Origin: a virus
Taxonomy: Duplodnaviria; Caudoviricetes
IMG/VR virus record: IMGVR_UViG_3300037258_000171
Coordinates: 927-64,926 of that record
Length of the DNA stretch: 64,000 nucleotides
Reading direction: 5' to 3' (one strand)
Shown here piece after piece: positions 1 through 64,000 of the stretch (its first letter is position 1; each line of letters begins with the position of its first letter). The position numbers were made by a program, and so were the translations under genes. Under the pieces are notes generated by a model. It worked only from the letters and a program-made list of their open reading frames with translations. It ran no database searches and was not told where the DNA came from.

Positions 1-1
1 C

Positions 2-169
2 GCGGAGAACCCGCCGCCTCCCGTGATCCCCGGCAGCGCCCCGCCCGGTGATCCCGCGGACCAGGATGACGACGAGGCTGCCGAGACGCTTCAGGCTGCC
101 TATCACGCCCGGTTCCGCGAGGCGCTGGCCCGCTACCGGGAGATCACCGAGGAAGATGAGGTGGCATGA
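2..169 (+). CDS. C-terminal end of a gene truncated by the window edge, probably the portal protein
   Basis: Open frame from position 2 (AENPPPPVIPGSAPPGDPADQDDDE...EDEVA*) with a Pro/acidic tail. Its TGA overlaps the next ATG (ATGA at 166-169). It lies upstream of the MuF/protease/capsid genes. Confidence 0.5.
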   Translation, partial: AENPPPPVIPGSAPPGDPADQDDDEAAETLQAAYHARFREALARYREITEEDEVA

Positions 170-483
170 CTGAGACTGCCACCTTCAGCACCAGCAGCCT
201 GGACTGGGCACGCGGCGTTGAGTACGGCCTCCTGTTCGCCCGGATCAAGTACGGTGCCCGCGTCGCGACCTACCCGGTGCATTCCGATCTCGCGCAGTCA
301 GCGCAGCGCCTGGCGGACCTGTACGGCTTCGGCTTCAGGTCCGATCCCCACGAGCACGGGGATCTCTGCGCCGAGTGCATCGGCCGCGACGACTGCAAGG
401 ACGGCCAGGGCTGGCTGGACATCACGTTCAGCCCGCGCCGGTCACCGAGGAGGCGTCGTGGCCGATCCGCAGCCGCCTCCTGA
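166..483 (+). CDS. hypothetical phage protein with Cys/His cluster
   Basis: GAGGTG SD and ATGA coupling to the previous gene; HEHGDLCAECIGRDDC. Confidence 0.6.
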   Translation: MTETATFSTSSLDWARGVEYGLLFARIKYGARVATYPVHSDLAQSAQRLADLYGFGFRSDPHEHGDLCAECIGRDDCKDGQGWLDITFSPRRSPRRRRGRSAAAS

Positions 484-605
484 GCAGCCCTATCAGCTTC
501 CCGGCACTCACCCGGCCTGGTCGCTGGCCACGCTTCCCGGCCAGCCGCTCACCGCCGCGGGAGCTGCCTGCTTCGTGCCGAAACTGATCTACTGAGGAGA
601 GTTCA

Positions 606-908
606 ATGACGGCGACGGGCGCGGGATGCTCCGAGTGCGGCCAGCCGGTCACCAGCCACGCTGACCGGGCCGGGAACCTCACCTACGTTCACGCCGCGCC
701 ACCGGATGACGGTCACAAGGCGGAACTGGCACCGGTCACCGTCACCTACCGGCATGAGGGCACCTGGACGGACGTGTCCTGCCCCGAACTGGGCGGCCAC
801 CTCGGCACGGTGACGGACCAGGCCGCGGCCACGGCCCTGGCCTGGACGTGCCTGCGGCGCCTGCAGCCGCCCCGCAGCGTGCGCGAGCGGCATGAGGCCG
901 CTGCCTGA
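606..908 (+). CDS. hypothetical phage protein
   Basis: Strong GAGGAG SD before the ATG; N-terminal CSECG. Confidence 0.6.
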   Translation: MTATGAGCSECGQPVTSHADRAGNLTYVHAAPPDDGHKAELAPVTVTYRHEGTWTDVSCPELGGHLGTVTDQAAATALAWTCLRRLQPPRSVRERHEAAA

Positions 909-1920
909 CGCCGCGCGGGCCTACGCCGCCGGCTGGGCGCTGTCCGGTGCCCGGCTCGGCGAGCGGTTCGACGCGGGCATCCTGGCCGCAGCCTCCGGCG
1001 ATGACCATCTCGCCGAGGTCACCCTGAAACTCGGTGCTCTCACCGGCACGTGGGCTCAGGTCTACGACCGCCAGGACGCCCTGTATGACCGCGAGGCACG
1101 CAAGCTGACCCGCATCTGGCGAAAGCTCACCGCAGAGGCCGGAGCCGGCACGGCCGGGGGCATCGCGGTCGCGCGGATGGTCGCCGCGTTCCGCCGCCGG
1201 GCACTGATGACCGGTGACGGTCCCGCGCCAGCCGCGGACCATGAGAGCCCGGATGGCCGGGCTGAGCGCAGGCGGGAACTGAGGGCCATCGCGCTGGCTG
1301 CAGCCGCGGCGATGCTCGCCGGCCTGCCGGGCGCGGACCTGTACCCGGAGTTCCTGGCCGCGATCTCGGCCGCGCTGGCCGCCGGGGCGGGTGAGGGATT
1401 CGCCGCAGCGCTCGCACTGGCCGCCTCCGATGCGGGGCATGCGGGTTTCGACTGGGATGCCGCGCAGGAAGCCGGGCAGCAGGAGCCTGACCAGGGCGAG
1501 CAGATGCTCATCTCGCAGGCGCTCATCGCCGCGATGGCATCCGGGGTCGCCGCGGTCCTGGTAGCCGGGGCTGTCGCGGGAGTGACTGCGGCGGCCATGG
1601 CGAAGGCCGTGAAGGCTGCCCTGCATGAGGCCGCGAACCTGGCGGTCACCCTGACGCACGCGATCGGGTCGGCCATCTCCTCGGCGTGGCTGGCGGTCTA
1701 CGACCGGGCCCGCGCGCCGCGGATCCTCTGGGTGACGGCCGGAGATGACAGGGTCTGCCCTGTCTGCGATGGATATGAGGCAGACAACCCTTATACGCCA
1801 GAGACATTCCCGCCCATGCCCGCTCACTTCAAATGCAGGTGCGCGCCCCATGCCGAGGGCGCGAATGTCATCGACCTCGATACCTACGCCCGTTTCCTGA
1901 CCGACCGGAGGGCGGCCTGA
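892..1920 (+). CDS. MuF/SPP1 gp7-like minor head (head morphogenesis) protein
   Basis: C-terminal WVTAGDDRVCPVC...PAHFKCRC signature; position after the portal. Confidence 0.85.
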   Translation: MRPLPDAARAYAAGWALSGARLGERFDAGILAAASGDDHLAEVTLKLGALTGTWAQVYDRQDALYDREARKLTRIWRKLTAEAGAGTAGGIAVARMVAAFRRRALMTGDGPAPAADHESPDGRAERRRELRAIALAAAAAMLAGLPGADLYPEFLAAISAALAAGAGEGFAAALALAASDAGHAGFDWDAAQEAGQQEPDQGEQMLISQALIAAMASGVAAVLVAGAVAGVTAAAMAKAVKAALHEAANLAVTLTHAIGSAISSAWLAVYDRARAPRILWVTAGDDRVCPVCDGYEADNPYTPETFPPMPAHFKCRCAPHAEGANVIDLDTYARFLTDRRAA

Positions 1921-2364
1921 ATGGCGAACCTTTACCCCCGCGCCAGGCTCCTGTGGTCCCTGACGTCATCCGGGCTGGGCACCACGATCTCCGCGGACGG
2001 CGACTCGGGCGGATGGGCCGGCCCCGGGCCCGGAGCATCCCCCCCCGCCACCGACGAGGAGACGCCGGCAGACCTGCGCGACATCTGCGACGTCACCCTC
2101 ATGATCAGCGTCGGCGACATCACTGACTCGCCCACGCTGGCCGTCACCCTCAACGTCTTCGATGACCTCGGAAACCTGTACACAACCGGCCTGGCCAGCG
2201 GCGACATCACCGAGGCCGGGGCCACGATGGTCTCCGCCGGCCTGCACGGCGGCTACGACGGCACATCGTCCTCCTACCTGGTATTGCCTATGTGGGGTCA
2301 GATCTCCTGGACCATCTCCGGCGGCACCGTCACCGGCACCGAGATCTCACTCCTCGGCCGCTGA
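1921..2364 (+). CDS. putative virion structural protein (beta-rich)
   Basis: G/S/T-rich protein in the head module with a GGAGG SD. Confidence 0.55.
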   Translation: MANLYPRARLLWSLTSSGLGTTISADGDSGGWAGPGPGASPPATDEETPADLRDICDVTLMISVGDITDSPTLAVTLNVFDDLGNLYTTGLASGDITEAGATMVSAGLHGGYDGTSSSYLVLPMWGQISWTISGGTVTGTEISLLGR

Positions 2365-2413
2365 CGGCCTTTCCTCCCCCGTCCTGCCAGCCCACTGAAA
2401 GGGGCGCTCAGCC

Positions 2414-2746
2414 ATGGCTTTCTCTCCCGTTTCCTACCAGGCCGCCGTTGACACCGCCGGGAACCCGGTCGAGCCGACCGGCACCGCGGCCATCGCGGCC
2501 GGCGCCAGCACGACCGTGCTGAAGACCGGGCCGGGCCGCCTGGCCCGCGTCACCGTCACCACCGCCGGGACCTCCACCGACAACGCCACCATCTACGACA
2601 ACACCGCCGGGTCGGGCAAGATCATCGCGGTCATCCTGGGCGGCACGGCAGTCGGGACCTCGTTCCCCTTCGATGCCCCGGTGGCCACCGGCATCACCGT
2701 CGTGAACGTGGCCAGCGGGCCGGCCTTCACGGCCACCTTCAGCTGA
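2414..2746 (+). CDS. putative virion structural/decoration protein
   Basis: T/G/A-rich beta-sandwich-like sequence (LKTGPGRLARVTV...ATIYDN...GITVV) in the head module. Confidence 0.55.
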   Translation: MAFSPVSYQAAVDTAGNPVEPTGTAAIAAGASTTVLKTGPGRLARVTVTTAGTSTDNATIYDNTAGSGKIIAVILGGTAVGTSFPFDAPVATGITVVNVASGPAFTATFS

Positions 2747-2934
2747 TGCCAGCACAGCCCGGACCTGAGCCGGAACTGCCCGCGGCGACGTCAGTGCCGG
2801 GCAGCCCCGAGCGGTTTGCCTCGATGCTGCTGCACGCGCTGAAGGATCCCGCGCTGGCCCGCGCCATCCACGCAGCAGTCCGGCGAGATGAGAACGAGCT
2901 CGCGAAGGCCAGCCCCGCCGGGCACCGGAACTGA
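2746..2934 (+). CDS. hypothetical protein
   Basis: TGATG coupling to the upstream gene; fills the gap before the protease. Confidence 0.5.
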   Translation: MPAQPGPEPELPAATSVPGSPERFASMLLHALKDPALARAIHAAVRRDENELAKASPAGHRN

Positions 2935-2949
2935 GGGGCAGGAGGCGGC

Positions 2950-4404
2950 ATGGCGAAGGTCATCGCGACCATCGGCGGCGTTGCCCTGGCGCCGGGCATC
3001 TCGAAGAACCGCCGCTGGTACCGGTCCGAGGTCATCGCGAAGGCGTATGCCCGCGCCCAGGAGCGGATCGGGGCCGGCGAGCCCCTCACGATGCTGTCGC
3101 ACCACGAGGCCGGCGACGACTCCACCCGAATCGCCGCCTCCCTGACGGGCGTCAGCCTGGACGAGGAAGGCCGGCTCCGGTGGTCGGCGGGCATCGCGGA
3201 CACCGATACCGGCCGCACCATCGCATCCCTCACCGACACCAGCGACGGCAGGCCGCCGCACCTGGAGAACGTGAGCATCCGCGGTCACTGGATCGGCACT
3301 GTCCGCAAGGTCAGGGGGCCGGACGGGCAGCCGGTCGAGACCGCGGATGACCTGGCGCTGGACGGCCTGGACTTCACCAAGTCGCCGGGCGTCGCGGGCG
3401 CGGCCATCGACACGTTCACCTGGTCTGACCGCGCGGGCCGCACCGAGACGACAGAGCGCGTCTACATCACCGAGAGCGTCCAGGAGGCGCGCGTGACGAT
3501 CACCGAAGAGACCGGGCCTGCTGCCGCGCCCGTCATCAGCGAGGCAGTCCTGGAGGCATTCGGCGGCGGCCACGTCCTCGACAACGGGCTCTGCGTGACC
3601 TGCGAGGCAGCCGGCTCCACGGGCGGGACGGGGCACGCTGACCCCGGCTATCAGGACGACAAGAAGCCGCGGTACGACCTGACCACCAGGGCCAACGCCA
3701 AGGCGGCCTGGACATACATCGGCCAGAAGGACAACGCGGCCAGGTACACCGCGAACCAGCTCAAGCGCATCAAGGGCCGCATCAAGGCCGCGCTGTCCAG
3801 GTTCGGCGTCACGGTCGCCGCCGAGTCGGGGTGGCTGGTCGGCGAGCCCCTGGCCGTGTCCGAGGCGCTGGCCGAGTGGTGGCCCGGCCAGGACCCGCAG
3901 ACGTCCGGGTCGTACTGCCTGTCGGCGTGCAACGGCCCCACGAGCCTCACGATCTCGTCGTGCTCCCTGGACCCCGAAGACCTCGACCCGGTCCTCCGCG
4001 CCGCCGCCGATGCCGCGTGCAAGGCCCTCGCGGCACTGGACCCGGACATGGACGGCGACATCGACGTCCCCGGCGCCGGCCACGCCGACACCGACCACGA
4101 CATGGGCCGCGAGAGCGCCGATGACGACGAAGAGATGGACGAGGCCGCGAAGGCGGAGGGGCCGGTCACCGGGGTCACCAGCGCGGTGAAGAGCACCTTC
4201 CTGTCATCGGTGAAGCGCGACACCCCCGTTGACATCGCGGCGGGGATGCGGCGCCTGTCCCAGTGGGCCGCGTCCGGCCACTACCCGCAGGGGACGTCCT
4301 ACGCCGACCTGAAGTGGTTCTACGACCAGTGCGCTAAAGAGCTGAAGTCCCGCGACCCGAAGTCGACGGCCGGCGGGAACTTCCCGGCGCAGAAGGCGAG
4401 CTGA
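2950..4404 (+). CDS. capsid maturation protease-like protein with a DUF6582-like domain
   Basis: N-terminal PGISKNRRWY...LSHH...VSIRG...LDFTKSPGVAGA, typical of prohead proteases. Internal ADPGYQDDKKPRY...AKAAWTYI...RIKGRIKAAL resembles DUF6582. GGAGG SD. Confidence 0.75.
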   Translation: MAKVIATIGGVALAPGISKNRRWYRSEVIAKAYARAQERIGAGEPLTMLSHHEAGDDSTRIAASLTGVSLDEEGRLRWSAGIADTDTGRTIASLTDTSDGRPPHLENVSIRGHWIGTVRKVRGPDGQPVETADDLALDGLDFTKSPGVAGAAIDTFTWSDRAGRTETTERVYITESVQEARVTITEETGPAAAPVISEAVLEAFGGGHVLDNGLCVTCEAAGSTGGTGHADPGYQDDKKPRYDLTTRANAKAAWTYIGQKDNAARYTANQLKRIKGRIKAALSRFGVTVAAESGWLVGEPLAVSEALAEWWPGQDPQTSGSYCLSACNGPTSLTISSCSLDPEDLDPVLRAAADAACKALAALDPDMDGDIDVPGAGHADTDHDMGRESADDDEEMDEAAKAEGPVTGVTSAVKSTFLSSVKRDTPVDIAAGMRRLSQWAASGHYPQGTSYADLKWFYDQCAKELKSRDPKSTAGGNFPAQKAS

Positions 4405-4406
4405 CC

Positions 4407-4997
4407 GTGAGCGACGACGTCACCGAGTGCAAGGCCCTGATGGCCGCCCTGAAGACTGCCCGCTCGCCGGAGGGCGACGGGAACGAGACTGCGGCCCCGG
4501 CCGCGGGAACCGAGGAGGAAGCCGTGAGCGACACCACCACGGAGGCCGCGGCTATGGCCCCGGCGTCCGTCACCCTGACCCAGGAGCAGTTCGACGCCCT
4601 GCTGGCCCGCACGGCACCTGCGGCCACGGAGGCTGCCCCGGCGGCCCCCGCGGCCACCGAGACCGCCGCCCCGGCTGCTGCCGTGGCGGAGACCGCGGAC
4701 CAGCGCATGGCACGCCTCAGCGCCCTGGCCGATGCCAAGGTCGCCGAGGCCGCGCAGAAGGACGGCCTTCAGGTCACCGAGACCGACGAGCAGATCATGG
4801 AGCGCCTCATCGAGGAGCGCCTCGTCCCGCTGCGCCAGGCCGCCGCCGAGAAGACCGGCGCCGGCACAGCCCGCAAGGGACTGCTGGACAACATCGCCGA
4901 GCAGGCGCCCGGCACGACCAAGGTGCTCCAGGAGTGCAGCGGCGCCGACCTCTCCGCGCTGGCCGCCGCCGCGTACCCGGCTCCCGGGCGCCGGTAG
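4407..4997 (+). CDS. capsid scaffolding protein
   Basis: Ala/Glu/Thr/Pro-rich low-complexity helical protein directly upstream of the major capsid gene; a possible second start at GTG 4524 after GAGGAGG. Confidence 0.65.
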   Translation: MSDDVTECKALMAALKTARSPEGDGNETAAPAAGTEEEAVSDTTTEAAAMAPASVTLTQEQFDALLARTAPAATEAAPAAPAATETAAPAAAVAETADQRMARLSALADAKVAEAAQKDGLQVTETDEQIMERLIEERLVPLRQAAAEKTGAGTARKGLLDNIAEQAPGTTKVLQECSGADLSALAAAAYPAPGRR

Positions 4998-5120
4998 CCA
5001 CGCCGGGCGGCACCAGCCGTCCCCCTGATCCACCCTGACCGCCAGCGCCCCCGCGCTGGTGCCTCCCATGGCGGCAACGGCCGATCACCGAAACCCACCG
5101 TCACGGAAGGCCATACAGCC

Positions 5121-6515
5121 ATGTCCGAAATCCGCGAGGCGCTGACCGCCGCCGGCGCAGCCCCGTTCGTCCCGAAGATCATCGACCCGCTGCTGGTCGA
5201 GTACCAGCGCCGGTTCGCCCCCTGGTGCCGGGCCATCCCCACCAAGAAGACGAACTCCACCACGTACTACTTCAACCAGCGCACCGTGAACGTCTCGGGC
5301 GGCGCTGTCCCGGACGGCGGCGCACGGCCCGTCAGCACCAGCACGTACGTGCAGCAGGGCGCGACCATGGGCCACGTCCAGGCGGTCGGCTCCGTCACCG
5401 GCTACGCCCAGGCCGTCACCCAGGAAGTCATCCAGAACCTGAGGGCCACTGAAATCAACGGGGCCATCAAGGGCTACTACTGGGACGTCGAGACCTTCAT
5501 GGGCTGGGGCAACGCCGCCAGCACCACCTACAACCCCGGTGCCGCGCAGCCGCAGTTCGACGGCCTCGACACGCAGATCAGCACCTTCAGCGGCGGCGGG
5601 AACCAGAACGTCATCGACTACGCCGGCAAGTCGCTGTCCCTGGCGACCCTGGACGAGCTGATCGTCATGGTGTCGGGCAACGCCGCCGAGCCCGTCGCGG
5701 ACTCCTCGTGGATGTTCGTGATGTCGGTGGCGGCCGAGGCGCGGATCGGGCAACTGCTGGTCAACCAGCAGCGCTACACCGACGTTGAGGTGGAGGCCGG
5801 CCTGATCGTCGGCTCCTACAAGCGCGTCCCGCTGGTGCCGTCCTCGTTCCTGTCCACGCTGGGCTACCAGGTCGGCACGGTGAGCGCCGGCACCGCGACC
5901 ACGGGCGGCTCGCTTCCCGACTCCACCACGTACAAGTACCAGGTCAGCGCGATCATCGCCCGCCAGGGCGAGATCCTGCCGTCCCCCGAGGTCAGCCAGG
6001 CAACCGGGTCGGGCAGCGGCGCCAACACCATCACGCTGACCCTCACCCCGCCGGCCGGGCAGGACGGCCTCGGCCCGCAGCTGTACAAGGTGTGGCGCAC
6101 GGCGGCGGGCGGCGCGGCGAACAGTGAGACGTTCCTCGGCTACGTGGACTCCACTGTCGGGCTGGCCAGCGACGGCGTGACGCCGGTCGTGACCAACCAG
6201 ATCGTGGACACGGGCACCGCGCTGGTCCCGCAGCAGTCGAGCGGGTCGCTGGTGCCGGGCACGCTGCCGACGTCCTACTTCGGGACGAACGCAAGCATGC
6301 TGCCACCGGGCGCCGGCTCCGAGAACATCTATCTCATGAGCCGCGACCCCGGCAACATCGTGCGCCCGTTCGTGAGGGAGGCAGAAATGCTGGACGTCTA
6401 CCCCACGACCAGCTCGCCCGACTCGCTGCCGTTCGCGATCATGGGTGATACGTGCCTGGCGGTTCGTACCCCTAAGTTCTGCGGGCGCGCTTATCGCGTC
6501 GGCGTCGCCGCCTGA
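5121..6515 (+). CDS. major capsid protein with an inserted Ig/FN3-like domain
   Basis: Size and position; HK97-fold-like motifs (IIDPLLVEY, QFDGLDTQI, LSLATLDELI); followed by a strong hairpin. Confidence 0.85.
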   Translation: MSEIREALTAAGAAPFVPKIIDPLLVEYQRRFAPWCRAIPTKKTNSTTYYFNQRTVNVSGGAVPDGGARPVSTSTYVQQGATMGHVQAVGSVTGYAQAVTQEVIQNLRATEINGAIKGYYWDVETFMGWGNAASTTYNPGAAQPQFDGLDTQISTFSGGGNQNVIDYAGKSLSLATLDELIVMVSGNAAEPVADSSWMFVMSVAAEARIGQLLVNQQRYTDVEVEAGLIVGSYKRVPLVPSSFLSTLGYQVGTVSAGTATTGGSLPDSTTYKYQVSAIIARQGEILPSPEVSQATGSGSGANTITLTLTPPAGQDGLGPQLYKVWRTAAGGAANSETFLGYVDSTVGLASDGVTPVVTNQIVDTGTALVPQQSSGSLVPGTLPTSYFGTNASMLPPGAGSENIYLMSRDPGNIVRPFVREAEMLDVYPTTSSPDSLPFAIMGDTCLAVRTPKFCGRAYRVGVAA

Positions 6516-6535
6516 CCTGCACGTTTCCTAGTACC

Positions 6536-6576
6536 GGCCGTCCCGCCTGCGTCGTGAGTGCAGGCGGGACGGCCGT
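6536..6576 (+). terminator. GC-rich hairpin after the capsid gene
   Basis: cggccgtcccgcctgc-loop-gcaggcgggacggccg perfect stem; no U-tract. Confidence 0.6.
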
Positions 6577-6593
6577 CACCCGGAAGGGGCGCT

Positions 6594-6884
6594 ATGCGCA
6601 TCGCCAAGGAAACCGGCGGCTGCACCATCAGCTACGCCGGCAAGGACTACACCTGGAAGACGGACGGCGCCGCGATCCAGGTACCCCGCGAGCTGGGCCG
6701 GGAACTTCTGTCCATCCGGGGTGCCGGCTACTCCGAGCCGGAGGACCCCGCGCCGTCCCAGCCCGCGAGGCCCCCCGCCGTGACCGAGCCGGAACCTGCG
6801 GAGGAGAAGGCCGTCACCGAGCCCGCGCCGGCGGCTAAGGCCCCGGTGACCGAGGCCCCCGCTAAGAGCGCCCCCGCCAAGTAA
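6594..6884 (+). CDS. hypothetical head-associated protein with a Pro/Ala/Glu-rich tail
   Basis: GGAAGGGG SD and ATG at 6594; post-capsid position. Confidence 0.6.
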   Translation: MRIAKETGGCTISYAGKDYTWKTDGAAIQVPRELGRELLSIRGAGYSEPEDPAPSQPARPPAVTEPEPAEEKAVTEPAPAAKAPVTEAPAKSAPAK

Positions 6885-6924
6885 CCGCGCGTTACCCGCT
6901 CACGCCAGACCTGCAGGGGGTGCC

Positions 6925-7584
6925 GTGGCGGATCCGGTCGTCCCCCTGTGCTCCGTCGAGGACTTCGAGGCCAGCGCCTACAACGACCTGGTGCGCCAGT
7001 TCGAGGGCGCCGAGATCTCCGAGATCCTCGCCGACGCGACCCGGCTGTGCGAGGAAGCCTGCTCCCGGCGCCTGGCGCCGTTCACGATCACCGAGACGGT
7101 CCGGGCCACGGGCATCGACCCGGACGAGTACGCGGAGGGCGCCAGCATCCCGCTGGACATCCAGGGAACCCTCGGCATGTCCTACGCGGCGGCCCTGGGC
7201 GGCATGTCGCTGGTCCGGAAGTTCTGGCTGCACGAGTACCCGTGCCGCTACCCCGACATGTGGGCGTACAGCAACGTGTCGGTCACGATCATCCGGTCCT
7301 ACGGCGGCACTCAGCAGCTGTCGCCGGGGCAGATCCTGGACGGTCCTGACGACACCGGGCAGATCCGGGTGACCCTCGGCACGTTCCTGCCGATCGGGTC
7401 CAGCATCCGGGTGACCTACTCGGGCGGCTACACGGTAGCGGTCCCGTCATCCCTGGTACGGGCGTGCAAGATGATGGCCGCCCACCTGGTGGTCCGCGAG
7501 CTTGACCCGGAGTCCACCGCGCACGACCCGGACCAGCTCCGCGCCGACGCCCTGGAGATCCTCGGCCAGTGGGCCCGGGCGTGA
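6925..7584 (+). CDS. head-to-tail adaptor
   Basis: ILADATRLCEEACSRRL and VTYSGGY...VPSSLVRAC motifs typical of gp15/gp6-like connectors. Confidence 0.75.
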   Translation: MADPVVPLCSVEDFEASAYNDLVRQFEGAEISEILADATRLCEEACSRRLAPFTITETVRATGIDPDEYAEGASIPLDIQGTLGMSYAAALGGMSLVRKFWLHEYPCRYPDMWAYSNVSVTIIRSYGGTQQLSPGQILDGPDDTGQIRVTLGTFLPIGSSIRVTYSGGYTVAVPSSLVRACKMMAAHLVVRELDPESTAHDPDQLRADALEILGQWARA

Positions 7585-8177
7585 CCGCCAAGGTCAAGTC
7601 CGGCCCGCAGCCTCACTCGCACACCACGGTCACGAACCACGGGAAGACCCGGACGACGGTGACCCGGATCGGCCACGAGACGATCAAGTCGGTCACCACG
7701 AAAGCCGGCAACAAGCGGATCACCACCCGGACGGTCACCCGGCACGGGAAGGTGATCAGCCACTCCCGGTCGGTGTCCCAGGTCCGCAGGCATACCGCGG
7801 CGAAGCACAAGGCGAAGAAGCGCGGCGCTATCGCCCCGGTCGCCGGGGGCTTCTGGATCACCGGCTGCAACGACTGGCTGGCCACGTGCGCGGCGACCGC
7901 CGCGGCTAACTCGCTGCTGCTGGCAACGGGACAGCGGGTGGAGGAGTGGCAGGTCCGCGCCCTCACCGGGCAGCAGTCCATCCCGGACGTCCTGGCTGCG
8001 ATCGGCGTGCCGTTCCGCGAGGCTGAGAGCTTCGAGGACGGCGTGATCCTCGGCGTGACCGGCCAGCATGCCGTGACCGTCCATGACGGCGCAGCCGTGT
8101 CCTGGGGCGCGGAGACCGGCCTGTGCGGCCTGGTGATCGAGGAAGCCTGGGAGCCGCTCTGGGAGGCGATCCCGTGA
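7581..8177 (+). CDS. protein with a basic T/K/R/H-rich N-terminus and a papain-like Cys/His C-terminal domain
   Basis: GTGA coupling; TCAATAAANSL...HAVTV...VSWG. Confidence 0.5.
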   Translation: MTAKVKSGPQPHSHTTVTNHGKTRTTVTRIGHETIKSVTTKAGNKRITTRTVTRHGKVISHSRSVSQVRRHTAAKHKAKKRGAIAPVAGGFWITGCNDWLATCAATAAANSLLLATGQRVEEWQVRALTGQQSIPDVLAAIGVPFREAESFEDGVILGVTGQHAVTVHDGAAVSWGAETGLCGLVIEEAWEPLWEAIP

Positions 8178-8665
8178 GCACTGCAACGGTCGAGAGCCGC
8201 GAGGCTGCCTGGCTGTCGCAGACGGGTGATTCACTGCCCTCCCTGCTGGCGGCTAACGGCGGACCGTTCGAGCTCATCGATGCGTTCGACCCGGTCGCCG
8301 CACGGCCGAAGATGAAGAACACTCTGTACGTGATGGCCCTGCACGCCAGCGACCAGCGCGTCAGCAATCAGAGGATTCGTCCTCAGTACGAGATCACGCT
8401 GGACATCAACTGGCCCGCCCGCAAGCCCGGCACGCCGCTAGCTGAGACGGCGATGCAGGACATGAAGAACGCCGTGGACCTGGTCCTCCAGCGGGTGCGG
8501 GGGCCAGTCGGCGACAAGACGCACGGCGGGCGGTTCCTGTCCGTCGCGGAAGTCCCGGCGATGGCAAGCGTGGCCTACTCGGATCCGTCTGTGACGATCT
8601 CTGCCGGCAGCTACGTCGGCTGTGTGGTTAGTTACAGGGCCGACGACTTCGAGCTCAGCGGCTAG
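8174..8665 (+). CDS. putative tail terminator/neck protein
   Basis: Position directly before the tail tube gene; about 160 aa alpha/beta pattern; GTGA coupling. Confidence 0.55.
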   Translation: MSTATVESREAAWLSQTGDSLPSLLAANGGPFELIDAFDPVAARPKMKNTLYVMALHASDQRVSNQRIRPQYEITLDINWPARKPGTPLAETAMQDMKNAVDLVLQRVRGPVGDKTHGGRFLSVAEVPAMASVAYSDPSVTISAGSYVGCVVSYRADDFELSG

Positions 8666-8680
8666 CCAGCGGAGGGCACC

Positions 8681-9904
8681 GTGACCGTGCTGTCCCGCAT
8701 GGCAAAGCTCGGCATAGCCGCCGAGCCCTCGATGGCCGACTACCAGCCGCCGGCCTTCACGGTCATCTACACGCGCCCCGCCACCTACAAGCAGGTCATC
8801 GCCCCCCTGCGGGACACGGCACTGCGCGGCGAGGGCACCTGGCTGGAGGACGCCCAGCAGGGCCCCTGGCACACCGAGTGGCAGGTGCCGAGCGACGGCT
8901 ACCCGGACCTGGCGGGCTGGTACCTGCGGGCCATCATCGGTGCCGACACCTGCACGCCGGGCGTGACCACGGCGCTCACCGCGCCCGCAGCAGCCGGAGC
9001 GCAGTCGCTGACTCTCGCCGCAGCGCCTCCCGCAGGCTCGGTCCTGATGACCGGCACCGGGGACACGCTGGAGTACGCCCAGGCCGGGACGCCATCCGGG
9101 TCCGGCCCGTACCAGGTGCCGCTGTCCTCGCCGCTGCTCTGGCATCACCTGACGGCCGAGCCCGCGGTCTCGCAGGCCACGCACGTGTTCACGCAGGAGA
9201 TGTGCGCCGGCTTCCCGTCCTACTCCCTGACGATGGACGACGGCACCGGCACGCTCGGCTGGCCCGGCTGCGTCCTGTCCGCCCTGAAGGTCTCCGTCAG
9301 CCCGGCTGGCTACGTGAAGCTCCGGGCGTCCTGGTCCGGCTTCCCCGCCGCCCCGGCGAGCACCTTCACCTACGCCGCCTCGGCCATGCAGCCGATGGCC
9401 GGGTGGGACTGGGCCATCGAGCAGGCATCCGACGCGCTGCCCGTCTACTACCCGCGCGTAACCGGCCCGGTCGTCCGCCCGCTGACCTACGGCGACAGCA
9501 CGCACACCACATCGACGCGGGGCCAGCGGCTGGACCTGACGCTCTCACGGGACACCGCCGTGCAGAACTGCGTGAATGGCCAGAACGCGCCATACGTCAT
9601 CTCTACCGGGCCGATGAAGGCCGACGCGGACTACACGGCGATCTTCGAGGACCAGTCCGACATGGGCCTCTTCCTGGACTACGACCAGGACCCCGTGACC
9701 CACGTCATCTCCCAGCCGGTGCTGCTCGGCGGGTGCTCGCTGTCGGTGGAGCTGCCCCGCGCCGGGTGGCTGGAGGGCGAGGCCGATGACAGCGGAGACT
9801 ACCTCGCGGCCAGGTTCAGGCTGAGCGGCATCGCCAGTCCGTCGCCCGGGCCAGCCGTCGCGGCGACGCTCGTCAACTATGTCCAGTCCGCATACGGTCC
9901 GTAG
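8681..9904 (+). CDS. tail tube-like protein 1
   Basis: KLGIAAE...PLRDTALRG...ATHVFT...PSYSLT tube-protein pattern; visibly paralogous to 11132..12388. Confidence 0.7.
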   Translation: MTVLSRMAKLGIAAEPSMADYQPPAFTVIYTRPATYKQVIAPLRDTALRGEGTWLEDAQQGPWHTEWQVPSDGYPDLAGWYLRAIIGADTCTPGVTTALTAPAAAGAQSLTLAAAPPAGSVLMTGTGDTLEYAQAGTPSGSGPYQVPLSSPLLWHHLTAEPAVSQATHVFTQEMCAGFPSYSLTMDDGTGTLGWPGCVLSALKVSVSPAGYVKLRASWSGFPAAPASTFTYAASAMQPMAGWDWAIEQASDALPVYYPRVTGPVVRPLTYGDSTHTTSTRGQRLDLTLSRDTAVQNCVNGQNAPYVISTGPMKADADYTAIFEDQSDMGLFLDYDQDPVTHVISQPVLLGGCSLSVELPRAGWLEGEADDSGDYLAARFRLSGIASPSPGPAVAATLVNYVQSAYGP

Positions 9905-9907
9905 GCA

Positions 9908-10384
9908 CTAACTGGAATCAGTCGTGTTAGCGACTCGCTCGCCCCAGTGTGCGGCCCAGCCGTCACGATGACGGTAGGCGGAAGCCAGCAGGCGCATCGT
10001 CTTGCATGGCCACGGGCATCCCTGCCAGAACTCCGGGGCCAGCCACCTTTCATCCAGGCACGTCTCGCACCGGGTCACGCCGTCCCAGTACGGCGGACGG
10101 CCGTGGAGCTCAGCCGGGTGCTCGGCCAGCAGGGCCAGCTTGGCCTCGCAGCCCGCGACCACGCCGCGCGGATCGCAAGCCCTGACCAGGTCCAGCCCGG
10201 CGCGAACCTCCGGGTCTTCGAACCGCTCGAAGGTGCGCACGACGCTGGGCGCCGGCCAGATGTCCTCGCCCGCGCGGCTACTGCCGGGACCGGCGACGTA
10301 GCGCGCGGCAACACGCTCAGCAAGCGCCATGTCGTCCGCGATCTGCGTCCGCAGCCACGCGACCGCCTCGCCCTCCCCGCTCAT
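9908..10384 (-). CDS. DUF6221-like actinobacterial phage protein
   Basis: AWLRTQIADD...DPRGVVAGCEAKLALL...PCKTMRLLASAYRHRDGW; start placed at ATG 10384. Confidence 0.7.
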   Translation of the reverse strand: MSGEGEAVAWLRTQIADDMALAERVAARYVAGPGSSRAGEDIWPAPSVVRTFERFEDPEVRAGLDLVRACDPRGVVAGCEAKLALLAEHPAELHGRPPYWDGVTRCETCLDERWLAPEFWQGCPWPCKTMRLLASAYRHRDGWAAHWGERVANTTDSS

Positions 10385-10395
10385 GGCTCCGCGGC

Positions 10396-10728
10396 CTAGC
10401 GCCGGGCCAGCCGCGACCCGGCGCGGACGGCATGAGGCCACCGGTCCCGCTCCACCCACTGCGGCCGGTCATCGTCCAGGTGAGGCGCGCGGTAAATCCG
10501 CAGCGACGGCCTGCGCTGCCGCCTGCCGATCCAGTCGATGACGGCGACGGCCAGGACCAGCGGGGCGACCAGCAGGACCACCTTCACGGCCAGCATTGCC
10601 GCGCCGAGCGCCAGGACCCCGAGCGCCGCAGTCGCGAAGAACCCGAGCGAGACGCCGGCATGGCCTCTCCGGACGTAAGTCCGCACTTCTCTCATCTCCC
10701 CGTGCGCGAATTCCCGCGCGTCATTCAT
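10396..10728 (-). CDS. small membrane protein
   Basis: Long hydrophobic stretch of about 40 aa (1-2 TM). Confidence 0.55.
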   Translation of the reverse strand: MNDAREFAHGEMREVRTYVRRGHAGVSLGFFATAALGVLALGAAMLAVKVVLLVAPLVLAVAVIDWIGRRQRRPSLRIYRAPHLDDDRPQWVERDRWPHAVRAGSRLARR

Positions 10729-10756
10729 TGTCCCACGTCAGGAGCCCGGAGGCATC

Positions 10757-11128
10757 ATGCCTGAGTTCGTTTACGCCGGCCAGCTTCCCCGCTCCTACAC
10801 CGAGCTGCGGGACGAGACGGGCGAGATCGTCGGCACTGTCGAGCACGGCGCCAGGCGGGACCTGGCGGAGGCCCCCCCGGACGGCCTGTGGCTGGACGGG
10901 GACGCGAAGATCGCGCCCGCCTGGGAGGGCGTGAGCGCGGACATGTACCGGCTGCCTGAGAGCCGTGAGGGCGACGGCGAGCAGGACGAGGCCAGCGAGT
11001 CGCCAGCGCCGCCAGCCCCGCCGGCCGGGCGCGTGACCTCGGCGAGGGCGTCGCTTGCCGGGGCCGCCAGCGGCAGCCAGCCAGATACCAGCACCCCGGC
11101 CGGCGACGGTCAGAAGGACGAGGGCTGA
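10757..11128 (+). CDS. hypothetical tail-module protein
   Basis: GGAGG SD; directly precedes tube gene 2. Confidence 0.6.
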   Translation: MPEFVYAGQLPRSYTELRDETGEIVGTVEHGARRDLAEAPPDGLWLDGDAKIAPAWEGVSADMYRLPESREGDGEQDEASESPAPPAPPAGRVTSARASLAGAASGSQPDTSTPAGDGQKDEG

Positions 11129-11131
11129 TCC

Positions 11132-12388
11132 GTGTCCGTTTCGATCCCGAACGTGATCTACCCGGAGGCCGGGCGGGTCCTCAATGTCGCCCGCGAGTCC
11201 GGCGGGTTCGGCGTCCTGCCGACCACCGGGTACGTGTCCGTGCCGGTGACCTCGTTCGACCCGGTGCCGAAGGTCAACCCGATCCCGGACACCGCCGAGC
11301 GGGGTGCCTACGCCACGCCGTACGACTACCAGATGGGGGCAAGCTGGACAGAGCACACCATCGGGGAATCGCCGGTATACGGCGACACCATCGGGCTGTT
11401 CCTGATGGCCCTGTTCGGTGACCTGACCAGCACCGGCACTGCGGGCACGCCGACGAGCACGCTGAGCGCCGACGTCGCTGCGGGGGTGTCGGCGCTGCCG
11501 GTGGCCTCGGGCGGGGCGAGTTTCACCGCCGGGACCTTCATCCAGATCGGCACCACGACGACCGCGGAAACCGTGACGGTCGGGGCTGGCTCGACCAGCA
11601 CGAGCATCGTGACGGCGGCGCCGATCCGGTTCGCGCATGCGTCGGCCGTGGCCATTACGACCGTAGTCGCACCGTTTACGCACGTATTTTCCACCCTAAA
11701 CCCGGCATCTAGTACAGGGAACGTCTCCGGCCAGCCCGCCAGCCTCGCGCTGCAGGACCGCAACCAGGTCGCGGGCAGCTCGGGCTTCTATGCCGACGTG
11801 TTCCCGTACACGTGCCTTTCCGAGCTGGAGTTCTCGGGGAACCCGATGGGGTATCTCAGCTGGACCGGCAAGGGGATGTCGCAGCCGCAGATCGCAGCGA
11901 CCGGGGCGGTGGTGCCGTCGTTCGGCGGCGTCCGCGGCATGCCGGCGTGGCGGGGCACGTCCACCGTGGCATCCAGCGTGGTCAACGACATCGCCTCGTG
12001 GAAGATGACGTTCACCCGGCCGATGGAAGCGATCACGACCGTGGACGGCCAGCAGAGTTTGTACGTTTTTTCCAGGGGCCCGCTGGGTGGCACCTTCGAG
12101 ATCTCCTACAGTCCCGCGCTGGACGAGTCGGCCCTGAACTACCTGCTCGCGAATACTCAGCCGTCCCTTACGTGGACGACCGCGAACGGGCTGACTGGCG
12201 CCTCACAGGTGAGCTTCTCGATTAGCGCCCTTTTTGGCGCGGTGACTGAGGCGCCCCTTAAGGTCGTAAAGGGCCTTTATTCGTACGATTTGTCCGGGAC
12301 TCTGGTGGCCTCGCAATCGTCAGTGGGAAACTCCGGCGGCTGGGGCGTGGCGCAGGTGACCCTCATCAACGCGGTCGGAGCCTACTGA
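11132..12388 (+). CDS. major tail (tube) protein 2
   Basis: LNVARES...PIPDTAERG...FTHVFS...PASLALQD...YDLSGTL tube pattern; upstream of the chaperone and tape measure. Confidence 0.8.
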   Translation: MSVSIPNVIYPEAGRVLNVARESGGFGVLPTTGYVSVPVTSFDPVPKVNPIPDTAERGAYATPYDYQMGASWTEHTIGESPVYGDTIGLFLMALFGDLTSTGTAGTPTSTLSADVAAGVSALPVASGGASFTAGTFIQIGTTTTAETVTVGAGSTSTSIVTAAPIRFAHASAVAITTVVAPFTHVFSTLNPASSTGNVSGQPASLALQDRNQVAGSSGFYADVFPYTCLSELEFSGNPMGYLSWTGKGMSQPQIAATGAVVPSFGGVRGMPAWRGTSTVASSVVNDIASWKMTFTRPMEAITTVDGQQSLYVFSRGPLGGTFEISYSPALDESALNYLLANTQPSLTWTTANGLTGASQVSFSISALFGAVTEAPLKVVKGLYSYDLSGTLVASQSSVGNSGGWGVAQVTLINAVGAY

Positions 12389-12407
12389 AGCACGTGCAGC
12401 GCCCCGG

Positions 12408-13448
12408 TCAGAACAGCGCGTCCTGCGCCTCTGCGGGCACCGTCGGCCGCTGCCTTCTTGACTCAAGACGGAGTACCTGCGCCTGAAGTTCCTGGATCTT
12501 GGCCGTCAGGTCCGAGACCTTCCTGCGGTTGTCGCCCTGCTGGCGGGGTGTCGCCCACTGGACGTTCCCGGGCTCGTAGTTGCCGTCGTTGTCGATCCGG
12601 TCAAGAGACGTCCCCGGCGGCTTCGGGCCGACGTCGGCAACAAAGTTGTACAGACCCTCAGGCGATCCCTGCCAGCGCTCGCACACCGTGATGCCCCGGC
12701 CGCCGTAGTGGAGCCAGGAAGCGTTGCGCGGGTTAGTGGTGCGCTCGATCATGGCGTACCACGCCTTGTACACCGGGTCATCGCTCATCCCGTGAACCGT
12801 CCGCAGTTCCCGCCGCAGGCATCCACACGACCGAACCTGCGCAGTGCGCAGGTTGATAGCCTTGACGTCCTTCAGCGTGCCGCACGCACAGCGGCAATTC
12901 GCACGGTCGGTGGAGTACGCGACGTCCTCCAGGACCGTCAGGCGCTCGTAGACCTCGCCGGCTTTCATGTAGACGCGGCCTGCGGCTCCCATGCGACCCC
13001 TCCCGGCACCGCACGACTTGCTCGCCCCGTAGACGAGCGACGACACGGCCACGAGACGCTCTGTGCCGCACTTACAGCGACAGAGAATCCGGCCCCTGGT
13101 CGTCGCGGAAGCCTCTAACGTGGTCCACTCGCTGAAGGTGTCGCCGACGGCGATCCCTGCAGCACTTCTGCGGGGGGCTGCCTCCCCCGGGTCGCCGTCC
13201 TTGCGTTCTCGGGCCTTGTGCATGACGCACATCGCCCCGCGCGGGGGCTGCGGGCAGCCCTCCACGCTGCAGCGCTTCGGCTCGCGCGGAACCTGTGGAT
13301 GCTTCAGAGCCCGGAAGGCCCTGGTGCGCGCCCGGCGGCACTCGTCCGTCTTGCGGCAGATGCCGACCTTGTTGCTGCGGATAAGGCGCTCACCGCAGAC
13401 CGAGCAGTACCGGTCCGCTACGGGCAGCGCAAACATAAGATCGTTCAT
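12408..13448 (-). CDS. HNH homing-type endonuclease with tandem Cys-rich repeats
   Basis: CRCKCG/CRCACG repeats, SCGCLR, YKAWYAMIERT...YGGRGITVCERW, SLDRIDNDGNYEPGNVQWAT...N. Confidence 0.9.
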   Translation of the reverse strand: MNDLMFALPVADRYCSVCGERLIRSNKVGICRKTDECRRARTRAFRALKHPQVPREPKRCSVEGCPQPPRGAMCVMHKARERKDGDPGEAAPRRSAAGIAVGDTFSEWTTLEASATTRGRILCRCKCGTERLVAVSSLVYGASKSCGAGRGRMGAAGRVYMKAGEVYERLTVLEDVAYSTDRANCRCACGTLKDVKAINLRTAQVRSCGCLRRELRTVHGMSDDPVYKAWYAMIERTTNPRNASWLHYGGRGITVCERWQGSPEGLYNFVADVGPKPPGTSLDRIDNDGNYEPGNVQWATPRQQGDNRRKVSDLTAKIQELQAQVLRLESRRQRPTVPAEAQDALF

Positions 13449-13524
13449 GTCGCGTCCTACTCACGTTAGGTGCGGCAGCCCCGTCGTCTGCGACCGACCA
13501 AGTAGCAGCGGCGGGGCCTTTACG

Positions 13525-13540
13525 TAGAACAGTCTATCGA
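13525..13540. promoter_or_regulatory. possible LexA (SOS) box overlapping a - strand TAGACT -10 element upstream of the HNH gene
   Basis: TAGAAC-AGTC-TATCGA versus the actinobacterial consensus TCGAAC-N4-GTTCGA (3 mismatches). Confidence 0.25.
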
Positions 13541-13565
13541 ATCGGCGGCCTAAAGGCCGGGACTG

Positions 13566-13823
13566 TCACCACCAGTACCGCCACCACGGCCACTTTCCGG
13601 CAGGCGTCGCATCAGCCCGGGGCGCCGGGTCGCGCAGGGCCATGGCCAGGGCGATCACCCAGCCGATGACCGTCCAGCCCAGCAGCACGTTGACCACGAT
13701 GATCATTCCCTGGTCCGGGACGCCGCGCTCCCTGGCGACGAACGCCGGGATGAAGTAGAACACCGCGATCACGGCGCCGCCGATCAGCAGCGCGGCCCAG
13801 TCCGGTAAATGGCTCCCCGTCAT
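13566..13823 (-). CDS. superinfection immunity protein (T4 Imm family)
   Basis: YFIPAFVA...IIVVNVLLGWTVIGWVIALAMA signature. Confidence 0.9.
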   Translation of the reverse strand: MTGSHLPDWAALLIGGAVIAVFYFIPAFVARERGVPDQGMIIVVNVLLGWTVIGWVIALAMALRDPAPRADATPAGKWPWWRYWW

Positions 13824-13864
13824 GGACCGGAACCTACAGCCACGACTAGCACTACGGAGGCACT

Positions 13865-14386
13865 ATGAAGCTTGAAGGCCCGGATGGTTCGTGGCAGGTC
13901 GAGATGAGGGGCCCGTCCCAGCTGACAGGAGCCGACTTCCGGGCGCTCCAGGACATCGATGACCGGGTGAACGGCCTCGACAAGGGCCTGTGGTTCGGCG
14001 ACGACGGCGACGAGTGGGAGCTGTCCCCGGACGGCGTGTCGATGGTGAAACGCCCGGGGCGCCGGAAGGTGTCCCGCCAGATCCTCAATGAGGGCCGCGA
14101 CGTCATGCTGGCCCGCCTGATCAGCAGCTGGTCGTTCGACTCGCTGCCGATGCCCTACCAGCCCGGCTACCTGGACTCCGACGCGCTGCCGCTGGACGCG
14201 ATCGAGGCCATCGAGAAGGTCCGCTCCGACGTACTGGACCGCCTGCGGAACGGCGCCCCAAAAGAGATGCCGGAGACTACCGGGGACTCCTCGACTACCT
14301 CGAAGGACGACTCGACCGTCCCCCTGCCGGACTCAGCTACGACGACTGCCGTACCTGCATCTGGATCAGCCGCCACGGCCGCCTGA
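13865..14386 (+). CDS. tail assembly chaperone (gpG-like)
   Basis: GGAGG SD; LARLISSWSF motif; located between the tube and tape measure genes; contains a slippery site. Confidence 0.8.
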   Translation: MKLEGPDGSWQVEMRGPSQLTGADFRALQDIDDRVNGLDKGLWFGDDGDEWELSPDGVSMVKRPGRRKVSRQILNEGRDVMLARLISSWSFDSLPMPYQPGYLDSDALPLDAIEAIEKVRSDVLDRLRNGAPKEMPETTGDSSTTSKDDSTVPLPDSATTTAVPASGSAATAA

Positions 14387-14502
14387 CCCTCCCGGAGATC
14401 AATGGCGAGGGGATGCCGCTCAGCGTGTGGCTGTGGCTGGATGCCGTGGACTCCGTGCTCCGGGACATCGACCTGAAGAGGCGCGGACCGCTGGCGTTCT
14501 AG
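14257..14502 (+). other. programmed -1 frameshift (C CCA AAA at 14257-14263) giving the gpGT-like extension
   Basis: In-register X XXY YYZ heptamer; the -1 frame is open (RDAGDYRGLLDYLEGRLDR...GPLAF*) to TAG 14502. Confidence 0.8.
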
Positions 14503-14511
14503 GGGGTTCCG

Positions 14512-14940
14512 GTGGGGGGTCTCGCGGAGCTGGCTGCGGCACTGCGCCGCGCGGACCGGGAGCTTGAGACGCACGCCGCGATCGACTGCGCGCACGAGGC
14601 AGGGCAGGCGTACCTGGTGCAGCTCCGCCTGGAGACTCCCGTCCTGACCGGGGAACTGCGGGCGTCGGAGCGGGTGGACTCGGTCCGGGGCGGCGGCACG
14701 TCCGCGGTGGCGACGATCGGCGCGCACACGATCTACGCGGCGTTCCGGGAGACCGGCGGAACCATCACCAGCCACGGCTCGTGGCCGCTGCGCAACGCGG
14801 GCACGGGCCAGGTGTTCGGCCACTCGGTGACGCAGGCGGGGAGTCACTACTTCGAGCATGCGACCGCGCGGGCGGGGCCTGCCATCCAGGAAGCCTGCGA
14901 GAAGGTCATCACCAAGATCCTGCGAGACGCGGGCCTCTAG
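14512..14940 (+). CDS. HK97 gp10-like tail completion protein
   Basis: ETPVLTGELRAS...TIYAAFRETGG...HYFEHA motifs. Confidence 0.75.
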   Translation: MGGLAELAAALRRADRELETHAAIDCAHEAGQAYLVQLRLETPVLTGELRASERVDSVRGGGTSAVATIGAHTIYAAFRETGGTITSHGSWPLRNAGTGQVFGHSVTQAGSHYFEHATARAGPAIQEACEKVITKILRDAGL

Positions 14941-14960
14941 CCAGGCGGGGGTGATCCCCC

Positions 14961-17900
14961 GTGGCTGACGGCGAGTTCACCGAGGACGTAGAGATCCATG
15001 TCAGGCCCTCGGGCATGGCGGAGACGGCCGATGAGCTTGAGGCGCTTGACGAGAAGCTTCACGGCGTAGCGGCGGCCGGGGAAGAGGCCGGGGCCGGCAT
15101 TGCCGCTGGCATGGCTGAGGCTGCCGCAGCCGAGGAAGAAGCTGCGGCCGAGGCCGGGCACCTGCGGGACAACCTGGTCGAGGCCGGGGCTGCGGCTGAT
15201 GAGTCGTCGGCGTCCATGGCGGGGCTCGCTGCTGCCCAGGATGCCGCGAGTGCCGCGAGCAAGCGCCTGCGAGATGAGCAGGGCGCCCTGTCAGCCGGCA
15301 TGCGGAACCTCCGCCCGGGATCGCTTGAGGACACGCTCAGCAAGCTCCGCAGCGAGCTAGGCGGCGCCGGCCTGGGCGAGGCGTTCACGGCCCGGAAGAC
15401 CGGTCTGGGCAACTTCCGTGTCTCCCCGGAGGACATCCCCGGGGGGATGCCGGGCGCCGGGAATAAGCCCGGCTCCGGCAATGAGTTCGCGGAGCGGTTC
15501 AAGGCCCTTGAGCAGGAGATGGGCACCTACCGCTCGGCGGCCGAGAAGGCCGATGAGGAGAGCCGCCAGCTCGGGCAGGACATCCGCACTGCCGGGCTGA
15601 GCGGTGCCGGGGCATGGTCGGGTGCTCGCGGGGAGATCGAGCAGGCCGGCGAGGCCGTCCGCAAGGCCAACGCCGCGCTCGCCGAGGCTTCCCCGGTCAT
15701 CACCAAGGCGGGCGCGTCCCTGGATGCTGCCGCCTACCACGCGGACGGCGTGGCGCAGGCCACGGAACGCTGGCACAGCGCCCTGTCCGCGGTCGGGTCC
15801 GGCGGCGGGGTGCAGGACGCCATCTCTGCGTCCGAGGATCTTGACCACGCGTTCTCCGGCTTCCGGTCCGCCGGCGATGACGCCCTTGCCGACCTGACGG
15901 AGATCCGCAACGCCGCAGCGGAGGCCGGGCAGGGGCTGGGTGCCGCCGGGCAGGCAGCCGGCTCGCTGACCGGGATCTTCTCCGGGCTGGGCGACGCTAT
16001 GGGGACCGTTCAGCCGCTGATGATGCCGGCGGCGTGGGGTGCCCTCGGGTCGGCGATCGCCGGGGTCGTGCCCGCCGCCCTGTCACTCGGCGCCGGGTTC
16101 GGCTCGTTCGCCGCCCTCGCCGCGCCCGCGTTCATGCAGGTGAAGAACGGCTACTCGGAAATCTCGTATGCCCGCACCGCGTACCTCCAGGCCAAGGGCG
16201 TAGAGGCCCGTGACCCCACGAAGTCCAACCTGGAGGCCGAGCAGCGCGACCTCGCGGCGCTGAAGACCGCCTACGCCCAGGTCCCGGCCGATGTGCGGCC
16301 GGCGGTGAAGTCCATCCAGGATCTGAAGACGGCGTTCACCCAGGTCGGGAAGACCTCCGGCATTCAGGGCGATGCCCTCAAGGATCTTCCTAAGGCCATC
16401 AATGACATCAAGGGCCTTTTCCCCGCGATGTCGAAGCTGGGCCAGTCTGCCGCACCCGAGATTTCCAAGATGCTGAGCGGGTTCGGGAAGTTTGAGAAGA
16501 GCAAGGGCTTCACGTCCTTCATCTCCGATCTGTCGAAGGGCATAGGGCCGGCGCTTTCCTCCCTGAAGTCCGTTGGCAATGCCATCGGCGGCCTGCTGTC
16601 CGACCTGGCCAGCCCGAAGTTCGCCAAGACCGGCGACAGTTTCATCTCCTCCATAGGCGCGGCCCTGAAGGGCATCACGCCCGCCGCGATGTCCGCCGTG
16701 ACCGGCGGCCTGCACGCCATGACGGGCGCCCTCAACGAAATCGGGTCACACGGGAAAGACCTGACGTCCGCCGTCAATAACTTCAAGCAGCTGGAGAAGC
16801 TGAACTTCTCCAACCTGAAAAGCGGCGGCTCGGCGCTGAACACCCTCGTCGGCCCGTACCTGAAGCTGCTGAACAACCTCCCGAAGATCCCGCAGGGCGG
16901 CAAGGGCGGCACCAACCCGATCGTGGCGGGCATCGAGAACGCCGCCGCGCAATTCGGTCTCGGGCCTGACAGCCCGGTCATGAAGGTCATCAACGCGATC
17001 AACAAGACCCACCAGGCGCAGGTTAAGCAGAAGGTTCACGTAAAGACCCAGGTCACCCGTGACCCGATCCCGACGAACGTGCTGTTCCCCAAGGCCGGCC
17101 TGCCGACCCTGAACCTCAAGCAGAAGGCCAACGTCAAGCTGCAGGTTAAGGACGTCGGCTTTGACAAGCTGTTCGGCGGCCGGGACCTGAGCAAGGGCGT
17201 CGCGCTCCCGCCGACCACCATCAAGGTCAACAGCAGCGGCGCTACCCAGGCCAAGTCCCAGCTCAACCAGGTCAACGACGCGCAGAAGAAGGTCTCCAGC
17301 ACCAAGAGCAACGTCCAGGTCCACTTCACCGGCCTGGCCGCCGCCCGGGGGCAGCTGGACACCCTGCGGTCGAAGCTGACGCAGAACTGGCCGTCCCCGC
17401 ACATCAAGGTGAGCCTGACTGGCGCGCAGCAGGCGACCTCGCAGCTGAGCCAGCTCGGGACGGCCGCGAACCGGATGGCCTCCGCCGTCAACGCCGGGGC
17501 CACCCGGGCATCGTCGGCCGTGACCGGCATGGCCAGCCAGATGCGCGGCGCCATCGCGCCGCTGCCGGGCGAGTTCCGGGCCATCGGCACGGCAGCCGGG
17601 CAGGGCATGGCCGCTGGCATCGAAGCCGGGATCCCCGCTGCCGTAGCCGCAGCGCACTCGATGGCCGCCCAGGTCGAGGCCGCAGCGAAGGTGTCCCTCC
17701 AGACCCACTCGCCGTCGAAGAAGTTCCAGAAGATCGGCCACGACACGATCCTCGGGTTCATCCTCGGCCTGGAGGGCGGCAAGTCCGCGGTAGATGCCGC
17801 GATGAAGGCAGTCCTGGACGGCCCGTCTAAGAACAGCACCATCAGCAAGACCGTCGCGAAGCTCCAGGCTGACATCAACGACGCCTTCGCCCACCAGAAG

Positions 17901-18845
17901 ATCACCGCCTACCAGAAGTTCACGCTGACGCAGCGGCTGGCCGACGACAACAGCCGGCTGCAGAACCTGGTGCAGCAGCGGAAGAAGCTGGTCAGCGAGA
18001 TCGCGGCCGCCGAGGCCCTGGCGAAGTCCGTCACGCAGGGCGCCATCTCGGGCGCCTCGATCATCGGCATCGCGGGCAGCACGCAGGCCGGACTCCAGCA
18101 GGCCGACCAGGCCCAGGGGGCGGCCGGGACCAGCGAGAACCCGTACCAGTCCATTCAGCAGGGCATGCGGTCCCAGCTCGCCCAGATTAAGCAGTTCAAG
18201 GCCGACATCGCGAAGCTGAAGAAAGAGGGCCTGGACAAGACCTCGATCAAGCAGCTCCTCCAGGCTGGCGTTTCCGGCGGCCTGCCGGTTGCCCAGCAGA
18301 TCCTGGCCGGCGGCGCCGGCGGCGTGAAGCAGATCTCGCAGCTGCAGAACGAGATCAACAAGGCCAGCAAGCAGCTAGGCATCACCGGGGCGAACGCGGC
18401 CTACGAGAACGCGTCACAAATCGGCAAGGGGCTGGCCCAGGGCCTGAAGGACTCCCTCAAGGGCATCGACAAGGCCATTGACCAGATCGCCCGCAGCCTG
18501 GTCACCAGCCTCATGACCGCCCTCGGGGCCAGCAGCAAGGCCATCAGGGAAGCGCTCAAGAAGCTCGACTCCGAGCTCGGCCTCGGCGGCGGCTCCGGAG
18601 GCGGCGGCGGGGCGGGCGGTCACAAGGTCACGCCGCCCCACCAGATCCTTCGGCCAGGGCCGATCGTGCCAGTCCATCCCGTCTCCGGAGGCGGGGGCGG
18701 AGGCGGGGGCGAGGTCATGCAGCCCGTCAACCTCACTGTCGTCCTGAACAAGGACGGGAAAGAGGAGAGCCGGGTCACGCGCTCCCTCAATTACCGGCAT
18801 GGCAAGCGAAACCCGGCGCTCTACCCCAACCTGCCCGGCCGCTGA
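14961..18845 (+). CDS. tape measure protein
   Basis: 1294 aa Ala/Gly-rich helical protein with SLQTHSPSKKFQKIG motif; follows the chaperone. Confidence 0.9.
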   Translation: MADGEFTEDVEIHVRPSGMAETADELEALDEKLHGVAAAGEEAGAGIAAGMAEAAAAEEEAAAEAGHLRDNLVEAGAAADESSASMAGLAAAQDAASAASKRLRDEQGALSAGMRNLRPGSLEDTLSKLRSELGGAGLGEAFTARKTGLGNFRVSPEDIPGGMPGAGNKPGSGNEFAERFKALEQEMGTYRSAAEKADEESRQLGQDIRTAGLSGAGAWSGARGEIEQAGEAVRKANAALAEASPVITKAGASLDAAAYHADGVAQATERWHSALSAVGSGGGVQDAISASEDLDHAFSGFRSAGDDALADLTEIRNAAAEAGQGLGAAGQAAGSLTGIFSGLGDAMGTVQPLMMPAAWGALGSAIAGVVPAALSLGAGFGSFAALAAPAFMQVKNGYSEISYARTAYLQAKGVEARDPTKSNLEAEQRDLAALKTAYAQVPADVRPAVKSIQDLKTAFTQVGKTSGIQGDALKDLPKAINDIKGLFPAMSKLGQSAAPEISKMLSGFGKFEKSKGFTSFISDLSKGIGPALSSLKSVGNAIGGLLSDLASPKFAKTGDSFISSIGAALKGITPAAMSAVTGGLHAMTGALNEIGSHGKDLTSAVNNFKQLEKLNFSNLKSGGSALNTLVGPYLKLLNNLPKIPQGGKGGTNPIVAGIENAAAQFGLGPDSPVMKVINAINKTHQAQVKQKVHVKTQVTRDPIPTNVLFPKAGLPTLNLKQKANVKLQVKDVGFDKLFGGRDLSKGVALPPTTIKVNSSGATQAKSQLNQVNDAQKKVSSTKSNVQVHFTGLAAARGQLDTLRSKLTQNWPSPHIKVSLTGAQQATSQLSQLGTAANRMASAVNAGATRASSAVTGMASQMRGAIAPLPGEFRAIGTAAGQGMAAGIEAGIPAAVAAAHSMAAQVEAAAKVSLQTHSPSKKFQKIGHDTILGFILGLEGGKSAVDAAMKAVLDGPSKNSTISKTVAKLQADINDAFAHQKITAYQKFTLTQRLADDNSRLQNLVQQRKKLVSEIAAAEALAKSVTQGAISGASIIGIAGSTQAGLQQADQAQGAAGTSENPYQSIQQGMRSQLAQIKQFKADIAKLKKEGLDKTSIKQLLQAGVSGGLPVAQQILAGGAGGVKQISQLQNEINKASKQLGITGANAAYENASQIGKGLAQGLKDSLKGIDKAIDQIARSLVTSLMTALGASSKAIREALKKLDSELGLGGGSGGGGGAGGHKVTPPHQILRPGPIVPVHPVSGGGGGGGGEVMQPVNLTVVLNKDGKEESRVTRSLNYRHGKRNPALYPNLPGR

Positions 18846-18878
18846 ACTTCACCCTCCCGCTGAACCCCTAGGAGTGCC

Positions 18879-19235
18879 ATGTCCGTACCCGACGCTGCCC
18901 CGATGGTGCTCAGGGTTCTTTGCCCGGGGTGCAGGAGCGAGGCGCTCACCAGCAACTGCGCCGACCCGGATGGCGCGTTCGACGCTGACCCCGGCACCGA
19001 CTGCCGGTGCTGCCCCGGCGACAGTCATCCCGGCCAGAGCCACGGCGAGGCCGCTCAGGCGTGCCCGCAGGGCCATGAGGACGCGGCGTGCGGCACCGGC
19101 CCGGACTGCCTGGTGCATACCCCTGCTGGCGAGGACTGCCCGGGCGGTCACTGCGGGCCGGGCGTGGACGGCTGCACCGTCTGCCGCCCGCTGATCATCT
19201 TCGCTGGCGCCCTGCTCGGCGGGGAGGCGGTCTGA
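18879..19235 (+). CDS. Cys/His-rich putative metal-binding protein
   Basis: AGGAG SD; 13 Cys and 5 His in 118 aa. Confidence 0.6.
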   Translation: MSVPDAAPMVLRVLCPGCRSEALTSNCADPDGAFDADPGTDCRCCPGDSHPGQSHGEAAQACPQGHEDAACGTGPDCLVHTPAGEDCPGGHCGPGVDGCTVCRPLIIFAGALLGGEAV

Positions 19236-19236
19236 C

Positions 19237-19632
19237 GTGGCGATGTACTCAGCCGCCGACGCGAATGCGACGCTAGCTGCCAATCTGGGCATCGGGTCTG
19301 CTTACACGACGGTGACCGGCACGCACATCCGGCTCGGCACGACGGTCGGCACGGCCACGGTCGCCATGACCGAGCTGACCGGGTCGGGCTACATCACGGG
19401 CGGCTCGTCCATCTCGTGGAACGCCCCGTCCGGGCAGGCGACCAGCAACTCGGGCGCGGTGTCGTGGACGAACGGCGGGTCTACCTGGCCGATCGCGGGC
19501 CTGGAGATCTGGGACGTGGCAGGGACTCCGGTGCGGCACTATTTCGGCGCCTGGACAGGTCAGCCCATATCGGTGATCAACGGCAACGTGTTCCAGGCCT
19601 CGGCCGGGGCCGTCGCTCCGTCCCTGGTCTAG
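19237..19632 (+). CDS. minor tail protein (small tail-fibre-associated family)
   Basis: ELTGSGY...SISWNAPSG...SNSGAVSW...EIWDVAG...G pattern common in actinophage tails. Confidence 0.75.
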   Translation: MAMYSAADANATLAANLGIGSAYTTVTGTHIRLGTTVGTATVAMTELTGSGYITGGSSISWNAPSGQATSNSGAVSWTNGGSTWPIAGLEIWDVAGTPVRHYFGAWTGQPISVINGNVFQASAGAVAPSLV

Positions 19633-19681
19633 GTTTATCCGTCTTCGTCCGGTAATGGCCACGCCACGGCGGGGGTGAGAC

Positions 19682-21058
19682 GTGGCCGTCTCTGTCGTTC
19701 AGACCGCCACGCCCGCCACTCCGGTCGGGACGACCGCGACCTGCACCTTCGCATCCCCGGTCACGGCCGGGAACACGATCTGCGCCTCGGTCTCCGTCCT
19801 CGACGGCGGCACGGCCGGGTTCACGGTCGCCTTCACCCTCGGCTCCAGCCCCGACAACTGGCTGCTGCACCGCAAGGCCACCCGGTCGGCCTCGGGCAGC
19901 AACATCTACACCGCGCAGTGGGCCGACTCCGGCTGCGCGGGAGGCGCGTCGGGCGTCACCGTCACCCTTTCCGGGGCGACGGGCGGTTTCGACACCAGCA
20001 TCATCCTGGAAGCATGGGAAGTCGCCGGCCTGTCCAGCGCGGCCGAGGACGGGACGGGCGCCAGCAGCGGCAGCTCCACCGCCTACAGCACCGGGTCGTT
20101 CACGCCGAATTCCACGACCACCGCCGCTGATGAGTTCTGGTGGGGCTCGGTCACCTTCGGCTCGTCGCTGACAGCGTCGTTCCCGTCCGGCTGGACGAAC
20201 ACCGCCAAGCTCACCACGTCGCTCGGCCAGGCGATGGTCGCCGGCTACCAGGTCCGGACGACCACCGGCTCGCCGCTGTACTCCGGGACGCTGTCCGGGG
20301 CGGGCGGCCAGTGGGCCTGCTCCGGGGCGACACTGAAGGCCGGCTCCATCTCGGCCACGGCGACACTGGCCGGGCACGGCACCGAGTCCGCCGCCGGCGC
20401 CATCGGCGGCGCCAGTCCCCCGGCCGGCGAGGGGACGCTGACCGCCACTCCCTCGGGCGGCCTGCCGGACACCTGGACCGGCGCGGGTACGGGCACTCTC
20501 GGCGCGACCGCCACGGAGACCAGCGAGGGCACGGCATCCCTCGCGGGAGCCGGCACCCTGGCCGGCACGCCCGGCACCGCGCCCATCACCGTTGTCAACC
20601 AGTGGCAGGGCACTCTCGCGCAGAACCCTCAGTTCGGGCCGAGCCTTCCCGCCGCGCCGACATGCAACGTCCCGCTGACTCATGCTGCGTCGGTCGGCGG
20701 CGGGTCCGGTGTTCCCACGCCAGGCAACTGGCTGTTCGCCGCCGTGGGATGGCGGCAGGACCCCGGCATCCCCGGGATCACCATCGCCGTCCAGGACGAC
20801 GGGCACCAGTGGAACCGCCCGAACCAGCCGTCCTCCGGGACGGGCCTCACCCGGTGCGTCCTGTGGTACCAGCCGAACATCGGCGCGGTCACCGGCTTCG
20901 CCCCGGCGATCGTCTACGTCGCGCCTTCCGGCTACGTCGCGTCGATGTCGGTGCTGGTGTTCGAGGTGACCGGCATCGGCACGTGGGATGACCAGGTGGC
21001 AGTCGGGGTGAACTACAGCGGCTCGGCGCTCTCGCTGAATCTCACGCTGACGCTCTAG
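19682..21058 (+). CDS. minor tail protein, beta-sandwich domains with G-x-G-T-L-x-A repeats
   Basis: T/S/G-rich; FASPVTAGN, WEVAGL and PSGWT motifs. Confidence 0.75.
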   Translation: MAVSVVQTATPATPVGTTATCTFASPVTAGNTICASVSVLDGGTAGFTVAFTLGSSPDNWLLHRKATRSASGSNIYTAQWADSGCAGGASGVTVTLSGATGGFDTSIILEAWEVAGLSSAAEDGTGASSGSSTAYSTGSFTPNSTTTAADEFWWGSVTFGSSLTASFPSGWTNTAKLTTSLGQAMVAGYQVRTTTGSPLYSGTLSGAGGQWACSGATLKAGSISATATLAGHGTESAAGAIGGASPPAGEGTLTATPSGGLPDTWTGAGTGTLGATATETSEGTASLAGAGTLAGTPGTAPITVVNQWQGTLAQNPQFGPSLPAAPTCNVPLTHAASVGGGSGVPTPGNWLFAAVGWRQDPGIPGITIAVQDDGHQWNRPNQPSSGTGLTRCVLWYQPNIGAVTGFAPAIVYVAPSGYVASMSVLVFEVTGIGTWDDQVAVGVNYSGSALSLNLTLTL

Positions 21059-21075
21059 GCGGAGGGGGGCGGCCG

Positions 21076-24024
21076 GTGCCGGTCTACTTCCCCGGCGTCC
21101 CCGGCCCGGTAGTCCGGCCGCTGTCGTGGCCGTCCTCGCCTGCCTCGGCGGAGAGCGGCACCGGCACGCTGGCCGCTGCGGGAGCGGTCCTCAGCGAGGG
21201 CACCGCGGCCCCGGCCGGCTCCGGGACTCTCGCCGCCGCGGCTACGACGGCGCCCGCGCTTACCTTCGCCGTGGCCATCGCCTGCGGCAGCAGCACCACG
21301 GCGGGCACGAAGGTCACCCCGTCCGGGTGGACCCCGCTGCACACCGTCAGCGCGTCGAACGGCGTGGATCACTCCGGGGACTGCGTCCTGGCCGCCGCGG
21401 TCACCACGACCTCATCGAGCACGACGATCAGCGCCACGGCGACCACGGCTGAGGCGATGTCCGGGCAGGTCGCCGGCTACCTGGTGAACGCCCCGGACCC
21501 GCGCCCGGCCGGGCTGAACCCGAACTGGCCCTACGTCCTGGTCGAGTGCGCCTTCGGGTCGGGTTACATGACCCCGCCGGACCAGATGACCTGGACGAAC
21601 ATCCAGTCGCAGGCGAACGGCAGGCGACTCCGGTCCGACAGTGAGACCACGGGCGCCGAGTACGAGCTCGCCGCGCTTGAGGCATCCGAGCTGACGCTGG
21701 TCCTGGACAACCCGGACGGCTGGCTCAGCCCGGGGAATCCGAGCTCGCCCTGGGCGCCATTCGTGGTTCCTGGCGTGCCCATCAGGATCCGCGCCATCCC
21801 GCCGGCTTCAACTGGCTGCAATGCCTGGACCGTCATCCAGCGGAACGTGGAGCGCTGGCCGCAGTCGTGGGATCCGAATAAGCGCGGCCTGACCAATGCC
21901 ACCGGCACCGACATCTGGTCCGTGGTGGCGAAGACGCTGCCGACCGCCTACCGGGCCGAGGTGCTGGGCGAGCTGGCGCTGTACGCCGCCTGGTTCGGCG
22001 ACGACCCGGCCACGGTCCCGCTCCCGGTGTCGCTGGTGAACGCGGCGCCGGGCAACGCGAGCCCGCTGCGGATCGTCACCAGCCCCGCCGGCCTGGCGTC
22101 CACGCTCACCACGCCGTTCACCGCGGCCTACTCGGCGGTGCAGGACTTCGCCGCGAACTCGGGCTGGATGTACGGCGACCCCGCGTCGTCGTCGTGGCAG
22201 CAGTCCGGCAACGGCTCGGGGACCACGGGCCGGTACCTGATGTGCCAGGACTCCGGCTTCCCGCCGCTGTCCGGCGGGGTGACCATCGAGCACTGGTTCA
22301 ACCTGGCGTTCCTCGGCACCGGCTCGGGGTCGGGCACGGGCGCCGTCCAGGGCCCGTACACCCAGCCGCCGTCCACCACGCTGGTGCTGTGGGAGATCGC
22401 CTCCGCGACGGCACCCCTGGCCTCACTCCAGGTGAGCACGTCCGGGGCGCTGCAGCTGGTCACCTGGTCGGGCTCCACTCCGACGACGCACGCCATCTAC
22501 TCCGGCTCCGACGTGCGGAACACCACCTGGACGGGCGTCACGGTCACGCTGACGCAGACCGGGTGGCAGGCGTGGGTCAACGGCGGGGTCGTGGCCTTCG
22601 CGTCCGGCAGCGCCAGCATGGGCTCGTCCTGGAGCTACTTCCTCGCCGGGGCGGGGACGGGGAACTCCGGCGGCGGCGCCTCCCCGGCGGGCATCCCGAA
22701 CTGCGCGCACTCCTCGATCGCCGTCTACGGCAGCGTCCTTCCCGCACCGCGGGTCATGGCCCACTACATGGCCGCCTACGCCGGCTTCGGCCAGCTCCCC
22801 GCCCCGGCCCTCAGCGCTCAGTTCATCTCGCAGAGCAGCGCCTTCATCGGCGCCTACGCGCCGGACGGGAACATCTACACCGGGGCGTTCTTCGGCACGC
22901 CCATCAGCCTGGGCCTGTACCAGCCGTCCCTCGCCGCTGAGGCCGCTGGCACCGGAGGGGGTCTTACCTCAGGCCCCGCGGTCCCCGAGTCGGTGACCAT
23001 CCAGCCGCCGGTCGCCGACCCGGCCACCGCGGTCTCCGGGTTCAACTGGCTGACCGCGTCCGGGCAGGCTGTCCCGCAGTACGCCTGGTACACCTCGCAG
23101 GGCGCGGGGAGCGAGAAGCTGGCCGCGACCACGCTCCAGAACTACCTGTACGTGAACAGCTACGCCTCCGGCGCCGCCATGCCCTCAGTGCCGTCCGCGC
23201 TCGGGGACACCGTCCAGCAGCGCATCGAGCGGCTGCTGGCGGCCGGGCTCGTCACGACCCCGGCCAGGGCGATCGACGCGGCCACGTCGCCCGTGGTCGC
23301 CGCGCTGGACACAGGCGGGCAGGCGTGCGGCTCGGCCGTGCAGAACATCGCGCAGAGTGACGGCGGTCTCCTGGCGGTGGACAATATGGGCTGCCTCTTC
23401 TTTTTCAGCAAGCCGCACCTGGCGTCCATGCCGGTGCTCTGGGTACTTGGCGAGGATGTCGCCTCGGGGATGATCCCCTACCTGCCCGATGCGGAATTTG
23501 ACACCGATCCCCAGCAGTGCCGGAACGACATCCAGATCACGCAGGCATCCGTGGCTCCGGACGCTGCCGGCGGCGGTGGCGGGGAGTCATCGGGCAGCGG
23601 CGAGACGTCGGTCGGGCTGACCTTCGGTCCATCGGCGGCACTCCAGGCGGCGATGGTCGCGAGCCAGTTGCAGAACGGCCCGCAGGGATACTCAAGTACG
23701 AACTATCTCCAGTCAACCGCATCAATCCAGGCATTTTGCGACTGGCTAGGCGAGAACTACGGGTCGCCGCGCCAGCGCATCTCGAACATGACGGTGGATG
23801 CTGCGCCGATGACGCGCTCGGCCCCCCAGTCGTGGCTGATGATGCTGGGGGCGAATTGCGGCGATGTAATGCAAGCCTTCCGTAGTCCGCCTGGTCAGCC
23901 CTCTTTCAACGGTATCTACAGAATTAGCCAGATACGCCGGAAACTCTCGTTTGGCGAGGGCGGCCAGGTGACGGCGGCGATCACCGTGCTCGGCGACTAC
24001 TGGACCGACGAGATGTGGACTTAA
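21076..24024 (+). CDS. large minor tail/baseplate protein with a LamG/ConA-like domain
   Basis: GGAGG SD; TLVLDNPDGWLSPGNPSSPW...PIRIRA, GVTIEHWF, RIERLL...AQSDGG. Confidence 0.8.
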   Translation: MPVYFPGVPGPVVRPLSWPSSPASAESGTGTLAAAGAVLSEGTAAPAGSGTLAAAATTAPALTFAVAIACGSSTTAGTKVTPSGWTPLHTVSASNGVDHSGDCVLAAAVTTTSSSTTISATATTAEAMSGQVAGYLVNAPDPRPAGLNPNWPYVLVECAFGSGYMTPPDQMTWTNIQSQANGRRLRSDSETTGAEYELAALEASELTLVLDNPDGWLSPGNPSSPWAPFVVPGVPIRIRAIPPASTGCNAWTVIQRNVERWPQSWDPNKRGLTNATGTDIWSVVAKTLPTAYRAEVLGELALYAAWFGDDPATVPLPVSLVNAAPGNASPLRIVTSPAGLASTLTTPFTAAYSAVQDFAANSGWMYGDPASSSWQQSGNGSGTTGRYLMCQDSGFPPLSGGVTIEHWFNLAFLGTGSGSGTGAVQGPYTQPPSTTLVLWEIASATAPLASLQVSTSGALQLVTWSGSTPTTHAIYSGSDVRNTTWTGVTVTLTQTGWQAWVNGGVVAFASGSASMGSSWSYFLAGAGTGNSGGGASPAGIPNCAHSSIAVYGSVLPAPRVMAHYMAAYAGFGQLPAPALSAQFISQSSAFIGAYAPDGNIYTGAFFGTPISLGLYQPSLAAEAAGTGGGLTSGPAVPESVTIQPPVADPATAVSGFNWLTASGQAVPQYAWYTSQGAGSEKLAATTLQNYLYVNSYASGAAMPSVPSALGDTVQQRIERLLAAGLVTTPARAIDAATSPVVAALDTGGQACGSAVQNIAQSDGGLLAVDNMGCLFFFSKPHLASMPVLWVLGEDVASGMIPYLPDAEFDTDPQQCRNDIQITQASVAPDAAGGGGGESSGSGETSVGLTFGPSAALQAAMVASQLQNGPQGYSSTNYLQSTASIQAFCDWLGENYGSPRQRISNMTVDAAPMTRSAPQSWLMMLGANCGDVMQAFRSPPGQPSFNGIYRISQIRRKLSFGEGGQVTAAITVLGDYWTDEMWT

Positions 24025-24026
24025 GC

Positions 24027-24045
24027 GCCCTCGCCGGGGTTTTTC
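24027..24045 (+). terminator. possible weak intrinsic terminator
   Basis: ccctcgccgggg followed by TTTTT. Confidence 0.35.
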
Positions 24046-24098
24046 GTACAACCACTCTAGCGGCTCGCTAGCGCCGTCAGCTCATCTCGCACACGGAC

Positions 24099-27026
24099 AT
24101 GGGGGGCGTTTTGAGCCAGTCGCGCTACTACGTTTCGACGGCGTCCGCCACTACGCTCCCCTCCGGCTGCGGGGCGTCGGACACGACACTCACCATCGCC
24201 GCCATGCCGGGCACCTGGCCCGCGCAGTACCCCTACGGACTGCTGGCGGACTGGGGTCTTTCCACCCAGGAGGTCATGCTCGTCACGGGGGCGCCGACCG
24301 GCGGCGGCCCGTTCGTCATCCCGGTCACGCGCGGGGCAGACGGGACCACCGCGCAGTCCCACGCCACAGGCGCCGAGGTCGTGCACGGGGTCAGCGGCGA
24401 GGACTTCAACCAGTGGTCAGCGTTCATCGACAGCCTGACCGGCACTGCGGCGTCCAGCTTCACGCAGCGGTCGAACAACCTCTCCGACCTCGCCAGCGCC
24501 GGGACTGCCAGGACGAACCTGGGGCTGGGCACGGCGGCCACCCAGGCATCCTCCGCGTTCGACGCTGCCGGGGCTGCCTCGGCGGCAGTGGCCACGGAGA
24601 CCACCCGCGCCGAGGCCGCGGAGGCCCTGCTGGCGCCGCTAGCGTCCCCCGGCCTGACCGGAACACCAACCGCACCGACGAAGACGGCCCTGACGAGCTC
24701 CACGGCCCTCGCCACCACGGCCTACGCAGATGCAGCCGTGGGCGCGGAGACCACGCGGGCGCAGGCGGCCGAGGCGGCCAAAACCAACCTGCTCACCAAG
24801 ACCGCCGTCAAGACCACCACGTACACCGCTGCCGCAGGCGACTACGTGGCGTGCGACTCGACCTCGGGCACGTTCACCGTCACGCTGCCGAACGCCCCGG
24901 CAGTCGCCACGGTGGTCGGGGTCAAGCTCGTCACCTCGGCGGCGTCCGTCAATGCCGTCACGGTGGCGTGCGCCGGGTCGGACGTGCTGAACAAGTCCGG
25001 TGGCTCGACCACTTACACGCTGAGCCTGCTCAGCCAGGGCGCCACCTTCCAGTACGGAAGCGGCGGCATCTGGCTTGTCCAGAACGATGACCTGCCGCTG
25101 GGGCAGATGGATGCCCGGTACGCGAACGTGTTCTCGCCGCTGGCGTTCGGCGCGGCGGGCAACGGCACCACCGACGACACGACCGCCCTGCAGAACTGCG
25201 CTGCCGCGGCAGCCGCAGCCAAGGGCGTCATGGACCTCGGCACCCGGACTTTCAAGACCACCTCGGCGATCACCGTCAGCAACGACCTCCACGTATGCGG
25301 ATCCGGGCTAAATGGCGGCGTAATCACCAACGGCGCCTCCGATCTGTTCTCCGTGTCGGGAACAGTGACCAGTGTCAACTTCATCAGCTGCTCCCTGTTC
25401 GCGTCGGCCGGGCATGTCTTCAACTGCGCGAGCGGCGCGAACACCGGCTTCTGGAACATCCTGAACTGCAACCTGGGACAGGCGGGGGGCAGCTTCAGCA
25501 TCTGGTACATGCCCAGTGGCAACTACATCGACATGCTCGTTGGTGATAACTGCTTCATGACGTGTGCTGCTACTGCCTCAGTGTCCCCCTGGTACATAGT
25601 CTCGACCGGCGGCAGCGCATGTAACAGCAACACCTGGCGGCGCATGCGGATGACTGCGAATCACGCCCAGGTTCCCTGGTTCCACATCGAGAATCAGAGT
25701 GGCGTATCTGTCGATAATCAGTTCTCCGGGATAACCGGTGAGGTGTGCGATGGCGGCCTCATTCAGCTGAGATCCTGCCTGGGCGCAACAATGGAGAACT
25801 TCTGCGCTTATGACACGACTGTTTTCACCGGGCACCTGTACGACATCGGAACTCACGTCGGCGCCGGCCAGTCGGGGAACATAACGATCCGCAATTCAGG
25901 CCGGCGCGGCGGAGCCCTCGGCTCCCCGGCGTGGGCCGCGACCACCTCCTACGCTGCGGGGGTCTACGTCCACCCCACAGTGTGGAACGGCCACGTCTAC
26001 AAGTGCACCGTCGCCGGAACTTCAGGCGGCAGCGAGCCCACGTGGATCACCACCGGGCCGCCGAACACTCAGACGGACGGCGGCGTCACCTGGGAGGATC
26101 TCGGCAGCGGGTTCGCTCAGACCGTATATGACGTCAATACTGACGGCAACGTGACGGCGCTGATCCTGGAGAACGCCGGGCCGCAGAGCGGTAGCGCGTC
26201 GTATAACCTTCCCGCTCGCACGGGCGGCGCCGAGGCGACGACGACGATTCTCGGGCAATCCGGCGCGGTGGTCCCCGGCGTAGTGTCCACGATGAACGAG
26301 GTCGCTATCTCATCGGCGACCACCCTTGTCACGTCGGATCTGGGCAAGATGCACGCCTGCGCCCTGTCCTCGGCGGGGTACACATTCACGCTGCCTGCCC
26401 CCACGTTCTTCACTGGCCAGCAGATAGGCGTGCGGGTCACTCCGGCAAGCACCAAACTGCTGACGCTCGCCACCGCTGCGGGGAACATCGACGGCGCCTC
26501 GACCCGGATCATGTGGGCCGGGGAGTCGGCGATCCTGGAGTCGGACGGCACGAACTGGGTCAAGATCGCGGGCAAGACGCTGCCCATGCAGGGCGTCATG
26601 GTCGGCACCAGCACGAGCACCGCCACCGGCACGGTAACCAACGTCCCGCTCGGCGCCACCTACATTGACAACACCGGGCTGATGTGCGACCCGACGACGG
26701 GCAAGACGATTACCGTCCAGCGTCCCGCTACCTACTCCGTGCTGGGACGGATTGAGTGGAACACAATGCCGGCCGCCAGCAACCGCACCATCACGGTCTG
26801 CTACAAGAACGGCAGCGGCAGCACCGTGGTTGCCCAGGATGAGCGCACCGCCGGGAACGCAAGCTCGCCCTGCATCAGTGCCGTGGGCACCGTCACGTTC
26901 GCTGCTAGCGACACCTGCACGCTGAACGCCTTCCAGAACAGCGGCTCATCAGTCAGCACCGTGGGGGGCTCCACCCCGTTCGGCGCCGGAACGATCATGT
27001 CGCTGACTGAGATCCCCGCCTGGTAG
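24099..27026 (+). CDS. tailspike/receptor-binding protein with a pectate-lyase-like beta-helix, a CBM5/12-like module and a C-terminal beta-sandwich
   Basis: LASPGLTGTPTAPT fibre repeat; FGAAGNGTTDDTTALQ beta-helix cap; WAATTSY...YKCTVAGTSGGSEPTW...DGGVTW module. Confidence 0.85.
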   Translation: MGGVLSQSRYYVSTASATTLPSGCGASDTTLTIAAMPGTWPAQYPYGLLADWGLSTQEVMLVTGAPTGGGPFVIPVTRGADGTTAQSHATGAEVVHGVSGEDFNQWSAFIDSLTGTAASSFTQRSNNLSDLASAGTARTNLGLGTAATQASSAFDAAGAASAAVATETTRAEAAEALLAPLASPGLTGTPTAPTKTALTSSTALATTAYADAAVGAETTRAQAAEAAKTNLLTKTAVKTTTYTAAAGDYVACDSTSGTFTVTLPNAPAVATVVGVKLVTSAASVNAVTVACAGSDVLNKSGGSTTYTLSLLSQGATFQYGSGGIWLVQNDDLPLGQMDARYANVFSPLAFGAAGNGTTDDTTALQNCAAAAAAAKGVMDLGTRTFKTTSAITVSNDLHVCGSGLNGGVITNGASDLFSVSGTVTSVNFISCSLFASAGHVFNCASGANTGFWNILNCNLGQAGGSFSIWYMPSGNYIDMLVGDNCFMTCAATASVSPWYIVSTGGSACNSNTWRRMRMTANHAQVPWFHIENQSGVSVDNQFSGITGEVCDGGLIQLRSCLGATMENFCAYDTTVFTGHLYDIGTHVGAGQSGNITIRNSGRRGGALGSPAWAATTSYAAGVYVHPTVWNGHVYKCTVAGTSGGSEPTWITTGPPNTQTDGGVTWEDLGSGFAQTVYDVNTDGNVTALILENAGPQSGSASYNLPARTGGAEATTTILGQSGAVVPGVVSTMNEVAISSATTLVTSDLGKMHACALSSAGYTFTLPAPTFFTGQQIGVRVTPASTKLLTLATAAGNIDGASTRIMWAGESAILESDGTNWVKIAGKTLPMQGVMVGTSTSTATGTVTNVPLGATYIDNTGLMCDPTTGKTITVQRPATYSVLGRIEWNTMPAASNRTITVCYKNGSGSTVVAQDERTAGNASSPCISAVGTVTFAASDTCTLNAFQNSGSSVSTVGGSTPFGAGTIMSLTEIPAW

Positions 27027-28251
27027 CCCAGCCGAATGTGAACAGCAGGACCGCGAGGACCACTACCGCTGACCCCGTGCCGCCCGAGTTGACCGTGGCG
27101 GCGACCAGCCAGGGCAGCATCACAGCGGCCATGACGGGGTAGCGCCGCATCCGCCACGCCGCCGTCACCATCAGGACCGCGAGCACGGCAACGCCGGCCT
27201 CGCCGAAGTCGAACAGGACGCTGACCCACACCGCGTTCGGCTCCAGCGCCGTCGTCCCGCCGCCGCCGGGGTACATGGCCCTGAAGTACGTGGTGTCAGC
27301 GGACGGCCCGGCGCCGAGGCGCATCCGGCCGCTGTCCCTGGTGATGCTGATGATCTCGCTCGTCCCGGTGAGCCGGGTGTTCGTCCCCTCAATCCCCCCT
27401 GTCTCGGCGGACTGGATGCCCGACACGAGCCGGCCGGCGGCGATCCGGGCGGGGCTGCCGCTGGCCATCAGCGCCTGCGCGTCCGCGTGCTGCACCAGGA
27501 CGACCCCGGCGGGGATGACGACCACCAGGGCCGCGAGCAGCAGCGCGCGGTACCACCACGACGTCACCAGCGCCGCGTAAAGCGGCAGGGTCACCGCCAG
27601 CACCAGGATGCATACCGGGGAGTCCGCCAGCACCACGCCGGCCACCGCAAGCGCCAGCCACGCCCGCGCCCGGCGGCGCAGGCCCAGCAGGGCAACCATC
27701 GCCAGGACCGGCGCCCACGCGGACGGCTCGCCCAGCGTCCCGTACATCCGCAGCGCCCCGTGCGCGTCGTTCACCAGGACCAGGTGCCCGGTCAGGCGGC
27801 TGAACGCGCACGTCACCACGCCTGCCGCCAGGGCCAGCGTCGCCGCCCTCCAGATGACCCGCTCCAGGATGCCGGCGTCGAAGAACAGCGCCGCGTAGAC
27901 CGCCACGGCGATCACCGTCCCGGCCCACACCGCTGCCCCGCCGTCGTAGGACCGCGCGGTCCCGGCTAGCTCGGGCCAGGGACTGAATGCCAGGTAGGCG
28001 ATCACGATCAGCGCCAGCACGGCAGTGACCGCGAAGACCCGCTCCACGGCACGCTCCGGCAGCGGGCCGCGCACCAGCATCACGAACGCCAGCACGGCGA
28101 GGCCGGTCACCTGGAGCTTCACGACGCCGGGCAGCACGCCCACGGTCAGCAGCGGCAGGACAAGCAGCCAGGTCGCGGCGGTTCGCATCCGCGAGTCCCG
28201 CGCCTCGGGTAACGCGGCCAGCCGGGGAACCTGCGGGACCATGACGCTCAT
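26995..28251 (-). CDS. polytopic membrane protein, O-antigen ligase/polymerase (WaaL/Wzy)-like
   Basis: About 10 TM segments; RMYGTLGEPS, TNTR, LGAGP and EPNAVWVSVLFDFGEAG correspond to Wzy_C-type motifs. Confidence 0.7.
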   Translation of the reverse strand: MSVMVPQVPRLAALPEARDSRMRTAATWLLVLPLLTVGVLPGVVKLQVTGLAVLAFVMLVRGPLPERAVERVFAVTAVLALIVIAYLAFSPWPELAGTARSYDGGAAVWAGTVIAVAVYAALFFDAGILERVIWRAATLALAAGVVTCAFSRLTGHLVLVNDAHGALRMYGTLGEPSAWAPVLAMVALLGLRRRARAWLALAVAGVVLADSPVCILVLAVTLPLYAALVTSWWYRALLLAALVVVIPAGVVLVQHADAQALMASGSPARIAAGRLVSGIQSAETGGIEGTNTRLTGTSEIISITRDSGRMRLGAGPSADTTYFRAMYPGGGGTTALEPNAVWVSVLFDFGEAGVAVLAVLMVTAAWRMRRYPVMAAVMLPWLVAATVNSGGTGSAVVVLAVLLFTFGWATRRGSQSAT

Positions 28252-28361
28252 CGCGCGATCCTAGCTGTCACCACCCGCTCACGCTCCGTAATCCCCGCAC
28301 CCCGCAAGCCCCCCGGGGGCCACGACCAGGCCGCCAGCGGCAATCACCGAGGGGGCGACCG

Positions 28362-28715
28362 TTGCACTGGCTTCCCCTCCTGGCCTTGTCGGTCAGCCCG
28401 GTGCCCGCAATCGCGGAGGGCATCTCGCCAGCCAGCAATGCGGCCGGGGATGTTGTGACCTACCTGCTCGGATTTGGGCCGATCGGGATCGGGATCGTCC
28501 TCTACCAGCTCGGCCTCATCGTCCCGAAGCCGGTCCTGTCAGCAGTCAGGGCCGATGCGGAGAAGTGGCGGCAGGCATTCGAGGACGAGCGGGCAGCCCA
28601 CGCGACGACACGGGAGTCCCTCGCCGTCGCCAATGACCGGGCGGAGGCCGCCGTCGAGGCGGCGCGGGTAACCACCAAGCTGCTGGAAGTGGTCGAGCAG
28701 CGGAGAGATTCCTGA
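28362..28715 (+). CDS. membrane protein, holin-like
   Basis: TM segment, then GLIVPK...EKWRQAFEDE coiled coil; start of the lysis cassette. Confidence 0.6.
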   Translation: MHWLPLLALSVSPVPAIAEGISPASNAAGDVVTYLLGFGPIGIGIVLYQLGLIVPKPVLSAVRADAEKWRQAFEDERAAHATTRESLAVANDRAEAAVEAARVTTKLLEVVEQRRDS

Positions 28716-28716
28716 C

Positions 28717-28935
28717 ATGCGCCTGCGCCGCAAGCACGCGAAGCTGCCGGACCCGGCCGGAGCGGCGGCAGAGGCGATCATCTCGCGCGAGCGTGCCGAG
28801 GCGGAGCTGGAGCGGCAGCGAGCCACCGCGCACGCCGAGCACGTCGATGTCGTGGCCCCGCTGCGCCGGATGCGCGAGCGCAACCACCTCGCCGAGATGT
28901 TCATCCGGACGATCCAGGAGGGGTACCGGCATTGA
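28717..28935 (+). CDS. small lysis-cassette protein
   Basis: LRRMRERNHLAEMF motif, common next to actinophage holins. Confidence 0.65.
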   Translation: MRLRRKHAKLPDPAGAAAEAIISRERAEAELERQRATAHAEHVDVVAPLRRMRERNHLAEMFIRTIQEGYRH

Positions 28936-29258
28936 CGCAGGCCCAGGTACTCCACGACGTCAGCGAATGGGTAATTCAGGCTGCCTTCTGGTGTTCCATC
29001 GCATTCCCGGTCTGGTACACGATCTGCGCTCCCTGGTGGCGCTACCCGGTCGGCCGGGCCATCGTCGCACTGGACTCGGCCATCGCGCTCGCCACGGGGC
29101 CTACGACCATCGGGCTGATCTTCGGGGCGTCGGTCGTAGCCAGCTCGTTCTTCTCCTGGCTGACCGTCTTCGCGTTCGGCTGCATCCCGGTCATCACCAT
29201 CTACCGGGGCGTCGTCGTCTGGCAGGTCCAGCGCCGGGGCGGCAGCGATGGGGGCTGA
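28932..29258 (+). CDS. putative holin (3 TM)
   Basis: YTICAPWWRYPVGRAIV motif. Confidence 0.7.
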   Translation: MTQAQVLHDVSEWVIQAAFWCSIAFPVWYTICAPWWRYPVGRAIVALDSAIALATGPTTIGLIFGASVVASSFFSWLTVFAFGCIPVITIYRGVVVWQVQRRGGSDGG

Positions 29259-29595
29259 CCTCGCTACCGCATCGGTCATCGCCGCGTTCATCGCCCCGCT
29301 GCTGCTGATCTGCGTCTATACGGTCACAGCCCCCTGGTTCAGAACTCAGGTCGGCCGGACGCTGGTCACGACCAACGCGGCTATCTCCCTGGCCCTGCTG
29401 CCGCCGTTCGTCCACCGCGTCAGCGGAGGCCCGGCGGCTGTCAGCGCGGCGTTCACCGTTTTCCAGGCGGCCACCTGGGGATTCCTGGCGCTCGTGCTTG
29501 CCCGCATGTCGTGGGTCATCATCGCCACCCAGCAGCGCGGTCGGCGCGAGGCCCGGGACACCCTCAGCGCCGGGCAGGAGAGGCGCACTACCTGA
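29248..29595 (+). CDS. putative holin (3 TM), paralogue of the previous gene
   Basis: YTVTAPWFRTQVGRTLV motif. Confidence 0.7.
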   Translation: MGADLATASVIAAFIAPLLLICVYTVTAPWFRTQVGRTLVTTNAAISLALLPPFVHRVSGGPAAVSAAFTVFQAATWGFLALVLARMSWVIIATQQRGRREARDTLSAGQERRTT

Positions 29596-29630
29596 CCGCC
29601 CGACTTCCCGCTGACTACCGGAGGTAACCC

Positions 29631-29726
29631 ATGTCCGCATTTCAGCTCGGCGTAGTCGTCCCGCTGTGCTTCATCGCCTTCTGCCACGCCGTCAACCTGC
29701 TGCGGGCACTCGTCGGGAAGGGCTAG
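29631..29726 (+). CDS. 31-aa single-TM peptide, absent from the ORF track
   Basis: GGAGGT SD; MSAFQLGVVVPLCFIAFCHAVNLLRALVGKG*; fills the gap exactly. Confidence 0.55.
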   Translation: MSAFQLGVVVPLCFIAFCHAVNLLRALVGKG

Positions 29727-29729
29727 CGC

Positions 29730-30149
29730 TTGCCGCTCTGGCTGCTGCACTTCCTCGGCATCGACAACGTCTCCGGCGCTGCCTATGCCTGGTGGAGCGG
29801 GGCCGGATCGGACATATCGGAACTCGCCGTGGTCGGCGCGATCCTCGGCCTCCTGCGCAAGCACAACTGCGCGGTGCGCCATTGCTGGCGGATCGGGCGG
29901 CATGTCGTGCCCGGCACTGATCATGCCTGCTGTGCGCGGCACGCGCCGGGCGGCGCTCCCACCCATGACGACGTGATCGCTGACCACCTGGCTGGCGTGA
30001 CGGCTCACGATGCCGCTGAGTCTGTGCCAGCCGCTCCCGCGGACGCCGACCTGGGCCGGAAGCTCGACACGCTCCACGCCGATCTCAGCGACCTGAGTCA
30101 CACGCTCCGGGCAGTCCTGCTCACCCAGCACGAGGGGAGGCAGCCATGA
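29730..30149 (+). CDS. membrane-anchored protein with a Cys/His motif
   Basis: YAWWSGAGSD, TM segment, HNCAVRHCWRIGRH...CCARH. Confidence 0.6.
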   Translation: MPLWLLHFLGIDNVSGAAYAWWSGAGSDISELAVVGAILGLLRKHNCAVRHCWRIGRHVVPGTDHACCARHAPGGAPTHDDVIADHLAGVTAHDAAESVPAAPADADLGRKLDTLHADLSDLSHTLRAVLLTQHEGRQP

Positions 30150-31015
30150 CCGTTCTCGGGAAGCTCCTGGCAGACGCCCGATCCTGGCTCCAGGGCCACG
30201 GCGAGCACACGGAGGCAGCCGTGCAGATCACAGTGCCCGGCCGCTGCCACTTCGACGGCGAGGGCAAGCTCCGCGGCGACATCAAGATCAGCTACAACAA
30301 GCCGTTCCCGACAAAGAACGGCGATTACGGATCGGGCGCGATGGATGGCGTCCTGATGCACACGATGGTCGGGAACCTTCCGGGCACCGTCGCTGTCTTC
30401 AATGAGGACCGCGGCGCGGACTCAGCGAGCGCCACGTTCGGAATCGCACAGGACGGCAGCGTCGTCCAGTTCGGCCCGGTCGGCAAGGGCTGGTATGCGT
30501 GGCATGCCGTCGCGGCCAACCGAACGTACTACGGCATCGAGCACGCCGACAATGCGAACCCGGACAACCCGCTGACCGCTGAGCAGATCGCAGCGTCGGC
30601 GCAGATCGTGGAGGCGCTGTCCGCCTTCGCCGGCTTCCCGCTGCGGCTCGCCAACGCCCCGGGCGAGAAGGGCTATGGCACTCACTTCATGGGCGGCGCG
30701 GCCTACGGCGGGCACTCGTGCCCCGACCTGCCGCCGAAGCACGTCCGGTCGCAGCAGCGCGCCGCGATCCTCACCATTGCCGCAGCCATCAGGAAGGGAC
30801 TCACCGTGATCACGGTCAAGGCAGACGGGAAGACCTCCCTCCACGCCCTCGCGGCTAAGCACGGGATGTCAGCCAGCCACCTGCTGCGGGTGACCGCCGT
30901 GGAGGACAAGAGCTTCCCCGACGACGTGGCCGCGTTCATCAACGACGTGTTCGCCGGGCGGACCTCCGCGACCGGGCCGGTTCCGGCAGGCTGCGAGTTC
31001 AAGGCACCGAAGTAG
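30146..31015 (+). CDS. endolysin, N-acetylmuramoyl-L-alanine amidase (Amidase_2) with a LysM-like C-terminus
   Basis: VLMHTM, SATFGI, AWHA, GIEH, GTHF...HSCP zinc-amidase motifs. Confidence 0.9.
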   Translation: MTVLGKLLADARSWLQGHGEHTEAAVQITVPGRCHFDGEGKLRGDIKISYNKPFPTKNGDYGSGAMDGVLMHTMVGNLPGTVAVFNEDRGADSASATFGIAQDGSVVQFGPVGKGWYAWHAVAANRTYYGIEHADNANPDNPLTAEQIAASAQIVEALSAFAGFPLRLANAPGEKGYGTHFMGGAAYGGHSCPDLPPKHVRSQQRAAILTIAAAIRKGLTVITVKADGKTSLHALAAKHGMSASHLLRVTAVEDKSFPDDVAAFINDVFAGRTSATGPVPAGCEFKAPK

Positions 31016-31202
31016 CCGCTCCGGAGAACGCCACCGGGCACACCGGGACTCCTGGCGTCATCGAGTGCGGGAACGGGTCGGCCCACTCGTGGCCGCATGA
31101 GCACGCCCACCTGAGCCAGGCGTAAGAGCCGCCGGTAGCGGTGACCTTGCTTCCCTGGTCAGCCACGAACACGTGGTGAGGCGGAAGCGCTAGCTCGGTC
31201 AT
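30999..31202 (-). CDS. small zinc-ribbon-like protein
   Basis: WACSCGHEW...CP; ATGA-coupled start at 31202. Confidence 0.5.
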   Translation of the reverse strand: MTELALPPHHVFVADQGSKVTATGGSYAWLRWACSCGHEWADPFPHSMTPGVPVCPVAFSGAATSVP

Positions 31203-31434
31203 GACGCCATCCTCCCAGCCGCAGTCCTGACCACGAGCCACGACCCGCAGTCCTCCACCGCCATCCCGGCCGCCTCCAGCAGGGCCGCGTAGCCGTCCAG
31301 GAACTGGCCGCGCACAGCTACCGCGCCGGGGACGCGGGATGCCAGTGGGCGCGCCAGTCGAGTATCCCGGCCTCTCCCAGGGCCTGCCGGACAGCGGATA
31401 GCAGGTCGGGGGACTCAGCGGCAGCGGCGGTCAT
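31199..31434 (-). pseudogene. small gene with an apparent 1-nt frameshift
   Basis: Both ends are ATGA-coupled to neighbours, but the length of 236 nt is not a multiple of 3. Reads MTAAAAESPDLL...HPAS, then in the -1 frame PGAVAVRGQFLDGYAALLE...RMAS*. Confidence 0.45.
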
Positions 31435-31613
31435 CGGCGCCGGTTTCCGGGCCAGCCGCACGGCAGGTCACGGCCGGCCTCGTCATAGCCGTCGTCACCG
31501 GGCCGCAGTAGGTGGCCGTGCTGGCGCAGCAGCTGCTTATAGCGCTCCGGGTCGAAGTCCTCAGTTCCGCCGCCTGCCTCGCGCCAGAGCTGCGCCGGCG
31601 ATGGTGCGGTCAT
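31431..31613 (-). CDS. hypothetical protein
   Basis: ATGA coupling at both ends. Confidence 0.6.
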   Translation of the reverse strand: MTAPSPAQLWREAGGGTEDFDPERYKQLLRQHGHLLRPGDDGYDEAGRDLPCGWPGNRRR

Positions 31614-31981
31614 GGCTGCGTTCCATCCTGCGGCGGGTCGGCCCACGCGATCGGCGCCCAGTGCGTGACGCGCAGGTCGTCGTAGCCGTCCTTGTCGCGG
31701 AACGTGAAGCCGTCGAAGTGGCCCACCGTCACAGGGATGCCGTAGTCGGCCGCCGGGGCAATCCACACAAGCTCACCGCGCGCCGGGGCGGTGCCAGCCT
31801 TGTCCGCGCTGTCGAACGGGCGCCATTTGACAGTGGTCATCGGGCCACCCCGCCCAGCCGCGATGTGTCCCTCCAGGCACTTCTCGTGCCAGACCACGAT
31901 GCCCTCCGGTGATTCCCGCTCGCCCATGTAGAGCGCCTTGCCGTCGCACCCGGGGCAGTGCTCATAGTCGGCATAGCTCAC
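31610..31981 (-). CDS. hypothetical protein
   Basis: CPGC; C-terminal VTHWAPI (DUF551-like); coupled to neighbours. Confidence 0.6.
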   Translation of the reverse strand: MSYADYEHCPGCDGKALYMGERESPEGIVVWHEKCLEGHIAAGRGGPMTTVKWRPFDSADKAGTAPARGELVWIAPAADYGIPVTVGHFDGFTFRDKDGYDDLRVTHWAPIAWADPPQDGTQP

Positions 31982-32313
31982 GACGTCGCTCCTTCAGGCG
32001 CCCAGCGCGGGTCGTAGTCCGGGTGGTCCCTGTCGATGGCGGCGAGATGCCGGACGGTCGGGCAGGCGCCGGGCCATCCGCCGTCGTCCCTGTTCCAGTC
32101 ACAGGTATGGCACTCGATGCTGCCGCGCCCGTCAGGCTGGTGGGGATGCCCGGCCAGGATCGCCCGCATGGCCGCTACCTCGCGCAGCTCCCGGTCGCAG
32201 TGCTCGATCATCGACGCCCGGTAGTGCGTCCGCTTGAGGGCGCCGTCCTTCGCGGCCTGCGCCGACCAGGCCTTGGCATCGAGTCGCGCGGTGATGAAAT
32301 CCGTGATCGTCAT
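31978..32313 (-). CDS. DUF6221-like protein (second copy)
   Basis: DFITARLD...RELREVAAMRAIL...CPTVRHLAA...HPDYDPRW. Confidence 0.75.
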   Translation of the reverse strand: MTITDFITARLDAKAWSAQAAKDGALKRTHYRASMIEHCDRELREVAAMRAILAGHPHQPDGRGSIECHTCDWNRDDGGWPGACPTVRHLAAIDRDHPDYDPRWAPEGATS

Positions 32314-32528
32314 GCGCTCGCCTCCTGCGTGGCGAGCCGGGCAACCTCGCGGACCGTCTCAGGCCCGGCGGCCAGCAGTTCCTCCGCGAGCTCCAGTCCG
32401 CCGCAGGTCGGCCCGGCCGTATCCAGCTTGCGAGCGGTGCCCTCATCGAGGCCCATCCTCCGCAGCCTGCGGATGGCGGAGTGCAGTCGCATGCCGTCCT
32501 GGAAGATCTGACCCGGCGTGATTGCCAT
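32310..32528 (-). CDS. hypothetical protein
   Basis: Coupled to the downstream gene. Confidence 0.5.
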   Translation of the reverse strand: MAITPGQIFQDGMRLHSAIRRLRRMGLDEGTARKLDTAGPTCGGLELAEELLAAGPETVREVARLATQEASA

Positions 32529-32636
32529 GCATCCATTGTCCCGCACCTGGCCTGTCGTCGCTGGCGCGACACGAGAGTAGCACTACCTGTCAATTGCACG
32601 TCAAGCTGTCCTTTCGGTACCTCTGACCTGCGGTTC

Positions 32637-32727
32637 CGTCCGGAAATCCGGACTCTCAAAGGTGCTGATAGGCAGTCCGGATATCCGGACTATGAGTGAC
32701 CTGCGGCGGAGTCCGGGAATCCGGACT
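32637..32727. repeat. three 18-bp palindromic repeats AGTCCGG-NN-ATCCGGACT at 36-37 bp period
   Basis: Copies at 32637-32654, 32674-32691 (perfect palindrome) and 32710-32727. Confidence 0.9.
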
Positions 32728-33184
32728 GGCGGCCGAGCGCTTTCATCGCCTCGTAGTAGGTGGACTTCGGAATCCTGAGTTCGGCCTGCGCCTCGGCAGC
32801 CGAGAATCCGACCGCACTGAGCATGGCGACCTTGAGCGCGGTCGCGGACAGCTGGCATCGCGCCAGGCGCAGCGCACGCTCGCGGTCGATGACCGGGGCC
32901 GTCTTGCGTGCGGCCTTCGCCGGCCAGAAACAGTCCGGCATGAGCTTGACCAGCGCGGCCGTCAGATCGTCCTGGGACGCCTTGCACTTCTGGCAGTGCC
33001 GCAGGATGGACCGGCCCTTGGCGGTCAGCGTGAGCTTGCCCTGGCCACCGCAGCAGGGGCATGTGGCCGCCCACTCCCACGGGACATCGTGGCCGGCTAC
33101 CCGGCGCGTCTTGGTCGGTCGCCCTCGTAGTTTCGGGGCGGCGTGCCTCAGCGCGCACTCGGTGCCGTCTTCACCGCAGCGCAC
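32690..33184 (-). CDS. primase-type zinc-binding domain plus C-terminal HTH protein
   Basis: WAATCPCCG...LTLT...ILRHCQKC...DDLTAAL; EAQAELRIPKSTYYEAMKAL. Confidence 0.6.
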   Translation of the reverse strand: MRCGEDGTECALRHAAPKLRGRPTKTRRVAGHDVPWEWAATCPCCGGQGKLTLTAKGRSILRHCQKCKASQDDLTAALVKLMPDCFWPAKAARKTAPVIDRERALRLARCQLSATALKVAMLSAVGFSAAEAQAELRIPKSTYYEAMKALGRQSGFPDSAAGHS

Positions 33185-33247
33185 GCTCTACGCGGGTGCA
33201 GGTGAACTGATACGGGAGGTTGCGCGCTGAACTCGCAGCGCTGCCTT

Positions 33248-33352
33248 TAGGCTTGGGGACAAGGCCGATCACCGGACTTTCGCGAGGCGGTGTGACGCTG
33301 AAGTCCTCCGGTTGCGGACCTCACATCCGCTTCCGGGGGCACCCCAAGCCTA
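33248..33352. ncRNA. candidate structured or antisense RNA bounded by an 11-bp inverted repeat
   Basis: TAGGCTTGGGG...CCCCAAGCCTA enclosing several alternative stems; intergenic. Confidence 0.4.
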
Positions 33353-33411
33353 CCGAATCCCTGTGCGAAGAGTGGCCGCATCGTGGCCCGTTGTGACCCG
33401 TACCAGGCAGA

Positions 33412-33741
33412 TCAGGCAGCCCGCGTCGATCGCGGAGAGCGCTGCGAGCGGCGCCACTTCTCTTCCATTGACGCCGCCTCCTGCTCCCGCTTGTTGCCGT
33501 CCCGGTTGCACCCCCGGCACCAGAGGACACGCTTGCCGCCACGCGGCCGGCCCATCTGACCCGTAATCGGATCGCGGACGGGATGCCAGCGCGAGTTCAC
33601 GTGCTCGATGGTGGCGAAGTTATCGGGCAGCACCTCACCCGGCCCGGGCCTGTACCAGATGACCTCGATGCCGCAGTTCCCGCAGTGCGGATCCTGCGCC
33701 ATCAGGTTGGCGCGGCGGTTCCGCAGAGACGACTTCCCCAT
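33412..33741 (-). CDS. small HNH endonuclease
   Basis: HCGNCG...ATIEHV...VLWCRGCNRDGN. Confidence 0.75.
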   Translation of the reverse strand: MGKSSLRNRRANLMAQDPHCGNCGIEVIWYRPGPGEVLPDNFATIEHVNSRWHPVRDPITGQMGRPRGGKRVLWCRGCNRDGNKREQEAASMEEKWRRSQRSPRSTRAA

Positions 33742-33770
33742 CCGTCCATTCTCCCACGTCAGGAGTCCTG

Positions 33771-34055
33771 ATGTCCGAAGTGAAGAAGGCAGGCCTGCGC
33801 GCCGAGATCTCCCGGCTCCGCGAGGAACTGGCCGCCGAGAAGGCCCGCAGCGAAACCCTCCGCGAGCACGCCCACTGCCACGGCTGCACCTGCGCTCACG
33901 CGGCGTGGGTCTACCCGTACGTGCCGACGTACCCGGCCAGTCCGACGCCGGTATGGACTTCACAGCCGTACACCGTCACCTGCGCCAGCGACACCACCGG
34001 CTTCAGCACGGCCACCCTGTCCGGCGTGACCACCACGAACGCGGCTCTCAGCTAG
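33771..34055 (+). CDS. hypothetical protein (coiled coil plus HCHGCTC)
   Basis: AGGAG SD; followed by a terminator. Confidence 0.55.
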   Translation: MSEVKKAGLRAEISRLREELAAEKARSETLREHAHCHGCTCAHAAWVYPYVPTYPASPTPVWTSQPYTVTCASDTTGFSTATLSGVTTTNAALS

Positions 34056-34067
34056 CCCGGAACAGCG

Positions 34068-34108
34068 AACCGGCCCGGTCCCCATCGCGGGGGCCGGGCC
34101 GGTTTCTT
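34068..34108. terminator. bidirectional terminator between convergent genes
   Basis: aaccggcccggtccc-loop-gggccgggccggtttctt. Confidence 0.7.
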
Positions 34109-34123
34109 GCTGTCTGCGGCCAG

Positions 34124-34336
34124 CTACAGGACTGCGGCGGCAACCCGCTCGTGTCTTACGCTGCAGAGAGACGAGCGGTATCTGAGCTGACTCCTGCACT
34201 TCAGCCCCCGTCCCGGCCGCACCACAGACCAGGTGCAAATGCAGGTGCCGGGGACCAGGAGAGTCGGCATCTCCACGGTGCCGGCGGGTACCTGGCCGAT
34301 GCCCTTGCGGAGGTCGAACACGCGGGCGGTGGTCAC
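34124..34336 (-). CDS. small Cys-containing protein
   Basis: GTGA-coupled to the RNA ligase gene. Confidence 0.5.
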   Translation of the reverse strand: MTTARVFDLRKGIGQVPAGTVEMPTLLVPGTCICTWSVVRPGRGLKCRSQLRYRSSLCSVRHERVAAAVL

Positions 34337-35040
34337 GACGCGCCGACCTGCTCGCGCGGACGCCCTGAGCGGCGCCCCTGCGCCCGGAAGTCCTTGCCCT
34401 TCAGCTTGAAGATCAGTCGCTCGCCCCGGTTGTCGTACAGCGGCTCCACGGTCCGCGCGACGATCCCCTCGGCCATGAACTCCGGGTCGAACTCCTGCGC
34501 CGCGCCCGAGGCAAAGCCGTCCCGCACGAGGGCCACGATCTCGGCCAGCGCCATCGGCTCGCCGCCGTTCAGCAGCGGCACGCGGGGGATGCCCAGCTTC
34601 TCCGCGGTCTCCGTGACCGCTCCATCGGACAGGTAGGTGCCATCGGCCACGGCCACGTCAAACAGCGTGAAGCCCTGGTCCGGGCGGTAACGTCCGCCAC
34701 TCTGGATCTTCGCCCCGTAGCCCTCGCCGTAGAGCGTGAGAGCGTCCAGGTCGTGCTCGCGCATGATGGCCAGCACCTCCGGGGCCACGCGGCCGGCGAG
34801 GTCGCTGCAGTGCGCCAGGAGCTTCGGCGGGATCGACGCCTCATCGGTCTTGCCCGCCACGGTGTACGTCGTGCCGTCCTTGATGCGACTGAACCCGATC
34901 CGGATGTTCGTGCCGTCTACCTTCTCCGTCACCAGCCAGCCCGCGATGGTGCCGAACACCGGGCGGCGCAGCTTACTCACGTCCACCCGGAAGTCCTCGT
35001 CCCGGTCGAATAACGTCTCGATCTTGCTGTACGGCTTCAC
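34333..35040 (-). CDS. ATP-dependent RNA ligase (Rnl2-like, nucleotidyltransferase domain only)
   Basis: Motif I TEKVDGTN, III LYGEGYG, IIIa FTLFDV, IV EGIVAR, V FKLK. Confidence 0.9.
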   Translation of the reverse strand: MKPYSKIETLFDRDEDFRVDVSKLRRPVFGTIAGWLVTEKVDGTNIRIGFSRIKDGTTYTVAGKTDEASIPPKLLAHCSDLAGRVAPEVLAIMREHDLDALTLYGEGYGAKIQSGGRYRPDQGFTLFDVAVADGTYLSDGAVTETAEKLGIPRVPLLNGGEPMALAEIVALVRDGFASGAAQEFDPEFMAEGIVARTVEPLYDNRGERLIFKLKGKDFRAQGRRSGRPREQVGAS

Positions 35041-35121
35041 TGCCTCTCCCCTCTCAGCGGAACGGCCCGCGCCAGGTAGCCATGTGCTGCCCGGCGCGGG
35101 CCGATTTCTGCGTTCCTGCGG

Positions 35122-35829
35122 TCAGACGGACGGCCCGTCCTGGCCAGTCCACATCTGGCTGTTGGCGATGTAACCGCCAGTCAGCTTGTTCTCCGGCTCG
35201 CCGAACAGCTGGTTGACCGGCTTCTTGCTGCCCGCGTTGACGGTCAGCGAGATGGGATGCGAAAAGCCGGTGAAGCCAGCCGACACCAGCGGCGTGTACC
35301 AGTGGCCGCTGGTGAAGTGGGCGTTGGCCAGGTCGCCGATCCACAGCGAGCCCGCGTCCGCGCCGCAATTGCGCAGCGTCACGTGCTCGCCCGCGAACTC
35401 CGGCAGCGCGAGGCCGGCACACAAACCGGTCTCATTGCCGAACGGAGACACGTCTGCCTCGTAGATCGGGTAGCTGGGGTATTTCAGGCACGCGTACGAC
35501 GTGGAGGACAGCAGGCCCTGCGGGTTGGTCGCCGACTGGCAGAACTGCGAGACGGTGCCCACCTTCCCGCCAGTCACGTCCTCGTTGACCTGAGTGTCCG
35601 TCTTGAAGTGCAGATTGACCTTCTGGCCGACCTTCGCGCCGACCCCGGTGTCCCCGGGCACGTAGGCGTTGACGATCTGCGACGTCCCCAGCTCCAGGCT
35701 GGAGATGTCAATGCAGTGGTGCCCGCAGGCCGGCGTAGCGCCCGGGTGCACCGACGCGGAGGCGGCAGCGGGCAGTCCTGCGACTGCCAGGGCCGCGATG
35801 CCCGCGACGGCAAGAGTGATGCGGTTCAT
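35122..35829 (-). CDS. secreted protein, possibly ricin-B/beta-trefoil-like
   Basis: Sec signal peptide ending AASA; paired Cys; GLCAG...VTLRNCG...LW and NSQMW motifs. Confidence 0.7.
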   Translation of the reverse strand: MNRITLAVAGIAALAVAGLPAAASASVHPGATPACGHHCIDISSLELGTSQIVNAYVPGDTGVGAKVGQKVNLHFKTDTQVNEDVTGGKVGTVSQFCQSATNPQGLLSSTSYACLKYPSYPIYEADVSPFGNETGLCAGLALPEFAGEHVTLRNCGADAGSLWIGDLANAHFTSGHWYTPLVSAGFTGFSHPISLTVNAGSKKPVNQLFGEPENKLTGGYIANSQMWTGQDGPSV

Positions 35830-35970
35830 GCGTTTCCTTCCTGAGATGCATCTCTGGTTCCCGCCCCCCGGCTCGCGTGGTCCGGGGCAACTGCTTACGC
35901 GCGGCGGCTGCGCGGTCCTGCTCGCCCGTTGCGCCGGGCGCCCTCGCCGTGAAGCGGGGGAAGTCTTGGG

Positions 35971-36219
35971 TCAGAACTCGCGATGACCCTCCAGGCCCTG
36001 GAGTGCCCCGGCGGGCGGCAGGCTGTCGTCGCGGTGATGCTGCTCGATATGCCGGCGGCGGCCCTCAACCGCCTCAGCGCGATCGCGGTAGAACTCGCTG
36101 TCCACGTTGCCGTTGCACTCCGGGTGCTGGCAGATCACCTCATACACGCGCTGGACGCTCACCATCGACGCCCGGAACTTCTCGGGCGCGGGCCTGGGCT
36201 CCCATCCGCGCCGGCTCAC
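35971..36219 (-). CDS. hypothetical zinc-finger-like protein
   Basis: CQHPEC...HIEQHH; GTGA-coupled to the excisionase. Confidence 0.5.
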   Translation of the reverse strand: MSRRGWEPRPAPEKFRASMVSVQRVYEVICQHPECNGNVDSEFYRDRAEAVEGRRRHIEQHHRDDSLPPAGALQGLEGHREF

Positions 36220-36500
36220 GACGCCTTCTGTTCCGGGTGGTCGTCCGACTCGGCGGACTCAGCGGCGTTGCTCTTGGCCCGCTTCTGCTCAGCGCTCTTG
36301 CGGTCCAGGTAGGCGGTGATCTCCTCAACGCGGATCTTGCGAATCCGCGGGCCGAGCAGCACCGAGGGCAGCTCGCCGGTACGCAGGAGGCTGAACAAGG
36401 TCGCCTTGCTGACGCCCAGCGCCTCCATGGCCTGCTTCGGGCTTAAGACGAGCGCCTTCTGCGGCTGCTCGCCGTCACCGCTGCTGGTGTTAGTGCTCAC
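36216..36500 (-). CDS. xis: excisionase (HTH_17)
   Basis: VLSPKQAMEALGVSKATLFSLLRTGELPSVLLGPRIRKI; divergent from the repressor and integrase. Confidence 0.85.
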   Translation of the reverse strand: MSTNTSSGDGEQPQKALVLSPKQAMEALGVSKATLFSLLRTGELPSVLLGPRIRKIRVEEITAYLDRKSAEQKRAKSNAAESAESDDHPEQKAS

Positions 36501-36565
36501 ACCGAAACCGTAGCACACCTAAAGTGCACGCGGGTCAACATCAGACTGATGTAGGCTTCACCGGT
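36501..36565. promoter_or_regulatory. divergent promoters for xis and repressor, probably leaderless
   Basis: TGC-TACGGT 6 nt before the xis GTG (- strand); TAGGCT 8 nt before the repressor ATG (+ strand). Confidence 0.55.
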
Positions 36566-37015
36566 ATGGCAGAGGATCCGTTGCTGATGGCCGATACCTG
36601 GCTCATCCGCAACATCAAGCAGGAGCGCGAAGCGCGCGGACTGTCCCAGGGGGCGCTCGCTGCCCAGATGCACGACCTCGGATTCAAGTTCGCGCAGCAG
36701 ACCATCGGCCGCATCGAGAAGGGCCAGCGGACCGTCAGCGGCGGCGAGGCCCTGGCCTTCGCCCGGCTGTTCGGGCGGGAGCTGAACGACCTGTTCCAGG
36801 CGCCCGACGTGACGAAGTACCAGGCCGACCTGCGGCACAAGACGCGGAACCTGCAGGAGACCGAGGCGTACGCCAACGGCGCGATGATCAGCCACCAGAC
36901 GGCCGCCGCCGAGCTCAGCAGCCTCGTCGCAGACCTCCGGGCCGGTCCGCACGCCGCGGCTCTGGCCGAGGAGCTGGACGCCGCCGAGAAGGCACTCAAG
37001 GGAGGGCGGCCATGA
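36566..37015 (+). CDS. XRE-family immunity repressor
   Basis: IKQEREARGLSQGALAAQM...QQTIGRIEKGQR; co-transcribed with the integrase. Confidence 0.85.
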   Translation: MAEDPLLMADTWLIRNIKQEREARGLSQGALAAQMHDLGFKFAQQTIGRIEKGQRTVSGGEALAFARLFGRELNDLFQAPDVTKYQADLRHKTRNLQETEAYANGAMISHQTAAAELSSLVADLRAGPHAAALAEELDAAEKALKGGRP

Positions 37016-38391
37016 CCGGCACCCGCAAGGACAACGGCGAGTCCTGGGTAGGCACCGAGAAGAACGCGCGCGGCTACTACGAGGCCAGTGTGTGGATGGG
37101 CGTGAAGGGCAACGGCCGGCCGGACCGGCGCCACGTCCAGCGCAAGAGCCAGAAGGCGGTCAAGGAGCGGGTCAAGGAACTGGAGCGCAAGCGTGACCTC
37201 GGCCAGTCAGTCAAGGCCGGGAAGGCGCCCACCGTCCAGCAGATGCTTGAGCGGCACCTGACCGTCGTGCTCCCCCAGCGCGGAGTGTCGCCGACGACCA
37301 TCCGCGGGTACCGGTCGCAGTGCCGGACCGACATCTTCCCCCGGTGGGGTGCGCAGCGCATCGACCGGCTCCAGGCCGAGGACATCGAGGAAGGCCTGGC
37401 CGACATGCTTGCCGAGGGCAAGTCAGCGGCAACCGTCGTCAAGGCCAGGGCGATCCTGTCGGCCGCCCTGGCGGATCAGGTGAAGCGCGAGCGCATCGCC
37501 CGCAACCCGTGCGCCATCATCCGGCCGACCAAGATCCCCGACCGGAAGATGGCGTCACTGTCCGAGGACGAGGCGATGCGCGTGCTGGACGCCGCGGCGA
37601 AGCACGTGAACGCGCCGCGGTGGTCGCTGGCGATCCTGCGGGGCCTGCGGCAGGGCGAGGTGCTGGGACCGCGGTGGGACGACCTGGACCTGAACGCCGG
37701 GCGCCTGCTGATCCACCGGCAGCTGCAGCGGCTCACCTGGTCGCACGGATGCGCCGACCAGGACCGCGCGCAGTACGCCGACATGAACGATGAGAAGAAG
37801 CGCAAGGCGCGGCTGGCCATCGAGCACGCCTGCGCGGCACCGCACTGCAAGGTGAAGCCGTGCAAGAAGGTCAAGGGGAAGTGCCGGCTGCACACCCGCG
37901 AGTGCCCGCCGCCGTGCCCGGCGGACTGCACCGACCACGCCCGGCTGTGCCCGCACCGCAAGGGCGGCGGCCTGGTGTTCCGCGAGATCAAGGAGAACCG
38001 CCAGAAGACCGTCCGGCTGACCGCGCCGCTCATCGCCGAGCTGAAGGGCCACCGTGACGCCCAGTTCCTTCAGAAGGAGACGACGGGGGAGTTGTGGGAT
38101 GACCACGGGCTGATCTTCTGCCGGTGGAACGGGAAGCCGGTTGACCCGCGCCGGGACTACGGCGAGTGGCAGCAGATCCTGAAGGAGGCCGGCCTGCCCC
38201 GGCACCGGCTGCACGCGCTGCGGCACTCGGCCGCGTCAATCGCGCTGGACGGCGGGGCGGACATCGCCGTCGTCCAGGAGATGCTGGGCCACTCCGATAT
38301 CCGGATGACGCGCCGCTACGCCCATCCCTCGGACGCCCGGCATGACGAGATGGGCCGCCAGATGGACCGTCTCCTGGGGGGCGGGAAATGA
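37012..38391 (+). CDS. int: tyrosine integrase
   Basis: Catalytic GLRQGE, HALRH, LGH, RRYAH; Cys/His-rich insertion. Confidence 0.95.
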   Translation: MTGTRKDNGESWVGTEKNARGYYEASVWMGVKGNGRPDRRHVQRKSQKAVKERVKELERKRDLGQSVKAGKAPTVQQMLERHLTVVLPQRGVSPTTIRGYRSQCRTDIFPRWGAQRIDRLQAEDIEEGLADMLAEGKSAATVVKARAILSAALADQVKRERIARNPCAIIRPTKIPDRKMASLSEDEAMRVLDAAAKHVNAPRWSLAILRGLRQGEVLGPRWDDLDLNAGRLLIHRQLQRLTWSHGCADQDRAQYADMNDEKKRKARLAIEHACAAPHCKVKPCKKVKGKCRLHTRECPPPCPADCTDHARLCPHRKGGGLVFREIKENRQKTVRLTAPLIAELKGHRDAQFLQKETTGELWDDHGLIFCRWNGKPVDPRRDYGEWQQILKEAGLPRHRLHALRHSAASIALDGGADIAVVQEMLGHSDIRMTRRYAHPSDARHDEMGRQMDRLLGGGK

Positions 38392-38403
38392 CCCGCCAGG
38401 CCG

Positions 38404-38639
38404 AGAACTGCTACCAGAACTGCTCCCATCCGGGAAGATCAACGATCTTGGTTACGGAGTTTTCCCAGGTCACGGGTGGAGCCGCCTATCGGAATCGAAC
38501 CGATGACCTATTCATTACGAGTTCCCACCCACTAGGTATATCGGGGGTCGCTCAGGTTTCTCCGGTCCAGGTCAGGCCGAGTTGCGTCCCTGCTATACCC
38601 CAGCATCCCCCAAAGAACTGCTCCCATAAATGTTCCCAC
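38404..38639. other. attP region with arm-type direct repeats
   Basis: AACTGCTACCA/AACTGCTCCCA pair at about 38406-38429 and AACTGCTCCCA/AATGTTCCCA pair at about 38616-38638, one pair on each side of the core. Confidence 0.8.
38477..38522 (-). other. attP common core, equal to the 3' half of tRNA-Thr(CGT)
   Basis: The - strand reads ACTCGTAATGAATAGGTCATCGGTTCGATTCCGATAGGCGGCTCCA: anticodon loop CGT, T-arm GGTTCGATTCC, acceptor strand and CCA. No 5' half is present. Confidence 0.9.
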
Positions 38640-38668
38640 GATGTCTTCCCGCGGACAGGATCCCGGCC

Positions 38669-39226
38669 ATGACCAGCACCCTCCCGGACCGCCCGGCACG
38701 TGCGTACGTGCCCCTCTGGAAGATCGCCTCGTACTGGGCGACTCGCGGAATCTTCTGGGTCGAGCTCGACTACCCGTGGTGCTTCGGCTGCGGCAAGGAT
38801 GCCGACGTCGATGAGAGCATGCCCCGCGACGAGCGCTGGAATGCGGCCAGCACCTTCCTTGAGCGCGCCCATCTTGCCGACCGGGCCTGGAATGGCCTGG
38901 ATCAGGTCCAGAACATCGTGCCCCTGTGCGGACTGTGCCACCGCGTCATGCCGTCCTTCACTGACGGCCGGGAGGCGATCAAGTGGGTGCAGGGCGGAGG
39001 GCACCGTCAGGTGAGCGGGCGGCAGCTCGACAAGCTGATCGCCAAGTTCCGCCGCGGGGACATAGACCTGACCCAGTTCGGGACGAGGGTTGCGAGCGTG
39101 CTTCACATCCCGAAGTCGGCGGGGATCCAGATCGTCACGGAGGCTGAGGACAATTACCGGCGTGTCCAGCGGGGGAAGAAGCCACCGACGAAGCAGGTGC
39201 CGGCGCAGGACATGATGTTCTCCTAG
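38669..39226 (+). CDS. HNH endonuclease-like protein
   Basis: WCFGCG...LERAHL...NIVPLCGLCH. Confidence 0.75.
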   Translation: MTSTLPDRPARAYVPLWKIASYWATRGIFWVELDYPWCFGCGKDADVDESMPRDERWNAASTFLERAHLADRAWNGLDQVQNIVPLCGLCHRVMPSFTDGREAIKWVQGGGHRQVSGRQLDKLIAKFRRGDIDLTQFGTRVASVLHIPKSAGIQIVTEAEDNYRRVQRGKKPPTKQVPAQDMMFS

Positions 39227-39235
39227 ACATGCCCC

Positions 39236-39271
39236 GGCCCCCGCCGCAGCCCCCAGGTTGCGACGGGGGCC
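39236..39271. terminator. hairpin between the convergent HNH and rtcB genes
   Basis: ggcccccgccgcagc-loop-gttgcgacgggggcc. Confidence 0.55.
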
Positions 39272-39360
39272 GTATAGGTCCCCAGCATGGTCAAGCCTAG
39301 TGGTGCGGGGGTGCTTGCCGGCCGGTGCGGATGTCTAAGATGTCCGCAGGAGCAGGCCGG

Positions 39361-40515
39361 TCAGCCTTTGTAGTTGAACACCTGGTGCAGTGTGTGCTCG
39401 ATCGCGGCGAGGTCGCGCTGGTCTGCCATGACCTTGTCCACGTCCTTGTACGCCTCAGGGTGCTCATCCACCAGGTCCCCGGCGCGGTCGGAGTTCCACG
39501 TGCGGTCGCCCATCGCCAACGTGAGCGACTCGGCAGTCAGCTTCCGCCGGGCATCACCGCGCGACATCCTGCGCCCGGCTCCGTGGGAGCAGGAGTCATA
39601 GGACGCCGCGCTGCCGAGGCCGCGGACGATGTAGGAGCGCGTACCCATCGACCCGGGGATGATCCCCATGTCCCCGCTGGCCGCCTTGATGGCGCCCTTC
39701 CGGGTGATCCACATGTCCCGGCCGTGGTGGTGCTCCATAGCCGTGAAGTTGTGATGGCAGTTCGTGGTGGCGACGACGGCGCCGCATCCGACTACCTCGA
39801 ACAGCGAGCGGGCGATGGCTGAGTTCATCCTCGCCCGCGACGCCATCGCATAGCGCTGGCACCAGAGCATGTCCTCGATGTAGGCCGTGAACTCCGGCGT
39901 GCCCTGCACCAGGTAGGCGAGGTCGGGATCCTCCAGTTCGATGAACCACTGCTTCATCAGCTTGCGGGCCTTGTCGATGTGGGTCTTCGCGAGCTGGTTG
40001 CCGATGCCGCGCGACCCGCTGTGCAGGACAGTCCAGACGTGGTCCCGCTCATCCAGGCAGACCTCTACGAAGTGGTTGCCCGATCCGAGGGTGCCGAACT
40101 GGCAGCCGACTGTGTTGACCTGCTTGCCGGTCAGGTCGCTGTGCGGGTCTCCGAGCTCGCCGAGGGCGGAGTCCGTGGCCGGGTCATCGTGGCCCTTGCC
40201 GACGCCGGCCGGGATCCGCTGCTCAACCAGCGGCATCAGGGCGGCGAGGTTGTCGGGCAGGTCTTCCGCCTTCAGCGTGGTCTCGCTGGCAACCATCCCG
40301 CAGCCGATATCAACCCCGACCGCGGCGGGGATTATGGCTCCGCGCGTCGGGATGACAGAGCCGACCGTGGACCCGATGCCGTAATGCGCGTCAGGCATGA
40401 GCGCGACGTGGCCCTGGATGAACGGCAGGCGCGAGGTCCGGGCCGCCTGCTCGACAGTGCCGGACTCGATGTCGCTGGCCCATGACAGCAGGGCCGGGGC
40501 TAGCTTCTCGGGCAT
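39361..40515 (-). CDS. rtcB: RtcB RNA-splicing/repair ligase
   Basis: MPDAH, GVDIGCGM, GSGNHF, HSGSRG, HHN, PGSMG, SHGAGR, DEHPEAYKD. Confidence 0.97.
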   Translation of the reverse strand: MPEKLAPALLSWASDIESGTVEQAARTSRLPFIQGHVALMPDAHYGIGSTVGSVIPTRGAIIPAAVGVDIGCGMVASETTLKAEDLPDNLAALMPLVEQRIPAGVGKGHDDPATDSALGELGDPHSDLTGKQVNTVGCQFGTLGSGNHFVEVCLDERDHVWTVLHSGSRGIGNQLAKTHIDKARKLMKQWFIELEDPDLAYLVQGTPEFTAYIEDMLWCQRYAMASRARMNSAIARSLFEVVGCGAVVATTNCHHNFTAMEHHHGRDMWITRKGAIKAASGDMGIIPGSMGTRSYIVRGLGSAASYDSCSHGAGRRMSRGDARRKLTAESLTLAMGDRTWNSDRAGDLVDEHPEAYKDVDKVMADQRDLAAIEHTLHQVFNYKG

Positions 40516-40547
40516 CCTTCTATCCTCCAGTTGATCAGTAAGGTCAG

Positions 40548-40784
40548 CTACTCGTTATCGGTGCTCTGGACCTTCGCCTGCTCGTGCGCGGCCTGCTGCC
40601 TGCGGTGTGCCTCCGCCGCTTCCAGGCAGGCAGCGGACAGGGCCTCAGCGTCCTCCGGGCTGGAGAATGTGATGCTCGCCCCTGCCAGGCCCACAGATGA
40701 GTACGTGCGCCCCTGCGGGTCAGTCCAGGCGCGGCCGTGGCGTGGTGTCCCCAGGTCTGACCAGGTGCTTATGTCGCTGCTCAT
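40548..40784 (-). CDS. hypothetical protein
   Basis: ATGA-coupled to the ASCH gene. Confidence 0.55.
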   Translation of the reverse strand: MSSDISTWSDLGTPRHGRAWTDPQGRTYSSVGLAGASITFSSPEDAEALSAACLEAAEAHRRQQAAHEQAKVQSTDNE

Positions 40785-41164
40785 GACGGCTGGTCCTCTC
40801 CGGCCGGGTCGGGGGCCTCGGCGTCCAGGTAGCGCCACTCGATGCGCGTCACCAGAGACTCCGGCGTGCAGCCCTTGTGCGAGCCGCAGAAGAACTCCAC
40901 GAACTCGGCGGGCGTCCAGTCCGGGAAGCCCTCGGCGGCGACCTCAGCCGGGGTGATCAGGTCCAGGCGCTCACGGCGCACCGACAGGACCAGGACGTCC
41001 GTGATGCGCTCCAGCGGCTCGCCCTTGCGCCGGCCCATGACCTTGCGGCAGAGGGTGAGGCGGTCGCCCTCGCGGAGCATCAGCCAGCCGGCGCGGCGGG
41101 TGACGGTCTTCGAGCGGGCGCGCACCTGGGGCTCGGTGAGCGCGACAGACATCAGGCGTGCCAT
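40781..41164 (-). CDS. ASCH (PUA-like) domain protein
   Basis: SKTVTRR, GDRL, ERLDLIT...AAEGF, VTRIEW. Confidence 0.8.
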   Translation of the reverse strand: MARLMSVALTEPQVRARSKTVTRRAGWLMLREGDRLTLCRKVMGRRKGEPLERITDVLVLSVRRERLDLITPAEVAAEGFPDWTPAEFVEFFCGSHKGCTPESLVTRIEWRYLDAEAPDPAGEDQPS

Positions 41165-42610
41165 CAGTCATCCTCCGTCGCCGGTTCGTAGATGAACCTG
41201 CTGAACGTGTGGACGCCCGGGCAGGCTGTCGGGTCGGCTCCGACGCAGTCCCGCATCTCGTTCTGGACGAGCGGGTAGTCCTGGTCCCGGCGTGCCCACG
41301 CGGTCAGGACGTACTGCGGGGGCTCGGTGCAGGACGAGGCGACGGTCAGGGAGTCCAGGCCGCCGTTCTCCCCGATGACCTGCCAGTAGTCCTCGCGGGT
41401 GATGGTCTCCCAGCGACCTGGCCAGCCGGAGGCGTCAGTGATGCGGCCGGGGGCAGCATCGCTCATCTCGTCCACCTTCCGTGCTTGCAGCCCTCCGCCG
41501 GGCAGCCGTAATGGTCCTGCCACTCCTCGCTGCCCAGGTAGACCTCGGCGTGGCCGTGGACGGGGCACTTCCGGTCGGCGGGGACCAGGTCGTGGTCGTC
41601 CTCGCAGTCGGGGCAGGGGCCGGACGGCTCGGGCTGGGTGGTCAGCCAGGTGTCGAAGGAGTCAGGCAGGCGGGGGGTGTCGGTGCTCACCGGGAAGCCT
41701 CCGCGTCAGGGTCGTCATCGAAGCGGACATGCACCGTCACCGGGACATCCTCGCCGTCCGCGAGGTAGGCGATCGTGTCGGACAGGTGCGCCGGGCACGC
41801 CTCAGCCGGGGAGTAGCCCTCGCCGGGCCGCTCGACGCGGAAGCGCGACGGGGCAGCGCATCCGCCCCAGTAGTCGCTGGTCCAGTCCGCTCCGCAGGAC
41901 GGGAGCTTGCTCATCGGTCAGCCTTCCGGGTAACGGTGACGGCGCTCTGGCAGCGGACGAACACGCGGCCCTCTGAGCTGATGGTCACGTAAGGGTCCGT
42001 TGCCGGGCGGTCCCAGACGCGGGTGACGTGGCCGGCGGCGGGAGTCTCCGTGTTCTCGCGGAAGCTCACGATGTCGTGCAGGCTGATCGCGGTCATCACT
42101 CCCCCTCGGTGTAGCGGCGGACGGCGGTGTAGCGGTCCCCGTGGCGCTCGCTGGATACCAGTGCCCCGTTGTCCAGCCGGTGGTCGATGTCCACGGCCGG
42201 GAAGGTGGTCCCGTCGCCCCAGGGCTTCCGGGTGACGCGGACGCGCTCGGCCAGGATCAGGCAGTCGTCCAGCAGCACCAGGTCGCGCTCCTGAACTTCG
42301 GTCCAGGTGAGGATCTGGTCTGCTACGGCGCTGGGCGGGCAGTGGCTGTCGGCGGAGATGGCGGTCATCGCTAGTTCACCGGCCCCAGGACCACGACGCG
42401 CTCGATGCCCTCTTCCTCGTTGTGGACGGCAGGATCCACGATGTATCCGGAGCAGGACGACTCTGCGGCGTACAGTTCCTCGGTCGCCTCGGCGAGCGGC
42501 GAGAATCCGTTACCCTCGCCGTCCTTCTGGAGGATGACCTTGCGGTCGCGGGGCTGCGTGGCGAGGTAGTCCATCAGGTCGCCAGCGGTGCTGATCTGGT
42601 CGTCGCTCAT
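41164..42610 (-). CDS. run of six small coupled hypothetical genes (41164-41466, 41463-41690, 41687-41914, 41911-42099, 42096-42368, 42371-42610)
   Basis: Overlapping or abutting start and stop codons with SD sequences; the last has the phage-common ILQKDGEGNGFSPL motif. Confidence 0.6.
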
Positions 42611-42613
42611 CAG

Positions 42614-43261
42614 TCAGGCCTCCAGTGCAGCGATGTGCGGGTCGTACAGAGCGGCCTTGGCGTCGGTGTCGGCGGCCAACTTGGCGCAGCGGCGCCGGTT
42701 GTCCTCGTCGCGCAGCGCGGTGTCGGCGGCGTAGCCCCGGAACTCCTCGGCGCGGTCAATGTGCTCCTGCCGGGCGGCCTTCAGCTCAGCCAGCACGGCC
42801 TCGCGGGTCGCCCACTGGTCATCGAAGATCACGGCGGGGCCGTCGTACTCCACCGCCTTCGCCACGTACCAGTGCAGCCCGATCAGGTACATGTGGGCCT
42901 TGCGGTCGTAGAACGCGGCCTTGTAGAAGATGCTGACGCGCTCGCGGCCGAGCGGGTCCGTGATCACCGAGCCCATGCTGTGGTCGGTGGCGCGCTTCTC
43001 CCAGCCCGGCGGGAGCGTGGCCGGCATGAACAGCGGGTCGGACGGGTCCGGGTCGCCGAAGGTGAACCCCAGCGCCTCGAATGCCTCCTTGTCGCGGCAG
43101 TCGGACGGCAGGCTGTCCGAGTGGACTAGCTCGTGCTGTCCCGCGCGCTCCTGGCCGGCGATGAACGTCTCGGGCGAGCCGGTGACCATGCTCTCGGCCA
43201 GCAGTCCCATCTGATTCGCCGGGTCGCGCATGTCGGCGGTCGTGTTGCGGATCTTCGTCAT
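42614..43261 (-). CDS. conserved actinophage hypothetical protein
   Basis: QERAGQHELV...LGFTFG...LPPGW...IFYKAAFYDRKA. Confidence 0.7.
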   Translation of the reverse strand: MTKIRNTTADMRDPANQMGLLAESMVTGSPETFIAGQERAGQHELVHSDSLPSDCRDKEAFEALGFTFGDPDPSDPLFMPATLPPGWEKRATDHSMGSVITDPLGRERVSIFYKAAFYDRKAHMYLIGLHWYVAKAVEYDGPAVIFDDQWATREAVLAELKAARQEHIDRAEEFRGYAADTALRDEDNRRRCAKLAADTDAKAALYDPHIAALEA

Positions 43262-43356
43262 ATCGCTAGTTCTCCCTGGTCTCGTGCTCAGGCTCTGTCT
43301 CAGTGCCCCCGGCCCGTCTTGAGCGGGCAGCAGTCTTAGTGGCGGGGGCGGCGGGG

Positions 43357-43788
43357 CTAGGGCTCCCTGACCGCCAGATGATCAATGCCCCTCATGAACT
43401 GGCCGCCGACGCTGACGAACGAGGGTGCCCAGCCGTCCTCGGTGAACTTGCGCGCGGCTTCGGGCGAGCACTGCTCACGGCCAGCGGCGGGGCTGGACAG
43501 CCACTGCGCTAACTCATCCTTCGTTGCGAAGACCGGCGAGACGGGCGAGCCCTCGCTGACGGTCTGGTACATCTGCCAGCCGAACGGCGTGCCCTCCTTC
43601 AGCTCGGGCATGTAGTCAGCCGGGTCAATCTCGATCAGGTCGTCGGGGTTCTCGGTGTTCCAGTCCAGGTGCCGCAGGAGGTCTTCGCGCGAGTGCAGCG
43701 CGCGGTAGCGCGGCGTCCCGTCGTAGTAGGTGCCGCCCATCTGCGGGTGCTCCCAGTCCAGGGCGACGGGGCGGATCTCACGGCTCAT
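43357..43788 (-). CDS. conserved phage hypothetical protein
   Basis: MSREIRPV...WQMYQTVSEGSPVSPVFAT. Confidence 0.7.
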   Translation of the reverse strand: MSREIRPVALDWEHPQMGGTYYDGTPRYRALHSREDLLRHLDWNTENPDDLIEIDPADYMPELKEGTPFGWQMYQTVSEGSPVSPVFATKDELAQWLSSPAAGREQCSPEAARKFTEDGWAPSFVSVGGQFMRGIDHLAVREP

Positions 43789-43793
43789 CGGTC

Positions 43794-45770
43794 TCAGGCC
43801 TCCCTGACGTTCAGCGGGTGATCGTCCTTGAAGCTCAGCGACAGGCCGCAGGTGCTGCAAGAGCCGCCGTAGTCAACGGTGACGACCCCATCGGTCGCGC
43901 CGTAGATCTCGTAGTCCTCGCGGAAGGTCCGGTAGTCCTCCGGATCTACTTCCTTGATCTGGCTCCGGGCCCGGTCGAATTCCTCAACCGGCACGGTGCC
44001 GTAGGTGGCCATGACATCCGCGAGGCGGGAGTCGTGGTCGCGCGTGGCGCGGGTGACGCAGCGGGGGCAGATAGCCCAGTTGCTAGCGCTCATCGGTCTA
44101 GCTCTCCTTGGTGTCGGGGTTGTGGTCGGCCGGAAGTTTCACGTGCTCGCCCGCGCGGATGCAGTCACGGTCGGGGCACTCATCCGCAGGCCCGAGGCGG
44201 TGAAAGTCGCCATAGGTGCCGTCGCGCAGGTCCGCTACCGTCCACTCCGGGCCGATCGTCCCGTGGCCGGTGATGCCGTCAACGGCGACGATCCGGCGCC
44301 CGGTGTCGATCCGGACGGCAGTCAGGCCGGGGATCTCGATGGTCAGCACGCCATCGGTGAGCTTGATCTTGCTCATCGGGTGGTCTCCTTGGTGTCGGGG
44401 TTGTGGTCGGCCGGCATGCGCACAGCCTCATCAGGCAGCGGCAGCGGCTGGCGCTTCGTCCAGCCAGCGCCGACGACGGGCTTGCAGTCGATGTCGGCCC
44501 ATGACCCGTCGCGGGCAGTGCGCAGGACGGTAATCACGGAGCCCATCCAGATGAAGCGGTCGCCCTTGGCGTAGGTCGTGGCGCTCATCGGTCTTACTCG
44601 CTCTCGGAAGGGTGGTCGGGCGGGAAGCAGGCCGGGCAGGTATCGGCGTCCAGGTCGGTCGCATGGGTGTGCGACTGAAGCGCGGCAATGGCGCGTTCCG
44701 CTTCCTCGCGGGTCATCGGCACGAATGGATCACCGGCCTCCAGTACGAGCACGAAACGACCGTTCCGGAAACAGGTCTTGACGACAGCCACGTACCAGAA
44801 GTCGTCCTTGACCTGGATGACGGCCTTCTTGGACTCGTGGAGGTTCGCTCCCAGGACTCCACCGAGATCCATCGCGTCAATTAGCGCCTCGCGGAGTTCT
44901 CCGACACTCAGCCAACTCGCGGTCTCGCTCATCTGTCTTACTCGCTCTCTGAGGTTTGGTCGGGGCGCAGGATGGCGGCGATGGCCTCGATCTCCTCCAG
45001 CGGCAGCGAGTGCCCGTAGTCCAGCCGCAGCCCGTGCTCGTGAAGAACGCCTAGGGCGGCTGTTCTCCGCGCCTGCCTGGCGGCTTCGTCCAGCGTCAGG
45101 AATGACTGGTGCCCGTACTGGTCGTTAGCCGCGCCGCCGTCAATGCGGAAGGCCTTCGGCTCGCGGCTGCCGGGGTAGTCGATGTAGACCAGCGTCCGGC
45201 CGACCCTCGTGATCGTGCCGGCCCATCCGCCGTGCGGCTGGCCGCGACGCCGGGCGTTCACGTCGAACACGCGGACCTCCTGGCCCACGGTCAGCTTCTC
45301 GGTCATTGCTCAGCCTCCAGTCCGGGGTTGCGTGCAGCGGCAGTGACCGTCACCGCCGGCGCAGAAGGGAATCAGCACGGCTCCCCGGTCGAGAGCGGCA
45401 ACCTCGCGAGGCGTCGGGTGCTCCCACCACTGATGCAGGCATCCGGAGCAGCGCTGGCCCGGGGTTAGGAGTGCGGTGCTCATCGGCCAGCCGCCGCCTT
45501 CTCGTTCATGGCCCGGAGCACGCGGGTGATCGCGTCCATGCCCATCCCGTTTACGCCGCCCTGCGCGAAAGCAGTGGCGGCCTTGGGGTTGCGGGTGGCC
45601 CAGGAGATGATGCGGGCGCCCATCGCCAGCTTGTCGGCCAGGTCGAAGCACTCATCCAGCGTGACCTCGTTCTCGCTGAGGAAGTGCAGCGCCAGCGGGT
45701 CCTCGCCGTTCTCCAGCGCGTCGGCTGCCTTGTCCAGCAGGTCTGCCATGCGGCTCATGTCGTGCTCCAT
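43794..45770 (-). CDS. run of small hypothetical genes (43794-44093, 44098-44376, 44373-44588, 44594-44932, 44938-45306, 45310-45483, 45480-45770)
   Basis: Tiled ORFs with SDs, several separated by conserved junction repeats. Confidence 0.65.
44103..44414. repeat. 31-bp perfect direct repeat (44103-44133 and 44384-44414)
   Basis: tctccttggtgtcggggttgtggtcggccgg; encodes PADHNPDTKE and contains the SD. Confidence 0.95.
44583..44949. repeat. 23-bp direct repeat with 1 mismatch (44583-44605 and 44927-44949)
   Basis: gctcatc(g/t)gtcttactcgctctc spans the stop, SD and next start codon. Confidence 0.9.
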
Positions 45771-45880
45771 GTTTGCGAACCGATATCACGTACACAGGCC
45801 ACGCTACTGCCTGCTATGCTGGACGTCAACTCAGTTCGCCGCATTGCCTCACGGAAGCAGTTCACGCCATGATGGTTCTC

Positions 45881-46117
45881 ATGACGCCAGACGAACGCCT
45901 TGAGCAGATACGCAAGGCCCGCGCCGACATGGACCGCGCCCAGACCCGAACGGACGGCGCCCGCGAACGGCTGCACGCCGAGATAGCGGAGGCGCTGGCT
46001 GAGGCCACGCGGCTGCCGGACGACCAGAAGCGGAAGCTCGGGCCGTCTGCGATCGGCCGCGCGGCCAACTTCACGCGGGAGTACATCACCAAGATCAGGG
46101 ACGGCAAGACGAAGTAA
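45881..46117 (+). CDS. small HTH DNA-binding protein
   Basis: GPSAIGRAANFTREYITKIRD; helical N-terminus. Confidence 0.7.
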   Translation: MTPDERLEQIRKARADMDRAQTRTDGARERLHAEIAEALAEATRLPDDQKRKLGPSAIGRAANFTREYITKIRDGKTK

Positions 46118-46216
46118 GCGAAGGTGCCCCGGCGGTGTAGTGAGCACCACCGGGGCCAGCCACACCGGCCCAAGCACAGGAACACGGTGCCACCCAACCC
46201 CCCGGAAAGGTTCAGC

Positions 46217-46738
46217 ATGCCCCCGGCAAGCACCACCCTCAAGGTTCCTACGACGCTCTACCGGCTGTTCAGCGCTGATGATGCTCTGCTCTATGTCGGG
46301 GTGACCGGCAACGTCAAGACGCGGATGGCGTATCACTCGACCGACAAGCCGTGGTGGCCTGAGGTTGCGCGGATGGAGGTTGAGTCCCATCCAAGCCGCA
46401 CTGCGGCAGAGACAGCCGAGGACCACGCCATCGCTGGCGAGCGACCGCGCTACAACATCGCGGGCGTCGATCCTGCCGGCCGCTACAGGCGCCCGAACGC
46501 GCCCGTTGACTGGCCTGAGTGGGATGACGACATTCTCATGGACATGTTCGGCAAGATCAGCGCCCTCATGGCAGACCCGGCCGTGGGTCATGCCGATGCC
46601 AGGCTGCGGTCGCTCAACATCCTGCTCACGGGCCGCGACGAACTGCCTGGCGGCACGGAACTCGCCAGGCTGGCCAGCCAGTGTGGCGTCAGCCGCAGCG
46701 AGGCATACAACGCCCGCAGACGGGTGCCGGTGGCCTGA
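46217..46738 (+). CDS. GIY-YIG nuclease with a C-terminal HTH-like tail
   Basis: TLYRLFSADDALLYVGVT...RMAYH...KPWW...AEDHAIAGERPRYN. Confidence 0.85.
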   Translation: MPPASTTLKVPTTLYRLFSADDALLYVGVTGNVKTRMAYHSTDKPWWPEVARMEVESHPSRTAAETAEDHAIAGERPRYNIAGVDPAGRYRRPNAPVDWPEWDDDILMDMFGKISALMADPAVGHADARLRSLNILLTGRDELPGGTELARLASQCGVSRSEAYNARRRVPVA

Positions 46739-46871
46739 CGCACTTCTCACCGGGCACTCTCCCGCGCTCCCGTACACCGCCGGCACCAGCACCAGGTCCC
46801 GTGCTCCCGCCGGGCAGCCCGTGCCCACACCGCGACAACGGCCAGGGCGGCACCAGCAGCGGCGAGGCGCC

Positions 46872-48062
46872 TCACTGCCACCACTCCCCGTCGTCTGCCA
46901 GCCGCTTCTCCAGCGCCGCCCTCAGCTCCCTGAGCCGCAGGCACTTCGGCCCGGTCACCCATCCGGCGTGCGAGTCTCCTGCCACCTTCCACAGGTACGC
47001 GGTCCACGCCCCGTTCCTCGTGTCCCGGTCGTCCCACCACGTCAGCGCGTGGCCGACCTCCACGCCCTTTACCCGCACGCGGCGGTTGCCTGGCTCGACT
47101 GGCGAGAGCACGAGACCGGCCCTCATCGCGGCACCGGTACAGGCCGCAGAACCGGCCGGGGCCGGGCCACCTCGCGGGCTTTACGGACGATGGCGTCTCG
47201 CAAAGCGCGGGACTTCGCCCCGATGAGCGCGGCCACGTTCCGCCGCTTCTTCCGCCTCCACCACCAGATGGCCAGTGCGACTAACGCGCTGAGGGAGCAG
47301 CCGGCAAGCCACCACCAGTCCTGGTCGAACAGGCAGCTGATGCCGCCTCCAGCGCAGCCAGAGATCCAGCTGGTGATGACGTTGATCCGGAAGCCGAAGA
47401 GCCGGCCGATGCTTCGCCACATGCTCGCCGCCACCGGGGCCAGCAGAAGGCCCAGCAGGAAGTTCAGCAGCATGCCGCTCACCTCGGTCTCCGGTACCCC
47501 GCAGGACGGCGAGCCTTCAGCTCCCGCACCGGCCGGAAGTGCTGCTCGATCAGCCGTGCCGCGTACGCATCCGCCAGCGCCCCGGCCTCTGCCAGCTGCG
47601 ACGGTGAAGCTCCGGGGAACACCCGCTCCAGGCCTGCTGCCAGAGGGTGGCGCTCAGGGAGGGCGAACAGCGGCTCGGTCAGGTGGGCGGTCACGGCTTG
47701 ACCTCCGGAAGGCAGACCTGGCGCAGGCGCTCCATGTCGTGATGCGCGCACTTGGCATCAATCTCAGGATCGGGATAGTCCTCCTTGCAGGTGCACAGCC
47801 CGAACGTGTAGCAGTCGTCAGCGGTGTCCTGCGGCAGCAGGACGACATGGCCGGCCTCGCATTCCACCCGCCATGTCCATGTCATGGCTGACGTGACGTT
47901 CGCGAGCTTGTCCAGCGTGTCGGACAGGTACAGGGCCGAGCCTGACGACCAGACGATGTGCAAGGGCTCGCCGCAGCCTGCGAGCACGCACAGGGCCTCC
48001 GCGTAGCTGGATGCTCCTGCCGAAATCTGCCCGCTTGCCGCTGAGGCGCGAGGGCCGGTCAC
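46872..48062 (-). CDS. four small coupled genes (46872-47126, 47123-47482 membrane protein, 47479-47694, 47691-48062 Cys-rich)
   Basis: ATGA/GTGA couplings; 47123-47482 has 3 hydrophobic segments. Confidence 0.55.
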
Positions 48063-48598
48063 GGCGTCTCCCCGGCCAGCAGGTCAGCGAACGGGTAGTC
48101 GGCGATCGAGGACCCGCCGACACTGGCATAACGGGCGCCATAGCCGATGGCCAGCTGGCGGATGCGCTCCCGCTCGGCGGTGGCTGCCTGTGCGACCTGC
48201 TGGCGCAGCTCGTCGCGCTCGGCCGTGGTCGCTTTGCAGGCGCCGTCCATCAGGTCGTATCCGAGTTGCAGGCCGGCTAGCAGGCTGCGCAGGTCGTCGC
48301 GTTCGTGGACCAGCTCGGCGACCTGGCGGCGGAGGGCGGCAGTGTAGCAGCCGGCGCCCATCTGCTCGGCCAGCTGAGCGCATGCCTCCCGCTCATCCGC
48401 TGCCGCCTTGAGCAGCAGCTGCCCGATGAACAACTCGGCCGTCGTCAGGCCGAGGCACGGCTGCCCGCGCTCGGACGGCGTCCTGGACGCTGCGTAGTAC
48501 CGGCGCACGGCTGCGAAGATCGCGGTCACCTTGCGCTGCGCGGTCGGCTCAGCGGCCAGCCAGTCCGGCTCGGCCATCATCTCGTTCTCCGCGCTCAT
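48059..48598 (-). CDS. hypothetical coiled-coil protein
   Basis: Coupled; C-terminus shared with 48595..48993. Confidence 0.65.
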   Translation of the reverse strand: MSAENEMMAEPDWLAAEPTAQRKVTAIFAAVRRYYAASRTPSERGQPCLGLTTAELFIGQLLLKAAADEREACAQLAEQMGAGCYTAALRRQVAELVHERDDLRSLLAGLQLGYDLMDGACKATTAERDELRQQVAQAATAERERIRQLAIGYGARYASVGGSSIADYPFADLLAGETP

Positions 48599-48993
48599 GG
48601 CGTCTCCCCGGTCAGCAGGTCAGCGAACGGGTAGGCGAACTCGTGGCCCCAGCACGCCTCGTGGTCAATGGCCAGCTGGCGTATGCGCTCCCGCTCGGCA
48701 GCGACGGCCTCAGCTACCACGGCCTCGATTTCCGGCGGCGGTGTGCCGTGCCCGCTGGTAGCCCACCTGTGCGGCAGGCCAAGGTGCTTGCGGATCTCCA
48801 GGGCCAGGTCGTGGGCGCGGCGTGCCTGCGGGGCGATGGTGTGGGTCCAGGGCGACAGGTCGGGTGCGTCGGTGAAGGGCTTGGTGAGGTACGGGCTGGC
48901 GGCGATCAGCCGGAGTGCCGTGCTGTGCAGGGCGTCCTCGGCTCGTTCGAGCAACTCGCGCTCGGGTGTCATCCCGGTCTCGGTGTCGCTCAC
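48595..48993 (-). CDS. hypothetical protein
   Basis: Coupled; AERERIRQLAI...YPFADLLTGETP. Confidence 0.65.
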   Translation of the reverse strand: MSDTETGMTPERELLERAEDALHSTALRLIAASPYLTKPFTDAPDLSPWTHTIAPQARRAHDLALEIRKHLGLPHRWATSGHGTPPPEIEAVVAEAVAAERERIRQLAIDHEACWGHEFAYPFADLLTGETP

Positions 48994-49445
48994 GCTGCCT
49001 CCTGCTGCTCACGCTGCCGCCTGCGCAGCTCAGCCATGTACTTGTAGGCCGTCCCCGCCTTCACTCCGGTCATCCGGGCAGCGACAGGGAACGGGTACCT
49101 GCGGCCCAGCAGCGAGGCCAGGCGGGCTATCCGTTCCTCCCGGCCGGCGGTGGCCCGGTCCCTCGCTGCCGCTCCCCGCCTGCTGCGCGGCACGGGCGCC
49201 GGGATCACGTCCGGGAACCCCGCATCGCGTGCCCGGTCGTAGCAGGCGCGGCACAGGTCGCGGGCGCCCTCCAGGAAGCCGCTCGGGCGACGTTTCCGGG
49301 GCTTGCGGCAGCGCGGGTTGCGGCACAGCGGGGCGCAGGTCTCCGCGGCGCTCAGAACGCCGTCAGCCGTTCCGCCGTCCACGGACACCGGGAGTAGGCC
49401 GGTCGTCGCTCCTGGTGAAGCTGGAGGCTGCGCGAGGGCGCTCAC
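48990..49445 (-). CDS. zinc-binding plus HTH putative regulator
   Basis: CRNPRC...ARDLCRACY; VAARMTGVKAGTAYKY. Confidence 0.6.
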   Translation of the reverse strand: MSALAQPPASPGATTGLLPVSVDGGTADGVLSAAETCAPLCRNPRCRKPRKRRPSGFLEGARDLCRACYDRARDAGFPDVIPAPVPRSRRGAAARDRATAGREERIARLASLLGRRYPFPVAARMTGVKAGTAYKYMAELRRRQREQQEAA

Positions 49446-52438
49446 GGCTTCGCCTCCGGTGCCGCCATACGGTCGATCTCGGCGGCGATGAGCGCGCCGG
49501 CCTTGACCAGCTGACGGCGGATGGTTGATCGCTTGCAGCGCCACTGCGGAGGCCAGCAGCCGGGGTCCAGGCCGATGGTGTCGGCGGCGTACCAGATGGC
49601 AGCGCGCGTCAGTGCGCGGTCCTCGTGCCCGGCGTCGTGCCCGGCGGTGTAGCCCTCTTCCGCGATCTGGCGCCGACGTTCGGCGGCGATCAGCGCGGCA
49701 CCGTCGTTGCGGGGGTCGCGCAGGCCCGCTATCTCGGCGTCCCGCTCGGCCATCAGCGCCTCAGCCTTCTCTGCCCGCTCATCAGCCGACCGGCATGAAT
49801 CCAGCAGCCGGGCACATGCGCCGCAGCTCGTGTTCCAGGTGATCCGGTTCTCGTAGTCGGCAATGGTGGCGCGCAGGGATTCAAGCTCAGCGTCCTTACG
49901 GGCGATCAGCTCCCGCAGTTCCCCGGAGGCATGCAGGTCAGCCGCAGATCCTGTGCGCTCCTGTACCTCGCACTCGGCGATCGTGAACGACTGCGGCAGG
50001 CACATCCGAACTCCGTCTGCCTGCTCGATGATGACGCCGGGGTCGGAGTGCATGGCGATGAGCTGGCCGGACCAGGATGAGCCGTGGACCGGGTTAGTCA
50101 CCGTGACCCATGCGCGCCGGGAGAGCAGGGCGTCCAGGTCGGCATCACTCACCGGCCACCTCCGCGGTCCGGTCCAGCCATTCCGTCGCGGACTCCGTGC
50201 CGTTCCACTGGTCAGCCGGGTCGTTGTCGTCCACGTCCGGGATGGCGTTCAGGATCCACTCCATGGCCTTCCCGGCGCCGTTCTGCCGCATCTCGATCTG
50301 CGCCGCCCGCATGGTCCGGGACATGTGCGTCACCGTCCGGCCGAGTTCCCTGCCGCCGGAGCGCAGCCGCTCCAGTTCGGTTCGCTCCGGCGCCTCGTCG
50401 GACCCCGCAGCCTCGTAGGACGCCACGCGCACCTCATCGGCCAGCGGGTAGATGCCGGCCCCGTCAGCCTCCAGCGCCGCCCAGTCGCCCGGGGGAAGCC
50501 ACATCCACGCCGCGGACTTCTGCACCCACACGTTCAGGGCGCCCTGCTGAGTGTCGGCCGGGACAGGCTTGCCGCTGTGCTCGGCGATGAGCAGCCGGGC
50601 CCTCTCGCTGCCGTCCCAGCGGATCATCTCCACCAGGGCCGGCCTCTTGCGGAAGCGCCGGATCGCGCCGGGGGTCTTGTCAGGCACGGGGAGCCTCCGT
50701 AACGGCCGCTCGCAGTTCGGCGGCCAGCCGGTCCATCAGGTTCGCTTCCTTGTGGCCGCGGGCCAGCATCGCCAGAGCGTTACTGTCGCCGGCGAACTCG
50801 ACGCGCATCTGCCGGGACTCGGTTTCCCACTTCTCAGCGAGGGCCAGCAGCCCGGCCGTGGCGTCACTCACCGCCGGCCTCCGCATCTGGCGTCACGTCC
50901 GCGTTAAGCGCCGCGCCGTCGCCGTTGGTCAGGATGTCGTCCGCCTTGCACGCCAGGCGGGCTGCGACCTCATGGCCGAACTCCCGCTCAGCGACAGCCA
51001 GGACCGCAGCGAGCGCGTAGGAATAGTTCGCGGCCATGAGCGCGCCGGCCCACGCATCGCCCTGCGGCGTGCCGGGCTTCCATTCGCGGTAGGAGTGCGA
51101 GACATCGTGCTGCCGGCCGGACTCATGGACCAGGTCGCGGCGGAAGTCGGTCACCGAGCCGCTGTAGATCGTGTCGGTCATCTAGGGTTCCCTTCGGGGG
51201 TTGTTCCCGCCGCCCGCCCGGCCCCTGTAGGCGGGCGGGCGGCGGATGCTTACTGGTTGAGTTCAAGATCAGGCAGCAGGTTCTCCACGGCCTTCGCCAG
51301 CGGGACCAGTTCCGCCCACGCCTCATCCAGGGCGGACCATGCGTCCTTCAGTTCCTCGTCGCCCTCGGGCATCCACCCGGCCGTGATGCCGTAGTCCAGG
51401 GCATCCACCACCTCGCCGCCCTGAGCGTCGATGCGAGCCGCCAGCGCCGCGCGGCTGGAGAAGATGCAGGGGAAGCGCCCCTCGGTCATGCCGCTCTCCC
51501 TTTCCGCGCCTCAGCGCAGTACTTCGTGTGGGAGTCCCACCAGTCCAGGAAGGCCCACTGGTCGGGCAGGGAAGGGTGGCCAGTGCCGCAGGCCTGGCAG
51601 CGGTGCGACCAGTACGGGTCCATCAGGCGGCCCACCCCTGCTCGCGCTCGGCCTTGTCGCGGTAGGCCCTGGCCTCATCGCAGGCGATGCCCCAGCTGCT
51701 GCCCGGCGTCGTGATGTGCGTCTTGGCCGTCCACCAGTGCGGGCTCTCGTTGCCGTCGCTCCACGGCGGCGCCTTGTGGATCTCGTAGCGCTCGCCCGGC
51801 CCGATTACCTGGCGGCAGCGGGAGCAGCGGTGCTCCTTGCGCGCGGTGCGGATGATGAGCGGGACCGCGGGCTTGTAGTCGCTCATCGCGGCAGCCCCAT
51901 CACGTGGCGCTCCCACGGGCCGACGAAGGTATCCAGCGACTGGTCCGGGCGGATCAGCCCGAACGGCGTGCCGCACTGGCAGCGGCCCGGCAGTTCCTCG
52001 TCGCCGAACTCGACCACCAGGGCGTGGCCGCCCTCCCATGTGGCGGGGAAGTCTTCCTCCACCGTTGCTGTCGCTCGCTGAGTACGGGTCATGACTGCAC
52101 TTCCGTTCCCGCTGGCTCCGGGTACAGCGGAGCCGACTCGATTGCTGTCTTGCATGGGGGGCAGAGGATTCCGCCCGGCCCTGGCTTCGCGGTGCCGCAC
52201 TTGGCGCAGAGCCGCTGAGGCTTCGGGGTCTCGTTGTCGCTCACGCAGCACCGTCCATCTCGTCATCCAGGGCACTCGCCAGGAACGTGGTCGTCCACCG
52301 GTAGCCGCACTCGCGGCAGCGGTAGTAGGCCCGGATCGCCTCCGGGAACTGGGGCTCGGTCAGGTACGGGGTCGCGGTGACGGACCGCTCGGCGATCACG
52401 CACTCGCCGCAGTTGTCGGGGCGGGCGGTCGCCTTCAC
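49442..52438 (-). CDS. run of small coupled hypothetical genes (49442-50152, 50145-50687, 50680-50871, 50864-51181, 51250-51489, 51486-51623, 51623-51886, 51883-52092, 52089-52244, 52241-52438)
   Basis: Tiled overlapping starts and stops. 49442-50152 has IAAERRRQI...HD...LVKAGALIAAEIDR, a common phage family. Several contain CxxC pairs. Confidence 0.6.
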
Positions 52439-53793
52439 TGCGCCCACTTCCCGGACGCACTCCAGGCCGCCGGCGCCATGTCCACGATTCGCGAGTGCTG
52501 GCCCTGGAATGCCTCAGTGATGGTCGTGAGCGGGCCGTTGCGGTTCTTGGCGACGATCAGGTCAATCTCGCCCGCGCGAGGGGATTCCCGCTCGTGCATG
52601 TCCTCGCGGTAGAGCAGGATCACGCGGACGGCATCCTGGGCCAGGCGCCCGGTGTCGCGGAGATCTTCCAGCGTGGGCTTGTGAGCGGGGCGCCGCTTGA
52701 GCTGGTGCAGGCCGACCAGCGGGATATCGAACTCGCGGGCCATGCCCTGGAAGCCGGCGGAGATGGCCGCGATAGCTAGCTGGTAGCTCTCGGCCTTCGG
52801 GACGCTGAGCAGGCCCATGTGATCGATGACGGCCAGGGCGGCCGGATCGCCGGCGCGTTCCATCTGGCGGAGCCGGGTCCGGATGTGCGACTGCGGCACC
52901 ATGGGCGTGTCATCGATGCGCAGCGGGGCTGCGGCGATCGGCTCGGCCTGGGCCACCGCGCGGGCCAGCTCCTCGTCGGACAGGGTGCCGTCCAGCAGCC
53001 GGGACAGGTTCACCCGTGCCTCGGCGCTGATCAGCCGGGCCATGCACAGATCGGCCGACATCTCGCCGGTCCAGTAGTAGACCGGCCTCCCGAGCCGCAG
53101 CGCGACATGCGCGGCCAGGTTCAGCCCGAGCACCGACTTGCCGACTGACGTGTCCGCCGCGACGATGTCGAACTCGCCATTGTCGAGCGAGAACACGCAG
53201 TCCAGGTCCGTCAGGCCGGTCGTCATCCCGCGCCGCTCGCCGCGCTCGGCGGCGTTGATCACGTCCCAGAAGATTTCCTCTGCGGACCGGGTCTTCTCCG
53301 GGGCGACCCCGGAGACCGCATCCGTCATCTCGGCTGTCGCGCGGTCCGCGATCTCACCCGCCGTCCCGTCACCCTGGTACCCGAGCTGGATAGCCCGCGT
53401 GGCTGCCTCGATGACCCGGCGTCGCACGGCGTGCTCGCGGACTATGCGGGCGTAGTAGCCGGCGTTGGCAGCGGTCGGCACGGCCTCGATCAGCGTGTGC
53501 AGGTACGGGTAGCCGCCCGTCCGGACGATGTCGCCCCGGCGCGTCAGCTCGGCCGCGATCGTCACGGCGTCAACCGGGGCGCCGGCGTCCCGCATCTCCG
53601 ACGCGGCAGCGAACACGAGCTGGTGGGCCGGGCGATAGAAATCCCGCTCCTGGAGAATGCCCAGCACGTCGTCTATCGCGTCGCGCGACAGGAGCATCCC
53701 CCCGAGTGCGCTCTGCTCGGCAGCGATGTCGTGTGGCGGCGTCAGGTCGTCGCCGTCCGCGCGGGACCGGTCCGCCAGATCCGTGACGGTCAC
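52435..53793 (-). CDS. dnaB: DnaB-like replicative helicase
   Basis: PPHDIAAEQSALGGML, DFYRPAHQ, Walker A variant ADTSVGKS, GEMS, LHQLKR, AKNRNGP. Confidence 0.92.
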   Translation of the reverse strand: MTVTDLADRSRADGDDLTPPHDIAAEQSALGGMLLSRDAIDDVLGILQERDFYRPAHQLVFAAASEMRDAGAPVDAVTIAAELTRRGDIVRTGGYPYLHTLIEAVPTAANAGYYARIVREHAVRRRVIEAATRAIQLGYQGDGTAGEIADRATAEMTDAVSGVAPEKTRSAEEIFWDVINAAERGERRGMTTGLTDLDCVFSLDNGEFDIVAADTSVGKSVLGLNLAAHVALRLGRPVYYWTGEMSADLCMARLISAEARVNLSRLLDGTLSDEELARAVAQAEPIAAAPLRIDDTPMVPQSHIRTRLRQMERAGDPAALAVIDHMGLLSVPKAESYQLAIAAISAGFQGMAREFDIPLVGLHQLKRRPAHKPTLEDLRDTGRLAQDAVRVILLYREDMHERESPRAGEIDLIVAKNRNGPLTTITEAFQGQHSRIVDMAPAAWSASGKWAQ

Positions 53794-54512
53794 GCCGGCC
53801 ACCGCCGGTCGGCCCCGGTCATCGCCACGACCGTCCGGCACATCTCAGCGAGACGGCTAGCCGCCCGCTCCCCGATCTGCGGCGCGAGGTCACTGGCCGG
53901 CAAGTTGCTGGTGATGATCAGCGGCAGGCAGTTGGCGTAACGGTGATCAACAATCGAGTAGATGCGCTCCTGCGTCCATTCGGTGGCCTTCTCGGCGCCC
54001 ACGTCATCAAGCACCAGGAGCCTGGTGTGCTGGCAGTCACCGATTCGCAGCGTGCCGTCGTCGCCAGGCCGCAGCGAGTCGAGCAGGTCCGTCATCCGGG
54101 TGAACACCACGGAGGGGTGGCCCTTGCGGGCATCGTCGTACATCAGGGGCTCGCCGTCGTGCGGGCGCGTCCTGGTGGCCGCGCACCAGCGGGCCACCGC
54201 CTCCCACGCGGCGTGCGTCTTGCCGGTGCCGACCTGTCCGGAGATGTACAGGCCCTCGGCCTGCTTGCCCTCCTGGAGCCAGGCATCGACACCGGCCGGG
54301 ACGTCGATGCGAGGCCGGAACCTCTTGGGTACGAAGCCCGTGATCTCGCGGCCGAGGCGGTCCTGCTCGCAGACCGGGCACCGGCCGGCGCGGTACGACG
54401 GCTCGCCCGCGACGGTGATCTTCACGGACCCGTAGCCGTCACACTCGGCCGACTCGGCATCGGGGTAGGCGTCGAGCAGGTTGTCATGCCCCAGTAGGGC
54501 GGCGGAATCCAC
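53790..54512 (-). CDS. DnaC/IstB-like AAA+ helicase loader
   Basis: GQVGTGKT, LLVLDDVG, IITSN, SRLAEM, GADRR; GTG 54512 with GAGGAG SD. Confidence 0.9.
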   Translation of the reverse strand: MDSAALLGHDNLLDAYPDAESAECDGYGSVKITVAGEPSYRAGRCPVCEQDRLGREITGFVPKRFRPRIDVPAGVDAWLQEGKQAEGLYISGQVGTGKTHAAWEAVARWCAATRTRPHDGEPLMYDDARKGHPSVVFTRMTDLLDSLRPGDDGTLRIGDCQHTRLLVLDDVGAEKATEWTQERIYSIVDHRYANCLPLIITSNLPASDLAPQIGERAASRLAEMCRTVVAMTGADRRWPA

Positions 54513-55374
54513 GCTGGTGCTCCTCGTCGGTGTAGTCGGCTTGCTTCGGCCCGCTGCCGTTCCGGCCAGCGGCAGGGGGTTGGGGCGTGGGCTCATCGGT
54601 CCAGCAGCCCTTGTTGAGCCATGTCGCCGGGTTCTTAGGGAAGCCCGCCAGCACATGGATGTCGTTGCGGTAGCTCTTGGCGGCGGCGAGGAGGATCGCC
54701 GGGTCGGCGCCCTTGTTGACGACCTTGAGGTAGGCGGTCTCTGCCGCCGCGCGCTCCTTGTGAACCGGGTAGACCGCGTACCACTCAGCGAAGAGCGGCT
54801 TGATGGTGACGGCGGTCCACTTCTTCGGCGTGGCCTCTGCTGCGGGGTCGTCATCGCCGAAGAGGGAGCCAGTCGCGACGCCGCTCGGGGAAGTAGAACT
54901 CTTCGTAGAAGAGTTCTTTGATGGTTCCTTAACGGTTCCGCCCGCAAAGTTTGCGGGGTCTGGCGCAGGATCTGCGGGGTGCATATTTTGCGGGGGTGCA
55001 GATCCTGCGGGGTCGTGCCCATTGACCTGCGACGATTCCGACCCCCGCGAATCCTGCGGGTCCGCAGACTTTGCGCCCCGCAGACTTTGCGCCCCCGCAG
55101 ACTTTGCGGGGTTCCGGCCCATGAGCAGGCGATACCTGTTGCAGCCCTTCGGGCCCTGCTGGTAGCCGATCTCCAGCTCTCCGAGCTTGGCGAGGTCGAT
55201 GAGGGCGGTCTGCACGGCTCGCTCACCGAGTCCCGTCTTGCGCTTCAGCTCGGCCACGCTCGGCCATGCCACCCCGGTCTCGCGGGCGCAGTCGGCCAGG
55301 GCCAGCAGAACCAGGCGCGCGGCATGGCGGGACCGGGAGTGATCCCAGACCCAGTTGCTGACGCTGATCGCCAC
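54484..55374 (-). CDS. replication initiator protein (N-terminal wHTH, lambda O-like layout)
   Basis: RLVLLALAD...AWPSVAEL...GLGERAVQ...L; C-terminal FAEWYAVYP...KNPATWLNKGCW. Confidence 0.9.
   Translation of the reverse strand: MAISVSNWVWDHSRSRHAARLVLLALADCARETGVAWPSVAELKRKTGLGERAVQTALIDLAKLGELEIGYQQGPKGCNRYRLLMGRNPAKSAGAQSLRGAKSADPQDSRGSESSQVNGHDPAGSAPPQNMHPADPAPDPANFAGGTVKEPSKNSSTKSSTSPSGVATGSLFGDDDPAAEATPKKWTAVTIKPLFAEWYAVYPVHKERAAAETAYLKVVNKGADPAILLAAAKSYRNDIHVLAGFPKNPATWLNKGCWTDEPTPQPPAAGRNGSGPKQADYTDEEHQRGFRRPTGA
54890..55112. repeat. replication origin: about 8 iterons (GCAGACTTTGCG-like) inside the initiator gene, plus an adjacent AT-richer palindrome
   Basis: Two blocks of four copies at 16-22 bp spacing (about 54941-55012 and 55044-55111); agaactcttcgtagaagagttct at about 54895-54917. 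Confidence 0.85.
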
Positions 55375-55527
55375 TGAACCCCACCGTCTGCCGTCCCTGC
55401 ATGATCGTCTGTTGTTCTAGCGCGCCAAGCGTATCATCATGGCGTACCATGAGGGAGAGCGTAATGGTAATCCACCACGGACTACATTCGCGGTGTCCGG
55501 TATGTCAGGCAGGGAGGGTGTGTCATC

Positions 55528-55764
55528 ATGACTTGCGTGAGCGACGAGACCAGGGGACGGCTGGCCAAGGCCACCCGCGACTACAACCGGCTGAAGGACA
55601 TCCGGAAGGAAGTCGCTGCCGCGATCGTGGCTGAGCGCCTTGAGGGCACTGCCATCGAGGTGATTGCCCGCATGTCGCCGTACAAGCAGACGCAGGTCAA
55701 CCGCATCCTGAAGGCGGCCGGCCTGACCGAGGAACGACCCAAGTCCCCCGCTGGCGAGTCCTGA
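55528..55764 (+). CDS. small HTH protein divergent from the initiator
   Basis: AIEVIARMSPYKQTQVNRILK; same architecture as 45881..46117. Confidence 0.6.
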   Translation: MTCVSDETRGRLAKATRDYNRLKDIRKEVAAAIVAERLEGTAIEVIARMSPYKQTQVNRILKAAGLTEERPKSPAGES

Positions 55765-55831
55765 TCTCACGAGGCCACCCGCTCGTCCTCGCCCCGCCGC
55801 TCAGCGTCCGGCTCCCGGCGCTCCCGCCAGC

Positions 55832-56773
55832 TCACGGCCCCTCCAGCAGTTCCAGCACGGCCTCCACGGGCACAGCGCGCACATGGTCCGGCCCGGAGCA
55901 GACCGCTGACAGCCCCTCGACCGCCTCGCGGATCCGCTCCCTCTCAGCCCTCGCAACCGCCGCGGCGATCTGCTCGTACATCTGCCGCTGGCCGGGCTGG
56001 AGGTCATCCCACTGCGGCGGGATCACTCCTGATGACAGGGAGCAGCGGGCAGCCTCGCGGTAGGCGATGCGGGCCAGATCATCGCGGCGGGTCACCGGCT
56101 ACCTCCCGAGCTCCGCGCCTGGTACAGGGTCATCGCGTCCTGGCCGGACGCGGGAATCTCGCAGTCAGGGCACGAGTCCCACTGGCGCGGGCCTTCCTTG
56201 TTCCGCGGCAGCTCGGGGAACTCGGCGAACCGCCATCCGTCCCGTGACGCGGCGATGCGGGCGCTCGTGCCGCCGCGCTGCATGCCCTTGTGAACGACTC
56301 CGCAGTTGTCGCAGGCAACCTGGGCGAAGCTGACCGCCTTGATGCTCACGGGGCGTCCTTCCGGTGGCAGGAGCACCCGCACAGGACGCACAGGCAGGCG
56401 TGAAGGGGACCGCGGTGCGGGCGGCAGGTGCGATGCCCGAAGATCCGGAAGTCGAGGTCACAGCCGCATGGGCGGACGTTCAGGACGTCGGGCACCCACC
56501 TGGCCTGCTCGAAGGGGAGGCCGAGGACGTGGCGCCCCTCGTAGCTGAGGGCGGTCATGGCGCCAGCCCCAGGGTCTGCAGCACCTCGCGGGCAGCCTCA
56601 GCGGGACGGTCGCACCGGAGGGCAGCGGGGCGGGCGGCTGGAGCAGCGCTGCGGGCCGCCTGCGGGCTGATGTCCCCGATGGCAAAGTCCGCGATCAGGG
56701 TCTTGGCGATGGGCTTCTTGGGCGTGACCATGGCCAGGTCGATGCGGAGCTCGGATGCCTCTGATCGCCTCAT
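55832..56773 (-). CDS. four small coupled genes (55832-56095, 56092-56349, 56346-56558, 56555-56773)
   Basis: ATGA/GTGA couplings; two are Cys-rich. Confidence 0.55.
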
Positions 56774-57390
56774 GCGGCGCCTGCCTGCGTGATGGAGGCG
56801 AGCATCTGGGCGCCTATGTACTCCGCGAATGCCGGCGGCACGGCCTGCCGGCCTTCCAGGTTCGTCATCCACGTGCAGCCCATGGCGTCCGCGAATGCCC
56901 GCTCATCCTTGTGCTCGAACGGGATGAGCTCCGGGTTCCGGTAGCAGTCGCACCGCGGCAGCAGGTCGTAGGTGCTCCAGTTGCCGCGCTGGAATGCGCG
57001 GTGGCGCTTGACCCTCAGGCCGAACTGCGTCCCGCACAGGAGGTAGTCAGGCCGGATGGGCGCCTCGGGGACGTTCTCCGCGACCCACGGGACCGGCTGG
57101 GCCTCCAGCAGCGCCAGCGAGGGCGTCAGCAGGTCCGGGTAGTCGCTGCGGCTGCCCCGCCAGTCGGTGACACTGGCGTGGCCCTGACAGATCGGGGAGA
57201 CGTGGATCGCGTCGAAGGTGGCCAGGAAATCCCGGTCGGCCAGGACTTCCATGGCGTCGGCCTTAAAGAAGGCGAACGGGTAGTTCGGCTGGTCCTCGAT
57301 GTCGAATCCGGTCACGTCGAATCCGGCCTTGTCGTAGCCGTAGCCAGCCCCGCCGGCCTTGCAGAAGCCGTCCAGCAGCCGCGGCCTCAT
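56770..57390 (-). CDS. compact C5 cytosine DNA methyltransferase-like protein
   Basis: LDGFCKAGG (motif I), SPICQ (IV), ENV (VI), RHRAF (VIII), QAVPP (X). Confidence 0.8.
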   Translation of the reverse strand: MRPRLLDGFCKAGGAGYGYDKAGFDVTGFDIEDQPNYPFAFFKADAMEVLADRDFLATFDAIHVSPICQGHASVTDWRGSRSDYPDLLTPSLALLEAQPVPWVAENVPEAPIRPDYLLCGTQFGLRVKRHRAFQRGNWSTYDLLPRCDCYRNPELIPFEHKDERAFADAMGCTWMTNLEGRQAVPPAFAEYIGAQMLASITQAGAA

Positions 57391-57917
57391 CGCGCTCCGC
57401 CGATCCCTGCCAGCGCGGCAAGCTCCCGCGCGATGCGTCCCGACAGCAGGTCGGACGGGCGCCACACTCCGGCGTCAGCCCCGGACGCGGTGAGGGCGTC
57501 AAGCCATGCCTGCTGCGCCTTGGTCGGCTTCTCGCTCTCGCGCTTCAGCTCGCGGAAGATCACGCCGCGAGGGCCGCCGATCGCCCAGTCCGGCCAGCCG
57601 CGGTGGGCGCGCCGGGAGTCGCTGTTGTGCTGCCGCAGGAAGGCCGGGAAGTTGTCGTCCAGCATCTTGATCAGGGCATGCTCCAGGCTGCCCCTGCCGC
57701 CGTTCTCGGGCATCTTCGAGGCCATCAGCGCGAGTCCGGTCAGCGGGGGCTTGCGGTGCCGCGGTGGTGTCCCGCCGGGAGCATGGGTGCCGGGCACGCC
57801 GCGATGAGCTGCGGACGTGCCCGGCGTGGCAGGCAGCCGGTCGGGGCCGGCTCCTGCCGTCGCGGCGGTCAGGCCGGGGGGACCTGAGGCCGCGAGCTTC
57901 TTGGATGTGGCGCTCAT
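57387..57917 (-). CDS. VRR-NUC domain nuclease
   Basis: GWPDW...FRELK...PTKAQQAWLDAL...VWRPSD. Confidence 0.85.
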   Translation of the reverse strand: MSATSKKLAASGPPGLTAATAGAGPDRLPATPGTSAAHRGVPGTHAPGGTPPRHRKPPLTGLALMASKMPENGGRGSLEHALIKMLDDNFPAFLRQHNSDSRRAHRGWPDWAIGGPRGVIFRELKRESEKPTKAQQAWLDALTASGADAGVWRPSDLLSGRIARELAALAGIGGAR

Positions 57918-58132
57918 AGCCGCGCCTGAGCTTCCCGGTGCTCGCGCAGGGCGATGACCTCGGCGGCCAGGTAGCGGTACCGGATGTCGGCAGGCGAGAA
58001 GCTGATGACGCCCGCGTGGCGGAGCTGGGACAGGCGGGACGTGCCGATGTCCAGCAGGTCCGCTGCCTCGCCGGGCGTCATGAGGTCGTCAGGGTCCAGC
58101 AGGCGACCGCGGACCACGTACTGCCTAGCCAC
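57914..58132 (-). CDS. BldC/MerR/Xis-type wHTH protein
   Basis: LMTPGEAADLL...AGVI...RYLAAEVIAL. Confidence 0.65.
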   Translation of the reverse strand: MARQYVVRGRLLDPDDLMTPGEAADLLDIGTSRLSQLRHAGVISFSPADIRYRYLAAEVIALREHREAQARL

Positions 58133-58681
58133 GACCGCTCCCGTAGTCAGGCTCGGCCGGGGCGTAGCGGGCATCGCCGGCGAATAGCATGCCCACGAGC
58201 TCGTCCCACTCGCCGGGGGTCAGCGGCCTGCCATCGACGGGCAGGCCGGGCACCTTCAGGACGCGGGCTGCCGGATGGCGGGGGGCGCGGTCAAGGGTGC
58301 GCCTGCGGATGTCCTCGCGGGACTCCCGCCAGAAACCCCAGGCGATCCCGCCGATGATGGCAGCGATGATGGCCAGCGGGCCGAAGACCTGGGCGCTCAC
58401 GGCTGCACCGCTTCCATGTGCTTGCGCCACACCTGGATCGGCTCGTGCGACTCCCAGCGGGATCTGGTCTCCAGCGGCTCGTAGTGGCACGTCCCCCCGC
58501 CGACTGCGCCGGTCGCCCGGCAGGTGCAGCTCACGGAGATGCCGTTATTGCCGTTGAGATTCAGCCGGATCTGGTGCGGCAGCGAGTCGTCGCGCATGAC
58601 GTAGCGGTGGGCGGCCGTCGTGGTCTGCACCTCTCGCAGCGCCCCGGTCGCCAGGGCTGCGGCGAAGGATGCGGCGCTCAC
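58125..58681 (-). CDS. two small genes: a TM protein (58125-58400) and a hypothetical with SCTC (58397-58681)
   Basis: GTGA couplings. Confidence 0.55.
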
Positions 58682-59253
58682 GCGGCACCCCCGAGGTGCG
58701 GGCGCGGCGCGGTCAGGATGTTTCCGTCCTGGTCCACGTAGTGAGCGGCGTCGTCCAGCCAGACCTGGATGCCGCCGTCCGCCCCTGCCAGCAGGATGGC
58801 CACCAGCAGCGCGTCCTCGGTCGAGAGCAGCCAGAACCCGGCCTCGTGCATGTGCGGATCCCGGGACTCGGCCAGCCGGTGTGCCTCGCCCGACAGCAGG
58901 GCGCCGTTGGCGATGTTGTTGCGCAGCCTTGACCCCCCGGCGCGGCGGGCATTCCGGTGCTGAATCTCCCCGCCGTAGCGGCCGAGCCAGACCCCCGTCG
59001 CCTCGCAGCGGGCATCGTCTGGATCCCCGTTCCCGGCCCTGGTGCGGATGGCCAGCCTGGTGACGGCGCTGAACCCGGCGTCCCGGCGTGTCCTCGGCGG
59101 TGCTGTCCCCGGCCTCAGCTCCACGGCTGTGATGACGGGCCTGGACGCCACGGGAGGACGGAAGGGTGTCCTTGGGATGGGTGCGGACCGGGGGGGCATC
59201 GTGGTGAAGGCGTTCGCGCCGGGAGTGCGCCGGAGGCTGCCTGAGCGGTTCAT
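58678..59253 (-). CDS. degenerate HNH-like protein
   Basis: RCEATG...IQHRNARRAGGS...NGALLSGEAH; the zinc-binding cysteines are partly lost. Confidence 0.55.
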   Translation of the reverse strand: MNRSGSLRRTPGANAFTTMPPRSAPIPRTPFRPPVASRPVITAVELRPGTAPPRTRRDAGFSAVTRLAIRTRAGNGDPDDARCEATGVWLGRYGGEIQHRNARRAGGSRLRNNIANGALLSGEAHRLAESRDPHMHEAGFWLLSTEDALLVAILLAGADGGIQVWLDDAAHYVDQDGNILTAPRPHLGGAA

Positions 59254-59648
59254 CGCTGACCGCCCCACTGACCCCGGTAGGAGTCCCGCACTGAGGCACC
59301 GATGGACTGCTGGAAGCCGCCCTGCTTGCCGACGGTCCGCAGGTGATCCGAGGCTGCCTGCCGGGCCGCCCGGGCGAGCATCCATGCCAGTTCCTCATCG
59401 GCGCACTGATCCTCAGCCCAGGCGTCCCGCTCGGCGACGGTCCACTCGTTGCGGCGGACCTTCGGGCAGTCCGGCGACAGCAGCGCCCGGCGCTTGGCCG
59501 ACTTGAGCGCGGCCAGCGCGTCAACCTCCAGGTCGCGCTTGTCGGCCAGCGCCTGCCGGGCGTCCTCCAGTGCGTCCGAGAACGACTGGAGGGCAGCCTC
59601 GGCGCCGGGCGGTGTCTGCGGGTCGTGGCCCTGATGGGCGGCGCTCAC
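59250..59648 (-). CDS. helical recombination-module accessory protein
   Basis: TVAERDAWAE coiled coil directly after the annealase; coupled. Confidence 0.55.
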   Translation of the reverse strand: MSAAHQGHDPQTPPGAEAALQSFSDALEDARQALADKRDLEVDALAALKSAKRRALLSPDCPKVRRNEWTVAERDAWAEDQCADEELAWMLARAARQAASDHLRTVGKQGGFQQSIGASVRDSYRGQWGGQR

Positions 59649-60826
59649 CGCTGCTCGGCCTTGTCTGCGCGCTCGTCCTTGTAGGCGGTCCAGACCGCGG
59701 AGGCGGCAGCGTCAGCGTCGCCCCGGGCGGTCTCCAGCGCCTTCTCCAGGAGCTCGATGGACGCAGCGACCTCATCGGCGCTCATGTCGGCCAGGCGGCA
59801 GCCCTCGCGGCCGGTACGCCAGGCGATGAACTCCGAGATGTCATCGGCGGTCCCGAGCGGGATCTGGGTCAGCAGCTTGCCGAGCCTGGATGCACCGTTG
59901 CCGCCTCGCGCGGGTGCCGGATCGGCCTTCGCCGCGGACTCCTTCGCCTGCGGAGCCGCCGGAGCGGGGGCGGCAGGAGTCGCGGCCGGAGGAGCCTGCT
60001 GCCCGGTGATGTCGGCAGCGGTCAGCCGCTCGGTGGCGGACTCGAACTCGTCCTCCTTGCGGATCTCGCCGCGCTCCAGGCTCCGGTAGATGACGGTCAG
60101 CGTGGCCAGGTCGAACGAGGTCCACTTGTCGGCCGGGCTGCCGAGCTTCTGCACGAGCTGGCTCTCGATGACGCCGAACCGGGCGAAGCCGGCCAGGCAC
60201 TTGTCGCGCCGCTCGGCGATGTCGGAGTCGTCGCCCTCCAGGGTCCGGTAGCAGGCCGCCACCGCGTCCTCGGTGAACCAGCCCGGCAGGATCGCGAAGA
60301 TCATCTCCCGCAGGCGCCGGGCGCCCATGTTCGCGTTCAGCTCGTAGATGTCGCGGGTCTCGACCAGCTGCTTGGGGCCCTGCTTGGTGTCGCGGATGTG
60401 CGGCACGACGAACGTGGTGGAAGATCGGGTGTTGGTCTGGACGTCCCACGCCCACGCCTGCATCTCGGACTGGCCGTACTCGTCATCGCGGCGAAGCTCG
60501 GTGATGCCGTACTGCAGGTTGCCGAAGCAGCGGCCCAGTTCCCGGGCGAGCTGGACGGACGGCCCGGAGATCTGGCCGCCGCCGCGGCTGTAGCGGAAGA
60601 ACGCCTTCTCTGCGAGCGACTTCTGCGCGCACGAGCGCTGCATCTCGGTGACGGCGCGGTTCATGTCGCGCGGGTGGCGCAGTGCGACGACGATCGCGGC
60701 CTCGACTTCGGCGACTGCGCGGGACTGCTCGACGGCGGTTCCCTGGCCGACTCGCGAAGGCCCGGCGACGCGCGGCGTCATCTGCTGGTGGCCGTTCTGG
60801 ATCTGGTCAAGCGACGTGCTGGTCAT
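59645..60826 (-). CDS. RecT-like single-strand annealing protein
   Basis: EQSRAVAEV...PRD...YSRGGGQISGPSVQLARELG...WDVQTN...GARRLRE; paired with a RecE-like exonuclease. Confidence 0.7.
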   Translation of the reverse strand: MTSTSLDQIQNGHQQMTPRVAGPSRVGQGTAVEQSRAVAEVEAAIVVALRHPRDMNRAVTEMQRSCAQKSLAEKAFFRYSRGGGQISGPSVQLARELGRCFGNLQYGITELRRDDEYGQSEMQAWAWDVQTNTRSSTTFVVPHIRDTKQGPKQLVETRDIYELNANMGARRLREMIFAILPGWFTEDAVAACYRTLEGDDSDIAERRDKCLAGFARFGVIESQLVQKLGSPADKWTSFDLATLTVIYRSLERGEIRKEDEFESATERLTAADITGQQAPPAATPAAPAPAAPQAKESAAKADPAPARGGNGASRLGKLLTQIPLGTADDISEFIAWRTGREGCRLADMSADEVAASIELLEKALETARGDADAAASAVWTAYKDERADKAEQR

Positions 60827-61686
60827 GAATAGTCCCCCCTTGCCTGCGCCCACATGGGCAGGCGAATCTGTGCGACTTCGGATGTGTAGCCCGGCCAGAT
60901 CCCGGACTCCTCGCAGTCCCGGTAGATCTCCAGGGCGCGCTCGTTGTGCTCGCGTCCGGCGGCCTGCCCGTCTGGGTCCAGCTGGCAGGCGGTCACCAGG
61001 TACGGCGGTTCCTTCTCCTGGAAGATGAAGAGGAACGGCAGGCGCAGCCCCGTCAGCGCCTCGATGCCGTCCACGTACCAGGCGTCCTGCATGAAGTAGC
61101 GGAAGTTCCCCATCGAGCGGGCGATGGCGCCCGGGTCGGCTGACTGGCAGGTCTTGTAGTCAGCGAGGACGGGCATGGCGGCATCCAGGTCGGGCAGCCA
61201 GTCCACGCGGGACCGGCGCCAGATCCCCCAGCGCTGGTCCTCCCAGAACAGGGACTGCTCCGGGTGGCCGCCGCGCTCCGGGTCGAATACGACGCTGGCG
61301 ATGCGATGGGCGCGGATGGCCGCGGCCATCTCCTTCACCTGGTGATGCTCGACAGGCAGCAGCGGGACCTTCCCCTCCGCCCGAGCGGCCTTCGCCTGGT
61401 CCTTCGCGTCGTTCGTCCGCCAGCTGAGAGCGTCCACAACGGCTAGCTCGGCGCCCGTTCCGAGCACCAGCTTGTGCGCGGCGGTCCCGAGCTCCATCGC
61501 CGATGTCGGCGCCGGCGGGTGCTCGCGGTCGTAGGCGAACCTCGCCGGGCAGGATGGCGGCAGGAGTTTCTTGGCGCCGGAGACGGACAGGCTGCGACCG
61601 GGGACCGGGTCGGCGTGGTAGGCCGACTCGTCCAGGTCGTCGTAGATCCCGGCCTGGAAAACGGGTGCCTCCGCGAGCGCGGTCAT
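60823..61686 (-). CDS. RecE-like PD-(D/E)XK exonuclease (DUF3799-like)
   Basis: YHADP...LSVSGAK, LGTAAH, EQSLFW, RSRVDW, DYKT, YFMQDAWY. Confidence 0.9.
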   Translation of the reverse strand: MTALAEAPVFQAGIYDDLDESAYHADPVPGRSLSVSGAKKLLPPSCPARFAYDREHPPAPTSAMELGTAAHKLVLGTGAELAVVDALSWRTNDAKDQAKAARAEGKVPLLPVEHHQVKEMAAAIRAHRIASVVFDPERGGHPEQSLFWEDQRWGIWRRSRVDWLPDLDAAMPVLADYKTCQSADPGAIARSMGNFRYFMQDAWYVDGIEALTGLRLPFLFIFQEKEPPYLVTACQLDPDGQAAGREHNERALEIYRDCEESGIWPGYTSEVAQIRLPMWAQARGDYS

Positions 61687-62051
61687 GCCCGGTCACCGTG
61701 ATAGCGGTCGGTCCCCAGAACGAGATCGTCCTGAGCCGCCTGCAAGTCCTCCTCGTAGAAGCCGGGCCGGTCGCGGAAGTCGGCATCATCGCCGGCCCAG
61801 TTCGCCCAGCGCGTCATCTCGGCCACGTACTTGCCCCAGCGCTCCAGCGCCTCAGCAGGCGACAGCGACGGCGAGGACCAGGCGATGACCTGGACCTCAA
61901 CGACCTCCGGCACGGGCGGCACGTCAGGGCCGACGACGATGGCTGAGGCCAGTTCCTCCAGCAGCTCCCGGCGGCGGTTCTCCGGCAGCAGGCGCAGGGC
62001 CCGCAGGCAGGTGACCTCCGCTTGCCGGATGGCGGTGACGGTGGCGCTCAT
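61683..62051 (-). CDS. hypothetical protein
   Basis: Coupled on both sides. Confidence 0.55.
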   Translation of the reverse strand: MSATVTAIRQAEVTCLRALRLLPENRRRELLEELASAIVVGPDVPPVPEVVEVQVIAWSSPSLSPAEALERWGKYVAEMTRWANWAGDDADFRDRPGFYEEDLQAAQDDLVLGTDRYHGDRA

Positions 62052-62446
62052 AGCGACGCCTCCGCCGGGATGCTGGCCATCAGGTCGGCCATCTCGCGCT
62101 GGTAGGACTCGGCGGTGCGCTCTAGCTCGGCCTGCTTGTCAGCCACATCCCGGACCCTGATCGCCTCAGCTGCAGCGGTGATCGCGGCGAAAGCCTCAGC
62201 GACAAGGGGCGGGTAGGGCAGCAGGTCGGTGACCGGCACGTTGTAGAAGCCGGCCAGGATCCAGAGCCGCTCGACGGTGACCGCGCGGTCAGCTCTCTCG
62301 TGACTGCCGACGACGACGGCCTTGAGCCTGCCGCCGGACGCCGCCTCAACCTGGCTGAGCGACATCCCGGCGCGGTCCCTGACTGCGCGGAGTCGCCTGC
62401 CGAGTGCGAGCTCGAAGTCGCTCGGGTTGCTGGCAGCGGCGGTCAT
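62048..62446 (-). CDS. BldD-like XRE DNA-binding domain fused to a coiled coil
   Basis: LGRRLRAVR...GGRLKAVVVGSHERADRAVTVERL...FYNVPVTDLLP closely matches the BldD N-terminal domain as recalled. Confidence 0.85.
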   Translation of the reverse strand: MTAAASNPSDFELALGRRLRAVRDRAGMSLSQVEAASGGRLKAVVVGSHERADRAVTVERLWILAGFYNVPVTDLLPYPPLVAEAFAAITAAAEAIRVRDVADKQAELERTAESYQREMADLMASIPAEASL

Positions 62447-63866
62447 GACGCACCGCCTGCGGGCTGCTCGGCTTTCGCCGGGCGCTTCGGTGCCGGCTTG
62501 GACCACCGGATCGCGGCGGCGAAGGCGTAGCCCTTGCGCGTCCCGTGAACGGCGACCACGACCCCGGCGACGATGGCGGCGAGGACAACGACGCCGGTCA
62601 CCAGCGCGGCGACTGCGAGAGTGCTCACTTGCCTGCCTCCTCATCGGTCACGACCGGCACCAGCTCGGTTGGCGTGTCCGCTACGGGCATGACCTGCGTC
62701 TCGTCCGGCGCCTGCTTACCGCCGCCCCACCGGCTCAGTGATTCCTGCGCGGCCTTCTGTGCCGCATCAGCGTCGGCTGCCTCAGCGGCCAGCCGGTCGC
62801 GGGTCGCATCCGGGATCGGGCCGGTCGCCGGGACGATCTCCCCGCTGGCCGTGACGGGCTGCGACACGGGCGGTACCGGGGTGACGTGGACCGGGGGCAC
62901 GGGCCGGAAGTCCGGCGCCCTGTACTCGGCGTACAGCCACGGCAGGACGTACGACGCCGGGTCGGCCTTGCGTGCGGCGTAGACCTTCAGCTCGTCCTCG
63001 GTCGGCTCCCGGAACGCTGCCGGGTCGGCGAGGTAGGCGAACTGCTCCTCGTGGTCGGGGATGATCGACCAGCCGATGGCGGGGACGTCGGTGTCAGTGA
63101 CGCCGGCCCAGCCGCCGAAGATGGCGTGGGAGATGGTCGCGGTGCTCATGCGGCACTTCCCGACTGATGCGGGCAGCCGGCCAGCATCCCCTTGTAGACC
63201 TCGGCGCTGTAACGCGCGTGGGTCATCAGCTCCAGGCGCAGACCGGGAGTCGCCTGCATGGCCTTGGCGACCCCGCGCCAGTCATCGAAGAACGACCTCC
63301 AGGCCTGGTCCTCGGTCGGCGAGTAGCGCGCCATCGTGACGCCTCGCGGGCAGCCGCAGGGCGACCAGAGAACCCAGTCGCACTCGTTCAGCCGGACCTG
63401 CTTGCCGTTGATCTCGGCAGTCCTCGGGGCGGTCATCGCGCACTCTCCTGCCGCTCAAGCTCGGCAATGCGCTGGCGGGCGTCGTCAAGCTCGCTGCGCA
63501 GGATGCCGACCTCGCGCTTAAGTTCGCGGACGTCGCTCTCGACGTACTGCACGTCCCGCTCCAGGTCGGAGTGGGAGTGGCGGTCATCCGCGACGCCCTG
63601 AATGTCGCTGGCGTAGTGGTAGTGGTCGCTCACCGGGTCACCGCCGATCCGGCCAGGACGGGCCCAGCAGCCTTCGCCGCGAGGGCTTCCCGCTGCAGCG
63701 CCGCAGCCCTGGCGAACTCGGCGGCGAGCGAGTCGAGCTCGGCCGGGTCGCGGGACGAGATGGTGAAGCCGGGGCCCATCGGGATCTCCGTGAACGGGTG
63801 GGCCGGGTCGGCCTGGTTCACCCGGGCCACGGGCCTGGTGACCGGCGTATTCGCATATAGCCACAT
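62443..63866 (-). CDS. five small coupled genes (62443-62628 TM, 62625-63149, 63146-63436, 63433-63633, 63630-63866)
   Basis: ATGA/GTGA couplings. Confidence 0.6.
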
Positions 63867-64000
63867 CAGGCGACCCTCATCCCGCTGGAGCGCAGCAGCG
63901 TCACCAGGACGTCAGAGCGGGCGCAGACGGTGCCGCCGTGCCCGCTCCTGCACTCCAGGTAGGGGAGGCGCACCAGGGCGTTCTCGCCCCCGTCGCGGGC
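63866..64000 (-). CDS. 3' end of a gene truncated by the window edge
   Basis: ARDGGENALVRLPYLECRSGHGGTVCARSDVLVTLLRSSGMRVA*, TGATG-coupled to the next gene. Confidence 0.5.
   Translation of the reverse strand, partial: ARDGGENALVRLPYLECRSGHGGTVCARSDVLVTLLRSSGMRVA

Follow-up and report, generated by a model that had tools for sequence, protein, structure and literature searches.

Identification of P0001 in a phage early operon

We identified in the early operon of a phage a 132-residue protein, P0001, that carries the DNA-binding domain (DBD) type of BldD, which acts as the master repressor of sporulation in Streptomyces and similar bacteria. Sequence and model comparisons show that the C-terminal domain (CTD) of BldD and its RXD-X8-RXXD signature are lost in P0001, with a single long predicted helix in their place. 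The best explanation of the data as a whole, which we put forward tentatively, is that P0001 is a c-di-GMP-independent, early phage BldD-type factor that represses host developmental genes.

P0001 is encoded on the minus strand at positions 62048 to 62446 of the window, by which we mean the whole 64,000-nucleotide stretch analyzed (bases 927 to 64926 of a 64,926-nucleotide IMG/VR virus record). The record contains genes for a major head protein, a tape measure protein, an endolysin, a tyrosine integrase, an exonuclease, and a DnaB-like helicase. The preliminary description of this DNA had called the gene phage encoded, which is borne out by the presence in the record of genes for the capsid, tape measure, endolysin, and integrase. 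The phage is, judging by its integrase gene, temperate. The CheckV completeness of the record is 69% and the promoter of the P0001 operon lies off the contig, so operators of the phage could be missing from it. Searches of the window found no tRNA and no WhiB-type cysteine pattern, the pattern by which other developmental-regulator homologues were sought.

The P0001 gene is supported by its translation, a high-GC3 coding frame, and ATGA overlaps of its start with the preceding gene and of its stop with the next gene. The preceding gene in the ORF list (62443 to 62628, minus strand) encodes a 61-residue hydrophobic, membrane-like protein with no Pfam or PHROG match, and the next gene (61683 to 62051, minus strand) encodes a 122-residue protein with no PHROG, Pfam, or usable Atlas match. 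Two further upstream operon genes on the same strand, at 62625 to 63149 and 63146 to 63436, are joined by 4-nt overlaps and are without family matches. Also on the minus strand are an exonuclease gene at 60823 to 61686 (phrog_412, exonuclease VIII, 1.4e-89) and a gene at 59645 to 60853 that matches phrog_3657 (8.5e-97), annotated "unknown function"; we take this pair (59645 to 61686) to be a RecE/RecT-type module. A recombination-gene tblastn search had its top matches in phages of Rhodococcus, Gordonia, and Mycobacterium. These matches lie next to exonuclease genes, and in two of the phages the matching gene is annotated as an ssDNA binding protein. P0001 is translationally coupled on both sides in this leftward early operon, which adjoins the recombination genes.

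The gene also occurs in a second phage contig, L002, where it is 94.5% identical in nucleotide sequence, and the conservation sets in about 15 nt before the ATG, which supports this start codon. The codon changes between the two copies, 13 synonymous and 6 nonsynonymous, show purifying selection. The flanks in L002 have diverged and are about 79% identical or unalignable (62685 to 63163 aligns at 79.4%). L002 has a 68-residue hydrophobic ORF at the position of the 61-residue upstream gene and, after the BldD-like gene, a 141-residue ORF that shares its N terminus with the 122-residue downstream protein.

The phage also has a lysogeny module (36216 to 38391) that is separate from P0001 and 25 kb away. 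It comprises an HTH_17 gene on the minus strand at 36216 to 36518 (Pfam HTH_17, 8.9e-9), a divergent plus-strand gene for a 163-residue HTH_3 protein at 36524 to 37015 (Pfam HTH_3, 2.4e-9), and the tyrosine integrase gene on the plus strand at 37012 to 38391 (phrog_1 integrase, 4.5e-58). The 163-residue HTH_3 protein had no BldD-model match at an E value of ≤0.001.

A BldD-type N-terminal domain

A PDB search aligned residues 9 to 77 of P0001 (62216 to 62422, minus strand) to residues 3 to 71 of BldD chain 2ewt_A (2EWT/4OB4) with an E value of 7.8e-19 (71.3 bits), versus 0.012 (19.2 bits) for the runner-up solved XRE protein, DdrOC. NF050110, the BldD model, was the top NCBIfam match over the DBD at 96.2 bits versus 18.5 for the second model; this score falls well short of the 250-bit cutoff for the whole protein, against which the positive control P0039 scored 293 bits. 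Pfam HTH_3 (PF01381) matched residues 19 to 75 at 25.4 bits, above its gathering threshold of 23. Foldseek placed the AlphaFold2 model of P0001 (pLDDT 85.3) on 4OB4 and 2EWT with an rmsd of 0.5 Å over 68 to 69 columns and 60 to 61% identity, and the second-ranked fold, C.BclI, had 20% identity. A generic XRE repressor had been named beforehand as the alternative to a BldD identity, and these sequence and model comparisons confirm a BldD-type domain as opposed to a generic XRE one. The stretch quoted earlier as residues of about 12 to 79 exists in P0001 as residues 15 to 77, and the Streptomyces BldD sequence given with it agrees with chain 2ewt_A.

P0001 keeps 32 of the 38 DBD positions that are near-invariant (≥90%) in canonical BldD and changes the other 6 (Q25R, Q26A, L28M, W41L, Y49H, and G52A in P0001 numbering); all 102 of 102 canonical sequences have Tyr where P0001 has His49. 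Over the helix-turn/recognition stretch, 18 of 21 residues equal the canonical consensus; canonical sequences themselves have a median of 20 and a 5th percentile of 16. The median DBD identity of P0001 was 62% to the 102 canonical BldDs, a comparison flattered by the choice of that set as the best matches to the query, versus 45 to 58% to the proteins that share its tail (tail-mates). The DBDs of published BldD orthologues are 95 to 100% identical, with essentially invariant DNA-contact residues, according to PMC4151990, and P0001 stands at about 60%. The conserved contact residues in Figure S7 of that paper could bear on the six substitutions. A DBD tree built on 71 columns left 82 of 140 inner branches open, so nesting of the phage gene inside canonical BldD cannot be read from it; the tail-mates did not form one clade in this tree.

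A predicted helix in place of the c-di-GMP-binding domain

The c-di-GMP signature of BldD is a bipartite RXD-X8-RXXD motif, as described in PMC4151990. A regular-expression search for it had no match in P0001, while 38 of 152 relatives have it. The preliminary description had noted an isolated R-V-R-D and the loss of the full motif, and both observations stand: R-V-R-D occurs alone at residues 97 to 100, and the Pfam BldD-like_C domain (PF21179) did not match P0001 at an E value of ≤1; P0130 does give a match to this domain with the same library. In a MAFFT alignment, the motif 1 Arg column (Arg in 102 of 102 canonical sequences) is Met in P0001, and the protein ends before motif 2.

The tail opens with a motif of the P-L-V-x3-F-x-A-I-T type at residues 80 to 90 (62177 to 62209, minus strand), recognized by regular expression and by an alignment of 13 proteins. 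AlphaFold2 predicts one long C-terminal helix of 45 residues, residues 81 to 125 (62072 to 62206, minus strand; DSSP assignment, block pLDDT 71 to 87), a putative dimerization element. A home-made heptad score of the P0001 tail was matched by 14 of 500 shuffles; among seven tails tested, the score was matched by at most 17 of 500 shuffles in five, and the signal was absent in two. The homodimer prediction scored 0.16 against a mark of 0.42, a value that counts neither for nor against binding. The earlier proposal that a coiled coil had replaced the c-di-GMP domain is sustained as to one long, partly heptad-like predicted helix, and the term coiled coil itself is reasonable but unproven.

We also considered that the tail is a degenerate remnant of the BldD CTD. 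An NCBIfam match does reach profile position 116, and MAFFT aligns a few residues. We rejected the idea on a comparison of a tail-only profile with the CTD profile of the 102 canonical sequences (hhalign probability 0.33%, E = 0.18) and on the relatives, whose matches to the model stop at about position 80.

Relatives of P0001

The BldD-type DBD was found in 323 cluster representatives at an E value of ≤1e-10. Among 152 proteins examined, 38 have the c-di-GMP motif, 13 have the tail motif, and 101, many of them fragment-like, have neither. We define the tail-motif subfamily as proteins with a BldD-type DBD, a P-L-V-x3-F-x-A-I motif immediately behind it, and then a helical tail of 35 to 60 residues; P0001 fits this definition and has 12 fellow members, 10 of which are rare metagenomic proteins. 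Across the 13 sequences, L81, F86, and A88 are invariant and P80, V82, and I89 are present in at least 90%. The match of members to the BldD model is confined to profile positions 2 to about 83, and the recognition stretch of the 11 members other than P0001 and the near-identical P0002 keeps 12 to 16 of 21 residues. One tail-mate form is a fusion with an RNA polymerase alpha C-terminal domain. The tail-mate clusters are known from metagenomes only and hold one to five sequences, with 8 of the 10 being singletons. Every sequence comes from a single contig, none longer than 12.8 kb; the contig of tail-mate P0005 has 7,959 nt and that of P0044 has 12,807 nt. An Atlas search with the tail gave nothing informative.

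Scans of IMG/VR returned only L002 and three distant proteins. The latter are BldD-type DBD proteins on three more viral contigs, one of them encoded by a gene flanked by a Mu Gam-like gene and one for a DNA polymerase processivity factor. Species-representative genomes, scanned twice, yielded no relative, and a metagenome scan gave 80 loci; 72 of these have the full motif, and the other 8 are BldDs that are truncated or near-canonical. A search of 50,697 isolated phage genomes found no homologue; its best match, not significant (E = 0.9), was the annotated immunity repressor of Mycobacterium phage Sparky. The literature that we searched yielded no description of a phage-encoded BldD homologue.

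BldD boxes and operator-like sites on the phage

The BldD box is TNAC-N5-GTNA. The phage has 5 exact boxes versus 4.5 expected, and 110 sites with one mismatch versus 117.7 expected. The phage genome is thus not enriched for BldD boxes, which leaves no case for phage-internal BldD-box targets. Three of the five exact boxes (6882, 28279, and 32509) lie in intergenic gaps, which make up 21.6% of the window; by our own binomial estimate (about 0.07), this is not significant. A de novo search for operator-like repeats and palindromes found nothing tied to the P0001 gene and no palindrome family in the intergenic gaps. An unrelated triple site is present at 32638 to 32726. A scan of 58000 to 64000 for the sigma-70-type consensus only found no promoter-like site.

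Possible roles of P0001

We propose that P0001 may be an early-expressed phage transcription factor with a BldD-type XRE DBD (residues 9 to 77) and a single amphipathic helix (residues 81 to 125). The helix would make P0001 a constitutive dimer and so stand in for the c-di-GMP tetramer of BldD, and the dimer would bind DNA at any host c-di-GMP level. The almost canonical recognition stretch would guide it to host chromosomal sites that resemble the BldD box, and developmental and sporulation genes would stay repressed in infection, leaving the mycelium vegetative and susceptible. BldD activity is described as wholly dependent on c-di-GMP-mediated dimerization; the DBDs alone associate only at 10 μM or above, and c-di-GMP bridges the CTDs (PMC4151990). 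PMC10117723 reports that Streptomyces phage infection is contained by sporulation, that plaques are smaller and resistant cells regrow faster with a hypersporulating bldD mutant, and that plaques are large and clear with a bldN mutant locked in vegetative growth.

For a role on the host chromosome we count the BldD-type DBD with the CTD and motif lost, the long predicted helix with its heptad-like pattern in five of seven tails, the higher DBD identity to canonical BldDs than to the tail-mates, purifying selection on the gene, the published link between sporulation and phage containment, the recognition stretch (18 of 21, within the canonical range), the coupled early-operon position away from the integrase and lysogeny switch, the distinct HTH_3/HTH_17/integrase switch elsewhere in the phage, the 94.5% identity of the gene in L002 despite diverged flanks, and the absence of BldD-box enrichment on the phage. 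Against it we count the change of 6 of 38 near-invariant DBD positions, including the Tyr of 102 of 102 canonical sequences, the DBD identity of about 60% versus 95 to 100% among published orthologues, the choice of the canonical set as best matches to the query, the recognition helix that varies in the other members of the subfamily, the open DBD tree, the incompleteness of the record, and the heptad signal missing in two of seven tails. That P0001 is a c-di-GMP-independent BldD that keeps the host vegetative is plausible but unproven, as is the control of host development or secondary metabolism that the preliminary description put forward.

Regulation of the phage's own genes is nearly as likely. 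P0001 would then be a small XRE factor (Cro-like, CII-like, middle-switch-like, or an autoregulator) with operators on the phage, having the ancestry of BldD but not its targets, and we regard this as a serious possibility, a little short of the one that we prefer. Small XRE proteins are the rule in temperate-phage early operons, and the spread of the BldD-type DBD over many architectures (38, 13, and 101 of 152, as above) and over three other viral contigs with more distant proteins points the same way. So do the six altered near-invariant positions and the recognition-helix residues that differ among the tail-mates, as is usual for phage regulators that have operators of their own. However, we found on the phage no repeated BldD-box-type operator and, apart from the unrelated triple site, no intergenic palindrome family; P0001 retains 18 of the 21 recognition-stretch residues of canonical BldD, and a conventional divergent switch is already present at the integrase.

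A dominant-negative or competing role is improbable. P0001 would form nonproductive mixed dimers with BldD through the DBD-DBD surface, or would occupy boxes without repressing, and development would be derepressed, for instance to carry a new prophage into spores. The temperate nature of the phage fits this, as does the conserved C-terminal end of the DBD, in which F67, Y68, V70, P71, L75, L76, and P77 are all kept and which in BldD makes a weak DBD-DBD contact of <300 Å2 (PMC4151990). Poisoning by way of so weak an interface would need high concentrations, however, and derepression in lytic growth would be costly since sporulation limits phage spread (PMC10117723). The gene also sits within a lytic early operon with recombination genes.

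A prophage immunity repressor encoded in the leftward-reading right arm, at a distance from a centrally placed integrase as in the cluster A mycobacteriophages, is similarly unlikely: the layout resembles that of L5 (rightward structural genes, an integrase in the middle, and a leftward right arm), and the top, nonsignificant phage match is the Sparky immunity repressor, but P0001, coupled on both sides, has no intergenic gap and no sigma-70-type promoter-like site ahead of it, it is not at the switch, where the 163-residue HTH_3 gene, divergent from the HTH_17 gene and overlapping the integrase start, takes the classical repressor position, and neither an operator family nor stoperator-like repeated sites were found.

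BldD-(c-di-GMP) tops the Streptomyces developmental and antibiotic-production network, and a BldD DBD with its sensor swapped for a fixed helix would offer a natural test of whether tethering alone suffices for BldD function. If P0001 does repress host developmental genes, it is a candidate phage countermeasure to developmental escape. More speculatively, the captured DNA-binding half and a constitutive dimerization helix might make it a c-di-GMP-blind BldD, an early viral measure that blocks containment by sporulation and aerial growth, and the tail-mates might be signal-uncoupled developmental regulators on mobile elements; we consider this broader picture possible but doubtful. P0001 could also be used to hold actinomycetes in the vegetative state or to free antibiotic clusters from c-di-GMP control. 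If it regulates phage genes only, the BldD-type domain is still a mobile module beyond the canonical regulator.

Comparison with known systems

P0001 shares with BldD an XRE-type DBD (60 to 61% identity, 0.5 Å), including the unusual turn that precedes the recognition helix in both. It differs from BldD in having no C-terminal beta-alpha-alpha domain and no RXD-X8-RXXD motif, in its length (132 versus about 167 residues), in its phage-borne, early-operon setting, and in the change of the invariant Tyr to His. SinR of Bacillus subtilis consists of an XRE DBD and a C-terminal helical oligomerization domain. P0001, known from sequence and a model, is built in like manner, with an XRE DBD of about 70 residues and then a short helical tail with a putative role in oligomerization, and the DNA-docking mode of BldD is reported to be SinR-like (PMC4151990). 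The SinR DBD (3qq6) is a weak fold match to P0001 (E = 0.019, 23% identity), the tails have no sequence relationship, and no SinI-like antagonist was identified for P0001.

With the CI/Cro-type repressors (lambda cI, P22 c2, and ImmR), P0001 has in common the HTH_3 fold (18 to 26% identity by Foldseek) and the phage context, but it resembles BldD much more closely than any of them and lies away from the integrase switch, where the HTH_3/HTH_17 pair is found. The actinophage WhiB-type and Lsr2-type regulators (PMC8612146) are like P0001 phage-borne homologues of a global or developmental transcription factor of the host. They belong to other families, and P0001 keeps only the DNA-binding half of its host counterpart, with the sensor half exchanged.

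Results

Translation of the minus-strand ORF at 62048-62446 gives P0001, a 132-amino-acid protein whose residues 9 to 77 matched the DNA-binding domain (DBD) of BldD (2EWT and 4OB4) at E=7.8e-19 and 71 bits in a phmmer search of the PDB; the next solved XRE protein reached E=0.012 and 19 bits. With the NCBIfam BldD equivalog model P0001 scored 96 bits; the second-best family reached 18.5. An AlphaFold2 model (mean pLDDT 85.3, from a 13-sequence alignment) superimposed on 4OB4 and 2EWT at 0.5 Å with 60 to 61% identity, and the next fold matches had 20 to 30% identity. As a control, the 163-aa HTH_3 protein encoded near the integrase of the same phage had no match to the BldD model at E≤0.001. 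These results identify the N-terminal domain as BldD-type rather than generically XRE, which bears out the BldD-like N terminus claimed in the preliminary description. The grouping with generic XRE proteins, the main one of the refuting results that it had named, was not found, since BldD lies far ahead of the other XRE proteins.

The sensor half of BldD is missing from P0001. Its 96 bits are far under the 250-bit cut-off of the BldD model (the canonical control P0039 scored 293), the Pfam BldD-like_C model, which does detect the positive control P0130, had no match in P0001, and a pattern search for the c-di-GMP signature RXD-X8-RXXD found none. Having failed three tests of defining features, P0001 falls outside the curated BldD family, and the claimed loss of the c-di-GMP domain and motif holds. 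After the DBD, the model has one helix, residues 81 to 125. The observation behind the proposed BldD mimic is thus confirmed and its structure, a BldD DBD with the sensor half gone, is supported, with the coiled coil it described being a predicted single helix. A home-made heptad score for this 45-residue helix was equaled by 14 of 500 shuffles; among seven tails tested, five were at or below 17 of 500 and two were above. We rejected a decayed BldD C-terminal domain as the source of the tail, since a profile of the tail alone, compared with one of 102 canonical C-terminal domains, gave a probability of 0.33% and E=0.18. The alignment of relatives to the BldD model only as far as about profile position 80 also argues against decay.

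We searched 1.84 billion cluster representatives exhaustively with HMMER; 1379 proteins passed E≤0.001, and 323 passed the stricter E≤1e-10. We examined 152 sequences: the best 150 (P0002 and P0003 among them), the query, and P0004. The c-di-GMP signature was present in 38, and 13 carried a motif of the type P-L-V-x3-F-x-A-I directly after the DBD, followed by a helical tail, with L81, F86, and A88 invariant. Neither feature occurred in 101 sequences, many of which resemble truncated or frameshifted BldDs, while some are other short DBD-plus-tail forms. Ten of the proteins sharing the tail motif (tail-mates) were looked up; all belong to metagenome-only clusters of 1 to 5 sequences (8 of 10 singletons), and none is in NCBI or UniRef. 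Each of these sequences was seen on a single contig, none longer than 12.8 kb. In the metagenomic tail-mate P0014 (217 aa), the BldD-type DBD is preceded by an RNA polymerase alpha C-terminal domain (PF03118, 1.3e-14), and the P0014 cluster holds five near-identical members.

We compared the DBD with those of 102 distinct motif-bearing BldDs (38 representatives and 72 metagenome loci, minus duplicates), a set biased by its choice among the best matches to P0001. P0001 kept 32 of the 38 positions conserved in at least 90% of this set, departing at Q25R, Q26A, L28M, W41L, Y49H, and G52A (P0001 numbering); position 49 is Tyr in all 102. Over the turn and recognition stretch (residues 37 to 57), 18 of the 21 residues of P0001 agreed with the canonical consensus. 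This count falls within the range of the canonical proteins themselves (median, 20; 5th percentile, 16) and exceeds the 12 to 16 of the 11 tail-mates left once the near-identical P0002 is set aside. DBD identity to canonical BldDs was 51 to 68% (median, 62%), and that to the tail-mates was lower, 45 to 58%. Canonical pairs had a median of 80%, and 9 of the 102 canonical proteins were as divergent as P0001 or more. In the part of Tschowri et al. (PMC4151990) available to us, the DBDs of BldD orthologues from sporulating actinomycetes are 95 to 100% identical, with DNA-contacting residues essentially invariant. This identity counts against a BldD-like DNA-binding surface in P0001. A maximum-likelihood tree of 71 DBD columns did not resolve the branching and therefore does not tell recent capture from old divergence.

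IMG/VR classes the source record (64,926 nt, of which the window is bases 927-64926) as a linear virus, and CheckV puts its completeness at 69%. PHROG and Pfam scans assigned a major head protein (5121-6515), a tape measure protein (14961-18845), an endolysin-like protein (30146-31015), a tyrosine integrase (37012-38391), a DnaB-like helicase (52435-53841), an IstB-like ATPase, a methyltransferase, and, on the minus strand, exonuclease VIII (60823-61686) and a phrog_3657 protein from a family annotated "unknown function" (59645-60853, or 60826 in a GC3-based call). We take the last two to be a RecE/RecT-type pair. The best relatives of the phrog_3657 protein (44 to 52% identity) are in Rhodococcus, Gordonia, and Mycobacterium phages, where they adjoin exonuclease genes and, in two phages, come under a gene annotated as ssDNA binding protein. 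Based on this gene content, a GC content of 69.4%, and a capsid protein with no close relative among isolated phages, the element is a novel temperate siphovirus-like actinophage. Two further genes, at 34333-35040 (RNA ligase, phrog_548) and 39361-40515 (RtcB tRNA-splicing ligase, phrog_1075, 8.4e-131), together suggest an RNA-repair set, possibly directed against host anticodon nucleases. Adjacent paralogous genes at 48059-48598 and 48595-48993 share stretches that are 84 to 91% identical (a local duplication, 48056-48718), and within 44103-44989 one 31-nt stretch recurs exactly (44103, 44384) and one leader-like repeat of 64 nt has copies at 44582 and 44926.

The P0001 gene is preceded by a 61-aa hydrophobic ORF (62443-62628), whose stop overlaps its ATG as ATGA, and the P0001 stop overlaps, again as ATGA, the ATG of a downstream 122-aa ORF (61683-62051). 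The GC3-based call places it within an unbroken series of minus-strand genes, each overlapping by 4 nt (63146-63436, 62625-63149, 62443-62628, 62048-62446, 61683-62051, 60823-61686, 59645-60826, and 59250-59648). A scan covering one promoter type found no sigma-70-like promoter in 58000-64000, where no intrinsic terminator was found either; the operon promoter lies past the contig end.

L002, a 4,227-nt IMG/VR contig, encodes a BldD-like protein 96% identical to P0001. The sole strong DNA match to the window is the P0001 gene (94.5% over 437 nt, 62025-62460); one neighboring gene is 79% identical (aligned region within 62025-63163), and the remainder of L002 did not align at E≤1e-10. Gene order is retained: a homologue of 62625-63149 comes first, then an additional gene, a short hydrophobic ORF, and the BldD-like gene itself, after which lies a homologue of 61683-62051. 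Next is a different 437-aa protein, with a P-loop-type motif seen by eye in the translation, where the window has its exonuclease and phrog_3657 genes. The two copies of the P0001 gene differ at 19 codons, 13 synonymously and 6 nonsynonymously. The gene is therefore under purifying selection, and it moves as a mosaic module.

Among phages the protein is rare. A tblastn search of 50,697 isolated phage genomes gave no P0001 match at E≤1e-5 and, at E≤1, three nonsignificant phage records (best E=0.4). When 2.9 million IMG/VR contigs were scanned by pattern, L002 came up together with three remoter BldD-type proteins (BldD-model scores of 68, 55, and 29 bits), and species-representative genomes, scanned twice, yielded no relative of the tail-defined subfamily. 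The 68-bit protein (122 aa; L086, a 72,418-nt contig, 3427-3795) has its BldD-type DBD encoded at a locus of 48% GC, and so this type of domain seems to extend beyond high-GC actinophages. The gene for another of the three, a 121-aa protein with a BldD-type DBD (L088, a 90,316-nt contig, 5905-6270), immediately follows a Mu Gam-like end-protection gene and precedes one for a DNA polymerase processivity factor, an early, DNA-metabolism setting like that of the P0001 gene. An annotated 221-aa HTH regulator (L085, 5001-5666) with 45.6% identity to P0001 residues 1 to 76 (E=4e-9) is encoded on plasmid 2 of Variovorax sp. PBS-H4 (NZ_LR594676.1); that record is linear, 117 kb long, and assigned to a betaproteobacterium. 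An unannotated match to residues 8 to 77 (61% identity) in NZ_LT559118.1, an 11.85-Mb Nonomuraea gerenzanensis replicon filed as a plasmid, is probably the canonical bldD of that species.

Discussion

According to the part of PMC4151990 available to us, BldD DBDs associate weakly (at least 10 μM; interface of <300 Å2), and c-di-GMP tethers two C-terminal domains so that the DBDs dimerize on DNA. Because c-di-GMP acts by tethering, a DBD on any stable dimerizing helix should bind without it. The tail helix of P0001 could be such a tether, in which case its DBDs would dimerize and bind DNA without c-di-GMP, and P0001 may work like a signal-free BldD although it is outside the curated family. In the portion of PMC10117723 that we could consult, Streptomyces phage plaques are contained by sporulation and aerial growth; on a hypersporulating bldD mutant the plaques were smaller and resistant cells grew back faster, and the plaques on a vegetative-locked bldN mutant were large and clear. 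Since sporulation and aerial growth contain plaques, an early, signal-blind BldD would plausibly benefit the phage. A c-di-GMP-independent BldD acting on the host, which would recognize BldD boxes at host targets and produce a developmental phenotype, is thus a plausible function that we propose tentatively.

Nearly as likely is a regulator internal to the phage that shares only common ancestry with BldD. The BldD box is TNAC-N5-GTNA (PMC4151990, in part). A scan for these boxes, proposed in the preliminary description, showed no enrichment in the window, either for exact boxes (5 versus 4.5 expected) or with one mismatch (110 versus 117.7). Repeat and palindrome searches of the window, from a possibly incomplete record, found no operator family tied to the P0001 gene. 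A palindrome unrelated to the BldD box, GTCCGG-N4-CCGGAC, occurs three times (starts at 32638, 32675, and 32711; 32638-32726; spacing of 36 to 37 nt) where gene 32690-33184 ends and in the adjoining gap, a layout that resembles an operator array. That P0001 is an immunity repressor is improbable: the phage has a classical lysogeny module, made up of an HTH_17 gene (36216-36518), the divergent 163-aa HTH_3 gene (36524-37015), and the integrase gene, whose start the HTH_3 gene overlaps, and no intergenic space belongs to the P0001 gene. We also consider it unlikely that P0001, with its BldD-type DBD, acts as a dominant-negative protein.

Returning to the c-di-GMP-independent BldD, we found no report of a phage-encoded BldD homologue in the literature searched. 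The nearest published concept is that of WhiB- and Lsr2-type regulators encoded by phages (PMC8612146, in the part available), and we group P0001 with this already known kind, the phage-borne homologues of host global regulators.
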